In this document: piece after piece, positions 1 through 64,000 of the stretch
How the letters are laid out: the number at the start of each line of letters is the position of its first letter
How positions within the stretch are numbered: position 1 is the first letter of the stretch
Origin: Escherichia coli
GTDB taxonomy: Bacteria > Pseudomonadota > Gammaproteobacteria > Enterobacterales > Enterobacteriaceae
Strand: one strand, 5' to 3'
DNA: 64,000 bases
NCBI RefSeq assembly: GCF_046105845.1
Contig: NZ_CP151004.1
Translations under genes and position numbers: made by a program
Notes under the pieces: generated by a model
The model's input: the letters and a program-made list of their open reading frames with translations, nothing else
The model's database searches: none
What the model was told of the DNA's origin: nothing

Positions 1-2
1 CA

Positions 3-1079
3 TTGCCAACCGTTGAAAACCAGTTTACGCCGACCACGGCGTGGAGTACTTCCGTTGGTAGCGGCATTGGCAACTTCTATTCCAATCTTCATCCGGCACT
101 GGCGGACAACGTTGTCTATGCAGCGGACCGCGCTGGTTTAGTAAAAGCGCTGAATGCGGATGATGGCAAAGAAATCTGGTCTGTCAGCCTGGCCGAGAAA
201 GATGGCTGGTTCTCTAAAGAGCCTGCATTACTTTCTGGCGGCGTGACCGTGTCTGGCGGGCATGTCTACATTGGCAGTGAAAAGGCGCAGGTTTACGCGC
301 TGAATACCAGCGATGGTACTGTGGCATGGCAAACTAAAGTCGCGGGTGAAGCACTTTCGCGTCCGGTGGTCAGCGACGGTCTGGTGTTAATCCACACCAG
401 TAACGGTCAGTTACAAGCGCTGAACGAAGCTGACGGCGCTGTCAAATGGACAGTTAACCTCGATATGCCTTCGCTCTCTTTGCGTGGCGAGTCTGCGCCA
501 GCAACGGCTTTTGGTGCGGCTGTCGTGGGTGGCGATAATGGTCGCGTCAGCGCAGTGCTGATGGAACAGGGCCAGATGATTTGGCAGCAGCGTATTTCCC
601 AGGCGACCGGTTCTACCGAAATTGACCGTCTGAGCGATGTTGACACGACTCCCGTCGTTGTTAACGGCGTTGTTTTCGCGCTGGCCTATAATGGTAACCT
701 GACGGCGCTTGATCTGCGCAGTGGTCAGATTATGTGGAAACGCGAACTGGGTTCGGTGAATGATTTCATCGTCGACGGCAATCGCATCTATCTGGTCGAT
801 CAAAATGACCGGGTGATGGCGTTGACCATTGATGGCGGCGTTACGCTGTGGACACAAAGCGATCTGTTGCATCGCCTGCTGACTTCTCCGGTGCTGTATA
901 ATGGCAACCTGGTGGTAGGTGACAGTGAAGGTTATCTGCACTGGATTAACGTCGAAGATGGTCGTTTCGTTGCCCAGCAAAAAGTTGATAGTTCCGGTTT
1001 CCAGACTGAACCGGTTGCCGCTGACGGCAAACTGCTGATCCAGGCAAAAGACGGAACCGTGTACTCTATTACACGTTAA
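3..1079 (+). CDS. bamB: Outer membrane protein assembly factor BamB (5' end truncated by window edge)
   Basis: ORF running off window start; beta-propeller PQQ-like repeats; matches E. coli BamB C-terminal portion; synteny with der. Confidence 0.93.
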   Translation: MPTVENQFTPTTAWSTSVGSGIGNFYSNLHPALADNVVYAADRAGLVKALNADDGKEIWSVSLAEKDGWFSKEPALLSGGVTVSGGHVYIGSEKAQVYALNTSDGTVAWQTKVAGEALSRPVVSDGLVLIHTSNGQLQALNEADGAVKWTVNLDMPSLSLRGESAPATAFGAAVVGGDNGRVSAVLMEQGQMIWQQRISQATGSTEIDRLSDVDTTPVVVNGVVFALAYNGNLTALDLRSGQIMWKRELGSVNDFIVDGNRIYLVDQNDRVMALTIDGGVTLWTQSDLLHRLLTSPVLYNGNLVVGDSEGYLHWINVEDGRFVAQQKVDSSGFQTEPVAADGKLLIQAKDGTVYSITR

Positions 1080-1102
1080 TCGTCTCTGTCGTTCACTTTG
1101 AA

Positions 1103-1136
1103 AACGGCTCCTGGACAGGGGCCGTTTTCCTGTTTT
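1103..1136 (+). terminator. Imperfect hairpin followed by T-rich tract downstream of bamB
   Basis: aacggctcctg / caggggccgtt stem then ttcctgttttt. Confidence 0.4.
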
Positions 1137-1196
1137 TAACAACGACACGAATATAGCGTGCGTTGTCTGATGATTTATAAAAATGAGGCTTTAAAC

Positions 1197-2669
1197 ATGG
1201 TACCTGTGGTCGCGCTTGTCGGGCGCCCTAACGTAGGAAAATCCACGTTATTTAACCGTCTAACTCGCACCCGAGATGCGCTGGTTGCGGATTTCCCGGG
1301 TCTGACTCGTGACCGTAAGTACGGTCGTGCAGAAATTGAAGGCCGTGAGTTTATCTGCATTGATACCGGCGGGATTGATGGTACAGAAGACGGTGTAGAA
1401 ACCCGTATGGCGGAACAGTCGCTGCTGGCGATTGAAGAAGCGGACGTCGTACTGTTTATGGTGGATGCGCGCGCGGGCCTGATGCCGGCGGATGAAGCGA
1501 TTGCCAAACATCTGCGCTCCCGTGAAAAACCGACCTTCCTGGTGGCAAACAAAACTGACGGTCTGGATCCCGATCAGGCAGTGGTTGATTTCTACTCGCT
1601 TGGTTTAGGTGAAATCTACCCGATCGCCGCGTCTCACGGTCGTGGCGTATTAAGTCTGCTGGAGCACGTGCTGCTGCCGTGGATGGAAGATCTCGCACCG
1701 CAAGAAGAAGTCGACGAAGACGCTGAATACTGGGCGCAATTTGAAGCGGAAGAGAACGGCGAAGAAGAAGAGGAAGACGACTTCGACCCGCAAAGTCTGC
1801 CAATCAAACTGGCGATTGTGGGTCGTCCGAACGTAGGTAAGTCTACACTCACTAACCGTATTCTTGGTGAAGAGCGCGTTGTTGTTTACGACATGCCTGG
1901 CACTACGCGTGACAGTATCTACATTCCAATGGAACGCGACGGACGTGAGTATGTGCTCATTGACACCGCTGGCGTACGTAAACGCGGCAAAATCACCGAT
2001 GCTGTAGAGAAGTTCTCGGTAATCAAAACGTTGCAGGCCATTGAAGATGCCAACGTGGTGATGTTGGTGATTGATGCGCGCGAAGGTATTTCCGATCAGG
2101 ATCTCTCCCTGCTGGGCTTTATTCTCAATAGTGGGCGCTCACTTGTCATTGTAGTGAATAAGTGGGATGGCCTGAGCCAGGAAGTGAAAGAGCAGGTGAA
2201 AGAAACGCTGGACTTCCGTCTGGGCTTTATCGATTTTGCTCGTGTGCACTTTATCTCAGCCTTGCACGGCAGTGGTGTTGGTAATCTGTTTGAATCAGTA
2301 CGTGAAGCGTATGACAGCTCCACCCGTCGTGTGGGGACCTCTATGCTGACGCGCATCATGACGATGGCTGTTGAAGATCACCAGCCGCCGCTGGTACGTG
2401 GTCGTCGTGTGAAGCTGAAATATGCCCACGCTGGTGGTTATAACCCGCCGATTGTGGTGATTCACGGTAACCAGGTGAAAGACCTGCCTGATTCCTACAA
2501 GCGTTACTTGATGAACTACTTCCGCAAATCGCTGGACGTAATGGGATCGCCGATTCGTATTCAGTTCAAAGAAGGGGAAAACCCGTATGCGAACAAGCGT
2601 AACACCCTGACGCCAACCCAGATGCGTAAACGTAAGCGTCTGATGAAGCACATCAAGAAAAATAAATAA
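1197..2669 (+). CDS. der: Ribosome-associated GTPase Der/EngA (tandem GTPase domains)
   Basis: Two G1 motifs GRPNVGKST; start MVPVVALVG at ATG 1197; 490 aa. Confidence 0.95.
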
Positions 2670-2690
2670 TTATCCGTAAGTATTTTATCT

Positions 2691-2722
2691 GCCATTCCCT
2701 CTATGAATGTAGAGGGAATGGC
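2691..2722. other. 13-bp perfect inverted repeat (gccattccctcta N6 tagagggaatggc) between der and yfgJ
   Basis: Read directly; no adjacent U-tract. Confidence 0.5.
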
Positions 2723-2738
2723 TACCGGAGGAATTCAT

Positions 2739-4351
<1,613 letters not shown>

Positions 4352-4413
4352 TTATTCAGTCGATAGTAACCCGCCCTTCGGGGATAGCAAGCATTTTTTG
4401 CAAAAAGGGGTAG

Positions 4414-4439
4414 ATGCAATCGGTTACGCTCTGTATAAT
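4414..4439 (+). promoter_or_regulatory. guaBA promoter region: candidate PurR-type operator (atgcaatcggttacgc) adjacent to -10 TATAAT (4434-4439)
   Basis: TATAAT hexamer 44 bp upstream of guaB ATG; partial pur-box-like palindrome; recollection of guaB regulation. Confidence 0.4.
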
Positions 4440-4482
4440 GCCGCGGCAATATTTATTAACCACTCTGGTCGAGATATTGCCC

Positions 4483-5949
4483 ATGCTACGTATCGCTAAA
4501 GAAGCTCTGACGTTTGACGACGTTCTCCTCGTTCCTGCTCATTCTACCGTTCTGCCGAATACTGCTGACCTCAGCACCCAGCTGACGAAAACTATTCGTC
4601 TGAATATCCCTATGCTTTCCGCAGCAATGGATACCGTAACGGAAGCGCGCCTGGCTATTGCTCTGGCTCAGGAAGGCGGTATCGGCTTTATCCACAAAAA
4701 TATGTCCATTGAACGCCAGGCGGAAGAAGTTCGCCGTGTGAAAAAACACGAATCTGGCGTGGTGACTGACCCGCAGACTGTTCTGCCAACCACGACGCTG
4801 CGCGAAGTGAAAGAACTGACCGAGCGTAACGGCTTTGCGGGCTACCCGGTCGTTACCGAAGAAAACGAACTGGTGGGTATTATCACCGGTCGTGACGTAC
4901 GTTTTGTTACCGACCTGAGCCAGCCGGTTAGCGTTTACATGACGCCGAAAGAACGTCTGGTCACCGTGCGTGAAGGTGAAGCCCGTGAAGTTGTGCTGGC
5001 AAAAATGCACGAAAAACGCGTTGAAAAAGCGCTGGTGGTTGATGACGAATTCCACCTGATCGGTATGATCACCGTGAAAGACTTCCAGAAAGCGGAACGT
5101 AAACCGAACGCCTGTAAAGACGAGCAAGGCCGTCTGCGTGTTGGTGCAGCGGTTGGTGCTGGCGCTGGTAACGAAGAGCGTGTCGACGCGCTTGTTGCTG
5201 CAGGCGTTGACGTTCTGCTGATCGACTCCTCTCACGGTCACTCTGAAGGCGTTCTGCAGCGTATCCGTGAAACTCGTGCTAAATATCCGGATCTGCAAAT
5301 CATCGGCGGCAACGTGGCAACAGCTGCGGGGGCACGCGCTCTGGCAGAAGCTGGTTGCAGCGCGGTTAAAGTCGGTATCGGCCCTGGCTCTATCTGTACG
5401 ACTCGTATCGTGACTGGCGTAGGTGTTCCGCAGATCACCGCCGTTGCTGATGCAGTAGAAGCCCTGGAAGGCACCGGTATTCCGGTTATCGCTGACGGTG
5501 GTATCCGTTTCTCAGGCGATATCGCCAAAGCTATCGCCGCAGGCGCAAGCGCGGTGATGGTGGGTTCCATGCTGGCAGGTACTGAAGAATCTCCGGGTGA
5601 AATCGAACTCTACCAGGGCCGTTCTTACAAATCTTACCGTGGGATGGGCTCTCTGGGTGCGATGTCCAAAGGTTCTTCTGACCGTTACTTCCAGAGCGAC
5701 AACGCTGCCGACAAACTGGTTCCGGAAGGTATCGAAGGTCGCGTGGCCTATAAAGGTCGCCTGAAAGAGATCATTCACCAGCAGATGGGCGGCCTGCGCT
5801 CCTGTATGGGCCTGACCGGCTGTGGTACTATCGACGAACTGCGTACTAAAGCGGAGTTTGTACGTATCAGCGGTGCGGGCATTCAGGAAAGCCACGTTCA
5901 CGACGTGACCATTACTAAAGAGTCCCCGAACTACCGTCTGGGCTCCTGA
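4483..5949 (+). CDS. guaB: IMP dehydrogenase GuaB
   Basis: 488 aa from [21 protein letters not shown]; CBS domains, catalytic Cys loop [11 protein letters not shown]. Confidence 0.96.
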
Positions 5950-5955
5950 TTCTCT

Positions 5956-5978
5956 TCGCCCGACTTCATGTCGGGCGA
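5956..5978 (+). other. Intercistronic hairpin between guaB and guaA (tcgcccgac ttcat gtcgggcga)
   Basis: 9-bp perfect stem read directly, followed by tttatatt. Confidence 0.45.
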
Positions 5979-6017
5979 TTTATATTATCTGTTTCACTTG
6001 CCTCGGAATAAGCGTCA

Positions 6018-7595
6018 ATGACGGAAAACATTCATAAGCATCGCATCCTCATTCTGGACTTCGGTTCTCAGTACACTCAACTGGTTGCGCGCCGCGTGCG
6101 TGAACTGGGTGTTTACTGCGAACTGTGGGCGTGGGATGTGACAGAAGCACAAATTCGTGACTTCAACCCAAGCGGCATTATTCTTTCCGGCGGCCCGGAA
6201 AGCACCACCGAAGAAAACAGCCCGCGTGCGCCGCAGTATGTTTTTGAAGCAGGCGTACCGGTATTCGGCGTTTGCTATGGCATGCAGACCATGGCAATGC
6301 AGTTGGGCGGTCACGTTGAAGCCTCTAACGAACGTGAATTTGGCTACGCGCAGGTTGAAGTCGTAAACGACAGCGCACTGGTTCGCGGTATTGAAGATGC
6401 TCTGACCGCAGACGGTAAACCTCTGCTCGATGTCTGGATGAGCCACGGCGATAAAGTTACCGCTATCCCGTCCGACTTCGTCACCGTAGCCAGCACCGAA
6501 AGCTGCCCGTTTGCCATTATGGCTAACGAAGAAAAACGCTTCTATGGCGTACAGTTCCACCCGGAAGTGACTCACACCCGTCAGGGTATGCGCATGCTGG
6601 AGCGTTTTGTGCGTGATATCTGCCAGTGTGAAGCCCTGTGGACGCCAGCGAAAATTATCGACGATGCTGTAGCTCGCATCCGCGAGCAGGTAGGCGACGA
6701 TAAAGTCATCCTCGGCCTCTCTGGTGGTGTGGATTCCTCCGTAACCGCAATGCTGCTGCACCGCGCTATCGGTAAAAACCTGACTTGCGTATTCGTCGAC
6801 AACGGCCTGCTGCGTCTCAACGAAGCAGAGCAGGTTCTGGATATGTTTGGCGATCACTTTGGTCTGAACATTGTTCACGTTCCGGCAGAAGATCGCTTCC
6901 TGTCAGCGTTGGCCGGCGAAAACGATCCGGAAGCAAAACGTAAAATCATCGGGCGCGTTTTCGTTGAAGTATTCGATGAAGAAGCACTGAAACTGGAAGA
7001 CGTGAAGTGGCTGGCGCAGGGCACTATCTACCCTGACGTTATTGAATCTGCCGCATCTGCAACCGGTAAAGCACACGTCATCAAATCTCACCACAACGTG
7101 GGCGGCCTGCCGAAAGAGATGAAGATGGGCCTGGTTGAACCGCTGAAAGAGCTGTTCAAAGACGAAGTGCGTAAGATTGGTCTGGAGCTGGGCCTGCCGT
7201 ACGACATGCTGTACCGTCACCCGTTCCCGGGACCAGGCCTCGGCGTTCGTGTACTGGGCGAAGTGAAGAAAGAGTACTGCGACCTGCTGCGCCGTGCTGA
7301 CGCCATCTTCATTGAAGAACTGCGTAAAGCGGACCTGTACGACAAAGTCAGCCAGGCGTTCACCGTCTTCCTGCCGGTACGTTCCGTTGGTGTAATGGGC
7401 GATGGTCGTAAGTATGACTGGGTTGTTTCTCTGCGTGCTGTCGAAACCATCGACTTTATGACCGCACACTGGGCGCATCTGCCGTACGATTTCCTCGGTC
7501 GCGTTTCCAACCGCATTATCAATGAAGTGAACGGTATTTCCCGCGTGGTGTATGACATCAGCGGCAAGCCGCCAGCTACCATTGAGTGGGAGTGA
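6018..7595 (+). CDS. guaA: GMP synthase (glutamine-hydrolysing) GuaA
   Basis: 525 aa; GATase domain then SGGVDSS PP-loop ATPase motif. Confidence 0.97.
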
Positions 7596-7634
7596 GGCTA
7601 TTATTTAAACTATTGTTTTATTTGATTTAGTGAG

Positions 7635-7675
7635 TGCCATTGATGATATTGACTGCATTATCAATGGCATTTTTC
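7635..7675 (+). terminator. Rho-independent terminator of guaA
   Basis: tgccattgat N15 atcaatggca 10-bp stem followed by ttttt. Confidence 0.7.
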
Positions 7676-7928
7676 ATGGTATAAGGCCGACGCTGAATCG
7701 AAGATATAGCAAATACCATGTGACCCTATCAGCAAATGCCATGGTATCGACAACCGGGGGCATTGCAGCGCTGTGCTGATGCCATCGATGCCCGCTTTTG
7801 GTCAGAACCGCTCTCTCGACCCAAGCCTCCAGATCGTTAAATATGCGCCAGAGGAGCACCTCGTGATCGAAATTGTGAACAAGACAGCCGCCGCTCGGAA
7901 TCGAAGTATCCATATGGGTGAATAAAGT

Positions 7929-7957
7929 TTGCGGAAAACACGCTGAGAAAATAGAAA
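7929..7957 (+). promoter_or_regulatory. Weak candidate sigma-70 promoter for the DUF262 gene pair (TTGCGG N17 TAGAAA)
   Basis: Hexamers with 17-bp spacer about 25 bp upstream of ATG 7981; RBS aaggga at 7968-7973. Confidence 0.25.
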
Positions 7958-7980
7958 AGCGTCAATGAAGGGACATAGCA

Positions 7981-9261
7981 ATGGCGATTAACGGAGAGGA
8001 CGGTGTTAGTGCAGTCACCGTGGATGAACTACTCAAGCAAGGCCTTCGGATACCGAACTATCAACGCCCATACAGTTGGGAAGTATCGACCGCTCTACAA
8101 CTGGTGGATGATCTTAGCGAAGCTCTTCGAGATACCGAAAGAAAAGATATTCCCTATGTTTTGGGTGCAATCATTCTTCACGATGATGGTGAGTATCTCA
8201 ATGTAGTCGACGGACAGCAACGTCTGCTGACTTTGCGAATGATTCTTGCGGCCTTAGATCCGATAAATCATCAGATTTCGGTGTCTGGTAACAGCGAAAC
8301 TCCTGTCTCCCTGGTTTGGATAGAGCTTCAAAGGCGCCTGTCGCAGTTGGAAGATAAAAAAGAATTTTTGGATTTTATCTGTCACAAATGTCAGTTGGTG
8401 CGTATTGTGACGGACGATATTGATGAGGCATTTCGTGTCTTTGATTCCCAGAACTATCGCGGCAAACCGCTTGCCCCTCATGACTTGCTCAAAGCACACC
8501 ACCTCCGCGAAATGCACGATGAGTCCGCTGCTATGAAAGTGGCTGTCGTTGAGGCTTGGGAAGCCGTAAATGATGAGGATCTGGACAGGCTTTTTTCTAC
8601 TTTTTTATACCGGATATCCAAGTGGTCACGAGGCGAAAGCTCGCTCGAATTTGCTATTCGGGACATCGGGATGTTTAAGGGAATTTCATCACGATCCCAC
8701 AGATCATTTTCGCCAAATCTGCGATATCACCTTGCAGCACAAGCCGCTATGCCACTTCTAAGTGCATGGGCGGTGTCCTCTACACATGATGCACGAAATG
8801 CCGGGCGCAGCCGCTTTCAGCTTGATGCCCCGATAATCGCTGGGCGCTCATTTTTCGAGATGGTGACATTCATGCTTGACGAATTGAAGATACTGGAAAA
8901 AGAGGTTATCGACAGAGGTTTCAAAAACTTTGGCCCATCTCAAAGTCGCTACCGCTACGTGTACGAATTGTTCATTGCCGCGCTGCTTTGCTATACAAAC
9001 AAGTTTGGCGATGAAGATGTGGATGAAGTGCGAAATAGATTATTCGCATGGGCATATGCCTTGCGGGTCGAGTTACTTCGTGTGCAATTTGTATCTGCTG
9101 ACAACCGAGCTCGAGGTAAAAACGATGCAAATAAATCGCCTTTTGTTTTGCTACGCAACGCGATGACTGGAAGTGTTGTCCGCAAACTTCCAATAGCAAG
9201 TCAGCCATACAACGATAACCACGAAAAGGAACTCGTTGCTTTTATCAAGGGGCTGCAATGA
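7981..9261 (+). CDS. DUF262 (ParB/Srx-like, DGQQR motif) protein, 426 aa, no recognisable nuclease domain
   Basis: Motifs IPNYQRPYSW, VDGQQRLLTL (8209-8223), FRVFDSQNYRGKPLAPHDLLK; stop overlaps next start (ATGA). Confidence 0.88.
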   Translation: MAINGEDGVSAVTVDELLKQGLRIPNYQRPYSWEVSTALQLVDDLSEALRDTERKDIPYVLGAIILHDDGEYLNVVDGQQRLLTLRMILAALDPINHQISVSGNSETPVSLVWIELQRRLSQLEDKKEFLDFICHKCQLVRIVTDDIDEAFRVFDSQNYRGKPLAPHDLLKAHHLREMHDESAAMKVAVVEAWEAVNDEDLDRLFSTFLYRISKWSRGESSLEFAIRDIGMFKGISSRSHRSFSPNLRYHLAAQAAMPLLSAWAVSSTHDARNAGRSRFQLDAPIIAGRSFFEMVTFMLDELKILEKEVIDRGFKNFGPSQSRYRYVYELFIAALLCYTNKFGDEDVDEVRNRLFAWAYALRVELLRVQFVSADNRARGKNDANKSPFVLLRNAMTGSVVRKLPIASQPYNDNHEKELVAFIKGLQ

Positions 9262-11210
9262 GCAAGAAGGAGTTGAGACCCGAACTGATAACAGTAGGCA
9301 AGCTATTCACGGGCTATTATCTGATTCCTATTTATCAACGGAACTATGCTTGGCGGGCCGAACAGATTGAGCAACTTATCAGCGATATTCAAGGCTCGGT
9401 GGTTGGGGGCCAGGACGACTATTTTCTTGGGAACCTTGTTGTAATCAAGCGGGGTAGAGAGGACGAGTTCGAGGTCATAGATGGACAACAACGACTTACA
9501 ACCCTCTATCTGCTTCTGACCTTCCTGGAGCAAGACGGTGAGGGTGGGAAGCTGTCGATTGGCCATGCAGGCCACTTGCAATATGAGTCGCGCGCACGGG
9601 CAACGGAAGCCCTGCGGCGAGTAGCACAGGAGGCGGCTAAGGGGCACGTCCGACCGCAGGGCTCCACGAGTAATGCAGATGCTGGCATCCATGAAGGCTA
9701 CAGCATCATCAATCAGTTCTTCAAACAAAATGAAACCCTTAATCGCTCACGCGAAAAATTCTCCGATTTCTTGCTAAAGAAGGTTACTGTCGTCCGTGCC
9801 TCGCTGCCACCCAATACCGACCTCAATCGCTACTTCGAGATCATGAACACTCGTGGGCAGCAACTCAAGCAGGTTGATATTGTTAAGGCTCGCCTGATGA
9901 GCAAGCTGCCCAATCAATATGAACGCGAATGCTTCGCGTGGGTTTGGGATGCCTGTGCTGACATGGATTCTTATGTCCAGATGTCTCTGACCCGTGGTGA
10001 CACCAGTTTACGAAACAAAGTATTTGGCGATGAATGGTCCTGGCTGGAGGTGACCAGCTTCGCGTCGCTAATGGAAAGTCGTCCGCAATCCGACATCAGT
10101 TCATTAAGGCAATCCTCCGAAGGGGTATCGTTGTCCTTGGATGAGGCGTTGTCAAAATACGCTAAAGAGATCGAGTCAAATTCCACTGAAGACGAGGGCA
10201 ACGAGCGGTTTCGTTCGACTATTGAGTTTCCGGCCTTTCTGCTACACGTTCTAAGAATTATGAAAGGCGATGAGGTCGAAGACGAAGGCCAGCTTGACGA
10301 CAAGCGCCTCATCAAGTCATTTGACGACGCCGTAAATAATGTACCCGATGCTAAAGCCGATTGGGTGCGTAGCTTTGCATTTATGCTTCTTAAGTGCCGT
10401 AACCTCTTCGATGGCTTCATCTTGAAGCGTCAATTCACGGCGAACATCGGTGACGATGGCGATTGGTCTCTCCAGCGATTGAAGAAAGGCGGTGCGGACA
10501 AGAAGCCAGCCCCGACGTACATCCATGTTTTCTCGGCCAGCAATGGAAACTTGGAGGAGGACAGCGGTGCTGACCCACATACCCGAGATGTATTGTTGCT
10601 TCAGTCCATGCTTCGGATTACCTACACTTCTCCGCGAACGATGCACTGGATTACCAAAGTTCTTCGCTGGCTATCCGTTAAAGCCCCTCAAGACGCGAAA
10701 CATGCGGATCTTGCCGATTTGTTGAAGGGGTATGCCCGCAGCAAGGTTAAAGAGACATTCCCCTTTGAGGAAGATCAGCAACCACAAGGGTTTGGTATCA
10801 GCCGTATCGTCTTTTCATACCTCGACTATCTTCTGTTGAGTGATTCCTCAAAACGAGATTTCAAATTTCAGTTCAGAACTTCCATTGAGCACTTTTATCC
10901 ACAGCATCCGGACAAAGAACAGTCGGGCGCGGCTGTTTCAGGTTCTAGCCTTAACCTGCTTGGCAACCTCGCGCTCGTAAGCGTCAGCGCGAACTCAAAA
11001 TTCAGCAATAGCCTTCCCAGAGCGAAGGCCGAAAACTTCAAGGATACGATTGAACTTCAAAGTCCCAAGCTCAAGAGAATGGCGGAAATCGCTCGAAATA
11101 CAAGCTGGGACGATCAGCAGATAACAGCACATCATGAAGAGATGGTGACATTGCTTCGTGATGATGTAAGTCTGGTGGAGGCAAGCGGAAGATCCTACCC
11201 GGGGCGTTGA
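9258..11210 (+). CDS. GmrSD-like protein: N-terminal DUF262 plus C-terminal DUF1524 His-Me-finger nuclease motif, 650 aa
   Basis: IPIYQRNYAW, IDGQQRLTTL (9480-9494), YFEIMNTRGQQLKQVD; C-terminal SIEHFYPQHP (10887-10904) and GNLALVSVSANSKFSN. Confidence 0.88.
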   Translation: MSKKELRPELITVGKLFTGYYLIPIYQRNYAWRAEQIEQLISDIQGSVVGGQDDYFLGNLVVIKRGREDEFEVIDGQQRLTTLYLLLTFLEQDGEGGKLSIGHAGHLQYESRARATEALRRVAQEAAKGHVRPQGSTSNADAGIHEGYSIINQFFKQNETLNRSREKFSDFLLKKVTVVRASLPPNTDLNRYFEIMNTRGQQLKQVDIVKARLMSKLPNQYERECFAWVWDACADMDSYVQMSLTRGDTSLRNKVFGDEWSWLEVTSFASLMESRPQSDISSLRQSSEGVSLSLDEALSKYAKEIESNSTEDEGNERFRSTIEFPAFLLHVLRIMKGDEVEDEGQLDDKRLIKSFDDAVNNVPDAKADWVRSFAFMLLKCRNLFDGFILKRQFTANIGDDGDWSLQRLKKGGADKKPAPTYIHVFSASNGNLEEDSGADPHTRDVLLLQSMLRITYTSPRTMHWITKVLRWLSVKAPQDAKHADLADLLKGYARSKVKETFPFEEDQQPQGFGISRIVFSYLDYLLLSDSSKRDFKFQFRTSIEHFYPQHPDKEQSGAAVSGSSLNLLGNLALVSVSANSKFSNSLPRAKAENFKDTIELQSPKLKRMAEIARNTSWDDQQITAHHEEMVTLLRDDVSLVEASGRSYPGR

Positions 11211-11443
11211 CTTCTTTGAATAACCGCTTTTGGACGAAAGTCCCTTGTGGAGTGCAAGTTGTCAGTCTAAAAGCGTTTTGCGTCAGGCGACACGATCAGT
11301 ACAGCTCCCAGGTTTTCTTACCATGGTATTTTGTGTGGTATCGACATGCAAATATAATGCTATTCTATTGATTTTACAGTGTTTTAAGGCGGCATTAATC
11401 ATCGAGTGGGAATGATTTGACCCTGCACTATGAATGAACAAAA

Positions 11444-11469
11444 CCCTCTGTTACTACAGAGGGTTTTTT
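11444..11469 (+). terminator. Rho-independent terminator between the convergent DUF262 operon and yfgI
   Basis: ccctctg ttacta cagaggg followed by tttttt; A-run on the other side makes it partly bidirectional. Confidence 0.65.
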
Positions 11470-11507
11470 ATCTTCAAGAATTATAGGCTTGAAGTTACTT
11501 ACATCGA

Positions 11508-12047
11508 TTAATTAAACCAGCTGTCCGATTTGTTCTCTTCTGCTTTGCCCACGCTTTTCATCAGATCGCGACCGCCTTCAGTCATATTTCTGTTTGCGTC
11601 AGCTTCAGATTGCACCACATCGGTTTGCGCAGCTTTGTGCTTCAGTTCCTGATCGATAAATTCGTTTTCTCGCTTAACGCGGGCTTCTTCTTTCGCCAGC
11701 GCCAGTTTTTGTTTCTGAATCTCTAAGCTGCGTAGCTCATCTTCATAACTTTGATCGCGTTTTTTGTCCGCAGTGGCTTCGGCATCCAGTTTATCCTGAC
11801 GAGCTTTCTTATTTGCCGCTGCCGTTGCCGCTCTTTTGTTAGCGGCGGCCTGGGCGTTTGCGCGACGTTGCTTCTCTTGCTGGATTTCCCTGTTGCGCTC
11901 CGCGACCCATTCGTCATGCTGCCTTTGCTCTTCATTTTTACCTTGCTGTTCCGCTTCTGCGACAGCAGAGAGTTGATCCTGCAATGATGAGGCGATAGCC
12001 GGATAGCTTAAGGAGGCTAAGATGGCGCAAAGAAAAACTTTCTTCAT
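11508..12047 (-). CDS. yfgI: Periplasmic coiled-coil protein YfgI
   Basis: 179 aa, signal peptide MKKVFLCAILASLSYPAIA, charged repeats; K-12 synteny. Confidence 0.88.
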   Translation of the reverse strand: MKKVFLCAILASLSYPAIASSLQDQLSAVAEAEQQGKNEEQRQHDEWVAERNREIQQEKQRRANAQAAANKRAATAAANKKARQDKLDAEATADKKRDQSYEDELRSLEIQKQKLALAKEEARVKRENEFIDQELKHKAAQTDVVQSEADANRNMTEGGRDLMKSVGKAEENKSDSWFN

Positions 12048-12062
12048 GACTCCTCCTGATTA

Positions 12063-12581
12063 TTAGCTCTTTTCAGGACATTTGGTATTTGGCTGAATAC
12101 GCGTTTCGTTATACGTCGTGGTAATAACAACGGCTAAACCTGTCGTAAACTGGCACTCTTTACCCACCTGGGTGGAGGTATACACTTTGGTGCCTTCCTT
12201 ATACGTTAGAGAAACACCTTCTACTAAGGTTTTATCATTCACCATAGAACCCGCTGCCGCGCCAACAGCTCCGCCGCCAACTGCACCTGCAGTCGTTCCG
12301 GAATTGCTGCCAGACCCCACGTTGTGGCCGATTACACCGCCAGCGACTGCACCAATAAGCGCGCCGAAGGCTTGTGCGTTTCGTTTATTTTGGGAGTTGT
12401 CTACGACAACTTTTGCGGGAAGAATGGAAATAATATTAACGGTTTTAGTTTCTTGTTTGGTATTCAGTTGATCGGTTTGATAAACATCGGCGGCATGATC
12501 ATCAGCATTTGACTGGCATCCTGCCAGAGTGAATGACGCTAACATTGCCAAAGGCAGAAGACATTTTTTAAATTTCATCAC
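12063..12581 (-). CDS. yfgH: Outer membrane lipoprotein YfgH (glycine-zipper)
   Basis: 172 aa, lipobox LAGC, Gly-rich GxxxG tract. Confidence 0.88.
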   Translation of the reverse strand: MMKFKKCLLPLAMLASFTLAGCQSNADDHAADVYQTDQLNTKQETKTVNIISILPAKVVVDNSQNKRNAQAFGALIGAVAGGVIGHNVGSGSNSGTTAGAVGGGAVGAAAGSMVNDKTLVEGVSLTYKEGTKVYTSTQVGKECQFTTGLAVVITTTYNETRIQPNTKCPEKS

Positions 12582-12891
12582 TATTCCTTGTTATACACAT
12601 TACGAAAAATAAGATATTTAAGATCATCAAAAGAGGAAAGTAAATGTATTGCGTATAAAGGAATAGATTAAATTTATTAAAATTCATGTGGAAAATAATT
12701 TATAAAAATACATCATTAAAACATATGTATTAATTTTATATTTATTTCGCAGCCAAACAGGATAAACATCAGTCAGGACAAAGACGTAAAATTTAAGATG
12801 AAAGAATATCTGCCGCTTTGATAATCCCAAAGAGCAAAAGCATCCGACAGCGAGGTGCCGTTATGTTCTGTGAAAGTGGAGAAGGTAACCG

Positions 12892-13083
12892 CTAACGTTG
12901 TACCGGTGATTCGACGGAGAGTGTGGATTGCTGAGCTTCTTTTTTGCTCTGATGGTGCTGCCATGCACCGACGGACGAGTAGATAAAACGGCCAAAGAAG
13001 AAGATAAAGCTGATGAGCAGTACGATACGGGTCATGCGACTGTTAAATCGGTGTCGTTTTCGCATACTGGTTGCCTGACTCAC
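12892..13083 (-). CDS. yfgG: Small membrane protein YfgG (63 aa)
   Basis: 63 aa ORF with one hydrophobic helix; position matches K-12 yfgG. Confidence 0.65.
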   Translation of the reverse strand: MSQATSMRKRHRFNSRMTRIVLLISFIFFFGRFIYSSVGAWQHHQSKKEAQQSTLSVESPVQR

Positions 13084-13293
13084 AAAAGGTTCCTTGAAGT
13101 ATGTCCCACGCTGTGGACGGTACTTACATTAAGGCACAACAGGACAAAATGGTCAATTCTTCGTTATGTAAAAAAGCGTCAGTGGATACATATTTTAATG
13201 TTATGGAAGTTAATTTAATTATTTACAATGATGATGTAATAATGATGAATTAACATGATAAACGTAATAATTCATTAATCAGGGTTATTTTGT

Positions 13294-13307
13294 TTGATAT
13301 ATATCAA
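13294..13307. promoter_or_regulatory. Consensus FNR box TTGAT-N4-ATCAA upstream of pdeF
   Basis: Perfect TTGATatatATCAA about 128 bp upstream of pdeF ATG in AT-rich region. Confidence 0.5.
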
Positions 13308-13434
13308 TTGGAACTTTCATATGACACTTAGAATCAATGCTCTCTATAGTGATGAATAATCATCATTCGAAGTCAGGTGGGATGCCTGTCTGAATACACC
13401 TCCTTCAGGATGTGGGGGATTCTGCTGAGCATCT

Positions 13435-15678
13435 ATGAAACTGAATGCAACTTATATAAAAATACGTGATAAATGGTGGGGGCTTCCGCTGTTCCTGCCT
13501 TCTTTAATCTTGCCCATTTTCGCCCACATTAATACTTTCGCGCATATTTCTTCCGGTGAGGTTTTTCTCTTTTATCTGCCTCTGGCTCTGATGATCAGCA
13601 TGATGATGTTTTTCAGCTGGGCGGCATTGCCAGGGATCGCCTTAGGGATTTTTGTCCGCAAATATGCAGAGCTGGGTTTTTACGAAACGCTCTCATTAAC
13701 GGCTAATTTTATTATCATTATCATTCTCTGTTGGGGCGGTTACAGGGTCTTTACTCCCCGGCGTAACAACGTTTCACATGGTGATACCCGTTTAATTTCC
13801 CAGCGTATATTCTGGCAGATTGTGTTTCCTGCAACGCTGTTTCTGATACTTTTCCAGTTTGCTGCGTTTGTAGGATTACTGGCGAGCAGAGAAAATCTGG
13901 TCGGCGTCATGCCTTTTAACCTCGGGACCTTAATCAATTATCAGGCCTTACTGGTGGGCAATCTGATTGGTGTCCCGCTGTGCTACTTCATCATTCGGGT
14001 GGTGCGAAATCCGTTTTATTTACGTAGCTATTATTCGCAATTAAAACAGCAGGTTGATGTCAAAGTCACCAAAAAAGAGTTCGCGCTCTGGCTACTGGCA
14101 TTAGGTGCGTTGTTGTTGCTGTTATGCATGCCGTTAAATGAAAAAAGCACAATTTTTAGCACCAATTATACCCTGTCATTATTGCTGCCCCTGATGATGT
14201 GGGGAGCGATGCGCTATGGTTATAAGCTGATTTCGCTGCTCTGGGCGGTCGTGTTGATGATCAGCATCCACAGCTATCAAAATTACATTCCCATTTATCC
14301 TGGCTATACCACACAGCTGACCATAACCTCCTCCAGTTATCTGGTATTCTCTTTTATTGTCAATTATATGGCTGTACTGGCAACCCGTCAGAGAGCGGTA
14401 GTCAGACGCATTCAGCGGCTTGCGTATGTGGACCCGGTGGTTCATCTGCCAAATGTTCGCGCCCTGAATCGCGCGTTGCGTGATGCCCCCTGGTCTGCGC
14501 TTTGTTATTTACGCATCCCTGGCATGGAAATGCTGGTTAAGAACTATGGCATCATGCTGCGGATTCAATACAAGCAAAAACTTTCTCACTGGCTGTCACC
14601 CTTGCTGGAACCGGGTGAGGATGTTTATCAGCTTTCGGGTAACGATCTCGCGCTGCGACTGAATACAGAATCGCACCAGGAGCGCATTACCGAACTGGAT
14701 AGCCATCTCAAGCAATTTCGTTTCTTTTGGGATGGAATGCCGATGCAACCGCAGATTGGCGTCAGTTACTGCTATGTGCGCTCGCCAGTGAATCATATCT
14801 ACCTGTTGCTGGGAGAGCTAAATACGGTCGCCGAGCTTTCCATCGTGACCAACGCCCCGGAAAATATGCAGCGTCGCGGGGCAATGTATTTGCAACGCGA
14901 ATTGAAAGATAAAGTCGCGATGATGAATCGGCTACAGCAGGCGCTGGAACACAACCATTTTTTCCTGATGGCCCAGCCGATTACCGGTATGCGTGGCGAT
15001 GTCTACCATGAAATTCTTCTGCGCATGAAAGGTGAGAATGATGAACTGATCAGCCCCGACAGCTTCTTGCCGGTCGCGCACGAATTTGGTTTATCGTCGA
15101 GTATCGACATGTGGGTCATTGAGCATACGCTGCAATTTATGGCTGAAAACAGAGCGAAGATGCCCGCTCACCGTTTTGCGATTAATCTGTCGCCAACCTC
15201 GGTATGTCAGGCTCGTTTTCCCGTTGAAGTCAGTCAGCTGCTGGCTAAATATCAAATTGAAGCGTGGCAACTTATTTTTGAAGTCACCGAAAGTAATGCT
15301 CTGACAAATGTTAAGCAGGCGCAAATCACCTTGCAGCATCTTCAGGAATTAGGCTGCCAGATTGCGATTGATGATTTCGGCACCGGCTACGCCAGCTATG
15401 CGCGGCTTAAAAATGTGAATGCCGATTTGCTTAAAATTGACGGCAGTTTTATCCGCAATATTGTGTCAAATAGTCTGGATTATCAGATAGTGGCGTCGAT
15501 TTGCCACCTGGCGCGAATGAAGAAAATGCGGGTAGTGGCAGAGTACGTTGAAAACGAAGAGATCCGCGAGGCGGTGCTCTCTTTGGGGATCGATTATATG
15601 CAGGGTTATCTTATTGGTAAGCCGCAACCGTTAATTGATACGCTGAATGAAATCGAACCCATTCGCGAAAGTGCCTGA
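13435..15678 (+). CDS. pdeF: c-di-GMP phosphodiesterase PdeF (YfgF); MASE1-GGDEF(degenerate)-EAL
   Basis: 747 aa; N-terminal multi-TM domain, C-terminal EAL motifs. Confidence 0.93.
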   Translation: MKLNATYIKIRDKWWGLPLFLPSLILPIFAHINTFAHISSGEVFLFYLPLALMISMMMFFSWAALPGIALGIFVRKYAELGFYETLSLTANFIIIIILCWGGYRVFTPRRNNVSHGDTRLISQRIFWQIVFPATLFLILFQFAAFVGLLASRENLVGVMPFNLGTLINYQALLVGNLIGVPLCYFIIRVVRNPFYLRSYYSQLKQQVDVKVTKKEFALWLLALGALLLLLCMPLNEKSTIFSTNYTLSLLLPLMMWGAMRYGYKLISLLWAVVLMISIHSYQNYIPIYPGYTTQLTITSSSYLVFSFIVNYMAVLATRQRAVVRRIQRLAYVDPVVHLPNVRALNRALRDAPWSALCYLRIPGMEMLVKNYGIMLRIQYKQKLSHWLSPLLEPGEDVYQLSGNDLALRLNTESHQERITELDSHLKQFRFFWDGMPMQPQIGVSYCYVRSPVNHIYLLLGELNTVAELSIVTNAPENMQRRGAMYLQRELKDKVAMMNRLQQALEHNHFFLMAQPITGMRGDVYHEILLRMKGENDELISPDSFLPVAHEFGLSSSIDMWVIEHTLQFMAENRAKMPAHRFAINLSPTSVCQARFPVEVSQLLAKYQIEAWQLIFEVTESNALTNVKQAQITLQHLQELGCQIAIDDFGTGYASYARLKNVNADLLKIDGSFIRNIVSNSLDYQIVASICHLARMKKMRVVAEYVENEEIREAVLSLGIDYMQGYLIGKPQPLIDTLNEIEPIRESA

Positions 15679-15683
15679 ATAAT

Positions 15684-15710
15684 GCGGGCCGACATTTCTC
15701 GTCGGCCCGC
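15684..15710. terminator. Bidirectional hairpin between convergent pdeF and ppx
   Basis: gcgggccgac atttctc gtcggcccgc, 10-bp perfect stem within the 38-bp gap between stops; no strong U-tract. Confidence 0.5.
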
Positions 15711-15716
15711 AAAGCA

Positions 15717-19329
<3,613 letters not shown>

Positions 19330-19457
19330 TACCACTTTTACTCCGTTTTATTCACGGGACACTGCCTGGATATTATGGCGAGCAATATTGGCAGATGTCC
19401 AACTATGCCAGAAAAGGGGGAAAAAAACTGCTGGAGCTTGCGATTTACAGGTGAATT

Positions 19458-19483
19458 GAAAAACGCCAGCGGCAGAGCTGGCG
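19458..19483 (-). terminator. Terminator downstream of purN
   Basis: cgccagc / gctggcg stem followed by U-run on minus strand. Confidence 0.5.
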
Positions 19484-19500
19484 CTTTAACTACGGGGGCA

Positions 19501-20138
19501 TTACTCGTCGGCAGCGTAGCCCTGCGGCGGCAGACGTTGACCATCCAGCCACGCGGCGTTTTCGTGCATTTTCAGACGACCATCGGCAAACCAGCTAATC
19601 ACCAGTGGATAAATAGCGTGTTCCTGGGTTTGCACGCGGGCGGTGATGTCATCTTCCGTATCACCAGCAAATACCGGGACTTTCGCCTGTAAAATAACCG
19701 GGCCACCGTCCAGTTCATCGGTGACGAAATGCACCGATGTACCGTGCTCCTCATCGCCATTTTCCAGCGCCTGACGATGGGTGTGTAATCCGGGATATTT
19801 CGGCAGCAGAGAAGGGTGAATGTTCAGCAAACGCCCGGCATAGTGGGAGACAAACGCCGGGCTGAGAATGCGCATAAAACCAGCCAGCACGACCACATCT
19901 GGTGCGTACATGTCGATTTCATGAATCAACTCCCGGTCATAGGCTTCACGACTGTCAAACGCGCTGGCGATGAGCGTATGCGTTGCAATACCCGCCTGGC
20001 GGGCGCGTTCAAGGCCGAACGCGTCGGCCTTATTGCTGAAAACTGCCCGTACGGTGCCTTTAATTTTGTTGGTTTTGCAGGCGTCAATAATTGCCTGCAA
20101 ATTACTTCCGTTGCCGGAAATAAGCACCACAATATTCA

Positions 20139-20139
<1 letters not shown>
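19501..20139 (-). CDS. purN: Phosphoribosylglycinamide formyltransferase PurN
   Basis: 212 aa; MNIVVLISGNGSNLQAII. Confidence 0.95.
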
Positions 20140-21194
<1,055 letters not shown>

Positions 21195-21240
21195 TTACTT
21201 GCGGTAGAAAAATAAAATTCGGCGCAATTCTAACAGGGAA

Positions 21241-21256
21241 AGCAAACGTTTGCGAG
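21241..21256 (-). promoter_or_regulatory. PurR operator (pur box) of purMN
   Basis: Minus-strand TCGCAAACGTTTGCTT palindrome upstream of purM. Confidence 0.6.
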
Positions 21257-21452
21257 ACTGCTTTACACAACCTTTTTGTACGTCTTTTCCCCAGGCGCGC
21301 GGCAAAACAATACTTGTACCAGGGCAAAGGATCGTTTTCGGATGGAATAATCTTCTTCCATAACCATTTGAATATAAAATAACTTTATCTCAAACCGTTA
21401 TCATTTTGACTAAAGTCAACGAAAATAATATTGCCGCCTTGAAGAAAGGAGG

Positions 21453-21473
21453 TATAATCCGTCGATTTTTTTT
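21453..21473 (+). promoter_or_regulatory. upp promoter -10 TATAAT and initially transcribed T8 tract (UTP-sensitive reiterative transcription)
   Basis: tataatccgtcgattttttttg; TATAAT 21453-21458, T-run 21466-21473. Confidence 0.6.
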
Positions 21474-21500
21474 GTGGCTGCCCCTCAAAGGAGAAAGAGT

Positions 21501-22127
21501 ATGAAGATCGTGGAAGTCAAACACCCACTCGTCAAACACAAGCTGGGACTGATGCGTGAGCAAGATATCAGCACCAAGCGCTTTCGCGAACTCGCTTCCG
21601 AAGTGGGTAGCCTGCTGACTTACGAAGCGACCGCCGACCTCGAAACGGAAAAAGTAACTATCGAAGGCTGGAACGGCCCGGTAGAAATCGACCAGATCAA
21701 AGGTAAGAAAATTACCGTTGTGCCAATTCTGCGTGCGGGTCTGGGGATGATGGACGGTGTGCTGGAAAACGTTCCGAGCGCGCGCATCAGCGTCGTCGGT
21801 ATGTACCGTAATGAAGAAACGCTGGAGCCGGTACCGTACTTCCAGAAACTGGTTTCTAACATCGATGAGCGTATGGCGCTGATCGTTGACCCAATGCTGG
21901 CAACCGGTGGTTCCGTTATCGCGACCATCGACCTGCTGAAAAAAGCGGGCTGCAGCAGCATCAAAGTTCTGGTGCTGGTCGCTGCGCCAGAAGGTATCGC
22001 AGCGCTGGAAAAAGCGCACCCGGACGTCGAACTGTTTACTGCATCGATTGACCAGGGACTGAACGAGCACGGATACATTATTCCGGGCCTCGGCGATGCC
22101 GGTGACAAAATCTTTGGTACGAAATAA
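21501..22127 (+). CDS. upp: Uracil phosphoribosyltransferase Upp
   Basis: 208 aa from [20 protein letters not shown]. Confidence 0.95.
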
Positions 22128-22142
22128 AGAATAAAAATAATT

Positions 22143-22172
22143 AAAGCCGACTTTAAGAGTCGGCTTTTTTTT
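22143..22172 (+). terminator. Rho-independent terminator/attenuator after upp
   Basis: aaagccgac tttaaga gtcggcttt followed by T-run. Confidence 0.6.
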
Positions 22173-22212
22173 GAGTAAAGCGCCTATAACACATAATACA
22201 GAGGATAATACT

Positions 22213-23502
22213 ATGACGCGCCGTGCTATCGGGGTGAGTGAAAGACCGCCACTTTTACAGACAATCCCGCTTAGTTTGCAACATTTGTTCGCCATGTTTG
22301 GTGCAACCGTCCTGGTGCCCGTCTTATTTCATATTAACCCGGCGACTGTACTGTTATTTAACGGTATAGGAACACTGCTGTATCTCTTCATCTGTAAAGG
22401 GAAAATTCCGGCTTATCTTGGTTCCAGCTTTGCCTTTATTTCACCGGTATTGTTACTGTTGCCGTTGGGGTATGAAGTCGCGCTGGGCGGCTTTATTATG
22501 TGCGGCGTGCTGTTCTGCCTGGTTTCTTTTATCGTGAAGAAAGCGGGGACCGGCTGGCTGGACGTGCTGTTTCCACCTGCGGCAATGGGCGCAATCGTTG
22601 CCGTCATCGGTCTGGAGCTGGCGGGCGTAGCTGCCGGTATGGCAGGTTTACTCCCGGCTGAAGGGCAAACTCCAGACTCCAAAACCATCATCATCTCCAT
22701 TACCACGCTGGCGGTTACGGTTTTAGGTTCCGTGCTGTTTCGTGGTTTCCTGGCAATTATCCCGATTTTAATTGGCGTGCTGGTGGGCTACGCGCTCTCT
22801 TTCGCAATGGGAATTGTCGATACCACGCCGATTATTAATGCTCACTGGTTTGCGCTGCCAACTCTCTATACGCCGCGCTTCGAGTGGTTTGCCATTCTGA
22901 CTATTCTGCCAGCGGCGTTAGTGGTTATTGCCGAACACGTAGGGCACCTGGTGGTAACGGCTAATATCGTCAAAAAAGATCTGCTGCGCGATCCTGGTCT
23001 GCACCGTTCGATGTTTGCTAACGGCTTGTCGACCGTGATCTCCGGCTTCTTTGGCTCCACGCCAAATACCACCTACGGGGAAAACATTGGCGTGATGGCG
23101 ATCACCCGTGTTTACAGTACCTGGGTTATCGGCGGGGCAGCGATTTTCGCTATCCTGCTTTCCTGCGTCGGTAAACTGGCTGCTGCTATCCAGATGATCC
23201 CATTGCCGGTGATGGGCGGCGTTTCGCTGCTGCTTTATGGTGTCATCGGTGCTTCCGGTATTCGTGTTTTGATCGAATCGAAAGTGGATTACAACAAAGC
23301 ACAGAACCTGATCCTGACTTCCGTGATTTTGATCATCGGTGTCAGCGGCGCGAAGGTAAACATCGGCGCGGCGGAGCTGAAAGGTATGGCGCTGGCGACC
23401 ATCGTCGGTATCGGCTTAAGTTTGATCTTCAAACTGATTAGTGTGCTGCGCCCTGAAGAAGTGGTGCTGGACGCAGAAGACGCGGATATAACAGACAAAT
23501 AA
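22213..23502 (+). CDS. uraA: Uracil permease UraA
   Basis: 429 aa from [24 protein letters not shown]; NCS2 family. Confidence 0.95.
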
Positions 23503-23510
23503 TGTACCGA

Positions 23511-23531
23511 CCGGGCAGTGTTGCTGCCCGG
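23511..23531 (+). other. Hairpin downstream of uraA (ccgggcag tgttg ctgcccgg)
   Basis: 8-bp perfect stem; weak U-tract. Confidence 0.35.
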
Positions 23532-23596
23532 TTCAAACATCATGGGATTCTGTGGTAAACTTCTCGCGATTTTGTGAAATCCTGGTTGAGGTATCT

Positions 23597-24298
23597 CTGA
23601 ACACACCGGCACAGCTCTCTTTGCCACTTTATCTTCCTGACGACGAAACCTTTGCAAGTTTCTGGCCGGGGGATAACTCCTCTTTACTGGCCGCGCTGCA
23701 AAACGTGCTGCGTCAGGAACATAGCGGTTACATCTATCTCTGGGCACGCGAAGGCGCGGGGCGCAGCCATCTGCTGCACGCGGCTTGCGCGGAATTGTCG
23801 CAGCGTGGCGATGCGGTGGGCTATGTCCCGCTGGATAAACGCACCTGGTTTGTTCCGGAAGTGCTCGACGGTATGGAGCATTTGTCGCTGGTCTGTATCG
23901 ACAACATTGAGTGTATTGCAGGCGATGAGTTGTGGGAGATGGCGATTTTCGATCTCTACAATCGAATTCTGGAATCGGGCAAAACACGGTTGTTGATCAC
24001 CGGCGATCGTCCACCGCGGCAGTTGAATCTGGGATTACCGGATCTCGCGTCGCGACTCGACTGGGGGCAGATCTACAAATTGCAGCCACTTTCTGATGAA
24101 GATAAGTTGCAGGCGCTACAGTTACGCGCGCGTTTGCGTGGTTTTGAACTGCCGGAAGATGTGGGGCGTTTCTTGCTGAAGCGGCTCGACAGAGAAATGC
24201 GCACGTTATTTATGACGTTGGATCAGCTGGATCGTGCGTCGATTACCGCGCAACGTAAGCTGACCATTCCGTTTGTGAAAGAGATTCTGAAACTGTAG
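23597..24298 (+). CDS. hda: DnaA-inactivating protein Hda (non-AUG CTG start per established annotation)
   Basis: 233 aa from [19 protein letters not shown]; AAA+ motifs; ORF track extends 15 codons upstream. Confidence 0.85.
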
Positions 24299-24301
24299 AC
24301 A

Positions 24302-24364
24302 AGACGTTTATTGTCGGATGCGCACCCATAGTATTCGTCGGCCGGATAAGACGCGGCAAGCGTC
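24302..24364. repeat. REP (repetitive extragenic palindromic) element(s)
   Basis: gccggataagacgcggcaagcgtcgcatccggc. Confidence 0.6.
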
Positions 24365-24403
24365 GCATCCGGCAATGTGCTTCAACTAGCGATGGAGCAC
24401 TTC

Positions 24404-24763
24404 TTAACCCACGATTTCCAGCACCTGCTCCGGTGGACGACCAATTCGCGCTTTGCCATTCGCGACCACAATCGGGCGCTCCATTAGCTTCGGATTATCC
24501 ACCATTGCCTGAATCAGCGCCTCTTCGCTAAGCGAACTGTCAGCCAGGTTCAGTTCTTTATAAAGATCCTCTTTCTGGCGCATCAATTCACGAGCGCTAT
24601 TCATCCCCAGCATTTTCAGCAAATCACGCAGCGTTGCCGCATCGGCGGGTGTCTCAAGGTAGAGCACCACTTCTGGCTCCACGCCGTTTTCTTTCAGCAG
24701 GTTTAGCGTTTCCCGGCTCTTTGAACAGCGTGGGTTATGGTAGATTTTTACCTGTTTGGTCAT
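24404..24763 (-). CDS. yfgD: ArsC-family reductase YfgD
   Basis: 119 aa; MTKQVKIYHNPRCSKSRETL catalytic Cys motif. Confidence 0.9.
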   Translation of the reverse strand: MTKQVKIYHNPRCSKSRETLNLLKENGVEPEVVLYLETPADAATLRDLLKMLGMNSARELMRQKEDLYKELNLADSSLSEEALIQAMVDNPKLMERPIVVANGKARIGRPPEQVLEIVG

Positions 24764-24783
24764 TGTTCTTCCTTTAATGCGAA

Positions 24784-26247
24784 TTACATCTTGGTATAAG
24801 GCTTAAAGCGTTCCTGCAGCTGGCGCAACTGGTCGATGCGCGCATCGTAACGCGCTTGTTGCAGGCTGCCTAATTTCACCTGCGAACTGGCGCTACTCAA
24901 CAAGGAAATGGCCTGATCGAGTCGCCCGGCGAGCGCATAACCTTCTGCTCGCGCAGCCAGTTCCTGATCGCGGTTATTTAGCGCCGCCTCCGCCTGTGCC
25001 AGTAAATCCCAGCCATTGCTGTCATCTTTATTATTAAAGGTGTAGCGATTGAGAATATTGGCCGCTTCTTGTGGTTGACCGCCTTGCAGATAAGCGTTCG
25101 CCAGGTTGAGCTGCAACACCGGATTGGTGCGCAAATCGCGGGCATTTTTCAGGCGATTGATAGCGTCATTGGCTTTGTTTTGCCCAAGATCGATATCGGT
25201 AGCCAGATCGAGATACCATGCATTGCCAGGTTCTGCCGCCAGTAACGGTTGCAGCGTTTTACGCGCTTCGTCGTATTTATTGGCTTCCATCGCCTGTAAA
25301 GCACGACCATATTGCGCCGCTCGTTGCTGACGAACGTTTCCTTTCGCCCATTCATCCAGCAAATCACTGGTGAGCTGGTTACGTCCGGAATTATACATCC
25401 CCAGTGTGCGCGCTTTCGCCAGATAGAAATCTTCCGACGACTGCACCACCATCGGGCGCATCTGATTAGCACGGTTGCGGGCATCTGCCAGACGACTTTC
25501 CGGCAATGGGTGAGTCAATAAAATTTCCGGCGGACGCGAGGAGTAACGCGCCTGATCGAGCAATTTTTCGAGGAAGGTCGGCATCGCCTGCGGATCGAAT
25601 CCTGAGCGTTGCAGCACCTGAATACCAATGCGATCCGCTTCCTGTTCATTTTGCTGGGTGAAGCTGATCATCCCCTGGCGAGTTCCCGCCAGTGTACCGG
25701 TCAGCGCTGCCATCCCCGCCTGCGGACTGGCCATCGCCAGTAAAATAGAACCTAACGCGCCGACCCAGGTCAGCGGCGCGCTGCGCTGTTGATCTTCCAT
25801 CGCTCGCGCCAGGTGACGTTGGGTGACGTGGGAGATTTCGTGCGCCATAACTGAAGCCAGTTGACTTTCGTTATCGGAATAACGGAACAGGGCAGAGTGC
25901 AGCACCACGTTGCCGCCAAAGAAAGCAAAGGCGTTAATTTCGTCGTTGTTGATCAGAAAGAAATGAAACGGTGTCTTAACCGAATTGGCATGCGAAACCA
26001 GACGCATCCCCAGCGAATTAATATATTGCGTTAACAGCGGGTCATTAATTAACGGCGCGCTGCCGCGTAGCTGGCGGACATAATAGTCGCCCATCTGCAT
26101 TTCCTGGCCAATGGAAAGCGTGCTTCCTGCGGAGGTTCCCATATCCGGCAAGGTGTCTGCGCTGTCGGCAAACGCCGGGGCTACCTGACCAATGGTCATA
26201 GCAGCAATGAGGGTTGCAACCAGGTTTTTTTTCAACTGCCTGAACAT
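24784..26247 (-). CDS. bepA: Periplasmic beta-barrel assembly-enhancing protease BepA (YfgC), M48 peptidase plus TPR
   Basis: 487 aa; signal peptide, HEISH zinc motif. Confidence 0.95.
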
Positions 26248-26459
26248 AACCTCTATCCTGTATTTCTGAAGATAGTCATTTGACCGATACTGTGAAATAT
26301 CGTTCCCACCGCGCCGCCTTTGAGTGTAACGGCGAAGATTAGCCCACTCAAATGACTTTTCAGTTTCCTGAATCCGTCATAAAAAGCGAAGTCTTTTTTG
26401 TGACATTTCGATACAATTGCGGATCGCAATCCCGCTCTTGAGGTTCAGGGAAGGTCTTT

Positions 26460-27521
26460 ATGCTCGAAATGTTGATGCAATGGTATCGCCGCCGTTTTAG
26501 CGACCCGGAAGCGATTGCCTTGCTGGTTATTTTAGTTGCCGGATTTGGCATTATCTTTTTCTTTAGTGGCCTGCTTGCTCCACTGTTGGTGGCTATTGTG
26601 CTGGCCTATTTGCTGGAATGGCCAACCGTGCGCCTGCAATCTATTGGCTGCTCCCGCCGCTGGGCGACGTCGATTGTATTGGTGGTTTTCGTCGGTATAT
26701 TGCTACTGATGGCGTTCGTGGTATTGCCTATCGCCTGGCAGCAGGGCATCTACTTAATTCGCGATATGCCGGGGATGCTCAATAAGCTTTCTGACTTTGC
26801 CGCCACGTTGCCGCGCCGCTATCCGGCGTTGATGGATGCGGGCATTATTGATGCAATGGCCGAAAATATGCGCAGTCGGATGCTGACCATGGGCGATTCG
26901 GTGGTGAAAATTTCCCTCGCCTCGCTGGTCGGTTTGCTGACCATTGCCGTCTATCTGGTGCTGGTACCATTGATGGTCTTCTTCCTGCTGAAAGACAAAG
27001 AGCAGATGCTGAACGCCGTTCGCCGGGTGCTGCCACGTAACCGTGGACTGGCAGGACAGGTGTGGAAGGAGATGAATCAACAAATCACCAACTATATCCG
27101 CGGCAAAGTGCTGGAGATGATCGTGGTGGGGATTGCCACCTGGCTGGGATTCTTACTCTTCGGGCTGAACTATTCGCTGCTGCTGGCTGTGCTGGTCGGC
27201 TTCTCGGTACTTATTCCGTACATTGGCGCATTTGTGGTGACCATTCCGGTGGTTGGCGTGGCGCTATTCCAGTTTGGTGCTGGCACGGAATTCTGGAGCT
27301 GCTTCGCGGTGTATCTGATCATTCAGGCGCTGGACGGCAACCTGTTAGTACCTGTGTTGTTCTCCGAAGCGGTTAACCTGCATCCGCTGGTCATTATTTT
27401 ATCAGTAGTGATCTTCGGTGGTTTGTGGGGATTCTGGGGCGTATTCTTCGCCATTCCATTGGCGACGCTGATCAAAGCCGTGATCCACGCCTGGCCCGAT
27501 GGGCAAATCGCGCAAGAATAA
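26460..27521 (+). CDS. perM: AI-2E family permease PerM (YfgO)
   Basis: 353 aa polytopic membrane protein; K-12 synteny. Confidence 0.9.
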   Translation: MLEMLMQWYRRRFSDPEAIALLVILVAGFGIIFFFSGLLAPLLVAIVLAYLLEWPTVRLQSIGCSRRWATSIVLVVFVGILLLMAFVVLPIAWQQGIYLIRDMPGMLNKLSDFAATLPRRYPALMDAGIIDAMAENMRSRMLTMGDSVVKISLASLVGLLTIAVYLVLVPLMVFFLLKDKEQMLNAVRRVLPRNRGLAGQVWKEMNQQITNYIRGKVLEMIVVGIATWLGFLLFGLNYSLLLAVLVGFSVLIPYIGAFVVTIPVVGVALFQFGAGTEFWSCFAVYLIIQALDGNLLVPVLFSEAVNLHPLVIILSVVIFGGLWGFWGVFFAIPLATLIKAVIHAWPDGQIAQE

Positions 27522-27525
27522 TCTT

Positions 27526-27558
27526 CAGCCCGACGAACTGTTTCGCCGGGCTGATTTT
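27526..27558 (+). terminator. Terminator between convergent perM and focB
   Basis: cagcccgacgaa ctgt ttcgccgggctg then attttt. Confidence 0.5.
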
Positions 27559-28407
27559 TCAGGATTCCTGACGTAAATAAATAGCCCGATAACAAATACT
27601 CACCAGCACTGCACCGCCGATAATATTACCCAGCATCACCGGGAGCAGATTGGCGGTAATAAAATGGCTGACCGTCAGTGCCGGAAAATGGTCTGCGCTA
27701 CTGTGCGCCAGTTGCCAGAAGGAGGTAGGGGCGAAATGGCGAATGGCAATGGCGAACGGAATCACAAACAAATTGGCGATACAGTGCTCAAAGCCACTGG
27801 CGACAAACAGGGTGATGGGCAAAATCATGGCGACGATTTTGTCGCATAATGAACGTCCGCAATAACTCATCCACAGCGCCAGACAAACCATCAGATTGCA
27901 CATAATGCCGAGGCTGACTGATTCAGTAAATGTATGATGCATTTTGCCCTCGGCGCAGTGTAAAACCGCGACTCCCCACATCGCGTTTTCACTCATCACC
28001 AGCCCGGAAAACCAGATTAACAAACTGAAACAGGCAATACCTGCCAGATTACCGCAGGCCACCAGAAGTGCATTAATCAGCCATGTTCGCCAGCTAATAA
28101 CGCCCCGACTTTTTGCCATCACCGTCATTACCGACGAGGTGAACAGGCTGGTGCCGCAAACCGCCAGCAAAATAAAGCCGAGCGTAAAGCAAAGGCCTCC
28201 CACCAGATGGGTTAATGCCTGTGAAGACGGGGCATCGGCGATAACGGTAAGGTAAAAAGTAAATCCGATCGCCATAAACACGCCTGCGGACATCGCCATT
28301 AAAAAGACCGACACTTTGCTGCGGGCAATTTTATGGGCGGCAATCCGTTCAGCGATTGCCGCTTTTCTGGCGCTCAACTGCAAGTCGAAAGAGAGTTTGT
28401 TTCTCAT
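27559..28407 (-). CDS. focB: Formate channel FocB
   Basis: 282 aa FNT-family membrane protein, last gene of hyf operon. Confidence 0.9.
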   Translation of the reverse strand: MRNKLSFDLQLSARKAAIAERIAAHKIARSKVSVFLMAMSAGVFMAIGFTFYLTVIADAPSSQALTHLVGGLCFTLGFILLAVCGTSLFTSSVMTVMAKSRGVISWRTWLINALLVACGNLAGIACFSLLIWFSGLVMSENAMWGVAVLHCAEGKMHHTFTESVSLGIMCNLMVCLALWMSYCGRSLCDKIVAMILPITLFVASGFEHCIANLFVIPFAIAIRHFAPTSFWQLAHSSADHFPALTVSHFITANLLPVMLGNIIGGAVLVSICYRAIYLRQES

Positions 28408-28428
28408 GAATACTCCTGCAAAAGCAGA

Positions 28429-30441
28429 TTACAACACCTCGCGAACCGAGATCCCCAGCCGCTGCATTCGTGACAGCAGCGTGGTGCGCTTCATCCCTAA
28501 TCGCGTCGCCGCGCCACGTGGCCCGGCAACAATGCCATTGGTTTCTCGCAATACCTGAACAATGCGCTGACGTTCTTCTTCGTCATTCTCTGGCGTCGTC
28601 GGGTGCAGCAACTGCGCCATTGAACTGCGAAGCGCTGAATCTTCATTTAGCGTCGGCAGTAAACGGCTTTGTCGGACATTTAGATGTAAATTCAGACTGT
28701 TACCGCGAGTCAGTAGTACCGCTCGCTCAATCACGTTTTCCAGCTCGCGCACGTTGCCCGGCCAGTCCCACGACATCAACTGGCGTAGCGCCTCGGTCGG
28801 GATGGCGTCAATTGCGCGATTCATATGGCGCGCCATTTTTTGCGTGAAATGCTTTGCTAAAAGAGGGATATCTTCCGGACGGTCGCGCAGTGGCGGCAGT
28901 TCCAGTGGGAAGACATTCAGGCGATAAAAGAGATCGCTGCGAAACTGGCGATCTTCAACCATTTGCCGCAAATCACGGTTGGTGGCGGCAATGACTTTGA
29001 CATTTACCGGGATCGTTCTACTCCCGCCGAGACGCTCAATCTCCCGTTCCTGCAATACGCGCAGCAGTTTAGGCTGAAGTTCTAACGGCAGATCGCCAAT
29101 TTCATCGAGAAACAACGTGCCGCCATCGGCAATTTCAAAACGACCACGATGGGTATTAATCGCACCAGTAAACGCCCCTTTGTCATGACCGAATAACTCA
29201 CTTTCCAGAAGACTGGCGGGGATGGCAGCGCAGTTGATTTTGACCAGCGGCTTGTCGCGTCGCGGGCTAAGTTGATGGATCGCTCTGGCGATCACCTCTT
29301 TGCCGGTTCCGGTTTCACCACAAATCAACACCGTACTGTCGCTCTTCGCCACAATATCTACCTGCTGGAGCAGGTCTTCCATTGCCTGGCTTTGATAGAT
29401 AATGTCACCGACGCCCAGATTCGAAAGGAGCTGCTCGCTAAGCTGGTGGTTTTCTTGCTGCAAGCTTTCCTGCAAATCGGTCATGCTGCGCCAGGCATCG
29501 GCATTGCCAACGGCAATAGCGATGCGATCGGCAATATGTTGTAGTAGTTGGCAGTTTTCCTCACTAAAGAGAGTGGAAGAGGTATGCGCCAGCAACAATG
29601 CACCCGGTGTATGGTTGCCAAAGGTGAGCGGTATAAGGAGCGCAGATTCGCAGCCGTTAGATGCAAGTAAGTGTAATAACGGGTCGCGTTGCCAGAGAAA
29701 CAGATCGTCTGCACGGTGCGTCAAGGTCGGTTGTCGGGTTTGTAGCGTTTGTGTCAGCAATACACTTTCGCCAGGCATACAGCGTGGCAGACACGCACAA
29801 TGTGAGGCAGAAAGATCGCTGCACCACAGGCTGAACTTCTCGTTCTTTCGATGATCGCCCAGTACCATACTGACTGAAGCCAGACCGAAAAAATGATGGA
29901 TCTCACGAGCGACGTCAGCGATCAGATCGTCGAGATCAAGATGTGACAACACTGCATTAGTGATATCCACCAGTACCCGATGATGATCGCGATCTTTCTC
30001 CAGCAAACGCAGCGCCACCTGCTGTTCTTCATCATTGAGCCATGATTGCAGAACCGGAGTGATTATGTGTGCCAGCCAGTTAAACAGTGTGCAATCCTGG
30101 GGAGTAAAACGACTGCCGTGGGTGCGAATAAAGCGTAGCTCCGCCATTCCACTACTGCCGAGAAGGACGGCGTGGCGCGAATAATCGACCATCTCACCCT
30201 GATACTCTGTTGTTGCCGTCACATCGCTGCCATCATCATGGTAGCGGTAATAGAAGTTGCTTTTGAGAACATGCAGTTCAATAAGTTGTACCGGGCTGAA
30301 CGGCGGCGGCAGCGGGATGAAGGCGCGTAATAAAGACGCCTTGCCGTGTTTCTGCGCTAACCGCTCCGCGAGCATTCCGTTTACCGCTTCAATTGTTATT
30401 CCTTGCGGCGGGGCAAACATCGCCTCGTCTGACATAGCCAT
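28429..30441 (-). CDS. hyfR: Sigma-54-dependent transcriptional activator HyfR
   Basis: GAF plus AAA+ ([14 protein letters not shown]) plus HTH; about 670 aa. Confidence 0.92.
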
Positions 30442-30470
30442 CAACAGTCCTTATTAATGAGAAATCCTTC

Positions 30471-30884
30471 TCACGCAATTTTTCTGGCCATCAGATAGAT
30501 GGCCGGTTCCTGCACAATTTCATCCAACAGATGAATGAATTGAATGCTACGCGCCTGCCACACAGACGTCGCGTCATCCGCCAGTGGCGCGAATGCCCGG
30601 GTCAACAGGGCGGTGTGGCTGGTGTCAATAACAATCTCACCAAAAGTCATCACCCCCAGCATCTTACGTCGGGCTTGCTCCTCTTCGACCAGTGCAAGCC
30701 AATCTTCGTATTCCGTCAGTGGGCAGCGGAAGGCGACATTCAGACAATCAATCACGCCAACGTGATGGCCGATAGCCAACGAGTAATACATTACCTGGGA
30801 GCTGTGTTCCGGCATCTCGTCGCTACTGGCGATAAATTTTTTTCGCAGCGTCCAGAAAACAATTTCCCCGCACGCCTCAGCCAT
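30471..30884 (-). CDS. hyfJ: Hydrogenase-4 component HyfJ
   Basis: 137 aa; synteny. Confidence 0.9.
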
Positions 30885-31635
30885 GTAACCCCCGGAGAAC
30901 GCGAAAGAGTTGCTGAACGATACTATTGAGACGCGGATCGTCGGCTTCGCGCAACCAGGTGTTAACCCGATTTCCTGTAGGATCGTCGCTTAAATGGCGC
31001 AGGAGTCGATCGCAAATTTCTCGCCCCTGACGATAGCCCGCCAGCCGCCGCGCTTCTCGCTCAATGGCGATACGCTGTGATGGCGGGATCTGCGGCCACA
31101 GCGGTTGCATGGTCACTCCGGTGGGATCGCGATAATCCACAGCGTGAATCTTCTGTTGCAGCAAACCGAGCGCCACGGCGAAACCGTGAATGGTGGCGGC
31201 CGGTGTTGGCGGGCAGCCGGGGATCCAAACATCAATGGGGACAATGGTGTCGCTACCGCCCCAGACGCTGTAGAGATCGTGGAAAATACCGCCGCCGACA
31301 CCGCACGCGCCGTAGGAAACACAAATTTTATGATCGGGGGCAGACTCATACGCCCGAAGTGCAGGCATACGCATCGCCCGGGTGACTGCGCCAGTAAATA
31401 ACAAAATATCGGCGTGACGCGGTGAAGAAACAACCTTAATGCCAAAACGTTCTGCGTCGAATACGGGTGTGATGGCAGCAAAAATTTCGATTTCACAGGC
31501 GTTGCAGCCGCCGCAATCGACGCGATAAACGTAAGCCGAGCGACGGATATCCTGTAACAAATGCTGCTTCATCTTTTGCGTTTGCTCGTCCAGCGTGATG
31601 GGCTGGCTGACATGTTGCGTAAGCACTGGACTCAT
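30877..31635 (-). CDS. hyfI: Hydrogenase-4 small subunit HyfI (NuoB-like)
   Basis: 252 aa; Cys motifs GCGGC, CPP. Confidence 0.93.
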
Positions 31636-32177
31636 AGCTGCTCCTTAGCCACCAGCGGTTCATCTGTGTCGTCGTTGATCAGCGTCGCGCGTTGTTTGCA
31701 TTCCGGGCAGACGCTCGCTTGCGCCCGTAACATTTCGCGGTTTTGTGGCGCATTTTGTTGCTGTGCCAACAGTTCTGCAGCCAGTGCGACGGTTTTTTGC
31801 GGGGCAAACGGGCGTTCGCAACGGCTGCAACGTTGTAGATGGAACGTCGCGCGGGTATAGAGATCGGCTTTATTGGTGACGGTCAGTTCAAAGTTATTGG
31901 TAAGCTGAATGGCTCTGGTCGGGCACACTTCTTCACAACGTCCGCAGTAAATACAACGCCCCAGATAGAGCTGCCAGGTGCGCGAATTTTGCTGGTCGTC
32001 GGTCTGGATAGTCAGCGCATTTGCCGGACAAGCACAGGCGCAGGCACCACAGGCAATACATTGGCTGGGCATCAGGTCCGGTTTCCCGCGAAAGCCTGGG
32101 CTGACCTCCAGTGGCGCGAAGGGATATTTCACCGTCGCGGTTCCGGCGCGCATAATAGTTTTCAGTAACTTCAGCAT
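31632..32177 (-). CDS. hyfH: Hydrogenase-4 ferredoxin subunit HyfH (2x[4Fe-4S])
   Basis: 181 aa; CxxCxxCxxxCP motifs. Confidence 0.93.
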
Positions 32178-32186
32178 CTTCTGTCC

Positions 32187-33902
32187 TTACTTCAGCGGCG
32201 AACGGTTACGATCAATGCCGTAGCGTTCGATCTCTTTATACGGCACGGTTTTTGACTGGCGCTTGCGCACATCAACCAGCGTCACACGGTCGGTACAGGA
32301 GTAGCAGGGATCAAGGCTACCGATAATTAGCGGTGCGTCAGAAACGGTATTGCCGCGCAGCATGTAACGCAGCACTGGCCAGTTGGCGTAGGTGGCGGCA
32401 CGACAGCGCCAGCGGAACAATTTTTGGTTATCACCGAGCATGCTCCAGTGCACGTCTTCACCGCGTGGCGCTTCAACAAAGCCCAGCGCGAATGCGTGAG
32501 GTTTATAGCTAAAGCCTTCGGTCAGCAGTGGGGTATCCGGCATGTTGTCGAGGGCAAATTCCAGCATTGCCAGCGAATCAAACGTCTCTTTGACACGGAC
32601 CATCACGCGGGAGAAGACATCGCCGCCGGTAAAGGTAAACAGCGTTTTGGGAATATTGCCGTAGTCGGCGTAGGGGTGATCAAAGCGCAAATCACGGGCA
32701 AAACCACTGCCGCGGATCAGCGGCCCGACAGGGCTATAATCACGGGCGATTTGTCGGTCGAGAATGCCAATGCCCTGAGTGCGTTGTTCCATATTCGGCG
32801 TGGCAAGCAGCATCTCTACCAGCTCCGACACGTCGGCGCGCATCTCGCGCACCAGTTTCAGCGTTTGCAGACGTTGCTCTTTGAGAATATCGCGGCGAAC
32901 ACCACCAATCAGATTCAGACCGTAGGTTTTACGCGACCCGGTCAGCAATTCCGCCATCGTCATCGACTTTTCCCGCACGCGGAAAAATTGCATAAAGCCG
33001 GTATCAAATCCAACAAAATGGCAGGAGAGGCCAAGGTTGAGCAAATGACTATGCAGCCGTTCGACTTCCAGCAGAATCGAGCGAATAGTATGCGCTCGTT
33101 GCGGCACCTCAATCCCCAGTGCATTTTCAACCGAGTTGGTATAGGCCACACTGTGGGCAAAACCGCAAATCCCACACACGCGGTCGGATAAGAAGGTCAC
33201 TTCGTTGTAGCCCATCCGCGTTTCTGCCAGTTTCTCCATGCCGCGATGGACATAAAACAGGCGGTAATCAGCATCGACAATTTGCTCGCCATCCACAAAC
33301 AAGCGGAAGTGACCTGGTTCATCGGAGGTGATATGCAGCGGGCCGACAGGGATCACCCGCGCATCGCTGTTGCCCTCGTTGATAAACGGATACGTTTCGG
33401 TATCAGTCGTCGGTTCTGGGCGCAGTCGATAATCCATCGCGTCTTTGCGCAGCGGATGCATATCTTCCGGCCAGTCATCGGGCAACACCAGCCGACGCTG
33501 ATCCGGCAGGCCAACCGGAATCAGCCCGTACATATCGCGAATTTCTCGCTCGCCCCAGACCGCGGCAGGGACGCGCGGTGTGACTGACGGAAACTCCCGA
33601 CTGTCGGCATCGACCAGTGCCTTCACCACAATCCAGCATTTTTCGGCCCCTTCCATAGAAAGGGCGTAATAAACCGCGTAATGACCGTTAAGTGTCCGCT
33701 CGTCGTTGCCAAACAGGACCGGAAGCCAGCCATCATGTTGATAATAAAGATAATGTACAACGTCAGGCAGCAGATTGATTTTCACCGTAATGGTGACCTG
33801 TTCAGGCGTTTGTCGCTCTTCATCCAGCACCGCGCCGGGGAACTGCGTTTTCAGGGCGGCGAGAATCGCTTCGCCACGATTTGACGATGAATTAACGTTC
33901 AC
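32187..33902 (-). CDS. hyfG: Hydrogenase-4 large (NiFe) subunit HyfG; start codon uncertain
   Basis: RxCGxC N-terminal and DPCxxC C-terminal NiFe ligand motifs; start placed at GTG (VNVNSSS), ORF track extends further. Confidence 0.85.
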
Positions 33903-35472
33903 TGTGTTTCTCCGAAACAGATGCGGTGCCTGAAGGCAAAAAATCATGCCAGGTGCTACGTTGTGCAGGCAGGTCGTGCGTCCCTGAGAGGACTATAGTG
34001 GAAGCGCCTGCCAGGATCCTGATGACAGGTTGTGGAATATGCGTTCCCATCGCCAGCATCATGACCAGCAGAATCACCATTGGCGAGGTGGTCAACCAGC
34101 CAAGTTCACCCCGGTTAACGGCCTGCGGCGGTTTCGCCATTAACACCCGCGCAGCCATCCGTACCAGGCCCGCCAGCACCAGCGTTAACAGCAATAACAG
34201 CAGGACGATAAGCAGCAGATGATTACGCGCCAGTCCGGCGGTAACGGTCATAAATTCGCTAAGAAAAATGTTGAAGGGCGGCATCCCGGCCAGCGCCAGC
34301 GCACCGCCGCCAAACAACACGGCGGTAAATGGCATGATTTTGAGCATCCCACAGACGACGTTGAGATCGCGCGTGCCGTACTTGAGCAGTACATTGCCGG
34401 AACCGCAGAACAACAGCGTTTTGGCCAGACTGTGGTTTAAGGTGTGCAGCAGCGCGGCAAAAATTCCCAGCGGCCCGCCAATGCCTAACGCCACCGCGAC
34501 CAGTCCCATGTTCTCCACGCTGGAGTACGCCAGCAGACGCTTAATGTCCCGCTGTACCAGAATGAAAAATGCCGCCACGGCAACCGACAACATGCCGAAG
34601 ATGAGCAACAACCGGTTGGGGAAATCGCTGCCGATGGCCTGGCAAATAATGATGTAATAGCGAATCAGCACCAACAGCGCGCAGTTCAGCAATACGGCGG
34701 AGAGCAGGGCGCTGACCGGACTCGGCGCTTCACTGTGAGCATCCGGCAGCCAGGCGTGCATGGGAAATAGCCCGGTTTTGGTGCCAAAGCCAATTAGCAC
34801 AAACACAAAGGCCAACAGCATTAATGTTGGGTCAAGCAAGGACGATTGCTTAAGAACCTCGCTCCAGAATATCGCCATTTCTGCCTGCGGCATAACGCTG
34901 GCGGCGTTGGCGTATACCAGCACGGTACCGAACAGACCAAAAGCGACACCAACAGTACAAATAATGATGTACTTCCATGCAGCTTCCAGCGATGAACGCT
35001 GACCGTAAATGCCTACCAGAAACGCCGAGCTTAAGGTGGTGGCTTCGATCGCCGCCCACATCACAATCAGGTTATTGCTGGTAACAACCAGCAGCATGGT
35101 GAACAAAAACAGATGGAAGAAACCGTAGTAATCGCACAGCGTAACGGGTGAAAGCTCGCCGTGCTCCACTTCATGACGCATGTAGCCAATCGAGTAAACA
35201 CCGGTGAGAAAGCCAATCACACCAAGAATGGCGAGGAACAAACCGCCCAGACCATCAATATGAAGCCACAGTCCCGCAGCGAATATTTCTCCCGCATCAG
35301 CGGCAGTTTGGACCACCCAGAGTGCCAGAATCAGCAGCAGTGTGATCCCTAAGCTATGTAATACTGTCACCGCGCAAGTCGCAGAGTGCCCCCGTTTCCG
35401 GCAGGCAAAACAGAGCAGCGAAAAAAGCAGCGGCGTGAGCAGGAGTAAAGCGAACATCACAGAATAACTCAT
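33892..35472 (-). CDS. hyfF: Hydrogenase-4 membrane subunit HyfF (NuoM/N-like antiporter module)
   Basis: 526 aa polytopic. Confidence 0.93.
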
Positions 35473-35476
35473 CTCA

Positions 35477-36127
35477 TTATCCCTTCAGCGCGGTCAAGTT
35501 GTTCACGTCCAGCGTGCCGTGGGTACGCCATATTTTTCTTGCCAGTAACACCATCACAATGACGGCGAAGATGGCGTCGGTAGCGATACCAATTTCCACC
35601 AGTTCCGGTGCACGCCAGGCTAGAAGCGCCAGCACCAGATGGGAGCCGTTTTCCATCAGGCAGTAACCAAAGATTTGCCGCAGGATATTGCGCTGGCTGA
35701 CAATGCACAGCAGGCCAAGCAGAAAATGACCTAACGCTACCGCCAGCGCCGGTTTCAGCCCGGTAGCCATCGGTAGCTTCACGGGCTGAACGACAAATGC
35801 GCAAAGCAGGACAATTAACGCCGCGAGCAGTGCCATCATTGCCGGACCGAATAACGCTTTTTCCGGGATATTCTGGGGAATATTTCGTGCAGCGTAAGTC
35901 ATGATTAACGGTACCAGCAGCACTTTGGTGATAAAGGCGCTGGCGGACCAGATCAGCAGTTGCTCTGCGGCGAACAGGCACGAGAGAGTGGCGAAAATAG
36001 ACACCAGCACCAGCGACTGGCAGGCGTAAAATCCGCATGACAGGCGATAGCTTTTGACGCTAATCACAAACAGCGATGTCAGCATCATCAGTCCCGCCAG
36101 ATTATTTACGATCATAGAACCGGTCAT
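35477..36127 (-). CDS. hyfE: Hydrogenase-4 membrane subunit HyfE
   Basis: 216 aa polytopic. Confidence 0.92.
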
Positions 36128-36138
36128 TCATCATCTCC

Positions 36139-37578
36139 TTACTGCAACCAGGTCGCGGCGATTACGCTGGAAATCAGCGACATCACAATCAGTACAATCA
36201 ACACCAGGCGCATTGATCCTGGCAGCGGTGCGGCATCGGCGACGGCCTCGCTCGGTTTGCCAGGCACGACGCGACCAAACCAGCGAATAAACCAGGCGAA
36301 ACTGGCGACCGATTCAATCATCAGCAGAATCATGGCGGGCAGCAGGATCCAGTACTCCACTGACAACGCAAAACCGGCGGCAAACAGCGGGAATTTACTG
36401 AAGAAGCCGTTGAACGGCGGTACGCCGGTAATCGCCAGCGCTGCCACGCAGAAACCCACGCCTGGCAACGGCAGGGTGTGCAATACGCCACGCAGACGCG
36501 GCAACAAGCGCGTGCCGCAGCTGTAACTCAGCGCACCTGCTACAAGGAAAAACAGGCTTTTAGCGAACGCGTGGTTGACGATGTAGGCGATGCTACCCTC
36601 CAGCGCCAGCCGCGAGCCGAAGATGGAGAGCGACAAGCCGAAGAACATCCAGCCAAGTTGAGTGATGGTCGACCAGGCCAGCAACCGCTTCATATCCTGC
36701 TGTGGCAAATACATCAGGAAGCCGTAAAGAATGGTGACCAGTGCCATAACCATGCCAACGCCGCCAATCACATGCGGGATATTGCCGCCGTCGATAATGG
36801 CACGGGCAAAAATGTAAACGCCCACTTTCACCATCGATGCGGCGTGGAGATAGGCGCTGATCGGTGTTGGCGCTTCCATTGCGTCCGGTAGCCACGCTTG
36901 CATCGGTAGCTGGGCCGATTTCCCCCACGCGGCAAACAGGATGCCGCCATAAACCAGATAACGTGCGTCGCCGTGTAACTCGCTCATCGCGCTAAGCGCA
37001 AACGTTCCGGTCTGCAAAAACAGCGTGGCGGCGGCAAGATACAACCCCAGCGAACCGATATGAGTGATAAGTAACGCTTTTAGTGCTGAACGCTGCGCTT
37101 TATCGCTCTGGTAATAACTGATCAACGCCCAGGAGCAGCCGCCCGTAATTTCAAAAAACAACAACTGACCGAGCAGCGTCGAGGAGAGTACCAGTCCCGC
37201 CATCGCGCCGATAAAAACCAGCAAAAATGCGTAATAACGATTCGTGCCGTTATGCGGGTGTTCGCGATTTTTATCCGTCAGATAACCCGTGGAGTAGATC
37301 GTGACCAGCAAACCGAGAAACACCACCACAAACAGAATCAGCGTACTCACGCGATCAATGACCAGGCCAAACAACGCCACATCCCCCACGTTGACCAACG
37401 TCAACGTGACGGCAACTTTATCGGCCTGATAAAACGCGGAGATCAGTGACAACATGCACAGCGTGGTCAGCGCGGCGAACAAAACCCCCCATTCGGCGGC
37501 CCGACGTTGTGGCGAAAACGAAACGACCAGTGCGCCGATAAAAGGCAGCATTAACGTCGTCAGAGCAAGATTTTCCAT
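36139..37578 (-). CDS. hyfD: Hydrogenase-4 membrane subunit HyfD (NuoL/M-like)
   Basis: 479 aa polytopic. Confidence 0.93.
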   Translation of the reverse strand: MENLALTTLMLPFIGALVVSFSPQRRAAEWGVLFAALTTLCMLSLISAFYQADKVAVTLTLVNVGDVALFGLVIDRVSTLILFVVVFLGLLVTIYSTGYLTDKNREHPHNGTNRYYAFLLVFIGAMAGLVLSSTLLGQLLFFEITGGCSWALISYYQSDKAQRSALKALLITHIGSLGLYLAAATLFLQTGTFALSAMSELHGDARYLVYGGILFAAWGKSAQLPMQAWLPDAMEAPTPISAYLHAASMVKVGVYIFARAIIDGGNIPHVIGGVGMVMALVTILYGFLMYLPQQDMKRLLAWSTITQLGWMFFGLSLSIFGSRLALEGSIAYIVNHAFAKSLFFLVAGALSYSCGTRLLPRLRGVLHTLPLPGVGFCVAALAITGVPPFNGFFSKFPLFAAGFALSVEYWILLPAMILLMIESVASFAWFIRWFGRVVPGKPSEAVADAAPLPGSMRLVLIVLIVMSLISSVIAATWLQ

Positions 37579-37594
37579 ATTCCGTCAGTGCTCC

Positions 37595-38542
37595 TTACAG
37601 ACCGGTTAACCAGAAGACCCATGCAAGCGCAGCAAGGCTGAAGCCAAGCCAGGTCACATGGTGAATGAGTAAAAAACGCCCGCGTGCCAGCGTGTTTTCT
37701 GCGATTGAGGCCAGTACAAAAATCAGCAAAACCTTGAGCAGCGTAACGACAAGAGAAGTCAGCAGGCAGGCGAGAGAAAGTTCTTGCGCGCGCCCAAAGG
37801 GCAGAAACAGGGCCACAAACAGTGCTGCCATCACGACCTGTTTCAGCCCCAGCCCCCATTTCGCCAGCGCCAGCCCGGCACCGGAATATTCGGTCAGCGG
37901 GCCTTCCTGTAATTCCTGTTCTGCTTCAGCAACATCAAAGGGAATTTTTCCCATCTCAATGAAGCAGGCAAAACCACAGGCCAGTAACGCCAGTACGGTG
38001 GTTAGCGGCGAGTTCCAGCCCGTCGCCAGCGTCTTGCTGATCATCTCGATATGCGTGGAATCCGCTATCAGCGCCAATACCAGCAGTGAGAGAATGAGCA
38101 TGGGTTCGACCAGAATGCCGAGCGTCAACTCGCGACTGGCACCGACTCCCGCAAACGGGCTTCCGGTATCCAGCCCTGAAAGAGCAAAGAAAAAACGAAA
38201 CAGGGCAAGAAGATAGATAAGGGTGATCAGATCGCCGCCGCCCGCAAAAGGGGAAACGGTAATAAATAGTGGCAGGGCCATCGCCAGCACCAGCATGCTG
38301 CTGATTAATACCCACGGCATCAGGCGGAACATCAGACCTGAAGATGTCGGCGCAACTTCCTGGCGTTTAAACAGTTTGTGGATATCGCGATAATCCTGCC
38401 AGATCCCCGGTCCGCGACGGGAGTGCATTCGCGCGCGTATCTGCCGGGAAATACCCGTAAAAAGCGGGGTTAGCATCAGCAGAATCACGGCCTGTGCTAA
38501 CGCAAAAATGACCAGATATCCGTCGCAAAGAGTTTGTCTCAT
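37595..38542 (-). CDS. hyfC: Hydrogenase-4 membrane subunit HyfC (NuoH-like)
   Basis: 315 aa from MRQTLCDGYLVIF. Confidence 0.9.
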   Translation of the reverse strand: MRQTLCDGYLVIFALAQAVILLMLTPLFTGISRQIRARMHSRRGPGIWQDYRDIHKLFKRQEVAPTSSGLMFRLMPWVLISSMLVLAMALPLFITVSPFAGGGDLITLIYLLALFRFFFALSGLDTGSPFAGVGASRELTLGILVEPMLILSLLVLALIADSTHIEMISKTLATGWNSPLTTVLALLACGFACFIEMGKIPFDVAEAEQELQEGPLTEYSGAGLALAKWGLGLKQVVMAALFVALFLPFGRAQELSLACLLTSLVVTLLKVLLIFVLASIAENTLARGRFLLIHHVTWLGFSLAALAWVFWLTGL

Positions 38543-38552
38543 GGTGATTTCC

Positions 38553-40571
38553 TTAGACGGCAATAGCGATTAGCAGCACAACCAGTGCGGCGACCACATA
38601 CAGGCAATAGAGACGAAAGTCGCCGCTTTGCAGATGCTGTATTTCTTTGGCCAGCCGTTGGGTGGCGCTCACGATGGGGCGGATCACCCGCTCATCCCAG
38701 AAGGGTTCTGTGCTCTGAGCCCTGGCGGTGACATGCGCAAGACCTTTGTTCAGCCTCAGCGTAGGGTCGAGCTGTTGTCGTAGACGAAATAGCGCACAAA
38801 AGACCACACGCAGCGGCTGCATCACGCCATTGCCTGACGGGGCCATCGCATTTTCCCAGCCGTAGCCGCATGCCCAGGCATCTCCTGTGCGACGAAACGC
38901 TGCGCGGCGCGAACGACACCACAGCCAGTAAAGGCCAGGCAGCAAAGGCATCGCCAGTAGTAACAGCAACAGTAATGAGGGAGTGACCCGTGTATGAAAC
39001 GTGCCGGGTACAAGTGCTATTCCGCTGGCGACAGTGACGGGAGGGGTATTGGTAAACGCATGGGCAATGTGCATTATCTTCGGTGCCAGCCAACTGGCAC
39101 TAAGCGCAATTAATATGCAGAGTGCCGCGAGCAGTAGCATGGCGACGATCATCGTATTTGGCACTTCCTGTGCCTCTTCAGCGTGTGTACTGCGCGGCGC
39201 TCCACAGAAAGTAATACCGTACATTTTGACGAAGCACATTACTGCCAGCCCACCAGTGACTGCCAGCATCACCATAGCAATAGGACCCGCAAGTTGTAGC
39301 GCTACGGCTTCCACACGACTTAGTGAGAACAGCGACTGCCAGGTGTACCATTCGCTGATAAAACCATTCAGCGGAGGAATGGCTGATATCGCGAGGCAAC
39401 CAATCAGGCATGCTGCGGCTGTCCACGGCATACGTTTCGCCAGTGCCCCCATTTTTTCCATGTCGTGGGTATGCAAACGCGAAATAATCGCACCCGCGCC
39501 GAGAAACAGCAGCCCTTTGAACAGCGCATGGTTGAGCAGATGAAACAGCGCGCCGAGCAGTCCAACAACGGTGAGCAGCGGGTCGTGCAGTGACAGACCG
39601 ACCATCGCCACACCGACCGCCAGCAAAATAATGCCGACGTTTTCGACGGTACTCCAGGCCAGCAGCCGTTTGATATCCTGTTCCGCCAGCGCATACAGCA
39701 CGCCCAGGAGCGCGGAGATTGCGCCGATCGCCATCACCAGAATGCCCCACCACAGCGGCAAACCCGTTTGCGCCAGCAGGTCCATCGCTACTTTCAGGAT
39801 GCCGAAAATACCGATTTTGACCATTACGCCAGACATCAACGCCGAAGCGTGCGATGGTGCGGCAGGGTGAGCGCGTGGCAACCAGCTGTGCAACGGCATC
39901 ATCCCGGCTTTCGCGCCAAAACCGAAGAAGGCCAGCAGGAACACCGCCGACGCCAGCCCCGGAGAAAGTGAAAGCGTGCGGAAACTGGCAAAATCGAGGC
40001 TGCCGCTTTCGCGCCACATCAGCAAGAAGGCGATCATAATCAGCACCGATCCGGCGTGGGCGATAAAAAAGTAGAGCATGCCAGCGTTGATCGACGTTTT
40101 ATCCTGCCTGGCAATGACCAGAAACCAGGAAGACAGCGACATCATTTCAAACAGCACGATGAACCAAAAAGCGTTGTCCATCACCAGCAGGGCAACCATC
40201 GATGCGATGAAAATATTCATAAAGAAGCCCATCGCCGCCGCGCCTTTGCCCTCGTATTCGCGCATATAAGTCAATGAATAGAGCGAACAAACTACCACCA
40301 GCAAGGAGATAACCAGCACCATAAATGCCGAGAGGCTATCCATTCGCAGGGTTAAATCGGCAAAGTCAAAAGGGGTTGCAAAACGGGCGACTAAAGTTAC
40401 GCCTGCATGTAATTGCGTAATTCCGCTGATGATGCCAATCACGCCGCCCACCAGCGATGTGATGCCGGAAAGCTTAATAGCCAGTCTGTCCAGACCGAGT
40501 AAAAACAGCGAAGCCAGACTGGCAAACAGATAGAGAATCAGCGACCAGGTTAATAATTGCAGGGCATCCAT
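38553..40571 (-). CDS. hyfB: Hydrogenase-4 membrane subunit HyfB (NuoL-like)
   Basis: 672 aa polytopic. Confidence 0.93.
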   Translation of the reverse strand: MDALQLLTWSLILYLFASLASLFLLGLDRLAIKLSGITSLVGGVIGIISGITQLHAGVTLVARFATPFDFADLTLRMDSLSAFMVLVISLLVVVCSLYSLTYMREYEGKGAAAMGFFMNIFIASMVALLVMDNAFWFIVLFEMMSLSSWFLVIARQDKTSINAGMLYFFIAHAGSVLIMIAFLLMWRESGSLDFASFRTLSLSPGLASAVFLLAFFGFGAKAGMMPLHSWLPRAHPAAPSHASALMSGVMVKIGIFGILKVAMDLLAQTGLPLWWGILVMAIGAISALLGVLYALAEQDIKRLLAWSTVENVGIILLAVGVAMVGLSLHDPLLTVVGLLGALFHLLNHALFKGLLFLGAGAIISRLHTHDMEKMGALAKRMPWTAAACLIGCLAISAIPPLNGFISEWYTWQSLFSLSRVEAVALQLAGPIAMVMLAVTGGLAVMCFVKMYGITFCGAPRSTHAEEAQEVPNTMIVAMLLLAALCILIALSASWLAPKIMHIAHAFTNTPPVTVASGIALVPGTFHTRVTPSLLLLLLLAMPLLPGLYWLWCRSRRAAFRRTGDAWACGYGWENAMAPSGNGVMQPLRVVFCALFRLRQQLDPTLRLNKGLAHVTARAQSTEPFWDERVIRPIVSATQRLAKEIQHLQSGDFRLYCLYVVAALVVLLIAIAV

Positions 40572-41188
40572 TAGCGTTGCTCCTGAGTGAGGGAAAGGGG
40601 ATCCTCCTCGCCATTGGCAAACCAGCTTGCGGCAAGGCGCTGTTTTTCTTTCATCTGACGTTGCAGGCTATCGTCGGTGATCAGCCGTAACGCCTGATTC
40701 GGGCAAGCGCGAACGCAGGCCGGACCTTCTGGCAAGAAATCACACAGGTCGCATTTCACCGCGACGGTCTGGACACCCGGTTCCCAGCGCAGCAAAGCAT
40801 GTTGTGTTGGCGCGTTTTCTTCGCCGTCTTTGAGTGAGCCTTCAGCCTGAAAAACATATTGCGCAGGGGCATTCACCGGACGGCTTCCTGAAGCGCTGAT
40901 TGCGCCAAATGGGCAGACCACGGCGCAAAGCTTGCAGCCAATACAGAGGCTTTCGTTGAGTTGGATCGCATCATCCCTCTGGGAGATGGCATTGACCGGG
41001 CAGACCTGCAGGCAAGGGGCTTCCTCACAGTGATGACACACGACAGGGGCAGTGAGTGTTGACGTCTTCGCCAGGGCCAGGCGCGGGTGTTGCTGTAAAC
41101 CTTGCGTTTTATGCACGTCCGAACAGGCAGCGAGACAGGTATTACATCCTGTACACCACAGTGGTTCGGCCACCACAAAGCGGTTCAT
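40571..41188 (-). CDS. hyfA: Hydrogenase-4 ferredoxin subunit HyfA
   Basis: 205 aa from MNRFVVAEPLWCTGC; multiple 4Fe-4S Cys clusters. Confidence 0.9.
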   Translation of the reverse strand: MNRFVVAEPLWCTGCNTCLAACSDVHKTQGLQQHPRLALAKTSTLTAPVVCHHCEEAPCLQVCPVNAISQRDDAIQLNESLCIGCKLCAVVCPFGAISASGSRPVNAPAQYVFQAEGSLKDGEENAPTQHALLRWEPGVQTVAVKCDLCDFLPEGPACVRACPNQALRLITDDSLQRQMKEKQRLAASWFANGEEDPLSLTQEQR

Positions 41189-41228
41189 GTCGGCTCCTTG
41201 AAAATGATATGAAACATTGCATTTCATA

Positions 41229-41246
41229 TTGCATAAAGGATGCCAG
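41229..41246 (-). promoter_or_regulatory. Sigma-54 (-24/-12) promoter of the hyf operon
   Basis: Minus-strand cTGGCAtcctttaTGCAa matches TGGCAC-N5-TTGCA; about 30-40 bp upstream of hyfA. Confidence 0.55.
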
Positions 41247-41440
41247 TCTTATTAATTTAATATATTCAATAAGTTATGAATTAACTGGATTCTGAACGGT
41301 ACAAAAATGATGGTCATTAACGTTCAGCAAAAAATGGATTCGACACCCGTGTCGCAGGGGAAAGTGAGAATGTGATCTTGGTCACGAGAAGTGAGGTGTG
41401 CTGACCACAAGCGCAGCCAGCACGGAATGGAGCAAAGTAA

Positions 41441-41911
41441 TCAGGCGTGTTCTTTCAGCCAGTTCAGCACAACGTCGTGGTGATTGCTGGTTTTGAAATC
41501 GTCAAAGACATGTTCGATTTTGCCATCAGCGTCAATCAGGAAGCTGATGCGATGAATACCATCGTAGGTTTTGCCCATGAAGGACTTTTCACCCCAGACG
41601 CCGAATTGTTCGCACACCTGGTGGTCCTCATCAGACAGGAGCGTAAAGTTAAGCAGCTCTTTTTCCGCAAAACGGGAGAGTTTTTCGGGTTTATCGGTGC
41701 TGATACCCAGCACATCAACGCCCGCTTTTTTCAACTCATCCATGTTATCGCGTAAGCCGCAGGCCTGTACGGTACAGCCGGGGGTCATGGCTTTCGGGTA
41801 GAAATAAACCAGAACACGCTGTCCCTGGAAGTCGGTCAAATTAACTTGTTCTCCGTCTTGATCCGGCAAGCTAAATTTCGGTGCGATATCACCGGCTTTC
41901 AGTGGATTCAT
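41441..41911 (-). CDS. bcp: Thiol peroxidase Bcp (peroxiredoxin)
   Basis: 156 aa; PGCT active site. Confidence 0.95.
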   Translation of the reverse strand: MNPLKAGDIAPKFSLPDQDGEQVNLTDFQGQRVLVYFYPKAMTPGCTVQACGLRDNMDELKKAGVDVLGISTDKPEKLSRFAEKELLNFTLLSDEDHQVCEQFGVWGEKSFMGKTYDGIHRISFLIDADGKIEHVFDDFKTSNHHDVVLNWLKEHA

Positions 41912-42483
41912 TACTTAACTCCATCCTGTTCATCATGTTGGGAATAATTGACGACGTTAATACTGCCTTGTGCATTGAGTTCTGTACATAGGGCTTTGAA
42001 TGCTTGCTCAATATTTGCTGAGTCCGCAGATGCGGGGCTGTGGGCGGTTATCTGAATATGCAACTGCGCAGCCCGTTTATTTTCAGCAGGTTGCGTGCGC
42101 GACACCAGCTCCGCAATGTTCATATGATGCGCGTCGAAAAGTGCTGTGAAGCGTTCAATTAAATGCGGGGAGTCTGCCACATCGACCTGAACCCAGACAG
42201 ATGCTGGCATTGGCGGACGCGGACGCGCCGTCGTGCGCTTCATCACGATTAAAAGATCCAGCTCGGCACCTTTCAACGGTAACGTTGATTCAATCAGAGT
42301 AATGGCATTCCATGAACCGGAAAGCAGCATGATAAACGTGAACTCTTCTCCCAGCATCGCCAGGCGACTGTCTTCAATATTACAGCCGCAACTACTGACA
42401 TGACGGGTGATGGTGTTCACAATTCCAGGGCGATCGGCACCCAACGCAGTGATCACCAGATAATGTTGCGATGACAGTGTCAA
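41911..42483 (-). CDS. gcvR: Glycine cleavage system regulator GcvR (TTG start)
   Basis: 190 aa from (M)TLSSQHYLVITALGADRPG; ACT domains. Confidence 0.88.
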   Translation of the reverse strand: MTLSSQHYLVITALGADRPGIVNTITRHVSSCGCNIEDSRLAMLGEEFTFIMLLSGSWNAITLIESTLPLKGAELDLLIVMKRTTARPRPPMPASVWVQVDVADSPHLIERFTALFDAHHMNIAELVSRTQPAENKRAAQLHIQITAHSPASADSANIEQAFKALCTELNAQGSINVVNYSQHDEQDGVK

Positions 42484-42628
42484 ACTGGTTATTCCTTTAA
42501 GGGGTGAGTTGTTCTTAAGGAAAGCATAAAAAAAACATGCATACAACAATCAGAACGGTTCTGTCTGCTTGCTTTTAATGCCATACCAAACGTACCATTG
42601 AGACACTTGTTTGCACAGAGGATGGCCC

Positions 42629-43507
42629 ATGTTCACGGGAAGTATTGTCGCGATTGTTACTCCGATGGATGAAAAAGGTAATGTCTGTCGGGCTAGCTTG
42701 AAAAAACTGATTGATTATCATGTCGCCAGCGGTACTTCGGCGATCGTTTCTGTTGGCACCACTGGCGAGTCCGCTACCTTAAATCATGACGAACATGCTG
42801 ATGTGGTGATGATGACGCTGGAGCTGGCTGACGGGCGCATTCCGGTGATTGCCGGGACCGGCGCTAACGCTACTGCGGAAGCCATTAGCCTGACGCAGCG
42901 CTTCAATGACAGTGGTATCGTCGGCTGCCTGACGGTAACCCCTTACTACAATCGTCCGTCGCAAGAAGGTTTGTATCAGCATTTCAAAGCCATCGCTGAA
43001 CATACTGACCTGCCGCAAATTCTGTATAATGTGCCGTCCCGGACTGGCTGCGATCTGCTCCCGGAAACGGTGGGCCGTCTGGCGAAAGTAAAAAATATTA
43101 TCGGAATCAAAGAGGCAACAGGGAACTTAACGCGTGTAAACCAGATCAAAGAGCTGGTTTCAGATGATTTTGTTCTGCTGAGCGGCGATGATGCGAGCGC
43201 GCTGGACTTCATGCAATTAGGCGGTCATGGGGTTATTTCCGTTACGGCTAACGTCGCAGCGCGTGATATGGCCCAGATGTGCAAACTGGCAGCAGAAGGG
43301 CATTTTGCCGAGGCACGCGTTATTAATCAGCGTCTGATGCCATTACACAACAAACTATTTGTCGAACCCAATCCAATCCCGGTGAAATGGGCATGTAAGG
43401 AACTGGGTCTTGTGGCGACCGATACGCTGCGCCTGCCAATGACACCAATCACCGACAGTGGTCGTGAGACGGTCAGAGCGGCGCTTAAGCATGCCGGTTT
43501 GCTGTAA
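42629..43507 (+). CDS. dapA: 4-hydroxy-tetrahydrodipicolinate synthase DapA
   Basis: 292 aa from [17 protein letters not shown]. Confidence 0.95.
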
Positions 43508-43523
43508 AGTTTAGGGAGATTTG

Positions 43524-44558
43524 ATGGCTTACTCTGTTCAAAAGTCGCGCCTGGCAAAGGTTGCGGGTGTTTCGCTTGTTTTATTACTCGCTGCCTGTAG
43601 TTCTGACTCACGCTATAAGCGTCAGGTCAGTGGTGATGAAGCCTACCTGGAAGCGGCACCGCTTGCGGAGCTTCATGCCCCGGCTGGAATGATTTTGCCG
43701 GTGACCTCCGGTGATTATGCAATCCCGGTGACCAACGGTAGTGGTGCTGTCGGTAAGGCGCTGGACATTCGTCCACCAGCCCAGCCGCTGGCACTGGTTT
43801 CTGGCGCGCGTACCCAGTTCACGGGCGATACCGCTTCATTGCTGGTGGAAAATGGTCGTGGCAATACTCTGTGGCCGCAGGTGGTTAGCGTGCTGCAGGC
43901 GAAAAACTACACCATCACCCAACGTGATGATGCTGGTCAGACACTGACCACCGATTGGGTACAATGGAACCGTCTGGACGAAGACGAGCAGTATCGTGGT
44001 CGTTATCAAATCTCTGTTAAGCCGCAGGGTTATCAGCAGGCGGTTACGGTTAAACTGCTGAACCTGGAACAGGCGGGCAAACCGGTTGCAGACGCGGCTT
44101 CCATGCAGCGTTACAGCACGGAGATGATGAACGTTATTTCCGCCGGTCTGGATAAATCTGCCACTGACGCCGCGAACGCTGCGCAAAATCGTGCCTCCAC
44201 CACTATGGACGTACAAAGTGCAGCTGATGACACCGGTTTACCAATGCTGGTCGTACGCGGGCCGTTCAATGTGGTTTGGCAACGTCTGCCAGCGGCGCTG
44301 GAAAAAGTGGGCATGAAAGTGACCGACAGCACCCGTTCGCAGGGCAACATGGCCGTAACTTACAAGCCGCTGTCTGACAGCGACTGGCAGGAACTGGGCG
44401 CGAACGATCCAGGCCTGGCATCCGGTGACTATAAACTGCAGGTTGGCGATTTAGATAACCGCAGCAGCCTACAGTTCATCGATCCGAAAGGTCATACTCT
44501 GACTCAGAGTCAGAACGACGCGCTGGTAGCTGTCTTCCAGGCTGCGTTTAGCAAGTAA
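43524..44558 (+). CDS. bamC: Outer membrane protein assembly factor BamC (NlpB)
   Basis: 344 aa; lipobox LAACSS. Confidence 0.93.
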
Positions 44559-44565
44559 AAATACA

Positions 44566-44591
44566 GGGCTGGAATCATCCGGCCCTTTTTT
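44566..44591 (+). terminator. Terminator after bamC
   Basis: gggctgg aatcat ccggccc followed by tttttt. Confidence 0.45.
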
Positions 44592-44601
44592 CTGATATGA
44601 T

Positions 44602-44617
44602 ACGCAAACGTGTGCGT
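44602..44617 (+). promoter_or_regulatory. PurR operator (pur box) in purC control region
   Basis: ACGCAAACGTGTGCGT, near-consensus pur box. Confidence 0.55.
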
Positions 44618-44663
44618 CGGCAGGAAAACGCCATTTTAGCGGTAATTCGCACGAAATTTGTTT

Positions 44664-44707
<44 letters not shown>

Positions 44708-44770
44708 ACATCCAGCACACCAGACAGCAAAAGATTTTAAAACGTTAATTCACACCCAGGAGTGATAAAG

Positions 44771-45484
44771 ATGCAAAAGCAAGCTGAGTTGTATCGTGGT
44801 AAAGCGAAAACCGTATACAGCACGGAAAACCCGGACCTGTTGGTGCTCGAATTCCGCAATGATACGTCAGCAGGGGATGGCGCGCGCATTGAGCAGTTTG
44901 ATCGCAAAGGTATGGTGAACAACAAGTTCAACTACTTCATTATGAGCAAACTGGCTGAAGCGGGTATCCCGACTCAAATGGAGCGTCTGCTCTCCGATAC
45001 CGAATGTCTGGTGAAAAAGCTGGATATGGTGCCGGTTGAGTGTGTCGTGCGTAACCGTGCTGCTGGCTCTCTGGTGAAACGTCTTGGAATCGAAGAAGGT
45101 ATTGAGCTGAACCCGCCGCTGTTCGATCTGTTCCTGAAAAACGACGCCATGCACGATCCGATGGTCAACGAATCTTACTGCGAAACCTTTGGCTGGGTGA
45201 GCAAAGAGAACCTGGCGCGTATGAAAGAGCTGACCTACAAAGCGAACGACGTGCTGAAAAAACTGTTCGATGATGCTGGTCTGATTTTGGTCGACTTTAA
45301 ACTGGAGTTTGGCCTGTACAAAGGTGAAGTGGTACTGGGCGATGAGTTCTCCCCGGACGGCAGCCGCCTGTGGGACAAAGAAACGCTGGAGAAAATGGAC
45401 AAAGACCGTTTCCGCCAGAGCCTCGGTGGCCTGATCGAAGCCTATGAAGCCGTTGCCCGCCGCCTGGGTGTACAGCTGGACTGA
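44771..45484 (+). CDS. purC: SAICAR synthetase PurC
   Basis: 237 aa from [18 protein letters not shown]. Confidence 0.95.
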
Positions 45485-45651
45485 TTTTTCTATTCATCAT
45501 CTTGCCGTGCTGCTGGCACGGCAAGACAACCGCTCTCATAAGATGTGCATTGAACGCTCATTCCTCCGCCATTTCATCCCGCTTTCCTGTGGTAATCTTC
45601 CTCTGAACCACCTACGATCATTTCTATAATGAATATATTGTTGAGGTATCT

Positions 45652-46515
45652 ATGCGTTGGCAAGGGCGACGTGAAAGTGACAATGTTGAAGACAGGCGCA
45701 ACAGCTCTGGTGGTCCGTCTATGGGCGGTCCCGGTTTTCGCCTGCCAAGCGGTAAAGGCGGGCTGATTTTACTGATAGTCGTGCTGGTTGCAGGCTACTA
45801 TGGCGTTGATTTAACCGGGTTGATGACCGGACAGCCGGTTTCCCAACAGCAATCAACACGGTCAATTAGCCCAAATGAAGACGAAGCCGCAAAATTCACT
45901 TCGGTGATTCTGGCAACCACGGAAGACACCTGGGGACAGCAATTCGAGAAGATGGGTAAAACCTATCAGCAACCGAAGCTGGTCATGTACCGTGGAATGA
46001 CGCGCACCGGCTGCGGGGCGGGCCAGTCCATTATGGGACCGTTCTATTGCCCGGCGGATGGCACGGTTTATATCGATCTCTCCTTCTATGATGAAATGAA
46101 AGACAAACTTGGCGCGGATGGCGATTTTGCCCAGGGGTACGTTATCGCCCATGAAGTCGGTCATCATGTGCAGAAACTGTTAGGCATCGAGCCGAAAGTT
46201 CGTCAACTGCAACAAAACGCGACGCAGGCGGAAGTGAACCGCTTATCTGTGCGTATGGAACTCCAGGCCGACTGTTTTGCTGGTGTCTGGGGGCATAGTA
46301 TGCAGCAGCAAGGCGTTCTGGAAACCGGCGATCTGGAAGAGGCGCTGAACGCGGCGCAGGCCATCGGCGATGACCGTTTACAACAGCAAAGTCAGGGGCG
46401 AGTAGTACCAGACAGTTTCACTCATGGCACTTCTCAGCAACGCTACAGCTGGTTTAAACGTGGTTTCGACAGCGGCGATCCGGCACAATGCAATACTTTT
46501 GGTAAAAGCATTTAA
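45652..46515 (+). CDS. ypfJ: Putative neutral zinc metallopeptidase YpfJ
   Basis: 287 aa; HEVGHH zinc-binding motif. Confidence 0.9.
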
Positions 46516-46529
46516 CTTCCGGGGCAGGG

Positions 46530-48545
46530 ATGGCTGAACTGACTGCGCTTCACACATTAACAGCGCAAATGAAACGTGAAGGGATCCGCCGCTTGCTGGT
46601 GTTGAGCGGGGAAGAGGGTTGGTGTTTTGATCATGCGCTTAAGTTGCGTGATGCTTTACCTGGCGACTGGCTGTGGATTTCGCCGCAGCCAGTCGCTGAA
46701 AACCACTGTTTTCCCTCGGCGCTACAAACTTTACTTGGGCGCGAGTTCCGGCATGCGGTATTCGACGCCCGCCACGGCTTTGATGCCGCTGCCTTTGCGG
46801 CACTTAGCGGAACGTTGAAAGCGGGAAGCTGGCTGGTTTTGTTACTCCCTGTATGGGAAGAGTGGGAAAACCAACCTGATGCCGACTCGCTGCGCTGGAG
46901 TGATTGCCCTGACCCTATTGCGACGCCGCATTTTGTCCAGCATCTCAAACGCGTACTTACGGCGGATAACGACGCTATTCTCTGGCGGCAAAACCAGCCG
47001 TTCTCGTTGGCGCATTTTACTCCCCGTACTGACTGGCACCCCGCGACCGGCACACCACAACCAGAACAACAGCAACTCTTACAGCAGTTACTGACCATGC
47101 CGCCGGGCGTGGCAGCGGTAACGGCTGCGCGTGGGCGCGGTAAATCGGCGTTGGCAGGGCAACTCATTTCTCGTATTGCGGGCAGTGCGATTGTCACCGC
47201 GCCCGCAAAAGCGGCAACGGATGTACTGGCACAATTTGCGGGCGAGAAGTTTCGCTTTATTGCACCGGATGCCTTGTTAGCCAGCGATGAGCAAGCCGAC
47301 TGGCTGGTGGTCGATGAAGCCGCAGCCATACCTGCGTCGTTGTTGCATCAACTGGTATCGCGTTTTCCTCGAACGTTGTTAACCACTACGGTGCAGGGCT
47401 ACGAAGGTACCGGACGTGGTTTTTTGCTGAAATTTTGCGCTCGCTTTCCGCATTTACACCGTTTTGAATTGCAACAGCCGATCCGCTGGGCACAGGGATG
47501 CCCGCTGGAAAAAATGGTTAGTAATGCACTGGTTTTTGACGATGAAAACTTCACCCATACACCACAAGGCAATATCGTCATTTCCGCATTTGAACAGACG
47601 TTATGGCGAAGCGATCCAGAAACGCCGTTAAAGGTTTATCAGTTATTGTCTGGCGCGCACTACCGGACCTCGCCGCTGGATTTACGCCGTATGATGGATG
47701 CACCAGGGCAACATTTTTTACAGGCGGCTGGCGACAACGAGATTGCCGGAGCGCTGTGGCTGGTGGATGAGGGCGGATTATCTCAAGAACTCAGTCAGGC
47801 GGTATGGGCAGGTTTTCGTCGCCCGCGGGGTAATCTGGTGGCCCAGTCGCTGGCGGCGCACGGCAGCAATCCACTGGCAGCGACATTGCGTGGACGGCGG
47901 GTAAGCCGGATAGTAGTTCATCCGGCGCGTCAGCGGGAAGGCACAGGGCGGCAACTGATTGCTGGTGCTTTGCAATATACGCAAGGCCTCGACTATCTTT
48001 CGGTGAGTTTTGGTTACACCGGGGAATTATGGCGTTTCTGGCAACGCTGCGGATTTGTGCTGGTGCGAATGGGTAATCATCGTGAAGCCAGCAGCGGTTG
48101 CTATACGGCGATGGCACTGTTACCGATGAGTGATGCGGGTAAACAGCTGGCTGAACGTGAGCATTACCGTTTACGTCGCGATGCGCAAGCTCTCGCGCAG
48201 TGGAATGGCGAAACGCTCCCTGTTGATCCACTAAACGATGCCGTCCTTTCTGACGACGACTGGCTTGAACTGGCCGGTTTTGCTTTCGCTCATCGTCCGC
48301 TATTAACATCGTTAGGTTGCTTAATGCGTCTGTTACAAACCAGCGAACTGGCATTACCGGCGCTGCGTGGGCGTTTACAGAAAAACGCCAGTGACGCGCA
48401 GTTATGTACCACACTTAAACTTTCAGGCCGTAAGCTGTTACTGGTCCGTCAACGCGAAGAAGCTGCGCAGGCGCTGTTCGCACTTAATGATGTTCGCACT
48501 GAGCGTTTGCGCGATTGCATAACGCAATGGCAATTTTTTCACTGA
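46530..48545 (+). CDS. tmcA: tRNA(Met) cytidine acetyltransferase TmcA
   Basis: 671 aa; helicase-like Walker A GRGKSA plus GNAT domain. Confidence 0.93.
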   Translation: MAELTALHTLTAQMKREGIRRLLVLSGEEGWCFDHALKLRDALPGDWLWISPQPVAENHCFPSALQTLLGREFRHAVFDARHGFDAAAFAALSGTLKAGSWLVLLLPVWEEWENQPDADSLRWSDCPDPIATPHFVQHLKRVLTADNDAILWRQNQPFSLAHFTPRTDWHPATGTPQPEQQQLLQQLLTMPPGVAAVTAARGRGKSALAGQLISRIAGSAIVTAPAKAATDVLAQFAGEKFRFIAPDALLASDEQADWLVVDEAAAIPASLLHQLVSRFPRTLLTTTVQGYEGTGRGFLLKFCARFPHLHRFELQQPIRWAQGCPLEKMVSNALVFDDENFTHTPQGNIVISAFEQTLWRSDPETPLKVYQLLSGAHYRTSPLDLRRMMDAPGQHFLQAAGDNEIAGALWLVDEGGLSQELSQAVWAGFRRPRGNLVAQSLAAHGSNPLAATLRGRRVSRIVVHPARQREGTGRQLIAGALQYTQGLDYLSVSFGYTGELWRFWQRCGFVLVRMGNHREASSGCYTAMALLPMSDAGKQLAEREHYRLRRDAQALAQWNGETLPVDPLNDAVLSDDDWLELAGFAFAHRPLLTSLGCLMRLLQTSELALPALRGRLQKNASDAQLCTTLKLSGRKLLLVRQREEAAQALFALNDVRTERLRDCITQWQFFH

Positions 48546-48618
48546 CTCCTTCAATTTTCTCCCATGGTCATTGTGAGTCAGCGGCGTAAAATTAATGACA
48601 TCAGTTAAGGAGTTCGCC

Positions 48619-49317
48619 ATGAAACATGACCATTTTGTTGTTCAAAGCCCGGATAAACCTGCGCAACAGTTGTTACTGCTTTTCCACGGTGTCGGGGATA
48701 ACCCGGTGGCAATGGGGGAAATAGGCAGCTGGTTTGCGCCGCTATTTCCTGATGCGCTGGTGGTGAGTGTCGGTGGCGCGGAGCCGAGCGGTAATCCGGC
48801 GGGGCGTCAGTGGTTTTCGGTGCAGGGTATTACGGAAGATAATCGCCAGGAGCGTGTGGATGCCATCATGCCGACGTTTATTGAAACGGTACGCTACTGG
48901 CAGAAACAGAGCGGAGTAGGGGCTAACGCCACGGCGCTAATCGGTTTCTCACAAGGCGCGATTATGGCGCTGGAGAGCATTAAAGCCGAACCGGGCCTTG
49001 CTTCGCGCGTCATTGCCTTCAACGGACGCTACGCGAGCCTGCCGGAAACTGCGTCTACAGCCACGACAATTCACCTGATTCATGGCGGTGAAGATCCGGT
49101 TATCGATCTGGCGCATGCGGTTGCGGCGCAGGAAGCGTTAATCAGTGCCGGTGGTGACGTGACGCTGGATATCGTGGAGGATTTAGGCCATGCGATCGAC
49201 AATCGCAGTATGCAATTTGCCCTGGATCACTTGCGTTATACCATTCCGAAACATTATTTCGACGAAGCGCTAAGTGGCGGTAAGCCTGGCGATGATGATG
49301 TGATTGAAATGATGTAA
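48619..49317 (+). CDS. ypfH: Esterase YpfH
   Basis: 232 aa from MKHDHFVVQSP; GFSQG serine hydrolase motif. Confidence 0.9.
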   Translation: MKHDHFVVQSPDKPAQQLLLLFHGVGDNPVAMGEIGSWFAPLFPDALVVSVGGAEPSGNPAGRQWFSVQGITEDNRQERVDAIMPTFIETVRYWQKQSGVGANATALIGFSQGAIMALESIKAEPGLASRVIAFNGRYASLPETASTATTIHLIHGGEDPVIDLAHAVAAQEALISAGGDVTLDIVEDLGHAIDNRSMQFALDHLRYTIPKHYFDEALSGGKPGDDDVIEMM

Positions 49318-49324
49318 TAATAGC

Positions 49325-49395
49325 CGGGTAGGCCTGATAAGACTGTATCAGGCATCATGGCCGGATGTGGCGTGAACGCCTTATCCGGCCGCTCA
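49325..49395. repeat. REP element cluster (two units)
   Basis: aggcctgataagactgtatcaggc and ggccggatgtggcgtgaacgccttatccggcc. Confidence 0.6.
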
Positions 49396-49397
49396 GC

Positions 49398-49598
49398 TTA
49401 CTTCTTCGGTTGATCCTTTTTCGGCCAGTCGTCGTCATCGTCCCACTTATCGTTGAAATCACGATGCGGGGGAAGCTCCGGCTTGTTGGCGAGAAATTTC
49501 TTATGGTCGACGCGCTTGAGATCTTTAATCACGTTCAGCAGGACGCCTACCAAAAAGACAATCACCAGAATCCACCAATATTTAGCCAGCCAGTCCAT
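49398..49598 (-). CDS. ypfN: Small membrane protein YpfN (66 aa)
   Basis: [31 protein letters not shown]; single TM helix. Confidence 0.8.
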
Positions 49599-49625
49599 GC
49601 TTATTTCCTCTTGCAGAACCACTCA

Positions 49626-50753
49626 TCAGGCGACGAGCTGTTCCATGATACGTTGATACATACGGGCAAGTAGCTGCAGGTCGGCAGCGTTCACACATTC
49701 ATTAATTTTATGAATAGTGGCATTGACCGGCCCGAGTTCCACCACCTGCGCCCCCATGCGGGCAATAAAGCGCCCGTCGGACGTTCCGCCTGTGGTCAGT
49801 AGCTGCGGTTTAATTTCATTATAGTGCTCAACCGCGTTAACGACCGCATCCACCAGTTTACCTCGCGCGGTCAAAAATGGCTGCCCGGAAAGCCACCAAT
49901 CCACCGTATAGCGCAGTTGATGTTTTTCAAGCAGGGCAAGTACCTGCGCTTTGATCATCTCATCAGTCAGTTCGGTACTGAAGCGGAAGTTAAACTGCAC
50001 AAACAGTTCACCCGGAATAACGTTGTTACTGCCCGTTCCCGCCTGAATATTGGCAATCTGCATACTGGTCGCCGGGAAGAATTCATTGCCCTGATCCCAC
50101 TCAATAGCCACTAATTCATTAAGGAAAGGTGCTGCGCGATGTACCGGATTGTCAGCCAGATGTGGGTAGGCAACATGCCCCTGCACGCCATGAATGGTGA
50201 GGTTGCAGGTTAACGATCCGCGACGACCATTTTTCACCACATCACCTACCACTTCGATACTCGACGGTTCGCCGACCAGGCAGTAATCGAGACGCTCATT
50301 ACGCGCCATTAACGCTTCGACGACTTTTACCGTACCGTTGTGGGCACTGGCTTCTTCATCAGAGGTGATCAGAAATGCCAGTCGTCCCGTATGGTTGGGA
50401 TGTTGTGCGACAAAGCGTTCTGCAGCTACCACCATCGCCGCCAGCGAGCCTTTCATATCTGCCGCACCGCGCCCGAATAACATACCGTCACGAATGGTCG
50501 GTTCAAACGGCGGATTGATCCAACGATCGGCGTCGCCAGGCGGCACCACGTCGGTATGCCCGGCAAAGGCCAACGTTTCACCTTGCCCACGCCATGCCCA
50601 AAAATTCTGCGTATCGGCAAAATCCATGCGTTCAACGGTAAAACCGATCGCCTGCAAACGTTCAATCAACAAAGCCTGGCATCCTGCGTCATCAGGACTC
50701 AGGGAAGGGCGGCGAATAAGCTGTTGTGTCAGCTCAATAACCGGGCACGACAT
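49626..50753 (-). CDS. dapE: Succinyl-diaminopimelate desuccinylase DapE
   Basis: 375 aa; [20 protein letters not shown]. Confidence 0.95.
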
Positions 50754-50756
50754 AGA

Positions 50757-51131
<375 letters not shown>

Positions 51132-51493
51132 CTATGAGAATAAATACTCATTTAAGGGTGAAAACATTTTGCCTGCAAATGATTATCAGGAAATATAACA
51201 TTATCGAAGTATTAAAATTAACAACTATTAAATAATATTAAACATTTTTAACGTAAACATTAAGAATATTCATCTTGTTATCTGTCTGTATTTTAACCAG
51301 AATTAAATCAGTATTAGATGCCGTATGAATATCTCGAAATGTTGCTGTGTATCACATACAAATCATCACCGCAGGACCATAGTATTTACATAAGGTTTGT
51401 CCCCCGGAGGTAGTCATCGCAGCAATCGAGTAAATTAGCTTCACCACGGTATATTGTTTCCGTAGAATACCCATAATTATAAGAGAGGTTGTT

Positions 51494-51553
51494 ATGATTG
51501 AACGTGAACTGGGGAACTGGAAAGACTTTATCGAAGTTATGCTTCGTAAGTAA
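51494..51553 (+). CDS. ypfM: Small protein YpfM (19 aa)
   Basis: MIERELGNWKDFIEVMLRK with upstream RBS agagagg; recalled from K-12 annotation. Confidence 0.6.
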   Translation: MIERELGNWKDFIEVMLRK

Positions 51554-51618
51554 TTCCTGAGACAAAGTACAAACAGCAAGAACCCGCTGAGCAGGTTCTT
51601 AATCGGAAAGTTGAAAAA

Positions 51619-51646
51619 GGCGACACATTGGCATGTCGCCTTTTTT
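51619..51646. terminator. Bidirectional rho-independent terminator between ypfM and acrD
   Basis: ggcgaca cattggca tgtcgcc flanked by A-run and T-run. Confidence 0.6.
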
Positions 51647-51651
51647 ATTGC

Positions 51652-54600
51652 TTATTCCGGGCGCGGCTTCAGCGGGAAGCGGCGGCGCACCAGCACAAAG
51701 AACAGCGGCACGAAGTAAATAGCCAGAATAGTGGCCGAAATCATCCCGCCCATTACGCCAGTACCCACCGCATGCTGACCACCGGAACCGGCACCCGTGC
51801 TGGTTGCCATTGGCAATACGCCGAAGATAAATGCCAGCGAGGTCATCAGAATCGGGCGTAAACGCTGACGGCAGGCGTGGAGCGTCGCTTCAAACAGGTC
51901 GTGGCCTTTTTGGTTCATCTCGTTAGCAAACTCGACGATCAGGATGGCGTTTTTCGCCGATAAACCAATGACCGTTAACAGGCCCACCTGGAAGTAAACG
52001 TCGTTTTCCAGCCCGCGCATCCAGGTTGCCAGCAGCGCGCCGATAACCCCCAGCGGCACGACCAGCATTACCGAGAACGGCACCGACCAGCTTTCATACA
52101 GCGCCGCCAGACACAGGAATACCACCAGCAAGGAAATGGCGTACAGCGCCGGAGCCTGCGCGCCGGAAAGCCGCTCCTGATACGACATCGCCGTCCACTC
52201 CAGACCAAAGCCGTTTGGCAGCTGCTTCACTAACGATTCCATAATATCCATCGCCGTACCGGTACTGACCCCCGGTGCGGCTTCCCCGACAATCTCTACC
52301 GCAGAATAACCGTTATAGCGTTCCAGACGCGGCGAGCCTGTCTCCCAGCGTGAGGTCGCGAAAGCAGAGAAGGGCACCATGCCGCCATCTTTATTTCGGA
52401 CATACCAGAGATTGATGTCATCTGGCAGCATGCGATATGGCGCAGCTGCCTGCACATAGACTTTCTTCACGCGACCGCGATCCATAAAGTCATTCACATA
52501 GCTCGAACCCCAGGCGGTTTGCAGCGTGTCGTTAATATCGTCGATAGCAACGCCCAGCGCCTGAGCTTTACGCTGGTCGATATCGATCTGCAACTGCGGA
52601 CTGTCATCGAGGCCGTTATGGCGCACACGGGTTAGCTCCGGGTTTTCCGCCGCCAGCGCCAGCAACTGGTTACGTGCTGCCATCAGCGCATCGTGACCTG
52701 CCCCAGCGTGGTCCTGCAACTCCATATCAAAACCTGCAGAACTGCCAAGACCGCTAATTGCTGGCGGGCTGCTGGCGATAACGCGAGCTTCTTTAATCTT
52801 GTTAAACGCCTTCGTTGCACGCTCGATAATGGCAAACGAGGTGCCGGTCTTACTGTCGCGTTCGCTCCAGTCTTTCAGGCGGATAAACATTCGCGCCACG
52901 TTTTGCCCGTTACCCCCAGGGCCAGAACCAACGGTGGCAAACACCGACATGATGTTGTCTTTTTCATGGGTGAAGTAATATTTCTCGATTTGCTCAACGA
53001 CTTTCAGGGTCTGTTGTTGGGTTGAACCGCTGGGCAACTGTACCGAGGTAGTAAACATGCCACGGTCTTCAAGTGGCAAGAACGACGTCGGCAAACGCAG
53101 GAACAGGAACACCATGCCGCCAAGCAGCAGGACATAAATCACAATCCAGCGCAGGCTACGGTGGAGAATTTTCGCCACCCCTTTTTCGTAGCGTTCGGCG
53201 TTGCGGTTAAACATCTGGTTAAACCAGGCAAAAAAGCCTTTTTGCCCGTGATGCTCACCCTTTTTCAGTGGCTTAAGTAGCGTGGCACACAGAGCCGGAG
53301 TGAGGATCATCGCTACCAGTACTGACAGCACCATCGCCGCAACAATGGTAATAGAGAACTGGCGATAGATGGCACCGGTGGTGCCGCCGAAGAAGGCCAT
53401 TGGTACAAATACCGCCGAAAGCACCATCGCAATCCCGACCAGTGCCCCCTGGATCTGCCCCATCGATTTACGTGTGGCTTCGCGAGGAGTGAGTCCTTCC
53501 TCACTCATAATACGTTCGACGTTTTCCACCACCACGATGGCGTCATCCACCAGCAGACCGATCGCCAGCACCATCGCGAACATGGTTAAGGTGTTGACGC
53601 TGTAACCGAAGGCATAAAGTACGGAGAAGGTTCCCATCAACACCACCGGCACGGCAATAGTGGGTATCAGCGTGGCGCGGAAGTTTTGCAGGAACAGATA
53701 CATAACGAGGAAAACCAGAGCGATAGCTTCCAGCAGCGTTTTCACCACGTCTTCAATGGAGGCTTTAACAAACGAGGTGGTTTCATACGCCACCTTGTAT
53801 TCCAGTCCATGCGGGAAATACTGCGCCAGCTCGTCAAGACGATTGAGCACCAGCTCCGCTGTCGCCATTTCGTTCGCGCCGGAGGCCAGTTTTACCCCCA
53901 ACCCGGAGGCTGGCTTACCATTGAAGCGGCTAAGATAATCGTATTTCTCCGCCCCCATTTCGACGGTGGCGACATCGCCCAGCCTTACCTCTGAGCCGTC
54001 CTGATTCACCCGCAAGGTGATATCGCGGAACTGTTCTGGTGTTTGCAGCAGTGACTGGGCGTTAATGGTGGCGTTGAGCGCCTGCTTATCGACGGAAGGT
54101 GTACCACCAAGTTGCCCAACCGCAATCTGCGCGTTCTGTGACTCAATGGCATCAGTGACATCTTTAGCCGTCATCTGGAAACTGTTGAGTTTCGCCGGGT
54201 CCAGCCAGATACGCATGGAATATTGCGAACCATAGGCATCGATATCCCCGACGCCATTCACGCGGCTTAACGGATCCTGAATATTACTGGCAACGTAATC
54301 GGCAATATCCTGTTTATCCATCGAACCATCGGTAGAGACGAAGGCAATGGTCAGAATATTGGTATCGCCGGTTTTACGCACCGTCACGCCCTGATTTTGC
54401 ACCGCCTGCGGTAACTTTCGCATGGCTGATTGCAGCTGGTTTTGTACTTGCTGCACGGCTTCGTCCGGATCGGTGCCTGCTTTAAAACTTAAAGTGACAG
54501 ATGCCTGGCCGGTGCCACTGCTCTGAGACGACATATACATCAAATTATCGAGGCCGGTCATATTTTGCTCGATAACCTGGGTCACGGTGTTTTCCAGCGT

Positions 54601-54765
54601 CTGGGCCGATGCGCCGGGATAGTTAGCGGTCACTCGCACATTCGGTGGCGCGAGATCGGGGTATTGTTCAACGGGCAATGAAAAAATCGCCAGGGTCCCT
54701 GTCAGACACAACAGGATTGCCAGCACCCAGGCAAAAATGGGGCGATCAATAAAGAAATTCGCCAT
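51652..54765 (-). CDS. acrD: RND aminoglycoside/multidrug efflux pump AcrD
   Basis: 1037 aa; [19 protein letters not shown]; 12-TM RND architecture. Confidence 0.95.
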
Positions 54766-54835
54766 TAAAAGAGGACCTCGTGTTTCTGCGTATCGTTGTA
54801 GGCTTGACTTGCTTCACTGTAGCGGCAAGGTACGA

Positions 54836-54853
54836 GCCAATCGTGGAGAAAAA
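54836..54853 (-). promoter_or_regulatory. BaeR-box upstream of acrD
   Basis: Minus-strand TTTTTCTCCACGATTGGC, 17/18 match to recalled BaeR consensus TTTTTCTCCATDATTGGC; about 70-90 bp upstream of acrD ATG. Confidence 0.5.
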
Positions 54854-54928
54854 AAGGAGTTAATGTAAATTATCATGCCCTTTTATACTGAACTTTAAGG
54901 GCCAGTATTCTTTGGTCAGTCGGAGGCA

Positions 54929-56629
54929 TTACATCAGCTGACTTTCCTCACCCTCCGCGGAGCGAAAGCTAATACTCACTAACGTGCCGCCGCCGGAAGG
55001 TTGTGAAAAAGTCAGCGTCCCACCCAGCCGTTCCGCGCGCTCGCGCATGATATTCAGGCCATAATGACCTTCGGGTTCTTTCGGTTCACCGATGCCAATT
55101 CCGTTATCACGGATATAGACCGTGTGATTGCCGTCCGGCGCGGTGACGCAACTGACGGCGATTTCGCTGGCGTTGGCGTGCTTCATCGCATTCAGCACCG
55201 CTTCGCGAATAATTTGCAACAAATGCACCTGCATTTGCGCATCCAGCGCCAGGGTTGGCAGACGGCAGTCGAGGGTCAGTTTGGCGCTGGTTTGATTTTG
55301 TAACGTATCCAGCATTTCCCTCAACGCGGAGGGGAGATCTGCCTGCTGCAGCGTCAGGCGGAAAGTAGTCAACAGCTCGCGTAACTGCCGATAAGCATCA
55401 TTCAACGCTTGGGAAAAATCGGCCATGATACTTTGTGCGGTGGCGTTATCTTCCGGTATCGAACGCTTCAGTAACGTCAACTGGATACGTAAGTAAGAAA
55501 GTACCTGAGCCAGCGAGTCGTGCAATTCGCGGGCGATGGTCGCACGTTCTTCCATCAACAGTAACTGCTGAAAATGCTTCTGCGCCTGATTAAAGTACAA
55601 ACCGCGTCCCAGCATCGACGAAACGCTGTTAAGCAGCGGTTCTGATGATGAAACGTGACTATTTTGCCAGTGCAGTTCGCCGTAAACCGTCTCTTGCATT
55701 GTCACCGGTAAAATCTGCATCGGCAATTCCGGGTTTGGTTGCCCTTCGCTAATCCGCCAGTTTTCACCGACATTTAACTCCAGATATTCAGCCGCTTCGT
55801 TGTCGCGAACAATCTGCAAAATATGGCGGAAACAATGCACATCAATCTGGCTGGTGTTCAGTGCCTGCGAACACTGATACAACACCTCCAGGCGACGCTT
55901 GGCCTCGTGGAGGTCGCGGGTCTTTTCTTCTACTGACGCCTCCAGCGAACGGTACAATTTATGCAGCTCGCTCGACATCTGGTTAAAGGTTTTGGCAAGC
56001 AGGCCAAGCTCATTCGGCAGGCTGGTATCCAGCGGCGGCGAGTCGAACTGCCCGTGTTCAATACGCTGACTGGCGGTAACCAGCTGATTCAGCGGGGCAA
56101 CCACCTGATGGCGTATGCGGCGCAAAGTAAAAAAGACCAGCGTGAAAATACCGATGCCGCCAGCCAGGGAAATCGCCACCACCAGCAGCATTTTGCGTTC
56201 AGCGTAGTGCTGTAAAGCCAGTACGAACAGGTCTATCTGATTAACATAATTATTAATATTGGCCTGATACCACGGTAAATCGCCCTTGCTGAGCCGATTA
56301 TTCATCTCCAGCCAGTTGGCATTCAGATGCGCGTAGCGGGTTTTTACTGCCTCTGGCACATACCAGACGTTGAGATTGGTTAATACCGGTGAATGCAGTG
56401 CCTGCTGAAATAACTGCCGATGTGCATTGAGTTGTGGACTGCCACTTTGCAAGTCGTAGCCCAGGCGGTAACTCTGCATACGCAGCGATCCGGCAATATT
56501 GATAGCCTCAGCGTCGCGCAAACTGCTCGCCAGAGTTAGCAGAGCGATACCCGTGGAAAGAATCGACAGCAGCACAATGTAAAAAAAGGCCCGGGCCAGA
56601 CTGGCCGAGACGGGTCGTTTAACAATCAC
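54929..56629 (-). CDS. narQ: Nitrate/nitrite sensor histidine kinase NarQ (GTG start)
   Basis: 566 aa; HAMP, H-box HDSLAQ, ATPase motifs. Confidence 0.93.
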   Translation of the reverse strand: MIVKRPVSASLARAFFYIVLLSILSTGIALLTLASSLRDAEAINIAGSLRMQSYRLGYDLQSGSPQLNAHRQLFQQALHSPVLTNLNVWYVPEAVKTRYAHLNANWLEMNNRLSKGDLPWYQANINNYVNQIDLFVLALQHYAERKMLLVVAISLAGGIGIFTLVFFTLRRIRHQVVAPLNQLVTASQRIEHGQFDSPPLDTSLPNELGLLAKTFNQMSSELHKLYRSLEASVEEKTRDLHEAKRRLEVLYQCSQALNTSQIDVHCFRHILQIVRDNEAAEYLELNVGENWRISEGQPNPELPMQILPVTMQETVYGELHWQNSHVSSSEPLLNSVSSMLGRGLYFNQAQKHFQQLLLMEERATIARELHDSLAQVLSYLRIQLTLLKRSIPEDNATAQSIMADFSQALNDAYRQLRELLTTFRLTLQQADLPSALREMLDTLQNQTSAKLTLDCRLPTLALDAQMQVHLLQIIREAVLNAMKHANASEIAVSCVTAPDGNHTVYIRDNGIGIGEPKEPEGHYGLNIMRERAERLGGTLTFSQPSGGGTLVSISFRSAEGEESQLM

Positions 56630-56834
56630 ACGCGTCTTCTCCACAAAAAATCATTAATGTTCCAGTTCGCTGAAACACAATTTAGTCAGTGATGGGATTA
56701 TTTGATCTGCCACAGTTTATAGCGAAATAGTTACTTATTCTGGGCACATGAACATTGCCGATTCCCCTGTAAGTCGGGTAATAACAACACTCATATAAAG
56801 AATAAGGTTTTTACAACCAAAAAAGAAGGTCGTT

Positions 56835-58814
56835 ATGAATCGTTTTATTATGGCCAACAGTCAGCAATGTCTGGGGTGTCATGCTTGTGAAATCGCCTGT
56901 GTCATGGCTCACAATGATGAACAACATGTCTTGAGCCAACACCATTTTCATCCCCGAATTACGGTTATCAAACATCAGCAGCAACGTAGTGCAGTGACCT
57001 GTCACCATTGCGAAGATGCGCCCTGCGCCCGTAGCTGCCCTAATGGCGCAATCAGCCACGTTGATGACAGCATTCAGGTCAATCAGCAAAAGTGTATTGG
57101 CTGTAAATCCTGCGTCGTGGCCTGTCCATTTGGTACGATGCAAATCGTCCTGACACCCGTCGCGGCGGGCAAAGTAAAAGCCACGGCGCATAAATGCGAC
57201 CTTTGTGCAGGGCGCGAAAACGGTCCTGCTTGTGTCGAGAATTGCCCAGCGGACGCACTGCAACTGGTCACTGACGCCGCACTCTCAGGCATGGCGAAAT
57301 CCCGCCGCTTGCGTACCGCACGTCAGGAACATCAACCGTGGCATGCCAGTACCGCGGCGCAAGAAATGCCGGTAATGAGTAAAGTCGAGCAAATGCAGGC
57401 AACGCCCGCGCGTGGCGAGCCGGACAAACTGGCGATTGAAGCGCGTAAAACCGGTTTTGATGAAATTTATCTGCCATTCCGTGCCGATCAGGCACAACGG
57501 GAAGCCTCGCGCTGCCTTAAGTGCGGCGAGCACAGCATTTGTGAATGGACCTGCCCGCTGCATAACCATATTCCGCAGTGGATTGAACTGGTGAAAGCCG
57601 GAAACATCGACGCCGCCGTCGAGCTTTCTCACCAGACCAACACCCTGCCGGAAATTACCGGACGCGTTTGTCCGCAAGACCGTTTGTGTGAAGGAGCCTG
57701 TACTATTCGCGATGAGCACGGTGCAGTAACTATCGGCAACATTGAACGCTACATTTCAGATCAGGCGTTGGCGAAAGGTTGGCGTCCTGACTTAAGCCAT
57801 GTCACCAAAGTGGACAAGCGGGTGGCGATTATCGGTGCAGGTCCGGCAGGGCTGGCCTGTGCGGATGTTCTGACCCGCAATGGCGTGGCGGTGACGGTGT
57901 ACGATCGCCATCCAGAAATTGGTGGCTTGCTCACTTTCGGCATTCCTTCTTTCAAACTGGATAAATCCCTGCTGGCACGCCGTCGGGAAATCTTCAGCGC
58001 GATGGGGATTCACTTCGAACTCAATTGTGAAGTGGGTAAAGATGTCTCTTTGGATTCGCTTTTGGAACAATACGACGCGGTCTTCGTTGGCGTAGGCACT
58101 TACCGTTCCATGAAAGCGGGTTTACCCAATGAAGATGCGCCGGGCGTTTATGACGCGCTGCCGTTCCTCATTGCCAACACTAAACAGGTGATGGGGCTCG
58201 AAGAGCTACCGGAAGAGCCGTTTATCAATACCGCCGGACTCAACGTCGTGGTACTGGGCGGCGGCGACACCGCGATGGACTGTGTGCGTACCGCGCTGCG
58301 CCACGGCGCGAGTAACGTCACCTGCGCTTATCGTCGTGATGAAGCTAACATGCCAGGCTCGAAGAAAGAGGTGAAGAACGCCCGCGAAGAGGGGGCCAAC
58401 TTTGAATTTAACGTCCAGCCGGTGGCGCTTGAGCTGAATGAGCAAGGTCACGTTTGCGGAATTCGTTTCCTGCGCACGCGTCTTGGCGAGCCGGATGCCC
58501 AGGGGCGTCAGCGTCCAGTGCCGGTGGAAGGCAGTGAATTTGTCATGCCAGCCGACGCGGTGATTATGGCGTTTGGCTTCAATCCACACGGGATGCCGTG
58601 GCTGGAGTCGCACGGTGTAACGGTAGACAAATGGGGCCGCATCATCGCGGATGTGGAAAGCCAGTACCGTTACCAGACCACGAATCCGAAAATCTTCGCC
58701 GGTGGTGACGCCGTGCGTGGTGCGGATCTGGTGGTTACCGCAATGGCAGAAGGACGTCATGCGGCACAGGGGATTATTGACTGGCTGGGGGTAAAATCAG
58801 TCAAATCTCACTGA
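56835..58814 (+). CDS. aegA: Fe-S / FAD-NAD(P) oxidoreductase AegA
   Basis: 659 aa; N-terminal 4Fe-4S Cys clusters, C-terminal GltD-like GAGPAG motifs. Confidence 0.93.
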   Translation: MNRFIMANSQQCLGCHACEIACVMAHNDEQHVLSQHHFHPRITVIKHQQQRSAVTCHHCEDAPCARSCPNGAISHVDDSIQVNQQKCIGCKSCVVACPFGTMQIVLTPVAAGKVKATAHKCDLCAGRENGPACVENCPADALQLVTDAALSGMAKSRRLRTARQEHQPWHASTAAQEMPVMSKVEQMQATPARGEPDKLAIEARKTGFDEIYLPFRADQAQREASRCLKCGEHSICEWTCPLHNHIPQWIELVKAGNIDAAVELSHQTNTLPEITGRVCPQDRLCEGACTIRDEHGAVTIGNIERYISDQALAKGWRPDLSHVTKVDKRVAIIGAGPAGLACADVLTRNGVAVTVYDRHPEIGGLLTFGIPSFKLDKSLLARRREIFSAMGIHFELNCEVGKDVSLDSLLEQYDAVFVGVGTYRSMKAGLPNEDAPGVYDALPFLIANTKQVMGLEELPEEPFINTAGLNVVVLGGGDTAMDCVRTALRHGASNVTCAYRRDEANMPGSKKEVKNAREEGANFEFNVQPVALELNEQGHVCGIRFLRTRLGEPDAQGRQRPVPVEGSEFVMPADAVIMAFGFNPHGMPWLESHGVTVDKWGRIIADVESQYRYQTTNPKIFAGGDAVRGADLVVTAMAEGRHAAQGIIDWLGVKSVKSH

Positions 58815-58881
58815 TAGCCTGCGCAGACAAACCCGGCTTCACAGCGTAAGATAATTGTTCATTTCGCGCTGTGGAGTCGGT

Positions 58882-59457
58882 ATGACGCAACAAATCACCC
58901 TCATTAAAGACAAAATTCTCTCCGATAACTATTTCACCCTGCACAACATTACTTACGATCTCACGCGCAAAGATGGCGAAGTTATCCGCCATAAACGTGA
59001 AGTTTACGATCGCGGTAATGGTGCAACGATCCTCCTGTACAACGCGAAGAAAAAGACCGTGGTTCTGATTCGTCAGTTCCGCGTCGCTACCTGGGTTAAT
59101 GGCAATGAAAGCGGGCAGCTGATTGAAACCTGCGCCGGGCTGCTGGATAACGACGAACCGGAAGTGTGTATTCGTAAAGAAGCGATTGAAGAGACGGGTT
59201 ATGAAGTTGGCGAAGTGCGCAAATTATTTGAACTGTATATGTCGCCAGGCGGTGTGACTGAGCTAATCCACTTCTTTATCGCCGAATACAGTGACAGCCA
59301 GCGCGCTAACGCCGGTGGTGGTGTCGAAGATGAAGATATTGAAGTGCTCGAGCTGCCGTTCAACAAGGCGCTGGAGATGATCAAAACCGGTGAGATACGT
59401 GACGGTAAGACGGTGTTATTGCTTAACTATTTGCAAATGTCACATTTAATGGACTGA
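58882..59457 (+). CDS. nudK: GDP-mannose pyrophosphatase NudK (Nudix)
   Basis: 191 aa from [11 protein letters not shown]; Nudix box. Confidence 0.92.
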
Positions 59458-59489
59458 AAAATAACAATAATATTTCGTTGTTTATTATT

Positions 59490-59517
59490 GGCTCAATCCG
59501 ATAAATCCGATTGAGCC
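59490..59517 (+). other. Hairpin downstream of nudK
   Basis: ggctcaatc ... gattgagcc 9-bp arms. Confidence 0.35.
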
Positions 59518-59582
59518 GCGCTACCTGCGCAACGAAGATACGACTTGTGCTGTTTGTTTGAACTTCTGGGGTCGTACCGTCC

Positions 59583-60626
59583 ATGCGCTATCGCATTTTC
59601 CTTCTCTTTTTTTTCGCTTTGTTGCCGACGTCTTTGGTGTGGGCGGCACCAGCGCAACGGGCGTTTTCCGACTGGCAGGTCACCTGTAATAACCAAAACT
59701 TCTGCGTGGCGCGTAATACGGGCGATCATAACGGACTGGTGATGACCCTGAGCCGCAGCGCCGGGGCGCATACCGATGCCGTTTTACGTATTGAGCGCGG
59801 CGGGTTGAAGTCGCCGGATGCGTCTGAAGGGGAGATAGCGCCACGGCTGCTGTTAGATGGTGAGCCGTTGGCGTTAAGTGGTGACAAGTGGCGGATTTCA
59901 CCATGGTTACTAGTAACCGATGATACGGCAACCATCACCGCGTTTTTGCAGCTGATTCAGGAAGGGAAGGCGATCACCTTACGCGATGGCAATCAGACCA
60001 TTTCTCTGAATGGCTTAAAAGCGGCGTTGTTGTTTATTGATGCTCAGCAAAAGCGCGTTGGCAGTGAAACCGCGTGGATAAAGAAAGGGGACGAACCGCC
60101 GCTCAGCGTACCGCCCGCGCCTGCGCTGAAAGAGGTCGCGGTGGTTAACCCAACGCCGACGCCACTCTCACTCGAAGAACGTAACGATTTGCTGGATTAT
60201 GGAAACTGGCGGATGAATGGTCTGCGCTGCTCGCTTGATCCGTTACGTCGTGAGGTGAATGTCACTGCGCTGACCGATGATAAAGCACTGATGATGATTA
60301 GCTGTGAGGCAGGGGCCTATAACACCATTGATTTGGCCTGGATTGTGTCGCGTAAAAAGCCACTGGCCTCGCGCCCGGTTCGGTTACGTTTGCCGTTCAA
60401 CAGCGGTCAGGAGACGAATGAACTGGAACTGATGAACGCAACATTTGATGAGAAATCGCGTGAACTGGTGACCTTAGCGAAAGGGCGCGGATTAAGCGAT
60501 TGTGGCATTCAGGCGCGCTGGCGCTTTGACGGTCAGCGTTTTCGCCTGGTGCGTTACGCCGCAGAACCCACCTGCGATAACTGGCATGGGCCAGACGCCT
60601 GGCCCACGTTGTGGATCACCCGTTAA
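59583..60626 (+). CDS. ypfG: DUF1176 periplasmic protein YpfG
   Basis: 347 aa; signal peptide; K-12 synteny. Confidence 0.9.
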   Translation: MRYRIFLLFFFALLPTSLVWAAPAQRAFSDWQVTCNNQNFCVARNTGDHNGLVMTLSRSAGAHTDAVLRIERGGLKSPDASEGEIAPRLLLDGEPLALSGDKWRISPWLLVTDDTATITAFLQLIQEGKAITLRDGNQTISLNGLKAALLFIDAQQKRVGSETAWIKKGDEPPLSVPPAPALKEVAVVNPTPTPLSLEERNDLLDYGNWRMNGLRCSLDPLRREVNVTALTDDKALMMISCEAGAYNTIDLAWIVSRKKPLASRPVRLRLPFNSGQETNELELMNATFDEKSRELVTLAKGRGLSDCGIQARWRFDGQRFRLVRYAAEPTCDNWHGPDAWPTLWITR

Positions 60627-60639
60627 ACAAAATCCCAGA

Positions 60640-60722
60640 TGCGGCCCTAAAAAGCGCACGGACCGTCCCCTCGCCCCTCTGGGGAGAGGGTTAGGGTGAG
60701 GGGAACATACAGCATCCGGCGA
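60640..60722. repeat. GC-rich imperfect palindromic intergenic repeat (REP/BoxC-like) between ypfG and tktB
   Basis: cgtcccctcgcccctctggggagagggttagggtgaggggaaca ... gcatccggc. Confidence 0.4.
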
Positions 60723-60728
60723 TCACCA

Positions 60729-62732
60729 TCAGGCACCTTTCACTCCCAGCACCTTATGCGCTTTTGCCACAATATTCTCGGCGGTTAAGCCAAAGAACGG
60801 GAACAGCTTATCCGCCGGAGCAGATTCCCCATAACCTGTCATCCCGACAATTGCCCCTTTCAGGCCAACATATTTGTACCAGTAATCGGCAATACCCGCT
60901 TCCACCGCCACGCGAGCCGCAACGTTAGAAGGCAACACCGACTCGCGATATTCCTCATCCTGGGCGTCGAAAATATCGGTCGAGGGCAGGGAAACTACGC
61001 GTACATTGCGACCTTCTCCCGCTAATTTCTCTGCCGCTTGCAGGGTGATTTCCATCTCTGAACCGGTGGCAATCAAAATAATATCTGGCTTACCGCCGCT
61101 GTCTTTCAGTACATAACCGCCACGAGCAATCTCTTTAACCTGATCCGGCGTACGTTCCACCTGGGCCAGATTCTGCCTGGAGAGGATCAGTGCCGTCGGT
61201 CCGTTGTGGCGCTCAACCGCCAGCTTCCAGCCCACCGCAGCTTCCACCTGATCGCACGGTCGCCAGGTGCTGAAATTTGGCGTTAAGCGCAGACTGGCCA
61301 GTTGCTCAACAGCCTGGTGCGTAGGACCATCTTCGCCCAGACCAATTGAGTCGTGGGTATAAACCATAATCTGCCGCGCTTTCATCAGTGCCGCCATCCG
61401 CGCGGCGTTACGGGCGTATTCAACAAACATCAGGAACGTCGCGGTATACGGCACAAAGCCGCCGTGGTGCGCAATGCCGTTGGCGATAGCGGTCATGCCA
61501 AATTCACGCACCCCGTAGTGAATGTAGTTGCCCGCCGGATCTTCCTTCAGCGAAACAGAACCTTTCCAGATGGTCAGGTTGCTGGGAGCCAGATCCGCCG
61601 AACCGCCGAGCAGCTCCGGTAGCATCGGCCCGTAAGCGTTAAGCGTATTTTGCGAAGCCTTACGGGTAGCGATTTTCGCCGGATTTGCCTGTAACTCATT
61701 GATATATTTCTGAGTCGTTTTCTCCCAGTCCTTCGGTAAACCACCGCTCATCCGACGGGTAAACTCTTCTGCCAGTTGCGGATGAGCCTTTTTATAGGCG
61801 GCAAACTTCTCATTCCAGCTCTGCTGCGCTTTTTCGCCTTTTTCGCGGGCATCCCAGGCGTGATAAATCTCTTTAGGGATTTCAAATGGCGGATGGTGCC
61901 AGCCCAGTTTTTGCCGTGCCAGCGCCACTTCTTCTTCCCCCAGCGGTGCGCCGTGCGCCTCTTCCTTACCTGCTTTATTCGGCGAACCAAAGCCAATTAC
62001 CGTACGGCAGATAATCAGCGACGGCTTATCTTTCACGCTTTGCGCTTCAAGGATCGCTTCCTTCACCGCCTGCGGATCGTGACCGTCGATCTCGTGGATC
62101 ACATGCCAGTGATAGGCTTCAAAACGTTTTGCCGTATCGTCGGTAAACCAGCCTTCGGTTTCACCGTCGATGGAAATACCGTTGTGATCGTAAAAACCAA
62201 TCAGTTTGCCCAGTCCCAGCGTGCCCGCCAGCGAACAGACTTCGTGGGAAATACCTTCCATCAGGCAACCGTCGCCCATAAACACATAGGTGAAGTGATC
62301 GACAATTTCATGATCCGGCTGGTTAAACTGCGCCGCCAGTGTACGCTCTGCTATCGCCAGCCCGACGGCGTTCGCCAAACCTTGTCCAAGTGGACCGGTG
62401 GTGGTTTCAACACCTGGCGTATAACCAATCTCCGGGTGACCTGGGGTTTTTGAATGCAACTGACGGAAGTTCTTCAGCTCTTCCAGCGGCAGGTCGTAAC
62501 CGGTCAGATGCAGCAAACTGTAGAGCAGCATCGACGCGTGGCCGTTGGAAAGAATAAAGCGGTCGCGATCATACCAGGTTGGGTCGGTAGGATTATGTTT
62601 AAGAAAATCGTTCCACAGCACTTCGGCAATATCAGCCATGCCCATCGGCGCGCCGGGATGACCAGAATTGGCTTTTTGTACCGCATCCATACTGAGTGCG
62701 CGAATCGCATTGGCAAGGTCTTTTCGGGACAT
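60729..62732 (-). CDS. tktB: Transketolase 2 TktB
   Basis: 667 aa from [27 protein letters not shown]; ORF track extends 21 codons upstream. Confidence 0.95.
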
Positions 62733-62751
62733 ATAACACTCCGTGGCTGGT

Positions 62752-63702
62752 TTATAGTTTGGCGGCAAGAAGATCTTCCAGTTTGCGTTGATCAACGGCG
62801 AACAGACGAATGCCTTCAGACAGTTTTTCTACCGCCATCGCATCCTGATTGTGCTCCCAACGGAACTCCGCTTCGCTCATGGGAGCTGGGCGTGGGAACG
62901 TCTGAGAAGGTGGGATTAATTTACGTACCACTGGCGAAACTTTTTCCTGCAGCTCCTTCAGCAAATTCGGTGCGATAGTCAGTCGATCGCAGCCGGTTAA
63001 GGCGAGGATTTGTTCGGTGCGACGGAAGCTCGCGCCCATCACAATGGTTTCATAGTGGTGTTGCTTATAGTAGTCGTAGATATTGCGCACCGATTTAACG
63101 CCCGGATCTTCTTCCACCACATACGGGTCCATCGGCTTGCGTGCCTGATACCAGTCATAAATACGCCCGACAAACGGCGAAATCAGAAATACGCCTGCTT
63201 CTGCACAGGCCCGCGCCTGTGCAAAAGAAAACAGCAGCGTCAGGTTGCAGTTAATACCTTCTTTTTCCAGCTCTTCTGCCGCGCGAATTCCTTCCCAGGT
63301 TGAAGCCAGCTTGATCAGAATGCGTGATTTCTCAACGCCTTGTTGCTGATACAAGTCCACCAGATGGCGCGCCTTCTCAATGCTCTTTTCTTTATCAAAA
63401 GAGAGGCGTGCATCAACTTCTGTTGACACGCGACCGGGTACGATTTTGAGAATTTCAGCACCGAAATTGACCGCCAGTTTGTCACATGCTGCGACCACCT
63501 GTTGTTCCTGGGTTTTGCCATTTTTTCTACCCCAGGCGATAGCATCGTCTATTAAATGCTCATATTGTGATAATCCGGCAGCCTTGAGTAACAGCGAAGG
63601 ATTGGTGGTGGCATCCTGGGGATGATAATGGCGAATGGACTCAATATCGCCGCTGTCTGCCACGACAGTGGTGAACTGTTTGATGCCGTCTAACTCGTTC
63701 AT
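62752..63702 (-). CDS. talA: Transaldolase A TalA
   Basis: 316 aa; [21 protein letters not shown]. Confidence 0.95.
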
Positions 63703-63990
63703 AGGAAATACTCCTTGAAAAGTAAAGTGTTAGATGAGTGCGTTAATTCACACTTCTGAGAAATTTCGCTAAACGCATCAAAAAAGCATAGCAGACAGGC
63801 ATGGTATTGCTGGATTAAGCAGGTAACATCAGTGTTATAGGATTATTACCAAAACATTATATTAATGGTGAGAGTTTGGACTTGCTCAAAGTCTGTAGAC
63901 TCCGGCAAGGTAATAATGTGCGCCACGTTGTGGGCAGGGGCTGTTGCCCACACACTTTATTTGTGAACGTTACGTGAAAGGAACAACCAA

Positions 63991-64000
63991 ATGGATGACC
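63991..64000 (+). CDS. maeB: Start of NADP-malic enzyme MaeB (only first 3 codons in window)
   Basis: ATG GAT GAC (MDD...) with RBS gaaagga upstream; K-12 synteny after talA; too short to verify. Confidence 0.4.

Follow-up and report, generated by a model that had tools for sequence, protein, structure and literature searches.

The question raised by this locus is what a long perfect palindrome does in the 69-nt spacer between der (stop codon 2667–2669) and yfgJ (ATG 2739–2741) of Escherichia coli: whether it ends transcription, structures or stabilises an RNA, or is bound as DNA by a protein. The upstream gene codes for an essential ribosome-assembly GTPase, the downstream one for a small zinc-ribbon protein. 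All positions given here refer to the window, by which we mean the whole stretch of 64,000 nt that was analysed; the relevant features are compiled in Table 1.

A single long palindrome in the der-yfgJ spacer

In a first-pass annotation, made from the sequence alone, the element had been described as a 13-bp perfect inverted repeat around six central nucleotides, lacking a U-tract and unusually long for its place between der and yfgJ. This description is accurate. The arms GCCATTCCCTCTA and TAGAGGGAATGGC are complementary at 13 out of 13 positions and enclose the 6-nt loop TGAATG. No second inverted repeat with 13 or more perfectly matched bp and a loop of 3–30 nt exists in the 64-kb window, and only 0.01–0.03 of them would be expected by chance (a mean of 0.013 in mononucleotide shuffles of the window, two out of 150 of which had one; 0.027 by analytic calculation). 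The palindrome is real and non-random. Its sequence occurs a single time within the window, and a permissive search of Rfam 15 returned matches at chance level only (mir-4716, scoring 14.7 bits where the threshold is 76, with E 8.7).

The hairpin starts 22 nt 3' of the der stop codon and ends 4 nt 5' of the yfgJ Shine-Dalgarno (SD) sequence, 17 nt before the yfgJ start. Folding of a 101-nt region gave -32.6 kcal/mol for the sense strand (z -4.5) and -31.1 kcal/mol for the antisense strand (z -4.6), and the hairpin by itself -23.8 and -22.4 kcal/mol, respectively. Seven of the 13 pairs are G·C, and the fold of the sense strand adds U2704·G2709 as a predicted 14th pair that closes the loop. As at a terminator, there is thus a stable G+C-containing stem-loop soon after a stop codon, with a stem of 13–14 bp. 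The U-tract is missing. The 10 nt 3' of the stem, TACCGGAGGA, hold a single T, which makes one U in the 8 nt after the stem (tail UACCGGAG), where a U-tract would have about five or more. The flanks UAUUUUAUCU and UACCGGAGGA show no U-run after the stem on either strand and, reading both strands directly, we saw neither a U-rich tail nor an upstream A-tract. A terminator scan of positions 2300–3200 yielded no match.

The yfgJ frame is also open from an ATG at 2703, in the hairpin loop, which would give an ORF of 83 aa (2703–2954). Some database entries list YfgJ with 97–104 aa, for which wrong start calls or tags are the probable cause.

Table 1. Features at the der-yfgJ-xseA locus (window positions)
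Feature	Position	Strand	Remarks and source
der (engA) CDS	1197..2669	+	
Rho termination region, xseA-sense	2633	-	K-12 2635920 (+), score 11.2; PMC7815308 Supplementary file 2
Antisense RNA 3' termini peak	2679..2690	-	PMC10687069 Supplementary Data 2 and 3
Palindrome forming RNA hairpin	2691..2722		5' arm 2691-2703, loop 2704-2709, 3' arm 2710-2722
Sense RNA 3' termini peak 'der Primary'	2722..2740	+	PMC10687069 Supplementary Data 2 and 3
yfgJ	2727..2954	+	SD GGAGG 2727-2731, CDS 2739-2954; double zinc ribbon, PF07191
xseA	2951..4321	-	convergent with yfgJ, 4-nt overlap
der-yfgJ read-through transcript end	3018..3043	+	'yfgJ Primary' 3' terminus and Rho region

RNA 3' ends and transcription across the hairpin

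Mapping of RNA 3' ends had been suggested as a check, and maps published for strain K-12 place the hairpin at the 3' end of der. Over the first 6 kb the window is 97.15% identical to K-12 without indels, and the coordinate map was checked; the hairpin corresponds to K-12 2635831–2635862. The terminus listed as 'der Primary' has its dominant positions at K-12 2635825 and 2635822 (PMC10687069), that is at window 2728 and 2731, 6–9 nt past the stem and within the SD sequence of yfgJ. Three data sets of that study contain it: its own RNAtag-seq in LB, the RNAtag-seq of Barsheshet and an additional annotated sheet, which by sheet order is probably the re-analysis of the Dar and Sorek Term-seq data. 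The 3' ends that Adams et al. (PMC7815308) curated from Term-seq under three conditions include none in the der-yfgJ spacer, so the der 3' end is of moderate strength and not among the strongest ones. The supplements of SMRT-Cappable-seq contain no mention of the locus.

RNA 3' ends accumulate on the opposite strand, too. The dominant antisense terminus is K-12 2635869 (+), equal to window 2684, which lies 7 nt past the stem on the xseA-sense strand; it comes from ligation-based libraries, in which palindromes can yield strand artefacts, and its one independent support is a coverage drop in DirectRNA-seq.

Transcription does not stop at the hairpin. Read starts have a density of about 0.53 in der, compared to about 0.37 in yfgJ (PMC10687069), so the RNA signal of yfgJ amounts to about 70% of that of der, with a drop of about 30% across the hairpin. 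No transcriptional start site is recorded within 150 nt of the hairpin in the TRS table of PMC10687069, and a promoter scan for yfgJ found no promoter-like site on the + strand. From the signals of the two genes and the lack of a start site within these 150 nt, it follows that yfgJ is most likely transcribed by read-through. The missing U-tract and the continuation of transcription into yfgJ thus bear out the first-pass argument against a simple intrinsic terminator.

Rho-dependent termination occurs on both strands around yfgJ. On the xseA-sense strand, coverage at K-12 2635920 (+) drops from 259 to 26 in untreated cells; with bicyclomycin the corresponding values are 472 and 533 (Adams et al. 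2021, PMC7815308). This region lies 51 nt past the antisense terminus, a distance to be read against the 800-nt windows used in the published data. On the strand of der, a 3' terminus listed as 'yfgJ Primary' maps to K-12 2635527, i.e. window 3026 (PMC10687069), and a Rho region with a score of 3.8 follows just past it at K-12 2635510 (-), window 3043 (PMC7815308). The nearest Rho region on the sense strand (again in 800-nt windows) is thus located about 300 nt from the hairpin, after yfgJ and not at the hairpin itself, and the role of Rho in forming the der terminus can therefore be indirect at best. A rut-like excess of C over G was not found in the 150 nt downstream on either strand (31 C and 32 G antisense, 33 C and 37 G sense).

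The genes xseA and yfgJ form an overlapping convergent pair (PMC12288877). At 2951–2954 and 2633–3043, the transcripts of yfgJ and xseA are each reportedly terminated by Rho within the antisense region of the other. Since both Rho stops lie in the opposite antisense regions, the whole yfgJ gene is transcribed from both strands.

Two alleles of the hairpin within E. coli

The spacer was compared among 5426 complete E. coli genomes. The K-12 type of spacer is present in 3666 of them, and the exact 44-nt sequence with the perfect palindrome in 1539 (about 28%). Judged from an evenly spaced sample, one A of the 3' arm is missing in about 1400 genomes, so that a U bulges out, and in about 700 genomes, O157:H7 among them, the same deletion is combined with an A-to-G exchange that creates a U·G pair. 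The 44-nt hairpin region is found at a median of one place per E. coli genome.

An alternative allele, comprising the spacer plus the 5' half of yfgJ, is present in 1714 of the 5426 genomes. A 13-bp hairpin of its own, GGTTTCCCTTTCC-ACAC-GGAAAGGGAAACC, occupies the homologous position. By direct reading, the stems of the two alleles have the core UUCCCU/AGGGAA in common and differ at five stem positions, each of them changed on both sides. All polymorphisms in the alternative stem are either A/G opposite U or C/T opposite G. Such changes keep the pairing in the sense RNA and break it in the antisense RNA or in the dyad of the DNA.

The dimorphism spans window positions 2670–2850 (loci L001–L003 and L091–L095), and the alternative allele always goes together with a sinH-sinI island 3' of yfgJ. 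The alternative YfgJ protein has 65% identity overall, with a divergent first half and a nearly identical C-terminal half; the K-12-type YfgJ has its closest counterpart in Pseudocitrobacter (73–76%). Expression of yfgJ is reported to vary among isolates in association with upstream k-mers (bioRxiv 10.1101/2025.06.10.658842). Two single strains deviate from both alleles or from the usual context. E. coli HS-02 has a third, recombinant-looking spacer, with a 5' arm similar to the alternative and a 3' arm similar to the K-12 type, and its yfgJ is frameshifted. E. coli M114 carries a G-to-A change in the loop, has two matching places in its genome and lacks a der annotation 5' of the spacer.

Conservation among the Enterobacteriaceae

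The comparison set consisted of 80 der loci from different species of Enterobacteriaceae and six yfgJ loci. Wherever yfgJ lies less than 70 nt from der, the spacer has a stable hairpin, the sequence of which varies between genera. This holds for Escherichia, the Citrobacter amalonaticus group, Trabulsiella, Pseudocitrobacter, Phytobacter, Atlantibacter, Siccibacter and Cronobacter. For the quantitative analysis 22 short der-yfgJ spacers were used, from Escherichia, Citrobacter, Trabulsiella, Pseudocitrobacter, Phytobacter, Atlantibacter and Siccibacter, leaving out Cronobacter. All 22 fold better than their dinucleotide shuffles (mean z -3.5), and in 19 of them the sense strand gives a more stable fold than its complement. 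RNAalifold recovered the inner 9 bp from an unbiased MAFFT alignment. Over the inner 10 pairs, 99.1% of the cells are paired, compared to at most 74% in slid controls, and three pairs show double-sided changes. The covariation score of 0.255 exceeds that of the shuffles (0.149) and was reached by none out of 500. The first-pass annotation would have been contradicted by a plain hairpin at the der 3' end that is not conserved beyond E. coli. The first half of this is what the published 3' ends indicate; the second half does not apply, as the hairpin is kept at the same position in six other genera.

The presence of a U-run after the hairpin goes with the distance of yfgJ. Among 58 lineages without an adjacent yfgJ, at least 43 have a U-run and thereby a textbook terminator after der, with a GC stem and 5–9 U. 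This count is conservative because automated calling misses canonical terminators whose A-tract pairs with the U-tract. Where the yfgJ ATG is less than 70 nt away, a U-run was found in 3 of 19 lineages, namely in Cronobacter, Atlantibacter and one borderline Pseudocitrobacter. The association has a Fisher p of 1.8e-5, which overstates the independence of the lineages since these are phylogenetically related. In Cronobacter condimenti (L097, 1951–2000) the der-yfgJ hairpin is followed by UCUGUUUUU and in Atlantibacter (L049) by UUUUGU, though yfgJ starts within less than 50 nt in both.

Other arrangements occur at larger distances. Kosakonia, Enterobacter sp. Bisph1 and Klebsiella aerogenes, with yfgJ at 84–116 nt, have a full der terminator and, between it and yfgJ, a -10-like box. 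Where yfgJ comes after another gene, in Raoultella and Enterobacter mori, the 50-nt spacer upstream of it has no hairpin; thus the hairpin belongs to the 3' end of der and not to yfgJ. The extra gene between der and yfgJ in Raoultella, Enterobacter and relatives (L099, 860–2000; L101, 916–2000; also several loci without an adjacent yfgJ) codes for a GFO_IDH_MocA-like oxidoreductase or is an unannotated ORF of 363 aa, and der has a full terminator there. Finally, the 88-nt der-yfgJ spacer of Salmonella enterica subsp. arizonae and diarizonae (L009, 3880–3909; L010) holds a palindrome of the REP family, for which an E. coli genome has a median of 24 matching places.

A probable protective 3'-end hairpin without U-tract

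From these results, we think it probable that the palindrome encodes a leaky stem-loop which defines and protects RNA 3' ends, as in the class described by Dar and Sorek (2018), with exonuclease trimming as the origin of these ends. Members of this class are stable stem-loops without a U-rich tail, located directly 5' of precise steady-state 3' ends, which protect Rho-terminated transcripts from PNPase and RNase II (PMC6061677). Of the two functions that had been put forward initially, an RNA processing or stability element is the one favoured by the comparative data together with the published 3' ends. The class is known, and the hairpin is a fairly ordinary, hitherto undescribed case of it; published supplementary tables already contain its termini.

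The proposed course of events is the following. The palindrome is transcribed within the der-yfgJ mRNA and folds into a stable stem-loop of 13–14 bp. For lack of a U-tract it is not an efficient intrinsic terminator; RNA polymerase largely continues to yfgJ, and the read-through transcript ends by Rho-dependent termination about 70–90 nt past yfgJ. The 3'-to-5' exonucleases PNPase and RNase II would then degrade the yfgJ part of the longer transcripts and stall 6–9 nt from the base of the stem. In this way the hairpin, which marks the main steady-state 3' end of the der mRNA, would leave a capped, more stable der message, favouring der over yfgJ; some hairpin-induced termination may add to the der 3' ends. 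Since the K-12-type sequence is a palindrome, the hairpin forms in the RNA of the opposite strand as well. There, read-through from xseA runs antisense across yfgJ to the hairpin, and the same structure would cap this transcript, which is presumably terminated by Rho just past it. Of this, the structure, its preserved pairing in the sense RNA, the 3' ends mapped on the two strands, the Rho regions and the link between a missing U-run and a nearby yfgJ are observations; the trimming by exonucleases and the consequences for the stability of the der, yfgJ and xseA messages and for their expression ratio are what we infer.

Several features agree with the class of Dar and Sorek. The stable stem-loop is directly 5' of precise 3' ends on both strands (6–9 nt in sense, 7 nt in antisense), it has neither a U-rich tail nor an upstream A-tract, and on the xseA-sense strand a region strongly sensitive to bicyclomycin follows just past the hairpin. 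The fit to the class is good for the xseA-sense strand. However, on the der-sense strand the hairpin is intercistronic, with a translated gene beginning 17 nt further on and the Rho stop about 300 nt away. Unlike the members of this class, the der-yfgJ hairpin serves both strands and shows no excess of C over G downstream.

The element can also be compared to other hairpins. With the canonical intrinsic terminator that follows der in most Enterobacteriaceae without an adjacent yfgJ, it shares the position and the 3' ends 6–9 nt past the stem, and its stem length and folding energy are similar; it differs by the lack of a U-tract, by a stem richer in A/U and by substantial read-through into yfgJ. 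REP elements reportedly serve as intercistronic mRNA stabilisers, for instance at malE-malF, as Newbury et al. are said to have found in 1987. By analogy, the der-yfgJ hairpin would be such an intercistronic palindrome without U-tract, blocking 3' exonucleases and favouring the upstream cistron. REP and BIME elements are present in dozens to hundreds of copies per genome with a common consensus, whereas the hairpin of E. coli has one copy and lacks the REP consensus. Bidirectional terminators between convergent genes have reportedly been described by Ju, Li & Liu in 2019 (Nat Microbiol 4:1907), and one hairpin with RNA 3' ends on both strands is reminiscent of these. However, the der-yfgJ hairpin has no flanking A-tract and U-tract, it lies between co-directional genes, and the xseA transcript, which is Rho-dependent, reaches it only after crossing all of yfgJ.

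A more far-reaching version appears possible to us, but rather improbable as a whole. According to it, the one palindrome would be a two-strand 3'-end cap for the convergent, Rho-terminated transcripts of der and xseA, the latter with a 3' UTR of 267 nt that is antisense to all of yfgJ, and yfgJ would be expressed by read-through only and under antisense interference. The natural replacement of the spacer and the 5' half of yfgJ in about one third of the strains, linked to the sinH island that moves xseA away, would rewire this arrangement and underlie the differences in yfgJ expression among isolates (bioRxiv 10.1101/2025.06.10.658842). As a separate matter, selection for use on two strands, with perfect Watson-Crick pairing favoured where xseA converges directly, was considered and dropped: the energy difference between sense and antisense does not separate loci with a directly converging xseA from the others.

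Alternative explanations

A weak and leaky intrinsic terminator would account for the same 3' ends if the hairpin released a fraction of the polymerases 6–9 nt downstream while the rest reached yfgJ. This distance is as found at intrinsic terminators, the hairpin sits exactly at the site of the canonical der terminator of other Enterobacteriaceae, and the RNA signal drops by about 30% across it. However, E. coli RNA polymerase needs a U-tract for efficient hairpin-dependent release, and here the stem is followed by a single U in 8 nt and no terminator pattern was found. Moreover, 3'-end hairpins without U have been ascribed to protection from exonucleases (PMC6061677). We regard termination of this kind as the main cause of the ends as doubtful. 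An element in the 5' UTR of yfgJ acting on translation is unlikely. It would consist of a longer helix topped by the hairpin, pairing 2673–2690 with 2727–2743 and thereby the SD sequence and the AUG, and would couple yfgJ translation to ribosomes finishing der. Such a helix would begin 4 nt after the der stop codon, and in folds of 90, 151 and 251 nt of the K-12-type allele the start region of yfgJ is indeed predicted to be paired (probability of being unpaired 0.17–0.18 for the SD sequence and 0.00–0.03 for the AUG). However, shuffled 5' flanks reached an equally low energy in 127 out of 500 cases and an equally low SD-AUG accessibility in 25 out of 500; the lower stem is missing in the alternative allele and in other genera; and no hairpin precedes yfgJ where it follows another gene or has its own promoter. 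Pairing of the 5' arm as an anti-SD with the yfgJ SD sequence was also looked at by eye; it gives 7 out of 8 pairs in the K-12-type allele only and not in the alternative one, and was rejected.

The other function initially envisaged, a DNA palindrome bound by a dimeric protein as an operator, has its perfect dyad symmetry with a 6-bp centre in its favour and nothing else, and we give it very little credence. Between the two E. coli alleles both partners of the pair are exchanged at 5 of the 13 stem positions, and the stems of Pseudocitrobacter and Phytobacter are unrelated; about 25% of the genomes have a 1-nt deletion in one arm; and the polymorphisms keep RNA pairing by means of U·G, which breaks the symmetry of the DNA. 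A protein-binding site does not agree with a stem whose sequence is replaced between alleles and genera while its pairing is kept, with U·G pairs that are valid in the sense RNA only. Comparative sequence analysis thus argues firmly that the hairpin acts as RNA and not as a protein-binding DNA site. It is also unlikely that the structure is a functionless relic, be it a decayed der terminator or a harmless palindrome kept perfect by template-switch (quasi-palindrome) mutation. Template switching can create seemingly compensatory changes in a single step, and the perfect form is restricted to the minority of E. coli genomes mentioned above. On the other hand, the hairpin persists with different sequences in seven genera, all folding better than shuffles, the wobble bias towards the sense strand is not expected from a mutational process at the DNA level, and RNA 3' ends accumulate at the hairpin.

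Implications and further hairpins in the window

If the protective 3'-end hairpin is the correct reading, it probably lets the cell keep a defined and protected der message while passing a reduced amount of transcription on to yfgJ. The site after der offers a comparative series in which a full terminator, a terminator with a promoter, a hairpin without U and a REP element are found at one and the same place. This series is a natural illustration of how the presence or loss of a U-run goes with a hairpin that ends a transcription unit or lets transcription pass. For annotation, it is advisable to check for covariation before long perfect palindromes are called operator sites. The practical impact is modest; of most interest among the by-products are the comparative series and the existence of two alleles in E. 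coli.

Some further hairpins were seen in the window. Between bamB and der, at 1099–1131, a canonical terminator GAAAACGGCTCC...GGGGCCGTTTTCCTGTTTTT is located 66 nt 5' of the der start, and a strong Term-seq 3' end has been mapped to it at K-12 2637422 under all three conditions (Adams et al., PMC7815308); it looks like an attenuator ahead of an essential gene. Inverted repeats of the hairpin type are also present at 11431–11476, 46663–46696 and 51614–51645. By its appearance, the one at 11431–11476 is an ordinary terminator, and the one at 51614–51645, AAAAAGGCGACA / TGTCGCCTTTTT, has flanking A- and T-runs as in a bidirectional terminator.

Follow-up and report, generated by a model that had tools for sequence, protein, structure and literature searches.

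The interval between positions 7,674 and 7,913 of the window (the whole 64,000-nucleotide stretch of Escherichia coli DNA that was analysed) is best read, with a probability of about 0.8, as non-coding DNA from the inner portion of the left attachment arm in a 3.8-kb element that lacks an integrase, carries a TgvAB-like gene pair and has inserted site-specifically in guaA. The 79-aa minus-strand open reading frame (ORF) that fills the interval is a chance reading frame in non-coding DNA and not a gene. The coordinates of the element, of its surroundings and of the features discussed below are collected in Table 1.

Table 1. Features of the guaA-yfgI region of the window. Positions are those of the window; assignments of function to the hairpin, the repeats and the leader are predictions.
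Feature	Position	Strand	Remarks
guaB	ends 5949	+	
guaA	6018-7595	+	
Left att core GAGTGGGA (attL)	7584-7591	+	Last guaA codons (..E-W-E); exact 8-mer recurs at the right end
Element-supplied GTGA	7592-7595	+	Finishes the final Glu codon of guaA and provides a new TGA stop
Hairpin and T-run	7632-7676	+	13-16 bp stem, 9-nt loop; hairpin itself 7632-7672
Putative arm-type sites ATGG(T/C)AT, main cluster (7664-7747)	7664-7670, 7676-7682, 7713-7719, 7741-7747	+, +, -, +	
Putative arm-type sites, further copies	7634-7640, 7736-7742, 7779-7785	-, -, -	
79-aa ORF	7674-7913	-	Chance reading frame
Other small ORFs (examples)	7802-7981, 7773-7925, 7630-7779	-, +, +	
Leader/promoter region of gene A	7748-7980	+	Non-coding, about 230 bp; Shine-Dalgarno-like GAAGGGA at 7967-7973
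Gene A	7981-9261	+	GmrSD_N (DUF262) and DUF7834 (Pfam 4e-28 and 7e-55); pN/pS about 0.1-0.2
Gene B	9258-11210	+	GmrSD_N and GmrSD_C (DUF1524) (Pfam 3e-33 and 1e-14)
Right arm	11211-11403	+	Direct pair ATGGTAT (11323-11329) and GTGGTAT (11335-11341), at -81/-69 from the core
Right att core GAGTGGGA (attR)	11404-11411	+	Followed by the original guaA tail ATGA
Displaced native guaA terminator	11440-11469		3' of the attR core
yfgI	11508-12047	-	

In the empty site of BL21 the spacer between guaA and yfgI measures 92 bp and contains the guaA terminator, while in the window these genes lie 3.9 kb apart. Alignment with that empty site placed the extra DNA, a 3.8-kb element (7584-11411), in the 3' end of guaA, and so bore out the insertion junction adjoining guaA that a first-pass annotation of the sequence had recognised. 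An 8-bp direct repeat, GAGTGGGA, is present at both ends of the element, and alignments with the BL21 site and with plasmid copies showed that homology switches exactly at this sequence, the empty site reading GAGTGGGAATGA and the occupied one GAGTGGGAGTGA. Since the element supplies GTGA after the left core, the guaA product still ends in Glu-Trp-Glu followed by a stop; at locus L013, where the element does not adjoin guaA, the corresponding position reads GTTGG and contains no stop. Only two overlapping genes, and no further long ORF, were found between the two cores. GIsul2 integrates likewise at the 3' end of guaA and uses GAGTGGGA as its att core (PMC9376610); in location and in its core repeated at both ends, the element is thus of the GIsul2/PIME type, and the same position is occupied in four other genera. 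A transposon producing an 8-bp target duplication was rejected as its origin: insertions that are independent of one another, in different replicons and genera, have this 8-mer on their flanks, it is a known integrase core, and terminal inverted repeats were not found beyond the short arm motif. Independent insertions that share the flanking 8-mer and lack terminal inverted repeats argue for site-specific recombination and not for transposition.

The 385 bp that follow the guaA stop were matched in 81 of 5,426 complete E. coli genomes (nearly over the full length in 77) and in 468 plasmid records, of which Klebsiella accounts for 464. At about 96% identity, this stretch recurs in Klebsiella plasmids, in tandem arrays and at guaA of other genera, and it begins each time with the same base behind GAGTGGGA. 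Since it travels with the element, it is part of the inserted DNA and not debris of a host gene, and the suggestion of the first-pass annotation that it might be a gene remnant left by the insertion event found no support. A unit of 3,833 bp with the same ends was found in E. coli EcPF16 and in Klebsiella IncFIB plasmids, these copies being 99.7% identical to each other. Solitary copies at guaA were present in Shewanella indica, Providencia rettgeri and Kluyvera sichuanensis, and in these three species the cargo proteins are 94-98% identical whereas guaA is only 84-94% identical. Among the E. coli chromosomal copies, guaA directly abuts the arm in 52 of about 79, so that about one third sit behind something else.

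Tandem arrangements also occur. In MB15 and EcPF16 the order is guaA, island, core, element and core: an island of 15-16 kb separates guaA from the element, with GAGTGGGA at all three junctions. Each island encodes a tyrosine integrase adjoining guaA, followed by AlpA, RepA, TrbJ/TrbL and others; the two integrases are 88% identical, each combines an Arm-DNA-binding domain with a catalytic one, and AlpA is encoded close by. Four cores in a row were found on a 17-kb metagenomic contig of another enterobacterium, where they set a 0.68-kb piece, a YecA/SEC-C gene and a window-type element apart from one another; this contig has no integrase gene along its length. The element in the window has no integrase or AlpA gene of its own, both genes between its cores being of the GmrSD type. 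Using both island integrases as queries, tblastn gave no match in the 64-kb window, and no replication or transfer genes (repA/C, trbJ/K/L, relaxase) were found in 7584-11411. An integrase relic in 7560-8100 was also considered and rejected, the best tblastn match of the MB15 integrase to this region having E = 0.7.

Genes A and B overlap by 4 bp (9258-9261), and DGQQR occurs in the translated products of both. From their domains they are predicted to form a TgvAB-like type IV restriction pair. TgvAB, from VPI-2 of Vibrio cholerae, is a type IV restriction system of two genes that acts on T2, T4 and T6 (PMC11014532). It resembles the pair described here in having overlapping genes, the first coding for DUF262 without a nuclease domain and the second for DUF262 and DUF1524, and differs from it in that gene A codes for an additional DUF7834. 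The likeness to TgvAB (VC1767/VC1766 of V. cholerae) is one of gene and domain architecture.

Turning to the left arm itself, a hairpin with an AT-rich stem starts 37 nt 3' of the guaA stop and is followed by five U. RNA folding of 7596-7690 gave -24.9 kcal/mol (z = -3.2), and none of 200 shuffled sequences was equally stable; in diverged copies, the substitutions within the hairpin fall in the loop or give G-U pairs. The arms of the hairpin are also inverted ATGGCAT/TGCCAT motifs. A strict terminator scan did not report this hairpin, likely because that scan allows loops of 3-8 nt and the loop here is longer by one. The integrase-bearing islands have a GC-rich hairpin and a T-run at the equivalent relative place. 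Since both the element and the islands have such hairpins, each element seems to bring a substitute terminator for guaA, and the hairpin in the window is probably the replacement for the native one, its terminator activity being predicted from the fold and the U-run.

The motif ATGG(T/C)AT is strongly enriched in the same arm: seven matches were counted in its 389 bp against 0.18 expected, a number reached in none of 500 shuffles, and four of the six copies of CATGGTAT in the 64-kb window sit in the two ends of the element. The layout of the main cluster (0, +12, +49 and +77, in the orientations +, +, - and +) recurs in the MB15 and EcPF16 islands, in the arm next to int. In these two island arms, six motifs against 0.15 expected and four against 0.17 expected were counted; since the two are homologous to each other, the match in spacing has in practice the weight of a single independent comparison. 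With the left arm of the element, neither could be aligned by BLAST. At the other end, a direct motif pair at about -80/-68 from the core is shared by the right arms of five elements, namely the window element, the MB15 and EcPF16 islands, the YecA module of locus L013 and the flank of a Klebsiella plasmid copy. An extended repeat, AGCAAAT(A/G)CCATG, is present in two copies. Because their order and spacing match those of the island arms, the ATGG(T/C)AT repeats are probably arm-type sites, and because the island integrases contain an arm-binding domain, binding by an integrase of this kind is the simplest reading; some of the repeats may instead be AlpA sites. The first-pass annotation had noticed the junction but had missed this repeat cluster, inside which the interval begins and which belongs to a GIsul2/PIME-type attachment site. 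In the GIsul2 work the att sites are defined as 19 bp and arm sites are not mentioned (PMC9376610). A 9-bp direct repeat, GAATCGAAG, at 7695 and 7898 was discarded, since by our estimate about 0.3 such pairs would be expected by chance in 400 bp. Relative to synonymous sites in the cargo genes, divergence between copies is 0.2-1.0 times as high in the left arm, and in the right arm it ranges from about equal to roughly twofold. This hints at a mild constraint on the left arm at most, in sequences that are too similar for it to be localised.

The remaining part of the arm leads into gene A, and the first-pass annotation had considered the stretch as a possible promoter or leader of the DUF262 operon. 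For the gene-proximal part this is plausible, an own promoter being needed in the plasmid and tandem contexts. Gene A retains its upstream region in every genomic context examined, so that its promoter should lie within this region, and GAAGGGA is located 7 nt before the gene A start. The particular promoter that had been named, TTGCGG-N17-TAGAAA at 7929-7957, fared less well: it is present, but lies outside 7674-7913 and matches the consensus hexamers at three and four of six positions. Compared with TTGACA-N17-TATAAT, in which A2 and T6 of the -10 are invariant, its -10 ends in A and so lacks the final T. It was missed by a consensus scan and was not among the top eight candidates of a weight-matrix scan with matrix values after published compilations. 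The -10 is invariant in all copies covering it and the -35 reads TTACGG in place of TTGCGG in copy L016, observations that are little informative at an overall identity of about 95%. Neither scan revealed an outstanding promoter candidate; the best sigma-70-like candidates fall in 7622-7685, with a best score of 9.1 compared with a median best score of 7.2 and a 90th percentile of 9.7 in windows of 395 nt. A structured RNA or riboswitch-like leader was rejected, since an Rfam scan of 7000-12500 (E <= 1) gave no match and the RNA folds of 7750-7985 on the plus strand (z = +2.5) and on the strand of the ORF (z = +1.5) were both less stable than shuffles. The GC content is 0.56-0.57 in 7720-7900, above that of the AT-rich flanks, and the GC-richer segment of about 150 bp at 7750-7900 could be an old coding relic, although none of the searches supported this.

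Much of the earlier description of the ORF itself was confirmed, and its reserve about whether this is a genuine gene proved justified. An ATG-initiated frame of 79 codons is present on the minus strand at exactly 7674-7913, it has no recognisable motif (no Pfam or PADLOC match, a result shared by four other small ORFs), and the 20 nt 5' of its ATG, CGCAAACTTTATTCACCCAT, contain no Shine-Dalgarno-like sequence. There is no long plus-strand ORF between the guaA stop (7595) and the gene A start (7981), and the stretch described as about 300 bp long measures about 304 bp from the end of the hairpin and T-run (about 7676) to gene A. The 79-aa ORF is not, as had been stated, the only one, since others of 30-59 aa occur in four other frames. 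When 7596-7980 was shuffled, the longest ORF reached at least 79 aa in 7.7% of the mononucleotide shuffles and in 16.6% of those preserving neighbours. In the commonest allele, which is that of the 464 Klebsiella plasmid records and of most E. coli copies, the ORF is frameshifted by the loss of one base in the T-run 7796-7799 and of another at 7828; an independent third deletion, at 7808, disrupts it in strain A30 (from Papio; copy L008). In copies with an unbroken frame, pN/pS was 0.66-1.41 and substitutions were even over the three codon positions; genes A and B, used as a control on the same sequences, gave about 0.1-0.3.

The first-pass annotation had called for a database search, in which clear homology to a known intact gene would have refuted its reading of the stretch. 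Protein searches covering 5.8 billion and 1.84 billion proteins returned as homologues only ORF calls from the same locus, both for the 79-aa ORF and for a plus-strand frame of 71 codons, and some of these calls switch frame midway or are chimeric. An open frame of 95 codons, searched against the 1.84 billion representatives, gave such same-locus calls plus one protein, P0028, a surface protein of 2,381 aa with Ig-like repeats (Big_7/beta-helix repeats; E = 6.6e-6). This match was dismissed as an artefact: 11 weak hits on a single repeat unit add up to its score, with 12.1 bits for the best domain and a bias correction of 20.6 bits, and it stops exactly at the ends of the ORF with no run-on beyond. 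PGAP/RefSeq annotates nothing in the spacer in any RefSeq copy examined. In summary, the 79-aa ORF showed no conservation of the frame, no purifying selection, and no homologue from outside the locus or recognised domain.

Several known systems resemble the element as a whole. One of the closest is CR2-sul2. The integrase of GIsul2 has been shown experimentally to move both the whole island and this integrase-less unit between attLR and attR (PMC9376610). The attLR site of GIsul2 contains the same 12-mer (terIS, GGGAGTGAC..) as the occupied site in the window, and the left end of CR2-sul2 reads GAGTGGGAGTGAC, its first 12 bases being those of the window element (PMC9376610). Like the latter, CR2-sul2 has no integrase, is bounded by GAGTGGGA cores, has the left end GAGTGGGAGTGA, lies distal to guaA behind an integrase-bearing island and is also found on plasmids. 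The two differ in their cargo, which is rcr2/sul2 there and a type IV restriction pair here; in that the window element is usually solitary at guaA (the 52 of about 79 E. coli copies and the three further genera); and in the arm repeats, which are not described in the GIsul2 paper (PMC9376610). CIMEs, together with tandem accretion, were defined for the ICESt1 family of Streptococcus thermophilus and are thought to derive from complete elements by decay (PMC5704250). The window element keeps attL and attR, with arm repeats on both sides matching those of integrase-bearing islands, and has no integration or transfer genes. In MB15 and EcPF16 it forms a tandem array with an element that encodes an integrase and shares its att specificity, and the incoming element lies there on the side of the target gene, as with CIMEs. 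Since its att sites are kept, its recombination and transfer genes are absent and it is accreted to complete elements, it conforms to the definition of a CIME (PMC5704250). It differs from those of the ICESt1 family in phylum, integrase family and target gene, and in being a widespread, compact unit of two genes. Finally, PIMEs have been described in a recent preprint as a broad family of guaA islands with defence genes, for which IncP plasmids provide mobilisation (bioRxiv 10.64898/2026.01.12.698999); the relation of GIsul2 to the MB15 and EcPF16 integrases follows a statement in that preprint. The window element shares with them the attB at the guaA 3' end and a defence cargo, and EcPF16 carries PIME1EcPF16 according to the same source. 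PIMEs contain int, alpA, a replication module and transfer genes, whereas the window element contains none of these, and an internal att site separating the GmrSD-type pair from the island is not mentioned in the accessible part of the preprint (bioRxiv 10.64898/2026.01.12.698999).

Read inward from guaA, the left arm would then consist of the core GAGTGGGA, the four bases that restore the stop, and the hairpin and T-run as a substitute for the guaA terminator, the native one having been pushed 3.8 kb downstream by the insertion. Next would come the ATGG(T/C)AT cluster, to be bound by the N-terminal arm-binding domain of a tyrosine integrase of the GIsul2/PIME type, possibly together with AlpA, and the last part would be a leader of about 230 bp in which gene A has its promoter and ribosome-binding site. 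As the element has no integrase, a guaA island that encodes one would have to provide this enzyme in trans. This helper island would land adjoining the element (tandem accretion), and with three att sites then present, recombination between any pair of them would excise both jointly or separately. We infer this mobilisation in trans by analogy, CR2-sul2 of GIsul2 being the precedent. The closest known relatives are thus the CR2-sul2 unit and CIMEs, and the element may be described as an integrase-less, att-flanked "hitcher".

Other explanations of the interval were weighed against this one. It might be a decayed fragment of a gene once carried by an ancestral element, for example of an integrase or of cargo, which now would serve as a spacer only. 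A pN/pS of about 1 and frameshifts would be equally expected of such a relic, and the gene-like GC content (0.56-0.57) of 7720-7900, the proposed origin of CIMEs by decay of complete elements (PMC5704250) and the one weak protein match (P0028, E = 6.6e-6) would agree with it. However, the MB15 integrase gave no tblastn match better than E = 0.7, the two longest frames found only ORF calls of their own locus among 5.8 billion and 1.84 billion proteins, the P0028 score is a summation over repeats whose best domain reaches 12.1 bits, and arm-type repeats occupy 7676-7785; we consider a relic improbable. Alternatively, the interval could serve the restriction operon chiefly as its promoter and as a long 5' leader, perhaps with regulation through the repeats, which would then have no role in recombination. 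The upstream region is indeed kept with gene A in every context, the best sigma-70-like candidates (7622-7685) adjoin the repeats and would give a leader of about 300 nt, and the plus strand is unusually unstructured (z = +2.5). Moreover, defence systems of PIMEs were active when cloned with their native promoters, as stated in the preprint (bioRxiv 10.64898/2026.01.12.698999), and this pair was presumably included among them. Set against this are the lack of any candidate above the background of the window (9.1 against a 90th percentile of 9.7), the same repeats with the same spacing in the arms of islands with unrelated cargo, and the repeats in right arms, which have no gene to regulate. 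As an exclusive explanation this is slightly less probable than a relic; a promoter or leader function and an attachment arm are compatible, and both can hold.

A genuine small protein encoded by the 79-aa ORF is the least probable of these explanations and is largely refuted by the data. The frame is intact in the window and in the copies L007, L013, L016 and L017, and gene callers predict it in metagenomes, but it is broken in the common allele and, independently, in L008. In addition, its pN/pS is 0.66-1.41, it has no Shine-Dalgarno sequence, family match or RefSeq annotation, and an ORF of such length appears in 8-17% of shuffles. The reading as the left attachment arm is therefore preferred, and for annotation purposes this means that no gene should be called for the 79-aa ORF and that an att arm should be entered for the region. 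The ORF is ordinary, and its surroundings are more interesting than the first-pass annotation had supposed.

These surroundings are a compact, predicted anti-phage restriction module that has complete GIsul2/PIME-type att sites and no integrase and that is present at guaA in several genera and in hundreds of Klebsiella plasmid records. The only integrase-less unit experimentally documented to be moved by an integrase of the GIsul2 family, CR2-sul2, carries antibiotic resistance, and the element described here would extend this to a phage-defence cargo. For at least one PIME, that of EcPF16, the accessory region as drawn is a separable element with att sites of its own. The ATGG(T/C)AT repeats, with their fixed spacing on both arms, are concrete candidates for the arm-type sites of the GIsul2/PIME integrase family. 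More tentatively, and as a possibility that we hold to be less likely than not, the 3' end of guaA might be an integron-like docking site, in which integrase-less cassettes with GAGTGGG(A/T/G) cores and arm-type repeats accumulate in tandem. The restriction pair, the YecA/SEC-C gene and the 0.68-kb piece would be such cassettes, and passing GIsul2/PIME integrases would shuffle them, leave them behind or export them to plasmids in trans. If this were true, defence genes would be mobile without a recombinase of their own, and the presence of one 3.8-kb unit in more than 460 Klebsiella plasmid records and in at least five genera would be explained.

Integrase-less modules appear to occur also in series. 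Four consecutive copies of the 8-bp core were located 3' of guaA in a metagenomic contig (Table), separated by a 0.68-kb piece, a YecA/SEC-C gene (778 aa), and the DUF262 pair, and no integrase was found over the whole 17 kb of this contig. The arrangement resembles an array made up of modules that lack an integrase. In the Klebsiella IncFIB plasmids, the DNA flanking the element on its left carries paired ATGGCAT sites at -80/-68 and terminates in GATAATA followed by GAGTGGGA. Because of this motif pair and of this end, the left flank resembles the right arm of a second guaA-type element. This segment is truncated by IS1 on its upstream side, and the right core in these plasmids is GAGTGGGT. 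The plasmids seem to represent the partial capture of a tandem array.

Coordinates of the features considered in this section
Feature	Coordinates	Remarks
GAGTGGG(A/T/G) cores (four, consecutive), 3' of guaA	L013 5609, 6288, 8911, 12729	JGI Ga0209371_1001312; reverse-complement coordinates
Plasmid DNA immediately left of the element	L004 7022-7136; L003 7880-7988	Klebsiella IncFIB plasmids
GAGTGGGA within the 3' end of a conserved PIN-domain gene	L006 40786-40793; L012 28784-28791	both integrase-bearing guaA islands
ISSen4 (IS3 family) copy in the left arm of the element	L005 9240-10600; L006 45392 onward	E. coli MB15; ECN24 likewise
Native guaA terminator hairpin (aaaaccctctgttactacagagggtttttt)	window 11440-11469	intact, 3.8 kb downstream of guaA

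Further sites allowed more than one reading. In both integrase-bearing islands, the GAGTGGGA copy of the PIN-domain gene marks the exact point where the common backbone switches to differing cargo. This copy could represent an internal att site resembling attLR of GIsul2; alternatively, the 8-mer may have arisen by chance. In E. coli F8111-1SC3 (L007 8309-8400), the right core is directly followed by ATAAaccctgtac... instead of by the usual E. coli tail ATGAtttgaccc. The guaA tails in Kluyvera and Shewanella likewise start with ATAAGCC. This copy of the element may have come in with foreign flanking DNA, or else a further remnant may lie 3' of it.

The left arm has been altered in some strains. 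In MB15 and ECN24, ISSen4 was inserted at the site corresponding to ~7838 of the window, splitting gene A apart from the arm repeats. The translation of the 79-aa ORF of this arm (window 7674-7913, minus strand) aligned over its full length, at 20-25% identity, with each of the ~11 Ig-like unit repeats of P0028 (residues 1220-2365), a 2,381-aa surface protein. The alignment scored 35-42 bits summed over repeats and 12 bits for the best single repeat, and shuffled queries reached at most 5.6 bits; at database scale, homology was rejected as a repeat-summation artefact, though the pairwise signal is odd. In P0017, a predicted 113-aa protein of a JGI contig, the N-terminal ~84 residues of gene A are fused to the C-terminal 30 of the 79-aa ORF frame, implying an inversion or rearrangement between arm and gene A, or a mis-assembly, in that sample.

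Beyond the opposite end of the element, the native guaA hairpin is now positioned after the restriction operon, for which it may act as terminator.

Follow-up and report, generated by a model that had tools for sequence, protein, structure and literature searches.

The insert of 3,820 bp that separates guaA from yfgI on Escherichia coli contig NZ_CP151004.1 is interpreted, with a probability of roughly 75%, as an integrase-less, att-flanked cassette carrying a two-subunit type IV restriction enzyme of the TgvAB / GmrS1-GmrSD2 doublet class. Its first gene product, P1, is predicted from sequence to be a ParB/DUF262-type NTP-binding protein with a helical DUF7834 domain, and the second, P2, a DUF262 module with a C-terminal DUF1524 His-Me finger endonuclease; by analogy with characterised relatives, the probable target that the pair cleaves is phage DNA carrying sugar modifications. 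Published datasets already include the gene pair, and both this kind of restriction system and the GIsul2-type kind of att site are known. Features are listed in Table 1; the window is the whole 64 kb stretch of DNA that was analysed.

Table 1. The guaA-yfgI cassette and its borders, in window coordinates
Feature	Coordinates	Strand	Basis
guaA 3' end, chromosomal side of attL; left copy of 30-nt repeat	7566..7595	+	K-12 empty-site alignment
Left att core GAGTGGGA	7584..7591	+	Sequence; identical to GIsul2 core (PMC9376610)
Left arm of cassette: hairpin and three arm-type repeats	7592..7808	+	
Upstream region travelling with the operon; promoter and 5' UTR presumed	7809..7980	+	Homology to locus L019
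P1, 426 aa, TgvA / GmrS1-like subunit	7981..9261	+	ORF, Pfam, homology
P2, 650 aa, TgvB / GmrSD2-like subunit	9258..11210	+	ORF, Pfam, homology
Right arm of cassette: two direct arm-type repeats	11230..11403	+	
Right att core GAGTGGGA, within degenerate guaA 3' end copy 11386-11415	11404..11411	+	Plasmid identity stops here
Native guaA/yfgI intrinsic terminator, outside the insert, now downstream of P2	11440..11467	+	Identical to K-12 spacer; terminator scan

Alignment to the empty site of a K-12-type genome, where the guaA-yfgI gap is only 92 bp, bore out the accessory insertion of about 3.8 kb that had been proposed in a first-pass annotation of this DNA. Far from being a fixture of the species, the insert has no counterpart in K-12, and among 5,426 complete E. 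coli genomes the site is uninterrupted in 4,567 (84%). The limits first given to it (7676-11443) were wrong at both ends: the true unit runs from core to core, starting directly after the left core and stopping with the end of the right one, and the two cores lie in an imperfect 30-nt direct repeat (73% identity, spacing 3820 nt). Likewise, the hairpin at 7632-7672 (dG -19.1, z -3.3), previously taken for the guaA terminator (7635-7675), is borne by the insert and now follows guaA. The terminator said to abut yfgI does exist as a stem-loop (dG -19.4, z -5.4), but it is the native guaA/yfgI terminator, displaced downstream. DNA homology to locus L019 (90.5%) begins at 7809 and ends at 11229, and the left arm is missing from operon copies of 88-91% identity in other contexts. 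On the + strand upstream of P1 a promoter scan gave no strong sigma-70 consensus, so the position of its promoter is only presumed.

The two large co-oriented reading frames were as described, and they overlap through an ATGA stop/start. The codons that had been quoted as unusual are in frame (CGA-AAT-AGA-TTA at 9031-9042, encoding RNRL, and CGG-ATA at 8047-8052). Measured against 31 background ORFs (GC 0.531±0.021, GC3 0.581±0.041, CAI-like 0.701±0.039), P1 (GC 0.470, GC3 0.454, CAI-like 0.568) and P2 (GC 0.502, GC3 0.559, CAI-like 0.587) have the lowest CAI-like values in the window, with z of about -3.4 and -3.0 respectively; the claim of atypical codon usage therefore stands for both ORFs on this index, but on GC3 it holds for P1 only. 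The genes are conserved as neighbours in all five diverged contexts examined, being adjacent in Bordetella avium, Pseudoduganella and metagenome contigs at 58-68% identity as well as in closer relatives.

Pfam detects GmrSD_N in both proteins, in agreement with the DUF262 gene pair first reported: at residues 19-175 of P1 (1.5e-27) and 15-214 of P2 (4.9e-33). The remainder of P1 is occupied by the helical DUF7834 (residues 186-414, 9.9e-55), with no nuclease domain found by Pfam, and P2 ends in GmrSD_C (residues 521-631, 4.1e-14). The DUF262 motifs QR, DGQQR and FxxxN are invariant in the alignments of both proteins; in P1 they correspond to Q28 R29, residues 77-81 and F154..N158, and are unchanged in 28 homologues. 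Residues E544, H545, N570, N579 and N584 of P2 are also invariant and provide the H...N...N signature of a DUF1524 His-Me finger, and E544-H545 align with E582-H583 of GmrSD2, mutation of which abolished defence (PMC12373910). Tested relatives need both the DGQQR motifs and the His-Me site. Both genes are under purifying selection, with dN/dS of 0.11-0.16 for P1 and 0.19-0.26 for P2.

Identification of the pair as a defence system is upheld by the homology of each protein to tested two-gene type IV restriction systems. P1 is 30.7% identical to ECOR17 GmrS1 (E 1e-56) and 26.8% identical to TgvA (E 8e-28), and P2 has 33.2% identity with ECOR17 GmrSD2 across 675 alignment columns (E 1e-89) and 28.3% with TgvB (E 6e-34), the TgvA and TgvB comparisons being made with the first 400 aa of each. 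These cognate pairs score far above the cross pairs, and the match to the single-chain GmrSD of CT596 is limited to around 90 N-terminal residues. A search of NCBIfam with the pair gave zero matches. In PADLOC 2.0.0, which is without a TgvAB model, the best match was HEC-06 (P1, E 1.7e-28; P2, E 9e-37), each match consisting of two to three separate stretches; for HEC-06, SspE and 'Orf5' the best stretches fall in the N-terminal DUF262 part of models 530-790 positions long. Shimwellia, Pectobacterium and K. pneumoniae plasmids contribute near-identical proteins to the published TgvAB hits (Table S5 of PMC11411939), and Klebsiella/E. coli alleles have been placed in clusters CLS_016 (WP_000037308) and CLS_017 (WP_016246209) (PMC12373910).

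A mechanism can be proposed from these relatives: TgvAB and the ECOR17 doublet each require both genes and target glucosylated hmC in the DNA of T-even phages (PMC11411939, PMC11014532, PMC12373910). P1 and P2 would be expressed from one operon as two translationally coupled genes, and both DUF262 modules would sense hypermodified phage DNA, the most likely target being glucosyl-5-hydroxymethylcytosine of T-even phages. Nucleotide binding or hydrolysis by these modules would license the P2 nuclease, which would then cleave the incoming DNA, and neither P1 alone nor P2 alone would be expected to protect. Substrate specificity may differ, because identity to the tested relatives is only about 27-33%; PMC12373910 describes synthesis of a representative of every cluster group and reports activity against T-even phages for only 5 of its 12 additional systems. 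It is conceivable, albeit rather unlikely, that the pair is a type IV enzyme for another modification, i.e. non-glucosylated 5hmC, other hypermodified bases or, as for SspE and DndI, phosphorothioate DNA. These two phosphorothioate sensors are the best structural matches to the AF2 model of P1 and the best PDB sequence matches, GmrSD subfamilies are known to differ in substrate (BrxU versus GmrSD), and identity to the relatives specific for glucosylated hmC is only around 30%. However, the resemblance to SspE and DndI is confined to the shared DUF262 core, ssp and dnd genes are absent nearby, and the full-length cognates, TgvAB and the ECOR17 doublet, both depend on glucosylated hmC.

The cassette is plentiful on large conjugative plasmids of Klebsiella, where stability genes lie close by, and the ECOR17 doublet is grossly toxic on induction, which could be taken to mean that the pair is mainly a toxin-antitoxin or plasmid-addiction module in which P1 keeps a toxic P2 nuclease in check and phage defence comes second. 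This is very improbable: ECOR17 toxicity requires both genes, the single genes being neither toxic nor protective, and many taxa carry the pair on the chromosome as well.

The ends of the insert are equally informative. The sequence GAGTGGGA is the experimentally defined integration core of GIsul2 at the guaA 3' end (PMC9376610), and here it is present at both ends, 3820 nt apart, as the duplicated core of a GIsul2-type insertion. Inside the cores lie putative integrase-binding repeats, namely ATGGTAT (7676-7682), ATACCAT (7713-7719) and ATGGTAT (7741-7747) in the left arm and ATGGTAT (11323-11329) and GTGGTAT (11335-11341) in the right; the cassette arms thus hold four of the ten ATGGTAT sites in the window. 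The left repeats lie at +85/+122/+150 from the core in the cassette, at +147/+183/+211 in the RSHH22 island, a GIsul2-like island at this same site whose integrase has 87% identity to that of GIsul2, and +145/+182/+210 in GIsul2 of R485, with the 37/28 spacing common to all three. The right repeats lie at -81/-69 in the cassette and -80/-68 in the RSHH22 island, and the repeat pair is also found in GIsul2 of R485. Local alignment of the right arm with the GIsul2 right end gave 24 of 29 identical positions (z 5.8), and arm-repeat alignments overall gave z of 4.2-6.1. The attP junction predicted from the cassette is ATCATCGAGTGGGAGTGAG; of 19 positions compared between the reconstructed attP and the attLR site of GIsul2, 16 agree.

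GIsul2-family elements encode their own tyrosine integrase, along with AlpA and transfer genes, and no integrase was found in the cassette. The earlier statement that no integrase, transposase or tRNA flanks the insert agrees with the ORF list, a tRNA scan of positions 1-20000, which found none, and a search of the whole 64 kb window, which contains no integrase and no homologue of three guaA-targeting integrases. As it lacks an integrase, the cassette is not a GIsul2 island, and is at most an att-bounded non-autonomous unit like CR2-sul2.

The full insert is present in 78 of the complete E. coli genomes, at one and the same locus in every case, and a partial insert in three more. About 16% have some insertion at the guaA site, including a prophage and a GIsul2-like island, in keeping with the hotspot that had been suggested. 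The 3.8 kb unit, cut exactly at the cores, is also carried by more than 450 Klebsiella plasmids in an unrelated context, where the DNA beyond the cores has no homology to guaA or yfgI. The chromosomal copy of E. coli strain 19SZHZ713Rt (96% window-identity) is 99.77% identical to a Klebsiella plasmid copy, again bounded by the cores. Three diverged cassette alleles, 2-4% apart, share the same junction and have lost neither the cores nor any of the five proximal repeats; a strain whose guaA-yfgI spacer differs has this junction too. A search for plasmids whose target site is still uninterrupted gave none. To the left, the region is rich in IS elements on the Klebsiella plasmids, and IS-mediated events have therefore also shaped that context.

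The twin cores, the arm-repeat spacing and the core-delimited plasmid unit together indicate site-specific integration by a tyrosine recombinase, with the integrase supplied in trans or lost; on this sequence evidence the cassette would have entered an attB overlapping the last guaA codons. Acquisition by flanking homologous recombination, as proposed in the first-pass annotation, is not supported as stated. Recombination commonly spreads occupied loci in E. coli, and a cassette without mobility signals that entered and spread solely through its guaA/yfgI flanks would account for the single shared locus and for the want of an integrase, transposase or tRNA. It would not account for an insert that ends exactly on two GIsul2 cores with arm repeats in conserved geometry, nor for plasmid copies that have no flanking homology and whose near-identity to the E. 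coli copy stops at the cores, and such an origin is improbable. From one E. coli strain to another, the occupied locus may nonetheless pass by homologous recombination.

A static deletion remnant is a further candidate: a larger GIsul2-like island at guaA might have lost its integrase and transfer genes, leaving fossil att ends and an immobile cassette. Other strains do have integrase-bearing GIsul2-like islands and prophages at the guaA attB, the left arm is without around 61 bp beside the core and without the fourth repeat of GIsul2, and the insert shows decay by IS elements in HN257, OZ547461 and TUM2820. This explanation is nevertheless doubtful, since the cores and five proximal repeats are retained in all three alleles and the unit has identical ends in its plasmid context. 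Moreover, the operon (7809-11229) is found elsewhere without the cassette arms, which argues that it was captured between att sites and was not left over from a known island.

Under site-specific integration, the cassette, though without a recombinase, would retain complete attL and attR sites of the GIsul2 integrase family, comprising core and arm-type repeats. If both sites are complete, a resident GIsul2-type integrase could excise and integrate it in trans, as for the integrase-less CR2-sul2 unit, and present-day mobility of this kind would explain how it is exchanged between IncFIB(K) plasmids of Klebsiella and the chromosomes of E. coli. It is tentatively suggested that this is a non-autonomous 'defence cassette', shuttled in trans by GIsul2-type integrases between conjugative IncFIB(K) plasmids of Klebsiella and the guaA attB on the chromosomes of enterobacteria.

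The class of two-subunit type IV restriction enzymes to which the pair belongs was described only recently. With more than 450 records, its subfamily ranks among the commonest on Klebsiella plasmids, and the range of phages it acts on therefore matters for phage therapy directed at Klebsiella and E. coli. Mobility is the more interesting point, as an integrase-less defence operon lies between intact GIsul2-type att sites with near-identical copies on plasmid and chromosome. If it is moved in trans, integrases that spread sul2 would spread phage defence too, and the mechanism of CR2-sul2 trans-mobilisation would reach from antibiotic-resistance cargo to anti-phage cargo.

Among the closest known restriction systems, GmrSD_ECOR17 (GmrS1 and GmrSD2; CLS_003/004; PMC12373910) likewise has a DUF262-only gene followed by one for DUF262 plus a His-Me nuclease, with full-length cognate homology and an aligned E-H catalytic dyad. 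It belongs to a different sequence cluster, at around 30% identity, and its subunits are larger (483 aa against 426 aa for P1; 680 aa against 650 aa for P2). CLS_016 and CLS_017, which hold alleles of the pair, are evidently one of the three enterobacterial two-gene systems in that study. TgvAB (VC1767/VC1766, Vibrio cholerae VPI-2; PMC11411939, PMC11014532) has the same division, with DUF262 only in TgvA and DUF262 plus DUF1524 in TgvB, and its authors' MacSyFinder model takes in near-identical copies of P1 and P2; unlike the stand-alone att-flanked cassette, TgvAB lies inside a type I RM operon, and the sequences are distant. The single-chain GmrSD of CT596, Eco94GmrSD, BrxU, SspE and DndI share the NTPase-like DUF262 sensor with QR, DGQQR and FxxxN, and P2 has the DUF1524 His-Me nuclease, but similarity to these single-polypeptide enzymes is confined to around 90 N-terminal residues and here a nuclease-less DUF262 paralogue with DUF7834 is always encoded upstream.

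In its mode of insertion, the cassette resembles GIsul2 and the CR2-sul2 unit (PMC9376610) in its location at the guaA 3' end, its core and its arm-repeat geometry, and it is like CR2-sul2, and CIMEs generally, in having short cargo between two att sites and no integrase of its own. It differs in carrying a restriction system in place of a resistance gene, in lacking ISCR2 and in standing alone at attB, neither nested in nor adjoining an integrase-bearing island.

Alignment with a K-12-type genome, in which guaA and yfgI lie 92 bp apart, reveals a clean insertion in the window, confirming the first-pass annotation of an accessory insertion that K-12 lacks. The site is uninterrupted in 4,567 of 5,426 complete E. 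coli genomes (84%), the full insert is present in 78 and a partial insert, broken by IS elements or deletion, in three more, which bears out its accessory status; in the remaining ~780 genomes other large inserts occupy the identical point. In E. coli TUM2820 (L007, 9001-10640) only the first ~440 bp of the cassette are kept, followed by ISKpn26, and the rest of the cassette is deleted together with yfgI. The start codon of P2 overlaps the stop codon of P1 (ATGA), and both ORFs have the lowest codon-adaptation index of the window (P1 0.568, P2 0.587; 31 background ORFs 0.701±0.039). The codons originally quoted as atypical are in frame, and atypical composition holds for the codon usage of both genes and for the low GC (0.470) and GC3 (0.454) of P1, but not for the GC3 of P2, which is unremarkable. 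The GC minimum of the profiled stretch (0.36-0.42) is at 12250-13500, the core yfgH-yfgG-pdeF intergenic region, and by GC alone the insert (0.48) deviates less than this native region. As first stated, no tRNA was found at the locus in a tRNA search; furthermore, Rfam gave no match at E≤1 within 7400-11700 and a promoter scan detected no convincing plus-strand sigma-70 site upstream of P1.

Genes at the guaA-yfgI locus, in window coordinates
Feature	Coordinates	Remarks
guaB	4414-5949	
guaA	6018-7595	
P1 ORF	7981-9261	426 aa, same orientation as P2
P2 ORF	9258-11210	650 aa, same orientation as P1
yfgI, yfgH, yfgG (minus strand), then pdeF		3' of P2

The insert had been placed at 7676-11443, but both limits are shifted. 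The longest direct repeat of the region (7566-7595 versus 11386-11415, 73% identical, spacing 3,820 nt) includes the octamer GAGTGGGA at 7584-7591, just 5' of the guaA stop codon, and again at 11404-11411, and 3' of the second copy the K-12 spacer resumes, including its terminator (11440-11467). The core positions and the resumption of the K-12 spacer therefore set the start of the insert ~85 nt and its end ~30 nt before the earlier coordinates, at limits defined by the two cores. The hairpin at 7632-7672 (dG -19.1), previously read as the guaA terminator at 7635-7675, is insert DNA that now lies 3' of guaA, whereas the native guaA terminator (11440-11467) is now 3' of P2. A minus-strand ORF at 7674-7913 (79 aa, antisense in the left arm) was considered as a gene or integrase remnant; it contains stops in the Klebsiella/E. 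coli 96% allele and is probably no gene.

Experiments have defined GAGTGGGA as the core of the att sites that GIsul2 uses at the guaA 3' end, and CR2-sul2, an integrase-less unit located between two such sites, is likewise excised and integrated by the GIsul2 integrase (PMC9376610). ATGGTAT-type repeats occur at conserved positions in the cassette arms: left-arm offsets from the core are +85, +122 (inverted) and +150 in the window, +147, +183 and +211 in the RSHH22 island, and +145, +182 and +210 in GIsul2 of plasmid R485, so that the spacing of about 37 and 28 nt is alike in all three, while the right arm carries a repeat pair at -81 and -69 in the window, at -80 and -68 in the RSHH22 island, and the same pair in GIsul2. 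Local alignments of the arm repeat blocks beat shuffles (z 4.2-6.1), and the reconstructed attP ATCATCGAGTGGGAGTGAG equals the GIsul2 attLR site at 16/19 positions; excision of the cassette would be expected to produce the attP junction ...CATTAATCATCGAGTGGGAGTGAGGCTATT.... Relatives of the operon at 88-91% identity are located away from guaA, hence the operon itself is not bound to this site. The arms (7592-7808 and 11230-11403) are missing from these copies, in which homology covers 7809-11229 only, indicating that the att arms around the operon had a different origin from it. Distant blastn searches for a parent element in plasmids with each arm alone found only the cassette itself.

The same attB is used by other elements. 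The ~40 kb between guaA and yfgI in E. coli E2348/69 (L003/L008) is a podovirus-type prophage with an adjoining tyrosine integrase and the core attgagtgggaatgatt, as in phage vB_EcoP_ZX5; its integrase is 53-55% identical to GIsul2-family integrases, placing the guaA-targeting phage and island integrases in one family. E. coli RSHH22 (L004/L009) carries a GIsul2-like island of ~25 kb, with int followed by genes for a LuxR-family regulator and an HTH regulator, repA, trbJ/L and higA, and the integrase shares 87% identity with the GIsul2 integrase of R485. The island also carries as cargo an 'ABC-three component system' with an AAA ATPase and a Fic/DOC protein; the question raised at first pass, whether the locus houses other defence cargo, is thus answered by further candidate defence genes at the guaA attB. 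In RSHH22, yfgI is split by IS911.

Three alleles of the cassette (99.9%, 97.9% and 96.1% identical to the window) are found at one and the same junction. The chromosomal copies in E. coli mostly show ~96% identity to the window and share their protein accessions with the plasmid copy; the sole copy compared directly, that of 19SZHZ713Rt (L024), differs from the plasmid copy by 9 mismatches in 3,827 bp (99.77% identity), and this identity is confined to the stretch between the cores. In E. coli Res13-Sevr-PER07-33 (L025, 4410-4570) the guaA-yfgI spacer 3' of the right core is divergent and ~57 bp longer, and despite this the cassette junction is identical. Given the core-to-core identity, the three alleles and the Res13 junction, a single integration spread by flanking recombination fits less well than repeated site-specific integration, which would appear to be the better explanation. 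The gain by flanking homologous recombination proposed in the first-pass annotation is accordingly replaced by probable integration at a GIsul2-family attB, as judged from the cores, the arms and the plasmid copies.

At least 454 plasmids, nearly all from Klebsiella, carry the whole cassette at 96.2% identity, and the majority of the 468 matching records are typed as conjugative. Those looked at are IncFIB(K)/IncFII plasmids in which an IS-rich segment borders the cassette on one side and phd/yefM-umuDC genes on the other, with IS1 and IS3 elements nearby. Homology between plasmid and window runs from 7581 to 11410, i.e. core to core. In plasmids that lack the cassette, divergence sets in precisely at the right core, and the left side has a different gene; a search for an uninterrupted plasmid target site with the joined flanks of the plasmid copy found none. 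The DNA to the left of the cassette in pKP4831-1 (L005, 7457-7995) contains a gene fragment that encodes an Rx4H (HEPN-like) motif; this DNA ends in ...GATAATAGAGTGGG, preceded by ATGGCAT repeats, and resembles a GIsul2-type right end (R485: ...TTACAATAGAGTGGG). This resemblance suggests that the Klebsiella plasmids may hold a tandem pair of att-bounded remnants with IS1 and an IS3-family element at its flanks. In plasmid pLGP4 (L026, MF116002.1, IncFIB/FII, 2985-8827), IS1 abuts a complete guaA followed by the cassette; this guaA is only 98.7% identical to K-12 guaA, and so does not come from the J53 recipient, and from the left core rightwards pLGP4 matches the usual Klebsiella plasmid copy at 99.85% identity. 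Together, the pLGP4 guaA and cassette point to probable exchange between a chromosomal guaA::cassette locus and plasmids.

P1 consists of GmrSD_N (DUF262) and DUF7834 domains, and P2 of GmrSD_N and GmrSD_C (DUF1524, a His-Me nuclease). NCBIfam gave no match for either protein, and the PADLOC models HEC-06, 'Orf5' and SspE match mostly the N-terminal DUF262 part. Among the scored candidates, 2,241 proteins fall in the P1 family at E≤1e-5, both Pfam domains are present in all of the top 120 members listed, and a P2 homologue directly follows the P1 homologue in every context looked at (Bordetella avium, Pseudoduganella danionis, metagenome contigs beside a type I RM system and two closer relatives). 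Values of dN/dS of 0.11-0.26 indicate purifying selection on both genes; the QR, DGQQR and FxxxN motifs are intact in both proteins, as are E544-H545, N570, N579 and N584 of P2. An AF2 model of P1 is of moderate quality (pLDDT 74, residues 156-289 poor) and served solely as confirmation of the GmrSD-family fold; its best matches are SspE and DndI, both GmrSD-family proteins.

Two-gene GmrSD-type systems of the same architecture have been described in two papers, as TgvAB of V. cholerae and as GmrSD_ECOR17. TgvAB restricts T-even phages via glucosylated 5hmC, and this activity depends on both proteins, on their DGQQR motifs and on the TgvB His-Me site. GmrSD_ECOR17 (GmrS1 and GmrSD2), according to PMC12373910, needs both genes and the nuclease residues E582/H583, restricts T2, T6 and a T4 mutant without ip2 and ip3, is inhibited by T4 Ip3 and becomes toxic on induction. 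By blastp against the ECOR17 proteins and the first 400 residues of TgvA and TgvB, rebuilt from supplements, P1 matches GmrS1 (30.7% identity over 424 columns, E 1e-56) and TgvA (26.8%, 377 columns, E 8e-28), and P2 matches GmrSD2 (33.2%, 675 columns, E 1e-89) and TgvB (28.3%, 414 columns, E 6e-34). For cross pairs and the single-chain GmrSD of CT596, similarity is confined to the N-terminal part of the DUF262 region: matches to CT596 GmrSD span ~70-95 residues, as do those of P1 to GmrSD2 or TgvB, and alignments of P2 with GmrS1 or TgvA reach at most ~245 columns. The defence role first proposed for the DUF262 pair is therefore upheld as a prediction from cognate homology.

The TgvAB matches in Table S5 of the TgvAB paper include near-identical counterparts of P1 and P2 in Shimwellia blattae, Pectobacterium brasiliense and K. 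pneumoniae plasmids, and in Supplementary Data 6 of PMC12373910 a P2 allele (WP_000037308) belongs to CLS_016 and a P1 allele (WP_016246209) to CLS_017. As the genes are adjacent, CLS_016 and CLS_017 evidently make up one of that paper's three two-gene systems among the 20 commonest enterobacterial GmrSD clusters; the paper reports that representatives of all groups were synthesised and tried on T-even phages, with five extra systems active. The pair thus belongs to a known class in which it is already catalogued, and its sequence identifies it as a putative two-subunit type IV restriction system of the TgvAB / GmrS1-GmrSD2 type (CLS_016/017). Restriction operon and integrase-less, att-flanked cassette are both of known kinds, and their combination in a unit common to plasmids and chromosomes is a modestly new instance.

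Follow-up and report, generated by a model that had tools for sequence, protein, structure and literature searches.

Tyrosine integrases of the lambda type are heterobivalent. Their N-terminal Arm-DNA-binding domain recognises arm sites, and their catalytic domain acts on the core. Together with bending proteins, the integrase assembles into an intasome for integration and excision. The heterobivalent nature of lambda Int and its arm-binding model are stated in PMC9791396. GIsul2 and GIsul2-like elements, a family of integrative mobilizable elements (IMEs), have been described at the 3' end of guaA (Harmer et al. 2017, as cited in PMC9376610). The Int-dependent core of GIsul2 at this gene end, GAGTGGGA, has experimental support (PMC9376610). 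The phages epsilon15, phiV10 and ZX5 have attgagtgggaatgatt as attP/attB core (PMC9782041). Cis-mobilizable elements (CIMEs), which retain attL and attR, were defined in ICE systems of Streptococcus (PMC5704250).

The window analysed here is a stretch of 64,000 nucleotides from Escherichia coli. It contains a 3.8-kb insertion (7592-11411), here called the islet, between guaA and yfgI (Table 1). This location had been proposed by a first-pass annotation of the DNA and was borne out by comparison with 5,425 genomes of E. coli. The empty site of K-12 reads guaA...ATTGAGTGGGAATGA followed by TTTGACCCTGCAC; in the window, this sequence is split around the insert, with GAGTGGGA on each side. Both junctions carry a copy of the guaA 3' end, duplicated with the exact 8-bp core GAGTGGGA. 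The left core lies within an imperfect 15-bp repeat, ATTGAGTGGGAGTGA (7581-7595), and the right core within its imperfect counterpart ATCGAGTGGGAATGA (11401-11415), right after which the K-12 sequence restarts. The last guaA bases past the core, GTGA (7592-7595), originate from the inserted element; the reading frame and a stop codon are preserved. The native guaA terminator hairpin was displaced by the insertion and is now downstream of the island. In elements with other cargo at the guaA site, the yfgI-side DNA is joined at the identical core.

Table 1. Features of the guaA-yfgI locus in the window, with coordinates, strand and the evidence for each.
Feature	Position	Strand	Evidence
guaA (GMP synthase), target gene	6018..7595	+	ORF; RefSeq annotation of identical loci; empty-site alignment
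attL core GAGTGGGA, true left junction	7584..7591	+	Empty-site alignment; published core
Left-arm (P-arm) doublet: ATGGCAT 7664-7670, 5 bp, ATGGTAT 7676-7682	7664..7682	+	Five-element alignment
Inverted left-arm site, ATACCAT on the plus strand, within ATACCATG	7713..7719	-	TACCATG block invariant in five-element alignment
Left-arm site ATGGTAT 7741-7747 (left copies of CCATGGTAT and TGGTATCGACA)	7739..7752	+	Motif scan; alignment
Cargo gene 1: GmrSD_N (DUF262) + DUF7834 protein, 426 aa	7981..9261	+	ORF; domain matches
Cargo gene 2: GmrSD-like protein, GmrSD_N + GmrSD_C, 650 aa	9258..11210	+	ORF; domain matches
Right-arm (P'-arm) doublet: ATGGTAT 11323-11329, GTGGTAT 11335-11341	11321..11346	+	Right copies of CCATGGTAT and TGGTATCGACA
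attR core GAGTGGGA, true right junction	11404..11411	+	Empty-site alignment
Native guaA terminator hairpin	11440..11467	+	Terminator scan; directly after guaA in K-12
yfgI, right flanking gene	11508..12047	-	ORF; RefSeq annotation of identical loci

Two short repeats near the insertion ends had drawn attention to the locus. The 11-mer TGGTATCGACA was found exactly as reported at 7742-7752 and 11336-11346, both on the plus strand, and the 9-mer CCATGGTAT at 7739-7747 and 11321-11329. Direct repeats close to both ends of an insertion may suggest a duplicated target site or an ancestral guaA-yfgI spacer split by the insertion, and both had been proposed. The repeats are set back from the junctions into the insert, by 150 bp on the left and by 57-68 bp on the right; they do not abut the insert ends as those of a transposon-style target-site duplication do. 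Neither copy is present in the empty site of K-12 C600, which is the outcome that the annotation itself had set against a spacer origin. Since the repeats are inside the insertion and the empty site lacks them, target duplication and old spacer both fail as origins. The sequence that is duplicated is GAGTGGGA, and the repeats move with the islet when it is found on plasmids. These two origins can practically be dismissed. The further suggestion of a recombination site holds in part: the repeats probably belong to a site-specific recombination apparatus, as accessory arm-type sites and not as the crossover site.

The 11-mer and the 9-mer are not independent of each other. On the left side, they merge into the single 14-mer CCATGGTATCGACA; on the right side, CCATGGTATCGACA is split by 12 bp, which yields two tandem (A/G)TGGTAT copies. 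Shuffling of the flanks (7596-7980 and 11211-11507) produced an exact match of at least 11 bases on either strand in 5.2% of the pairs (n = 2000). Direct matches account for about half of this, close to the 0.02 estimated beforehand. This frequency gives some room to a meaningless chance repeat. A third copy of TGGTATCGACA, missed in the first reading, is located on the minus strand at 22815-22825 within an unrelated 443-aa ORF (22171-23502) and looks like chance. A dot-plot style comparison of flank against flank also returned a 10-mer, CCGCTTTTGG, at 7792 and 11224. Since it is not conserved in the majority islet variant, it was rejected as a chance match. Coincidence is nevertheless a very improbable explanation of the 11-mer match: the TGGTAT part belongs to a motif that is enriched ~80-fold in the arms, and the position of this motif is kept across independent elements. 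Four of the ten ATGGTAT matches in the 64-kb window fall within 591 bp, the two non-coding ends of the insertion, where ~0.05 are expected. The enrichment of this core motif is a stronger statistic than the 11-mer match. Five further bases, CGACA, extend the match to an 11-mer and are outside the 7-bp consensus; their agreement may be chance or element-specific.

The 7-bp motif with the consensus ATGGTAT is present four times in the left arm (two direct copies, one inverted and one direct) and twice in the right arm. Measured from the left core, the sites start at +73, +85, +122 (inverted) and +150; measured from the right core, at -81 and -69. The two sites of the left doublet are 12 bp apart from start to start. 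The second right-arm site is GTGGTAT in this strain and ATGGTAT in the majority variant, which has a perfect ATGGTAT-5 bp-ATGGTAT. As expected for arm sites, the motif is distinct from the core and repeated in both arms. In the arms of eight att sets, a degenerate version of the motif was enriched (shuffle fraction at most 0.007), with four to six copies where 0.4-0.7 are expected. A de novo k-mer ranking identified GGTAT as the top 5-mer common to both arms in six of six elements, with a permissive shuffle null. Promoter and terminator scans of both arms gave chance-level results except for the native guaA terminator.

The left arms of the islet, GIsul2 (pAB3), two GIsul2-like elements (IME1 and IME2) and one Klebsiella plasmid element were aligned. 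Four blocks are kept in the order ATGG(C/A)AT, 5 bp, (A/C)TGGTA(T/C), ~29 bp, TACCATG, ~21 bp and ATGGT(A/G)T, and the spacers between them have diverged. The left 11-mer coincides with the fourth block. Its motif at 7741 is 21 bp past the inverted site, as in IME2, where the homologous site is CATGGTATCGA. The right-arm pair is located at exactly -81/-69 in the islet and in IME1; IME2 has its first site at -80 and a degenerate second site. A tandem pair at exactly -81/-69 is also present in epsilon15, Klebsiella phage BUCT711, Enterobacter phage Tyrion and one E. coli prophage. A scan of viral contigs with the prophage integrase returned only relatives with 98-100% identity, mostly with the integrase at a contig end, and thus added no diversity; tblastn against phage and plasmid records took its place.

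Across the element groups, the sequence around the right-arm pair cannot be aligned, and the integrases of IMEs and phages share only 53% identity. Hence, position is kept while the intervening sequence diverges, both for the right-arm pair and for the left-arm blocks of the five elements, which is the behaviour of arm sites. Both repeats have positional homologues in other elements at the guaA locus. They were also retained in all islet variants examined, with arms diverged up to ~9%; the concern that they might lie in unrelated contexts elsewhere did not materialise. The GenBank record of epsilon15 annotates a 10-mer, GTGACGGTAT, in both arms as integrase-binding, an annotation that is a prediction. 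It is the phage analogue of the repeats noticed here.

From sequence comparison, the probability is roughly 80% that the repeats are integrase sites of the arm type, located in attL and attR of an island that is CIME-like and decayed. Strand exchange would occur at the guaA 3' end in the 8-bp core, which is duplicated at both junctions. The ATGGTAT copies would be arm-type sites for the N-terminal domain of the integrase, with the catalytic domain on the core. Physical binding of an integrase to ATGGTAT is predicted from the motif and the domain architecture: the Pfam domain Arm-DNA-bind_3 (PF13356) was detected in the integrases of IME1 and the prophage with E values of ~1e-19. A motif set that truly belongs to the att arms may also be bound by a directionality factor of the AlpA/Xis type or by a host factor. 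An AlpA-family gene follows int in GIsul2 and IME1, and directionality factors also bind tandem direct repeats. A literature search yielded no binding or footprinting results for the GIsul2/epsilon15 integrase family of the guaA site, and the word 'arm' is absent from the GIsul2 mobility paper (PMC9376610). Another binder is still unlikely. The motif occurs in both arms and in both orientations, and all integrases examined have an arm-binding domain that needs such sites. The position relative to the core is kept from IMEs to phages, which matches the lambda Int arm-binding model as given in PMC9791396.

No integrase gene is present in the islet; the two cores enclose only two GmrSD-type genes, which overlap by 4 bp. 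Two small ORFs in the left arm (7677-7913, minus strand; 7630-7776, plus strand) had no match in PADLOC or NCBIfam and thus give no sign of an integrase remnant. The genes alpA, repA/repC and trbJ/trbL are present in IME1 and IME2 and absent from the islet. Like the GIsul2 family, the islet is inserted at the guaA 3' end and has GAGTGGGA at either junction; it lacks the GIsul2-type tyrosine integrase next to attL. The integrase of IME2 and that of GIsul2 (pAB3) share 88.6% identity. The islet would have kept the attL and attR arms and lost the integrase gene, which would make it a decayed, CIME-like unit. Any movement would require the integrase of a related element. According to the domain matches, the islet is likely a small defence island with a GmrSD-type anti-phage cassette. 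A literature search for the guaA locus as a defence hotspot found nothing relevant.

Solo islets were present in about 80 of 5,426 E. coli genomes, always on the chromosome at guaA. This distribution, together with the missing integrase, fits the view that the arm sites are pure fossils, kept by descent in a fixed islet that spreads only vertically or via homologous recombination in the guaA and yfgI flanks. Sequence variation also fits. One left-arm site is degenerate in the majority variant, with ATGGTAT changed to ATGGTTT. Among the islet variants, the sites had one variable column in 26 against ~3 expected; with few substitutions, there was no measurable excess of purifying selection on the sites over neighbouring non-coding DNA.

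The plasmid-borne islets argue against pure fossils. The integrase-less islet was found on at least 454 plasmids, and 2,303 of the 2,590 matching records were from Klebsiella. The plasmid copies are bounded exactly by GAGTGGG(A), and their flanks are unrelated to guaA. One plasmid carries a truncated GIsul2-type integrase gene and further cargo ~6 kb upstream of the islet. A clean empty site for the plasmid copies was not found; an islet-free relative shares the right flank only, so the plasmid attB could not be reconstructed. On chromosomes, tandem arrays of the type guaA-IME-islet-yfgI (for example in strain CFSAN051542) place the islet beside intact GIsul2-like elements, whose integrase could act on it. 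Tandem IME-islet arrays occur on plasmids as well. Sites that are mere fossils are a serious possibility, albeit one that we doubt. The tandem IME-islet arrays and the core-bounded plasmid copies are consistent with a CIME-type joint excision or transfer. As integrase arm sites, the ATGGTAT copies may still be used in this strain.

A tentative proposal is that the GmrSD islet is an actively hitchhiking defence cassette, excised and re-integrated via its retained ATGGTAT arm sites by GIsul2-type integrases from a tandem partner or from an element elsewhere in the cell. Hitchhiking would account for an islet that is found both on hundreds of plasmids of Klebsiella and, at guaA, in about 80 chromosomes of E. 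coli. The single-base difference between TGGTA in IMEs and CGGTA in phages, which have the core in common, would then decide which integrase mobilises which element. The anatomy of the insertion is corrected by assigning the crossover to the published GAGTGGGA core and the 11-mer to the accessory parts of the attachment site. From the comparison, candidate arm-type sites of the GIsul2/epsilon15 integrase family can be mapped in concrete, testable form. Since GIsul2-type integrases spread sul2 and other resistance genes, it is useful to know the DNA that they need. On Klebsiella plasmids, a small GmrSD-type cassette with complete att arms and no integrase is widespread; this fits accretion-mobilization as the route that keeps decayed elements moving. 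The arm-site feature itself is of a known kind and represents no new kind of biology.

Among the closest described systems is GIsul2. It shares with the islet the guaA 3'-end target and the 8-bp core at both junctions, and its left-arm layout of ATGGTAT-type sites matches that of the islet site for site. IME1 and IME2 add the right-arm doublet at the core distance of the islet, with IME2 one base off and its second site degenerate. Unlike the GIsul2 family, the islet lacks integrase, alpA, repAC and trb/tra genes. It also lacks the int-proximal arm site and the ~62-bp terminator segment that follows the core. Its cargo of two GmrSD-type genes also differs from GIsul2. The attP of Uetakevirus phages of the epsilon15/phiV10 type shares attB and core (attgagtgggaatgatt) with the islet and has the tandem pair at -81/-69; its left arm contains a direct pair followed by an inverted site. 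Its motif is ACGGTAT (CGGTA) in place of ATGGTAT (TGGTA), and the phages are complete, whereas the islet is not. The attP of lambda (P1, P2, P'1-P'3) has short non-core repeats in both arms, within ~150-280 bp of the crossover, including tandem copies about one helical turn apart, as in the islet. A separate N-terminal arm-binding domain is common to lambda-type integrases and the integrases examined from guaA-site elements. The guaA family differs from lambda in motif sequence and integrase clade (P4-like, Arm-DNA-bind_3), and its arm binding is predicted. Like the CIMEs of Streptococcus (PMC5704250), the islet has retained attL and attR, with both cores and both arm motif sets; it is also found next to intact, related IMEs in tandem arrays at one att site.

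The two direct repeats reported in the first-pass annotation near the ends of the insert are present. The 11-mer TGGTATCGACA is exact at 7742-7752 and 11336-11346, and the 9-mer CCATGGTAT occurs at 7739-7747 and 11321-11329. When both flanks were shuffled (n = 2000), 5.2% of cases contained an exact match of ≥11 bases on either strand; the 11-mer alone is therefore only mildly unusual. A third exact copy of TGGTATCGACA on the minus strand (22815-22825), within a 443-aa ORF (22171-23502), is best read as a chance occurrence unconnected with the islet, the insert between guaA and yfgI. Both repeats form a single feature. Its left copy reads CCATGGTATCGACA; in the right copy this string is divided by 12 bp into two tandem (A/G)TGGTAT units. 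A further 10-mer common to the flanks, CCGCTTTTGG (7792-7801 and 11224-11233), is probably due to chance, since the majority islet variant does not keep it.

The query matched in 5,425 of 5,426 complete E. coli genomes, mostly with the flanks only. The complete 3.8-kb insert is present in 76 of them; its annotation there, between guaA and yfgI, is a pair of DUF262 proteins. In the empty site of K-12 C600, the guaA stop is directly followed by the spacer (...ACCATTGAGTGGGAATGA then TTTGACCCTGCAC). In the window, ...ACCATTGAGTGGGAGTGA runs into GGCTATT at the left junction, and ...AATCATCGAGTGGGAATGA runs into TTTGACCCTGCAC at the right. The duplicated sequence is therefore the guaA end, with an exact 8-bp core, GAGTGGGA, on either side. 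The repeats lie inside the insert, 150 bp from the left junction and 57-68 bp from the right, and neither occurs in the K-12 C600 empty site. By the refuting condition that the annotation itself had set, this excludes the proposed target duplication as well as the proposed remnant of an ancestral guaA-yfgI spacer. In strain F8111-1SC3 (L008 8300-8420), the sequence past the right core is unlike that of K-12 (GAGTGGGAATAA, then another spacer), which suggests a variant guaA-yfgI spacer or an extra small insertion.

Positions of genes, att cores and candidate arm sites of the islet in the window
Feature	Position	Basis
attL core, exact 8 bp GAGTGGGA	7584-7591	junction comparison with K-12 C600
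Left-arm site ATGGCAT	7664-7670	
Left-arm site ATGGTAT	7676-7682	
Left-arm site, inverted, ATACCAT	7713-7719	
Left-arm site ATGGTAT	7741-7747	
Gene 1, GmrSD_N + DUF7834	7981-9261	
Gene 2, GmrSD_N + GmrSD_C	9258-11210	
Right-arm site ATGGTAT	11323-11329	
Right-arm site GTGGTAT	11335-11341	
attR core, exact 8 bp GAGTGGGA	11404-11411	junction comparison with K-12 C600

Other E. coli genomes carry at this position a GIsul2-like integrative mobilizable element (IME1, with integrase, alpA, repA and trbJ/L) or a Uetakevirus prophage; for both, the junction facing yfgI lies at the same core. This agrees with the literature. GIsul2 inserts into the guaA 3′ end at GAGTGGGA, and its integrase performs excision and integration via the att core sites (PMC9376610). 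In epsilon15, phiV10 and ZX5, attP and attB have attgagtgggaatgatt as their core (PMC9782041). Integrases of this guaA-targeting GIsul2/epsilon15 family, examined in IME1 and the prophage, have the Pfam domain Arm-DNA-bind_3; that of IME2, a second GIsul2-like element, is 88.6% identical to the GIsul2 integrase (pAB3). Strain Z1323CEC0007 (NZ_CP148463.1; L003, L006) has the Uetakevirus prophage twice in tandem at guaA, with a complete attP between the copies.

The TGGTAT of the repeats belongs to a 7-bp motif, ATGGTAT, which occurs ten times in the 64-kb window; four of these copies fall within the 591 bp of non-coding insert ends, where about 0.05 are expected. Eight att sets were compared: two islet variants, IME1, IME2, epsilon15, Klebsiella phage BUCT711, Enterobacter phage Tyrion and one E. 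coli prophage. The degenerate motif is enriched in the arms of all eight (4-6 copies versus 0.4-0.7 expected). Seven have the right-arm pair at exactly -81/-69 from the core; in IME2, it is shifted by one base and the second site is degenerate. The motif excepted, right arms are unalignable between element groups. The left arms of the islet, GIsul2 (pAB3), IME1, IME2 and one Klebsiella plasmid element align in four kept blocks with diverged spacers: ATGG(C/A)AT-5 bp-(A/C)TGGTA(T/C)-~29 bp-TACCATG-~21 bp-ATGGT(A/G)T. The fourth block is the left 11-mer, and its IME2 counterpart reads CATGGTATCGA. Islet sites +85, +122 and +150 correspond to IME2 sites +146, +184 and +212 minus ~62 bp, an offset that matches the segment with a terminator hairpin in the IMEs; the islet lacks it. 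When 5-mers shared by the two arms were ranked de novo, GGTAT, found in all 6 elements tested, came first, under a permissive shuffle null. In the majority variant of the islet, one of the left-arm sites is degenerate, and no excess conservation of the motif sites was measurable among islet variants.

Positions and homology suggest that the motif copies are arm-type sites, likely bound by the integrase. In lambda-type heterobivalent integrases (PMC9791396, PMC4880445), the N-terminal domain binds arm sites and the catalytic domain the core, and a bridged, bent integrase-DNA complex carries out integration and excision. ATGGTAT-type sites would likewise be bound by the N-terminal domain and the core by the catalytic domain. 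The main alternative is that a different protein, for example an AlpA-type directionality factor, binds the motif instead of the integrase.

The islet has only two genes between its cores, both with PADLOC matches to HEC-06, Orf5 and SspE-type models. No integrase or transfer genes were found between the cores, and small ORFs in the arms had no family matches. The islet therefore fits a cis-mobilizable element (CIME) as defined in PMC5704250: attL and attR are kept, whereas genes for integration and transfer have been lost. The terminator hairpin directly past the core in IMEs and phages is absent from the islet (7596-7660), and the native guaA terminator (11440-11467) is now downstream of it. 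Transcription of guaA may therefore read through into the GmrSD genes.

Some E. coli genomes contain guaA-IME-islet-yfgI arrays with an intact GIsul2-type IME integrase. At least 454 plasmids, most of them Klebsiella plasmids, also carry the integrase-less GmrSD islet, with exact limits (GAGTGGGA left, GAGTGGG right) and flanks unrelated to guaA. Adjoining it on the left, at -80/-68, is a further pair of right-arm type, ATGGCAT-5 bp-ATGGCAT. In plasmid L098, a truncated integrase gene of GIsul2 type (residues 1-226; 9001-9678) and further cargo lie some 6 kb upstream of the islet, behind a core of their own; type I restriction-modification genes follow the integrase gene. L095, L096 and L098 are Klebsiella-type IncFIB/FII plasmids; in other plasmids, IS1 cut the region upstream of the islet further. 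A search for a clean empty plasmid site for the islet found none. Arrays, plasmid copies, neighbouring arm pair and truncated integrase are consistent with accretion and co-mobilization.

Arms of the two groups differ by one base of the motif: TGGTA (TGGTA/TGGCA) in IMEs, GIsul2 and the islet versus CGGTA in phages. This difference coexists with the common GAGTGGGA core and with integrase subfamilies, IME and phage, that are only 53% identical. It could decide which integrase acts on which element. The right arms of epsilon15 (L091 383-405) and the E. coli Uetakevirus prophage (L006 reverse complement) also have ATGGCATTTTTCATGGTAC at -112/-100 from the core, in addition to the phages' own ACGGTAT pair. 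It is nearly identical to the left-arm doublet of the islet (7664-7682) and is missing from BUCT711 and Tyrion. It may be a trace of att-arm recombination between phages and IMEs or a second site class.

Target, core and integrase family are already known, as are arm-type sites and CIMEs as concepts. What is added is that sequence comparison identifies the islet as a putative CIME-like unit of the GIsul2 family, together with a comparative map of the candidate arm sites that GIsul2-type elements and epsilon15-type phages have in common. A direct analogue of the ATGGTAT sites is found in epsilon15, for which the GenBank record already labels GTGACGGTAT in both arms as integrase-binding.

Follow-up and report, generated by a model that had tools for sequence, protein, structure and literature searches.

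Behind guaA in the analysed window, a 64-kb stretch of Escherichia coli DNA, lies a 3.8-kb integrase-less cassette that carries two overlapping reading frames on the + strand, here called ORF-A and ORF-B. The cassette is inserted at the guaA 3′ end and is bounded by a 7-bp direct repeat, GAGTGGG, whose left copy (7584–7590) falls within the last guaA codons and whose right copy (11404–11410) is followed by the native guaA 3′ end and the shared terminator. Its leader (7591–7980, + strand) contains a replacement guaA stop codon and a hairpin with a T-run, is 95.8% identical to the plasmid-borne copy of the cassette, and presumably holds the operon promoter; no promoter was called above chance in the leader, and it has no match in Rfam. 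The 3′ non-coding tail (11211–11403, + strand) is 91% identical to the plasmid copy.

ORF-A (7981–9261, + strand) encodes a 426-aa protein that resembles the partner subunits TgvA and GmrS1, and ORF-B (9258–11210, + strand) is an ATG-started frame of 650 aa whose product is predicted to be a nuclease subunit of the TgvB or GmrSD2 type. The original prediction had placed a 650-aa GmrSD-like enzyme at exactly the position of ORF-B. The assignment to the family stands; the implied stand-alone enzyme does not, as ORF-B is the nuclease half of a doublet whose other half, ORF-A, had gone undescribed. The segment proposed at that time for cloning, 7900–11470, does contain ORF-A. The stop codon of ORF-A and the start codon of ORF-B overlap in an ATGA (9258–9261, + strand), which suggests translational coupling of the two frames. 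The identical 4-nt overlap occurs in loci from Nocardioides, Janthinobacterium, Kluyvera, a Klebsiella plasmid and metagenomes, and ORF-A lies upstream of ORF-B with this overlap in every intact locus examined; the pair and its junction are kept across Proteobacteria and Actinobacteria next to otherwise unrelated neighbours. In one Kluyvera contig ORF-B is intact and ORF-A is broken by an insertion of a beta-lactamase gene and a transposase gene.

The immediate neighbours of the pair are guaA and yfgI, and the pair is not embedded in a type I restriction-modification (R-M) operon; the Janthinobacterium relative, by comparison, adjoins the type I genes hsdS and hsdR. In the collinear strain A10, where the two proteins are WP_000037311 and WP_039720167, RefSeq annotates housekeeping genes only across the span of the window. 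Among 5,426 E. coli genomes, 78 carry the cassette; it also occurs in Kluyvera and on more than 450 conjugative plasmids of Klebsiella, where it adjoins partition genes.

Domain architecture and conserved motifs

ORF-B begins with a DUF262 domain (aa 15–214, nt 9300–9899, + strand), continues through a helical linker and ends in a DUF1524 His-Me finger (aa 521–631, nt 10818–11150, + strand). Pfam hmmscan matched the first to GmrSD_N (PF03235; i-E 4.9e-33, model positions 3–199 of 199) and the second to GmrSD_C (PF07510; i-E 4.1e-14), both well past chance level, which bears out the two domains and the domain order read earlier from the bare sequence. The coordinates given then for the DGQQR and EHFYPQ motifs were likewise exact.

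Within the DUF262 domain, the segment IPIYQRNYAW (aa 23–32, nt 9324–9353) contains the QR motif Q27–R28 (9336–9341), and the DGQQR motif follows at D75–R79 (9480–9494); both are invariant in 42 homologues. The third motif lies in the segment YFEIMNTRGQQLKQVD (aa 192–207), where F193, E194 and N197 of the FxxxN motif FEIMN (F193–N197, 9834–9848) are invariant in the same set. In the nuclease domain, EHFYPQ (aa 544–549, nt 10887–10904) opens with E544–H545 (10887–10892), of which the predicted catalytic histidine stands at the end of β-strand 1 of the His-Me finger, and the segment GNLALVSVSANSKFSN (aa 569–584) supplies N570, N579 and N584 (10965–11009), the asparagines of the H…N…N pattern. All catalytic positions of ORF-B, including E544–H545, N570 and N579, are invariant across the 42 homologues, and N584 is kept in at least 90% of them. 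All of these features lie on the + strand.

ORF-A combines a DUF262 domain of ParB-like NTPase fold (aa 19–175, nt 8035–8505; Pfam GmrSD_N, 1.5e-27) with the helical domain DUF7834 (aa 186–414, nt 8536–9222; Pfam, 9.9e-55), and Pfam found these two domains only, with no nuclease domain. Its QR motif (Q28–R29, 8062–8067) and its DGQQR motif (D77–R81, 8209–8223), the predicted loop for NTP binding and hydrolysis, are invariant in 41 homologues, as are F154, D155, Q157 and N158 of the FxxxN motif FDSQN (F154–N158, 8440–8454; all + strand). The three NTPase motifs are thus intact in both proteins. Compared with the Klebsiella plasmid copy, ORF-A has a dN/dS of 0.11 and ORF-B one of 0.23; the latter value indicates purifying selection on the nuclease gene, and the former a tighter constraint on its partner.

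Relation to tested doublets and predicted mode of action

The nearest tested relative of both subunits is the doublet GmrS1/GmrSD2 of E. coli ECOR17 (GmrSD-ECOR17, CLS_003/004; Silas et al., Nat Commun 2025, PMC12373910), which comes from the same species and has the same gene order: the first gene encodes DUF262 alone, the second DUF262 together with a His-Me/HNH nuclease. ORF-B aligns with GmrSD2 over its full length (33% identity, E 9e-90), and ORF-A with GmrS1 at 31% identity (E 6e-57). The residues E582/H583 of GmrSD2, which are essential (PMC12373910), align with E544/H545 of ORF-B. The two doublets differ in size, ORF-A and ORF-B being shorter (426 and 650 aa) than GmrS1 and GmrSD2 (483 and 680), and in group, as the plasmid orthologues of the present pair, WP_000037308 and WP_016246209, belong to clusters CLS_016 and CLS_017 in that study (PMC12373910). 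The ECOR17 doublet needs both genes, restricts only T-even DNA with glucosylated 5-hydroxymethylcytosine (g-hmC), and is inhibited by the T4 protein Ip3 (PMC12373910).

TgvAB from the VPI-2 island of Vibrio cholerae (VC1767/VC1766; PMC11411939, PMC11014532) shares gene order, domains and overlapping frames with the pair; its frames overlap by 8 bp, those of the pair by 4 bp. ORF-B matches TgvB at 25% identity (E 2e-38, aa 6–633 against 7–656) and ORF-A matches TgvA at 27% identity (E 2e-28); the ORF-A alignments to TgvA and GmrS1 both reach through the helical domain that follows DUF262. H571 of TgvB is essential and its N602A mutant is dead (PMC11411939); these residues align with H545 and N579 of ORF-B. 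The DGQQR motifs are also conserved, and the TgvA motif equivalent to that of ORF-A is needed for defence (PMC11411939). TgvAB forms part of a type I R-M operon; the pair has its guaA-targeted cassette to itself. The embedding gave Tgv its name, but the two-gene model of its authors does not require it, and stand-alone tgvAB is reported to outnumber the embedded form by 17 to 1 (PMC11411939). Near-identical orthologues of the pair were in fact scored as TgvA and TgvB by that MacSyFinder model (O'Hara 2024, Table S5, PMC11411939), namely AFJ46164/5 of Shimwellia, ARA75559/60 of Pectobacterium and AIX87315/6 of a Klebsiella pneumoniae plasmid.

The sequence analysis shows the layout and motifs of the pair, the coupling of its genes, purifying selection on them, and homology to both subunits of the tested systems. 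The pair very probably forms a type IV restriction system that has two subunits and depends on DNA modification, within the TgvAB and GmrS1/GmrSD2 branch of the GmrSD superfamily. The two proteins would most likely assemble into a hetero-complex in which hypermodified phage DNA is recognised by the two DUF262 domains together; the binding and hydrolysis of nucleotide may then license the nuclease of ORF-B, the only subunit predicted to bear one, in its C-terminal DUF1524 His-Me finger (E544–H545, N570, N579, N584). By analogy with the tested homologues, both subunits and their NTPase and nuclease residues are probably essential, and the invading DNA would be cut directly without killing the cell. 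Such a system would need no cognate methylase.

A different role, that of a toxin–antitoxin, abortive-infection or plasmid-addiction module with ORF-A holding a toxic nuclease, ORF-B, in check, is very improbable. It would fit the partition genes beside the Klebsiella cassettes and the gross toxicity seen when the ECOR17 genes are overexpressed together. However, the ECOR17 genes were each overexpressed and assayed singly, and gross toxicity was reported only with both induced, the opposite of antitoxin logic; TgvAB cultures grow on after infection at a multiplicity of up to 5, which points to direct defence; and ORF-A retains all the catalytic NTPase motifs.

The substrate of the predicted restriction system is less certain than its class. 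Glucosylated 5-hydroxymethylcytosine DNA of T-even phages is the most likely candidate, at about an even chance, as both tested doublets of the same gene order depend on g-hmC. The same enzyme could, with a lower but still substantial likelihood, recognise another hypermodification, such as 7-deazaguanine, non-glucosylated or arabinosylated hydroxymethylcytosine or modified thymidines, or it could mainly restrict incoming plasmids and other mobile elements. Identities of only 25–33% to the g-hmC-specific doublets mean that the substrate could differ; the related doublet GrwAB restricts Queuovirinae as well as Tevenvirinae; and the pair is carried by more than 450 conjugative plasmids of Klebsiella and by Actinobacteria, in hosts that T-even coliphages do not infect. 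Silas et al. sorted 20 clusters into 12 single-gene and three two-gene systems (PMC12373910). In that study a representative of every group was synthesised and only eight of the 15 enterobacterial GmrSD groups were active against T-even phages, among them only five of 12 additional groups. Its readable text names neither CLS_016 nor CLS_017 among the active ones, and CLS_016/017 may have been inactive against T-even phages. Against these points, no positive evidence favours any alternative substrate. A further, unlikely reading joins substrate and mobility: CLS_016/017 would sense a modification other than glucosyl-hmC or mainly police plasmids and other elements, which would explain its fixation on hundreds of IncFIB(K) conjugative plasmids of Klebsiella. 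The cassette, in addition, would be a "defence cassette" mobilised in trans, borrowing the integrase of prophages that target the same guaA core.

For annotation, the two genes behind guaA now labelled "DUF262 domain-containing protein" can be renamed as a probable two-subunit type IV restriction system of the TgvAB type. As the cassette is very common on conjugative plasmids of Klebsiella, it bears on plasmid-borne immunity and on the host range of therapy phages with modified DNA. The practical value is modest, and substrate specificity and the cooperation of two DUF262 subunits are questions of the whole published family rather than new ones raised by this locus.

Predicted structures and comparison with other GmrSD-family systems

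The AlphaFold2 model of ORF-B (pLDDT 71.7) places strands at 543–545 and 573–575, followed by helices, in the region of the His-Me finger. Its best Foldseek matches are DndI, SspE and BrxU, and all of its significant structural matches come from GmrSD-family enzymes; the model of ORF-A has its best matches in DndI and SspE and its next in ParB CTPase domains. Confidence in the models is moderate (pLDDT about 72), and they score poorly against solved relatives, with global TM-scores of 0.22–0.29. The BrxU fold match to ORF-B is weak (Foldseek E 0.028), and BrxU was not among the phmmer matches to PDB sequences at E<=1. The closest solved structures are phosphorothioate-sensing enzymes, with no g-hmC enzyme among them. 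Together with the full-length homology to TgvB and GmrSD2, these matches uphold the placement of ORF-B among the modification-dependent type IV enzymes of the GmrSD superfamily.

SspE and DndI, phosphorothioate-sensing nickases (6jiv, 7drr and 9jfl), are the best solved-structure matches of both frames and share with the pair the logic of a DUF262 NTPase joined to a His-Me nuclease. That the pair is itself an effector of this type, dependent on phosphorothioate-modified host DNA, is nonetheless barely credible. DndI (9jfl) and SspE (6jiv, 7drr) also lead by sequence among solved structures, and the PADLOC profiles for SspE and "Orf5" match the DUF262 region; yet the sequence matches are weak (E 1e-5 to 1e-10) and mostly confined to the DUF262 core, identity in the structural alignment is only about 13%, and the doublets align far more strongly and over the full length. 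SspE and DndI are, moreover, single proteins that rely on modification genes of the host, ssp or dnd. As judged from the A10 annotation, the 64-kb window is free of dnd, ssp and brx genes, in agreement with what had been predicted for it, and none lies beside the pair in five other genomic contexts.

ORF-B also has the DUF262–helical linker–DUF1524 layout, the DGQQR motif and the His-Me motifs of the single-chain GmrSD enzymes (EcoCT596 and Eco94 GmrSD, BrxU or HEC-05, and HEC-06). These act as single proteins, in the form of homodimers, whereas the locus has two genes; BrxU, furthermore, belongs to BREX or Hma loci, and the pair has no such context. The complete architecture of ORF-B, its best PADLOC match to single-gene HEC-06 models (9e-37) and the Kluyvera contig with only ORF-B intact would suit a self-sufficient enzyme beside an independent or dispensable paralogue. 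That ORF-B works alone is improbable all the same. In both studied doublets each gene alone is inactive against the g-hmC T-even target, and the nuclease subunit gives no defence even when overexpressed (PMC11411939, PMC11014532, PMC12373910), while defence is lost when the DGQQR motif of the partner is mutated. The stronger constraint on ORF-A and its overlapping position upstream of ORF-B in all intact loci examined likewise argue against a dispensable partner. The best stretches of the HEC-06 match cover only aa ~2–222, and ORF-A matches the same profiles. With GmrSD_CT596, ORF-B aligns at aa 6–87 only (E 4e-9), roughly its first 90 residues, with nothing significant elsewhere.

GrwAB of the WASA lineage of V. 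cholerae (PMC12137116) is, like the predicted ORF-A/ORF-B system, a two-protein GmrSD-like type IV enzyme; it depends on the NTPase motifs of both DUF262 domains as well as on the DUF1524 nuclease, and it restricts 7-deazaguanine-modified Queuovirinae together with T-even phages (PMC12137116). An accession lookup in the supplementary files of that paper found neither WP_000037311 nor WP_039720167. GrwAB encodes its nuclease subunit ahead of the partner, the reverse of the order in the pair, where the nuclease comes second. Its partner, GrwB, is a larger protein with several additional domains, whereas ORF-A is the smaller protein of the pair. The pair is an ordinary member of an already described family, and near-identical orthologues of it are already in the literature.

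Anatomy and predicted structure of the gene pair

The 650-aa ORF at 9258-11210 (ORF-B) is borne out as an ATG-initiated gene on the + strand, and the motifs quoted in the original prediction are all present, with DGQQR at nt 9480-9494 and EHFYPQ at nt 10887-10904 exactly where they had been placed. Pfam assigns GmrSD_N/DUF262 (PF03235) to aa 15-214 over the whole model (4.9e-33) and GmrSD_C/DUF1524 (PF07510) to aa 521-631 (4.1e-14), and both the domain call and the GmrSD family assignment are correct. The partner was missed: ORF-B is half of a two-gene system whose other member, ORF-A (7981-9261, + strand, 426 aa), ends inside the ORF-B start codon in an ATGA overlap. ORF-A contains DUF262 (1.5e-27) followed by DUF7834 (9.9e-55), with no nuclease domain detected by Pfam, and at 24% identity (E 2e-11) it is a distant paralogue of ORF-B. 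The QR, DGQQR and FxxxN motifs are kept in both proteins and, in ORF-A, are invariant across 41 homologues; in ORF-B, E544-H545, N570 and N579 are also invariant and N584 is at least 90% conserved. Neither protein is matched by NCBIfam, PHROGs yields unnamed families only, and no literature on DUF7834 came up in a search. The ORF-B stop codon is polymorphic (11196-11210), giving 650 aa here, on Klebsiella plasmids and in Kluyvera, and an annotated 646 aa in A10, the near-identical E. coli strain used for annotation, which is otherwise 99.9% identical.

AlphaFold2 models built from alignments of 41-42 sequences are of moderate confidence (pLDDT 71.7 and pTM 0.62 for ORF-B; 72.5 and 0.54 for ORF-A). 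In the ORF-B model, one strand ends at H545 and a second (573-575) is followed by helices carrying N579 and N584, a predicted arrangement consistent with the beta-beta-alpha His-Me finger originally proposed, its two strands separated by an insertion, rather than with a non-His-Me fold. The significant Foldseek matches of ORF-B in the PDB are GmrSD-family enzymes only, namely DndI (9jfl, 4e-8) and SspE (5e-8 to 1e-6); BrxU (7p9k), undetectable from ORF-B by sequence search, comes next at E 0.028. Flexible multi-domain proteins of this sort are expected to give low global TM-scores, and those obtained are 0.22-0.29. For the ORF-A model, DndI and SspE are the leading matches, with ParB CTPase domains behind them. 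That the pair is a PT-sensing effector resembling these same SspE and DndI enzymes is ranked low; the dnd, ssp and brx genes are absent from the window, as had been stated, and likewise from beside the pair in other contexts.

Cassette, insertion site and spread

Gene order in the window (xseA, guaB, guaA, two extra genes, yfgI, yfgH, yfgG, pdeF, ppx and onward) is that of the E. coli chromosome, and most E. coli genomes have a short guaA-yfgI spacer (93 bp in the K-12-like reference). Of 5,426 complete E. coli genomes, 78 carry the pair, whose annotation is always just "DUF262 domain-containing protein (x2)". The inserted unit measures 3,820 bp and is flanked by two copies of the 7-bp direct repeat GAGTGGG, the left one inside the last guaA codons (7584-7590) and the right one at 11404-11410, so that the cassette spans 7584-11410; the empty site has one copy. 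Kluyvera also carries this unit, GAGTGGG borders included, 3' of guaA, and more than 450 Klebsiella IncFIB plasmids, most of them conjugative, have it in the interval from sopAB to umuDC, 96.2% identical from end to end, non-coding ends included. In the loci compared, it spans L005 7092-10918 and L015 4327-8154. The unit and borders shared across E. coli, Kluyvera and Klebsiella plasmids point to site-specific insertion, presumably catalysed in trans, and the cassette contains no integrase gene.

Prophages in the guaA/yfgI gap of other E. coli (ETEC4090, UTAK-6) end at the same core. Their right end joins the chromosome at ATTGAGTGGG/AATGA (~8990-9010 in both L003 and L004, the loci of these two strains; approximately window 11400-11415). 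An origin of the cassette as a remnant of guaA-site prophages was considered and rejected: the cores are identical and the arms are without similarity.

Two small ORFs in the cassette region have no PHROG match and are probably non-coding, one of 79 aa on the minus strand (7674-7913) and one of 61 aa on the plus strand (11230-11415), whose closing IIEWE and stop codon correspond to the displaced 3' end of native guaA. Just past the guaA stop (7635-7674), TGCCATTGAT ... ATCAATGGCA make up an inverted repeat around a 15-nt loop, followed by TTTTT; this element may be a replacement guaA terminator, although the terminator scan did not call it. The promoter/terminator scan was not above shuffled expectation, its sole call being the shared yfgI/guaA terminator at 11440-11467, and Rfam (E<=0.1) gave no match within 7300-11700.

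Elsewhere, the window begins within the gene for a very large adhesion-domain protein (1-2885), upstream of xseA according to the A10 annotation. A strong positive AT skew (0.16-0.27) at 32000-41200 coincides with the minus-strand hyf (hydrogenase 4) operon, which encodes membrane proteins, and is therefore an ordinary compositional effect. The transketolase gene at 60729-62795 (minus strand) is an intact ORF here and is annotated in A10 as a pseudogene with an internal stop.

Conservation and neighbourhoods of the pair

The intact loci compared comprise a Klebsiella IncFIB plasmid, Nocardioides (Actinobacteria), three Janthinobacterium contigs, Kluyvera and several metagenomic contigs. In every one, a DUF262+DUF7834 gene comes first and overlaps the DUF262+DUF1524 gene behind it by the same 4 nt. 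All other neighbours differ from context to context, and there is therefore no conserved third component. Relative to the Klebsiella plasmid copy, at about 96% nucleotide identity, dN/dS is 0.11 for ORF-A and 0.23 for ORF-B; both genes are therefore maintained by selection, ORF-A more strongly.

The surroundings are of several kinds. The Janthinobacterium pair (L009-L011, 1-6434) follows a type I R-M system (HsdS, HsdR), an AlbA_2/Schlafen-HATPase protein and a YgjP-like protein, a defence island recalling type I-embedded TgvAB; apart from this R-M system, no methyltransferase gene was found in the window or beside the pair elsewhere. A metagenomic relative (L007, 14638-17917) lies ~5 kb from an SMC-like ATPase and a Multi_ubiq/Prok-E2/ThiF set (bacterial ubiquitin-like system), surroundings that suggest a defence island. 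An 88%-identical copy from a metagenomic proteobacterium (L017 and L018, 1-4500) lies directly downstream of rve(TniA)-TniB-TniQ genes and is therefore cargo of a Tn5053/Tn7-like transposon.

Interrupted copies also occur. One Kluyvera contig (L014, 1858-4859; approximately window 8112-8116) carries a class A beta-lactamase gene and a DDE transposase inserted in ORF-A, with ORF-B intact, and is thus a natural knock-out of the partner subunit. In E. coli MB15, HN257 and ECN24 the pair region matches in two pieces, with the IS3-family element ISSen4 annotated under the match.

Proposed mode of action and relation to known systems

The best-supported reading is that ORF-A and ORF-B are the two subunits of a modification-dependent type IV restriction enzyme. 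Translated in a coupled fashion, they would assemble into a hetero-complex, the ParB-like DUF262 NTPase domains of both may then sense hypermodified DNA, and nucleotide binding and hydrolysis would permit cleavage of phage DNA by the His-Me nuclease of ORF-B. For the pair itself, the analysis shows the anatomy and the coupling of the two genes, that the motifs are intact, that both genes are under selection and that they are homologous to tested systems. By analogy with those tested homologues, g-hmC dependence, direct defence, the essential residues and a requirement for both subunits would carry over.

There are three published precedents for a system with two DUF262 proteins. In V. cholerae VPI-2, TgvAB consists of TgvA (DUF262 only) and TgvB (DUF262+DUF1524), encoded by overlapping ORFs; defence needs both genes and is lost in DGQQR mutants of either subunit and in TgvB H571A and N602A, and T-even phages are restricted via glucosyl-hmC with survival of infected cultures (PMC11411939, PMC11014532). 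For GmrS1/GmrSD2 of E. coli ECOR17, PMC12373910 describes a requirement for both genes, an inactive E582A/H583A mutant, activity on g-hmC DNA only, inhibition by the injected T4 protein Ip3 and toxicity when both genes are overexpressed. A TA or abortive-infection module, a reading on which this toxicity and the survival of TgvAB cultures both bear, is ranked low. In GrwAB the genes stand in the opposite order and the partner is larger (PMC12137116).

GmrSD2 and GmrS1 were rebuilt from the alignments in PMC12373910, and V. cholerae TgvB (P0241) was taken at full length. The alignments of ORF-B with GmrSD2 (33% identity, E 9e-90) and with TgvB (aa 6-633 against 7-656, 25%, E 2e-38) span the whole protein, and ORF-A aligns with GmrS1 (31%, E 6e-57) and TgvA (27%, E 2e-28). 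TgvB H571 and N602 map to H545 and N579, and GmrSD2 E582/H583 to E544/H545, all conserved in ORF-B. The classical single-chain GmrSD of CT596, in contrast, is common to ORF-B over the first ~90 residues only, and ORF-B as a stand-alone GmrSD is likewise ranked low. For the two-subunit enzyme, the chance that the substrate is g-hmC is roughly even because the tested systems are 25-33% identical, because GrwAB has a broader range and because of the hosts (Klebsiella plasmids, Actinobacteria).

The pair is already catalogued. The A10 accessions are absent from the TgvAB and GrwAB supplements, but a peptide search surfaced proteins near-identical to both ORFs among the MacSyFinder TgvAB hits of O'Hara et al. 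(Table S5, PMC11411939), from Shimwellia blattae (AFJ46164/5), Pectobacterium brasiliense (ARA75559/60) and K. pneumoniae plasmids (AIX87315/6, ANK50160/1). On the Klebsiella plasmids, the orthologue of ORF-B (WP_000037308) and that of ORF-A (WP_016246209) fall in clusters CLS_016 and CLS_017 of Silas et al. (Supplementary Data 6). In PMC12373910 the clusters were sorted into 12 single-gene and 3 two-gene systems, one synthesised representative of each of the 15 groups was tried on T-even phages, and 5 of the 12 groups beyond the three named ones were active; in its readable text CLS_016/017 are not named as active, and CLS_018/019 are named in a legend. Beyond the tidy guaA-targeted cassette common to E. 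coli and Kluyvera chromosomes and Klebsiella plasmids, this kind of two-gene system was published in 2024-2025 and the exact cluster is already listed in the datasets of two papers.

Follow-up and report, generated by a model that had tools for sequence, protein, structure and literature searches.

Genomic islands of the GIsul2 type insert at the 3′ end of guaA at 5′-GAGTGGGA-3′, within 19-bp att sites, and the GIsul2 Int is responsible for excising and integrating the island itself as well as an integrase-less unit, CR2-sul2, which is located between an internal attLR and attR (PMC9376610). A preprint on PIMEs (bioRxiv 10.64898/2026.01.12.698999) treats the guaA island of EcPF16 as one element, with no mention of att-flanked sub-units. 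Among streptococci, the CIMEs of ICESt1 and ICESt3 (Pavlovic 2004; Bellanger 2011; reviewed in PMC5704250) are flanked by attL and attR, lack recombination and transfer genes and are found at the 3′ end of a housekeeping gene, accreted in tandem with relatives that do encode an integrase. The definition of a CIME implies an origin by decay of an ICE or IME (PMC5704250).

The window examined here, a 64-kb stretch of the Escherichia coli chromosome with the order guaB-guaA, insert, yfgI-yfgH, carries a 3.8-kb cassette that can be set beside each of these. The DNA behind its second gene (the tail, 11211-11443) is read, with a probability of about 0.8 and from sequence comparison, as the attR arm and core of an integrase-less, CIME-like cassette at guaA, followed by a sliver of ancestral spacer. 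The cassette is called CIME-like because it has neither int nor xis and its movement would depend on a GIsul2/PIME Int or on a tandem composite. Like the CIMEs, it retains both attL and attR, has no integration or transfer genes and can share its site, the 3′ end of a housekeeping gene, with a tandemly arranged element that bears an integrase, in which case it lies distal in EcPF16 and CFSAN051542 and proximal in Providencia RB151; it differs from the streptococcal CIMEs in phylum and in integrase family.

With CR2-sul2 (Zhang et al. 2022, PMC9376610) it shares the want of an integrase, att sites with a GAGTGGGA core at its ends and a place at the yfgI-side end of a guaA-integrated island, and its left core-proximal sequence, GAGTGGGAGTGA..., matches the start of the CR2 terIS/attLR, GGGAGTGAC..., for 12 nt. 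CR2-sul2 is excised and integrated by the GIsul2 Int supplied by the island (PMC9376610), and the unit in the window may be mobile in a like manner. The unit is unlike CR2-sul2 in its cargo, which is two GmrSD-like genes and not rcr2 and sul2, in having no ISCR element, in its long TGGYAY arms on both sides and in that it often stands alone at guaA. The GIsul2/PIME elements at guaA (PMC9376610; bioRxiv 10.64898/2026.01.12.698999) have the same attB, core, arm motif and spacing, a replacement terminator for guaA and defence cargo, but encode int, alpA, repA/repC and trbJKL with or without traI, none of which the unit in the window has. The EcPF16 island of the preprint has this very unit at its right end.

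Borders of the insert and the end of guaA

Gene B (9258-11210, + strand, 650 aa) ends in a TGA at 11208-11210, and 229-233 nt separate this stop from the first intrinsic terminator, with no Pfam-recognisable open reading frame between them. The long gap before the terminator, to which the sequence-only reading of this DNA had drawn attention, is real; the terminator stem lies at 11440-11467. When 11100-11560 was used as a query against complete E. coli genomes, 5,416 of 5,426 were matched, most of the query being covered in only 72 of them; in the remaining matching genomes the alignment begins only from about 11400. The empty site of strain 163 has the guaA stop, directly followed by TTTGACCCTGCAC and then by the same terminator as in the window. 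The empty attB reads ACCATTGAGTGGGAATGATTTGACC, the left junction in the window ACCATTGAGTGGGAgtgaggct... and the right junction ...attaatcatcGAGTGGGAATGATTTGACC.

The insert thus defined (7584-11411, counting one copy of the core) is bounded by GAGTGGGA on both sides, with exact copies at 7584 and 11404, precisely where the comparison with empty sites puts its borders. The 8-mer occurs 4 times in the 64 kb against about 2 expected, a frequency that alone means little; what is beyond chance is that both copies mark exactly the limits of the segment that empty sites lack, and also the limits of the same unit where its surroundings are unrelated. The junction repeats mentioned in the sequence-only reading are likewise genuine, as 7566-7595 and 11386-11415 rank first among the direct repeats of the region (30 nt, 73%). 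By the empty-site alignment that it had called for, 11211-11411 belongs to the insert, and ancestral guaA-yfgI DNA within the tail is confined to 11412-11443 (32 nt). Its suggestion of relic sequence holds for those 32 nt, which are DNA from downstream of guaA leading into the native guaA/yfgI terminator; it does not hold for the other approximately 200 of the 233 nt, which are absent from empty sites.

The guaA gene itself (GMP synthase, 525 aa; 6018-7595, + strand) was placed from the list of open reading frames, the RefSeq annotation of identical loci, the empty-site alignment and its translation. Its last bases, from about 7592 (GTGA), are insert-derived, and the new ...GAG TGA keeps the GuaA end IEWE*, so that the location at the 3′ end of guaA and the restoration of the gene end by bases of the element are those of a GIsul2/PIME att site. 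The native stop has been displaced to 11413-11415, inside the ATGAT at 11412-11416, and is now redundant. Beyond it lie the ancestral guaA-yfgI spacer (11417-11439), which differs from the empty site of strain 163 by one mismatch on the yfgI side and is present in about 5,400 E. coli genomes, and the ancestral guaA/yfgI terminator (11440-11473; 12-bp stem and T-run, fold z = -5.0), also present in the empty site. The flanking core gene yfgI (DUF5384) occupies 11508-12047 on the minus strand, as given by its open reading frame and annotation. A literature search for a named guaA-yfgI hotspot found no paper. Upstream of guaA, 5447-5554 on the minus strand has a weak Rfam match to the Pseudomonas sRNA P34 (24.4 bits against a gathering score of 44, E = 0.008); it falls inside the position of the annotated guaB coding sequence of strain A10 and is most likely a chance match.

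At its left end the insert brings a hairpin with a T-run (7632-7675, + strand; an inverted repeat with a 16-bp stem, fold z = -3.2), the arms of which also contain the inverted motifs GTGCCA and TGGCAT. An analogous hairpin and T-run is found at the same place in GIsul2-type islands, and the hairpin may serve as a replacement terminator for guaA. No terminator was found between gene B and 11440, and gene B probably reads through attR to the native guaA terminator. The long gap can be explained without any extra function, because gene B lacks a terminator of its own and presumably ends at the old guaA terminator.

The content of the cassette is limited to two GmrSD-like genes, with no int or xis. 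Gene A (7981-9261, + strand) has GmrSD_N (DUF262) and DUF7834 domains by Pfam, with partial PADLOC matches to the HEC-06, Orf5 and SspE models, and gene B, which overlaps it (9258-11210), has GmrSD_N and GmrSD_C (DUF262 and DUF1524) by Pfam and PADLOC. In its domains, the pair resembles a type IV restriction system. Searches by tblastn with three integrases of the family and by Pfam gave no integrase homologue in the cassette or in the whole 64 kb, and no remnant of int was detected in 7597-7980. In strain A10, whose copy is the closest to that of the window, a C-to-A change (CTACCC to CTAACC; L002 6085-6099, corresponding to window 11196-11198) creates a TAA, and gene B is annotated four codons shorter (646 aa), which indicates that the extreme C-terminus is dispensable or drifting.

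Core sites and arm motifs

Both ends of the insert have a putative core-type site of 19 bp on the plus strand: attL, ACCAT-T-GAGTGGGA-GTGAG, at 7578-7596 (8-bp core 7584-7591), and attR, ATCAT-C-GAGTGGGA-ATGAT, at 11398-11416 (core 11404-11411), of which 11412-11416 is native guaA DNA. The pattern AYMAT-N-GAGTGGGA-RTGAK is common to 13 junctions, the half-sites having been compared in an alignment made for this study, and the core at both borders is identical to the published GIsul2 core (PMC9376610). What the sequence-only reading missed is that the tail is the arm and core of a site-specific recombination site.

Inside these cores, arm-type sites are expected because the integrases of the family, which are 85-89% identical to one another, carry an N-terminal Arm-DNA-bind_3 domain. 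The left arm of the insert (7597-7800) has seven TGGYAY/RTRCCA motifs, at 7634, 7665, 7677, 7713, 7736, 7742 and 7779, and includes a tandem TGGCAT-N6-TGGTAT at 7665. The tail contains a block, TTACCATGGTATTTTGTgTGGTATCGACATGC (11318-11349, + strand), with a tandem TGGTAT-N6-TGGTAT at 11324-11341. A TGGYAY tandem occurs only twice in the 64-kb window, at 7665 and 11324, both in the ends of the cassette; the tandem in the tail has a shuffle P of 0.00045, and the two arms together hold 9 TGGYAY/RTRCCA motifs where 0.75 are expected (Poisson P = 1e-7). Motifs of the same type populate the region from core to int in P377 (L006), EcPF16 (L012) and CFSAN051542 (L013).

When right arms were aligned on the core, the tandem TGGYAY-N6-TGGYAY was seen to lie at -80 in the window and at -79 in the 12-kb GIsul2 backbone of strain P377 (L006), at the right end of the EcPF16 island (L012) and in a remnant of a unit upstream on plasmids, with a half-site only, again at -79, at the right end of the CFSAN051542 island (L013). 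The arms compared are otherwise unrelated in sequence. The block at 11318-11349 is put forward as a set of candidate arm-type integrase-binding sites, the core site alone having been described so far for this integrase family. Among nine copies, the block TTACCATGGTATTTTGTnTGGTATCGACATGC is invariant except for one spacer base. Against the arm reading, the tail as a whole has 13.5% variable columns in the nine copies, compared with about 10% at third codon positions, and is roughly neutral, and the lower variability of the arm block than of the rest of the tail, although in the expected direction and suggestive, is not significant (Fisher P = 0.086).

Between the block and the core lies an A+T-rich spacer (11350-11397; about 69% A+T over 11343-11397, or -61 to -7 from the core). 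A near-consensus IHF site with one mismatch, AATCAATAGAATA, is found on its minus strand at 11361-11373, offset -43, where the right arm of CFSAN051542 matches the IHF consensus perfectly. The other three arms have no IHF consensus within one mismatch at that offset, which makes the site common to 2 of 5 arms; IHF may have a role at attR. The spacer also contains the TATAAT pointed out in the sequence-only reading, as a single copy, although at 11353-11358 and not at 11354-11359. The layout recalls the attR of phage lambda (P arm with arm-type, Xis and IHF sites), in that predicted arm-type sites stand tens of base pairs from the core, the DNA in between is A+T-rich and has a predicted IHF-like bend site, and the integrase has an arm-binding domain at its N-terminus; unlike in lambda, no Xis sites were identified in the window attR, and there is no sequence relationship.

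From left to right, the tail would then begin with roughly 105 nt of insert-borne cassette DNA (11211-11317, + strand), absent from empty sites and always found with the unit, in which no feature was recognised and which probably represents no more than the gene B 3′ UTR. This would be followed by the tandem TGGTAT-N6-TGGTAT, as a putative site for the N-terminal arm-binding domain of the integrase, by the A+T-rich stretch with its IHF-like site, where TATAAT would occur by happenstance, and by the 19-bp core site as the presumed locus of strand exchange. It would end with the displaced guaA stop, the 23-nt ancestral spacer and, lastly, the terminator native to the site. At the other end, the cassette would restore the guaA stop and supply a new hairpin terminator for guaA. 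It would move only with Int (and AlpA) provided in trans by a co-resident GIsul2/PIME island, or inside a tandem composite.

Chromosomal and plasmid contexts of the unit

The unit directly abuts guaA in 52 E. coli genomes, in most of which it stands alone, and has the yfgI-side flank in 72, from about 79 carriers. In EcPF16 and CFSAN051542 it comes last, behind integrase-bearing islands of 15-17 kb that contain int, an HTH/alpA-like gene, repA with or without repC, trbJ/trbL and defence cargo; traI is found in the CFSAN051542 island and a traJ pseudogene in that of EcPF16. The joint between island and unit has an internal core in EcPF16, ...gataATTGAGTGGGAgtgaggctatt (L012 30187), and a degenerate internal core in CFSAN051542, GAGTGGGG (L013 29453). 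The order is reversed in Providencia rettgeri RB151 (L017), in which the unit is guaA-proximal, and a left arm of PIME type (with a hairpin terminator and TGGCAC/TGGTAT motifs) and a truncated int come after its right core. A contig labelled Shewanella indica (L016) has the unit alone in a different guaA, with the flank GAGTGGGAATAA and then a terminator of its own.

Further occurrences of the core and other details of these loci were noted. In the islands of EcPF16 and CFSAN051542, a PIN-domain gene contains GAGTGGGA about 20 nt short of its stop codon (L012 24784 and L013 24377; …gatGAGTGGGAcatgct…), and the cargo beyond it is not the same in the two islands; this copy may be a further internal att-like site or simply conserved coding sequence. 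The guaA of the contig labelled Shewanella indica (NZ_NIJK01000032.1, strain KJW27) shares about 92% identity with its E. coli counterpart along more than 1 kb, which is implausibly close for Shewanella; mislabelling or contamination of the contig, or horizontal acquisition of the region, could account for this.

Searches of PLSDB returned 454-468 plasmids with the unit (464 Klebsiella), and the match is always to bases 1-3827 of the 3828-nt query, that is, from core to core, with the tail always at full length. Homology between plasmids and chromosome ends exactly at the core, the sequence downstream being different. In plasmids that lack the unit, the match begins only at the base following GAGTGGG, where nothing resembling the core is present. 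With a chimeric query made of both flanks, no record was found that spans the two, and no empty plasmid site with GAGTGGG was recovered; the plasmid copy may or may not have arisen by a clean site-specific insertion. Outside the cassette, no DNA homologue of the tail was found in E. coli genomes, plasmids or phages.

Immediately upstream of the cassette, plasmids have the right arm of another att-type unit (L004 6521-7094 and its equivalent in L003), with TGGCAT-N6-TGGCAT at -79 followed by ATAATA-GAGTGGGA. IS1 and IS3 have truncated this unit, which gives the plasmid region the look of a tandem array in decay. Plasmids that lack it have an unrelated 306-bp gene in its place, without core-like sequence (L015 2686-3010).

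Alternative readings of the tail and of the cassette

Several other accounts of the tail were weighed. The simplest, that it is nothing more than the ancestral guaA-yfgI intergenic spacer, had been named in the sequence-only reading as what would dispose of any special role; it fits the last 32 nt and the terminator, and the empty-site alignment already refutes it for the rest, 11211-11403 being found in 79 of 5,426 E. coli genomes, always alongside the DUF262 genes, the two-gene unit with which it travels, and missing from empty sites, so that practically no credence is left to it. A small RNA, or an outward or antisense promoter at TATAAT, in one version giving a transcript of about 105 nt that ends at the native terminator, would have a perfect -10 hexamer, TTGTGT 16 nt upstream as the best -35 and a strong terminator 85 nt downstream. 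The consensus scan nevertheless does not call this hexamer and gives 3 promoter-like sites in the region against 4.9 in shuffles, and the hexamer is GATAAT in 3 of the 9 copies. Structure prediction, which had been proposed as a check, gave unremarkable folds for the cassette-derived portion of the tail, whichever strand was taken (z = -0.8 on the plus and -0.3 on the minus strand for 11211-11403), the z of -3.2 for 11366-11475 being due to the ancestral terminator alone. The search over 5000-16000 gave no Rfam match to the tail at E≤1, its two chance-level hits both lying outside, and divergence is near-neutral; there is also no conserved transcript body, because the plasmid sequence downstream of the core differs. 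With no known RNA family, no remarkable structure, a -10 that is not conserved and a weak -35, the tail is improbable as the seat of an RNA or promoter. It is more improbable still as the remnant of a decayed protein gene, for instance the toxin partner of a plasmid antitoxin, for which a Phd/YefM antitoxin gene about 245 bp after gene B on plasmids and open reading frames of 52-61 aa in the tail might be adduced. The homology of plasmids and chromosome stops at the core, before the antitoxin gene, and a toxin-gene remnant was rejected on that account; moreover, the tail has no DNA homologue outside the cassette in E. coli, plasmids or phages, and Pfam returned nothing for the three open reading frames of the tail (or for a 79-aa minus-strand frame in the left arm). 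The sole protein-like similarity is that of the last 9 codons, which mimic the end of guaA, and the whole tail as a guaA relic was likewise rejected because only these codons resemble the GuaA C-terminus, through mimicry by the core site. No IncP-type oriT nick sequence (ATCCTG) was seen in the tail by eye. The long gap before the terminator is best regarded as the footprint of site-specific integration, not as a hidden gene or RNA.

An account that accepts an origin of the tail as an attR arm holds that the cassette is now an immobile remnant, its int lost by deletion from a larger island, with the tail as a neutral 3′ UTR or junk and with spread only by homologous recombination in the guaA/yfgI flanks or by plasmid inheritance. 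The about neutral divergence of the tail, the lack of an integrase in the window, the degenerate internal core of CFSAN051542 (L013) and the approximately 455 plasmid copies in one context, which fit a single ancestral event, speak for such a fossil. Against it stand the presence of the unit on both sides of int-bearing islands, its occurrence in the guaA sites of at least three species with cores intact and the preservation of the arm block and both 19-bp sites in every copy examined. Repeated site-specific events fit this combination of contexts, species spread and preserved sites better than a single fossil does, and the fossil is regarded as unlikely, if worth keeping in mind. The opposite proposal, held tentatively and at somewhat less than even odds, is that the cassette is still active as a mobile satellite of islands that target guaA, itself devoid of an integrase, and that its attL and attR arms, the TGGTAT tandem of the tail included, are complete so that any integrase of the family could move it in trans. 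The cassette may be mobile today; the copy in the window may be stranded, no helper integrase being present there.

The boundaries of the unit, its cores, the arm motif and spacing that it shares, its several contexts and its lack of an integrase were all established in silico. Were the cassette an active satellite, this would explain its passage among the chromosomes of E. coli, Providencia and others and onto a widespread Klebsiella plasmid lineage, and the tail would define a previously undescribed arm-site code of the integrase family. On the reading of the tail as the attR of a CIME-like cassette, restriction-like genes would travel as a minimal att-flanked unit dependent on the integrases of GIsul2/PIME islands, which as a family also disseminate resistance genes, sul2 among them, and the guaA islands that recent work has taken as single elements may each consist of several separable units in an array. 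This modular view and the arm motif are modest additions and not a new kind of system.

Other arrangements at the guaA site were noted among the loci compared. In EcPF16, an IS66-family element (L009/L012 34136-36448) lies between the native terminator region and yfgI, just to the right of attR, and separates the island from yfgI. E. coli AR_0372 (NZ_CP027134.1, L005 about 1-20015) has a podovirus-like prophage in the same guaA site, with a T7 gp14-family core protein, capsid cement and staple proteins and an SGNH tailspike-like protein, and its end, ...ggttaTGGTATccgtaaataATTGAGTGGGAATGA, has the same core in a different arm layout, with TGGTAT at -18. E. coli P377 (NZ_CM195732.1, L006 7836-20011) carries at guaA a natural 12.2-kb GIsul2 backbone without CR2-sul2, with int, HTH, repA, repC, trbJKL, toxin, ars and resolvase genes, the right end of which joins attB directly. 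This backbone corresponds to the 'GI12K' segment, the excision of which was undetected by Zhang et al., and it supports CR2-sul2 as a separately accreted unit.
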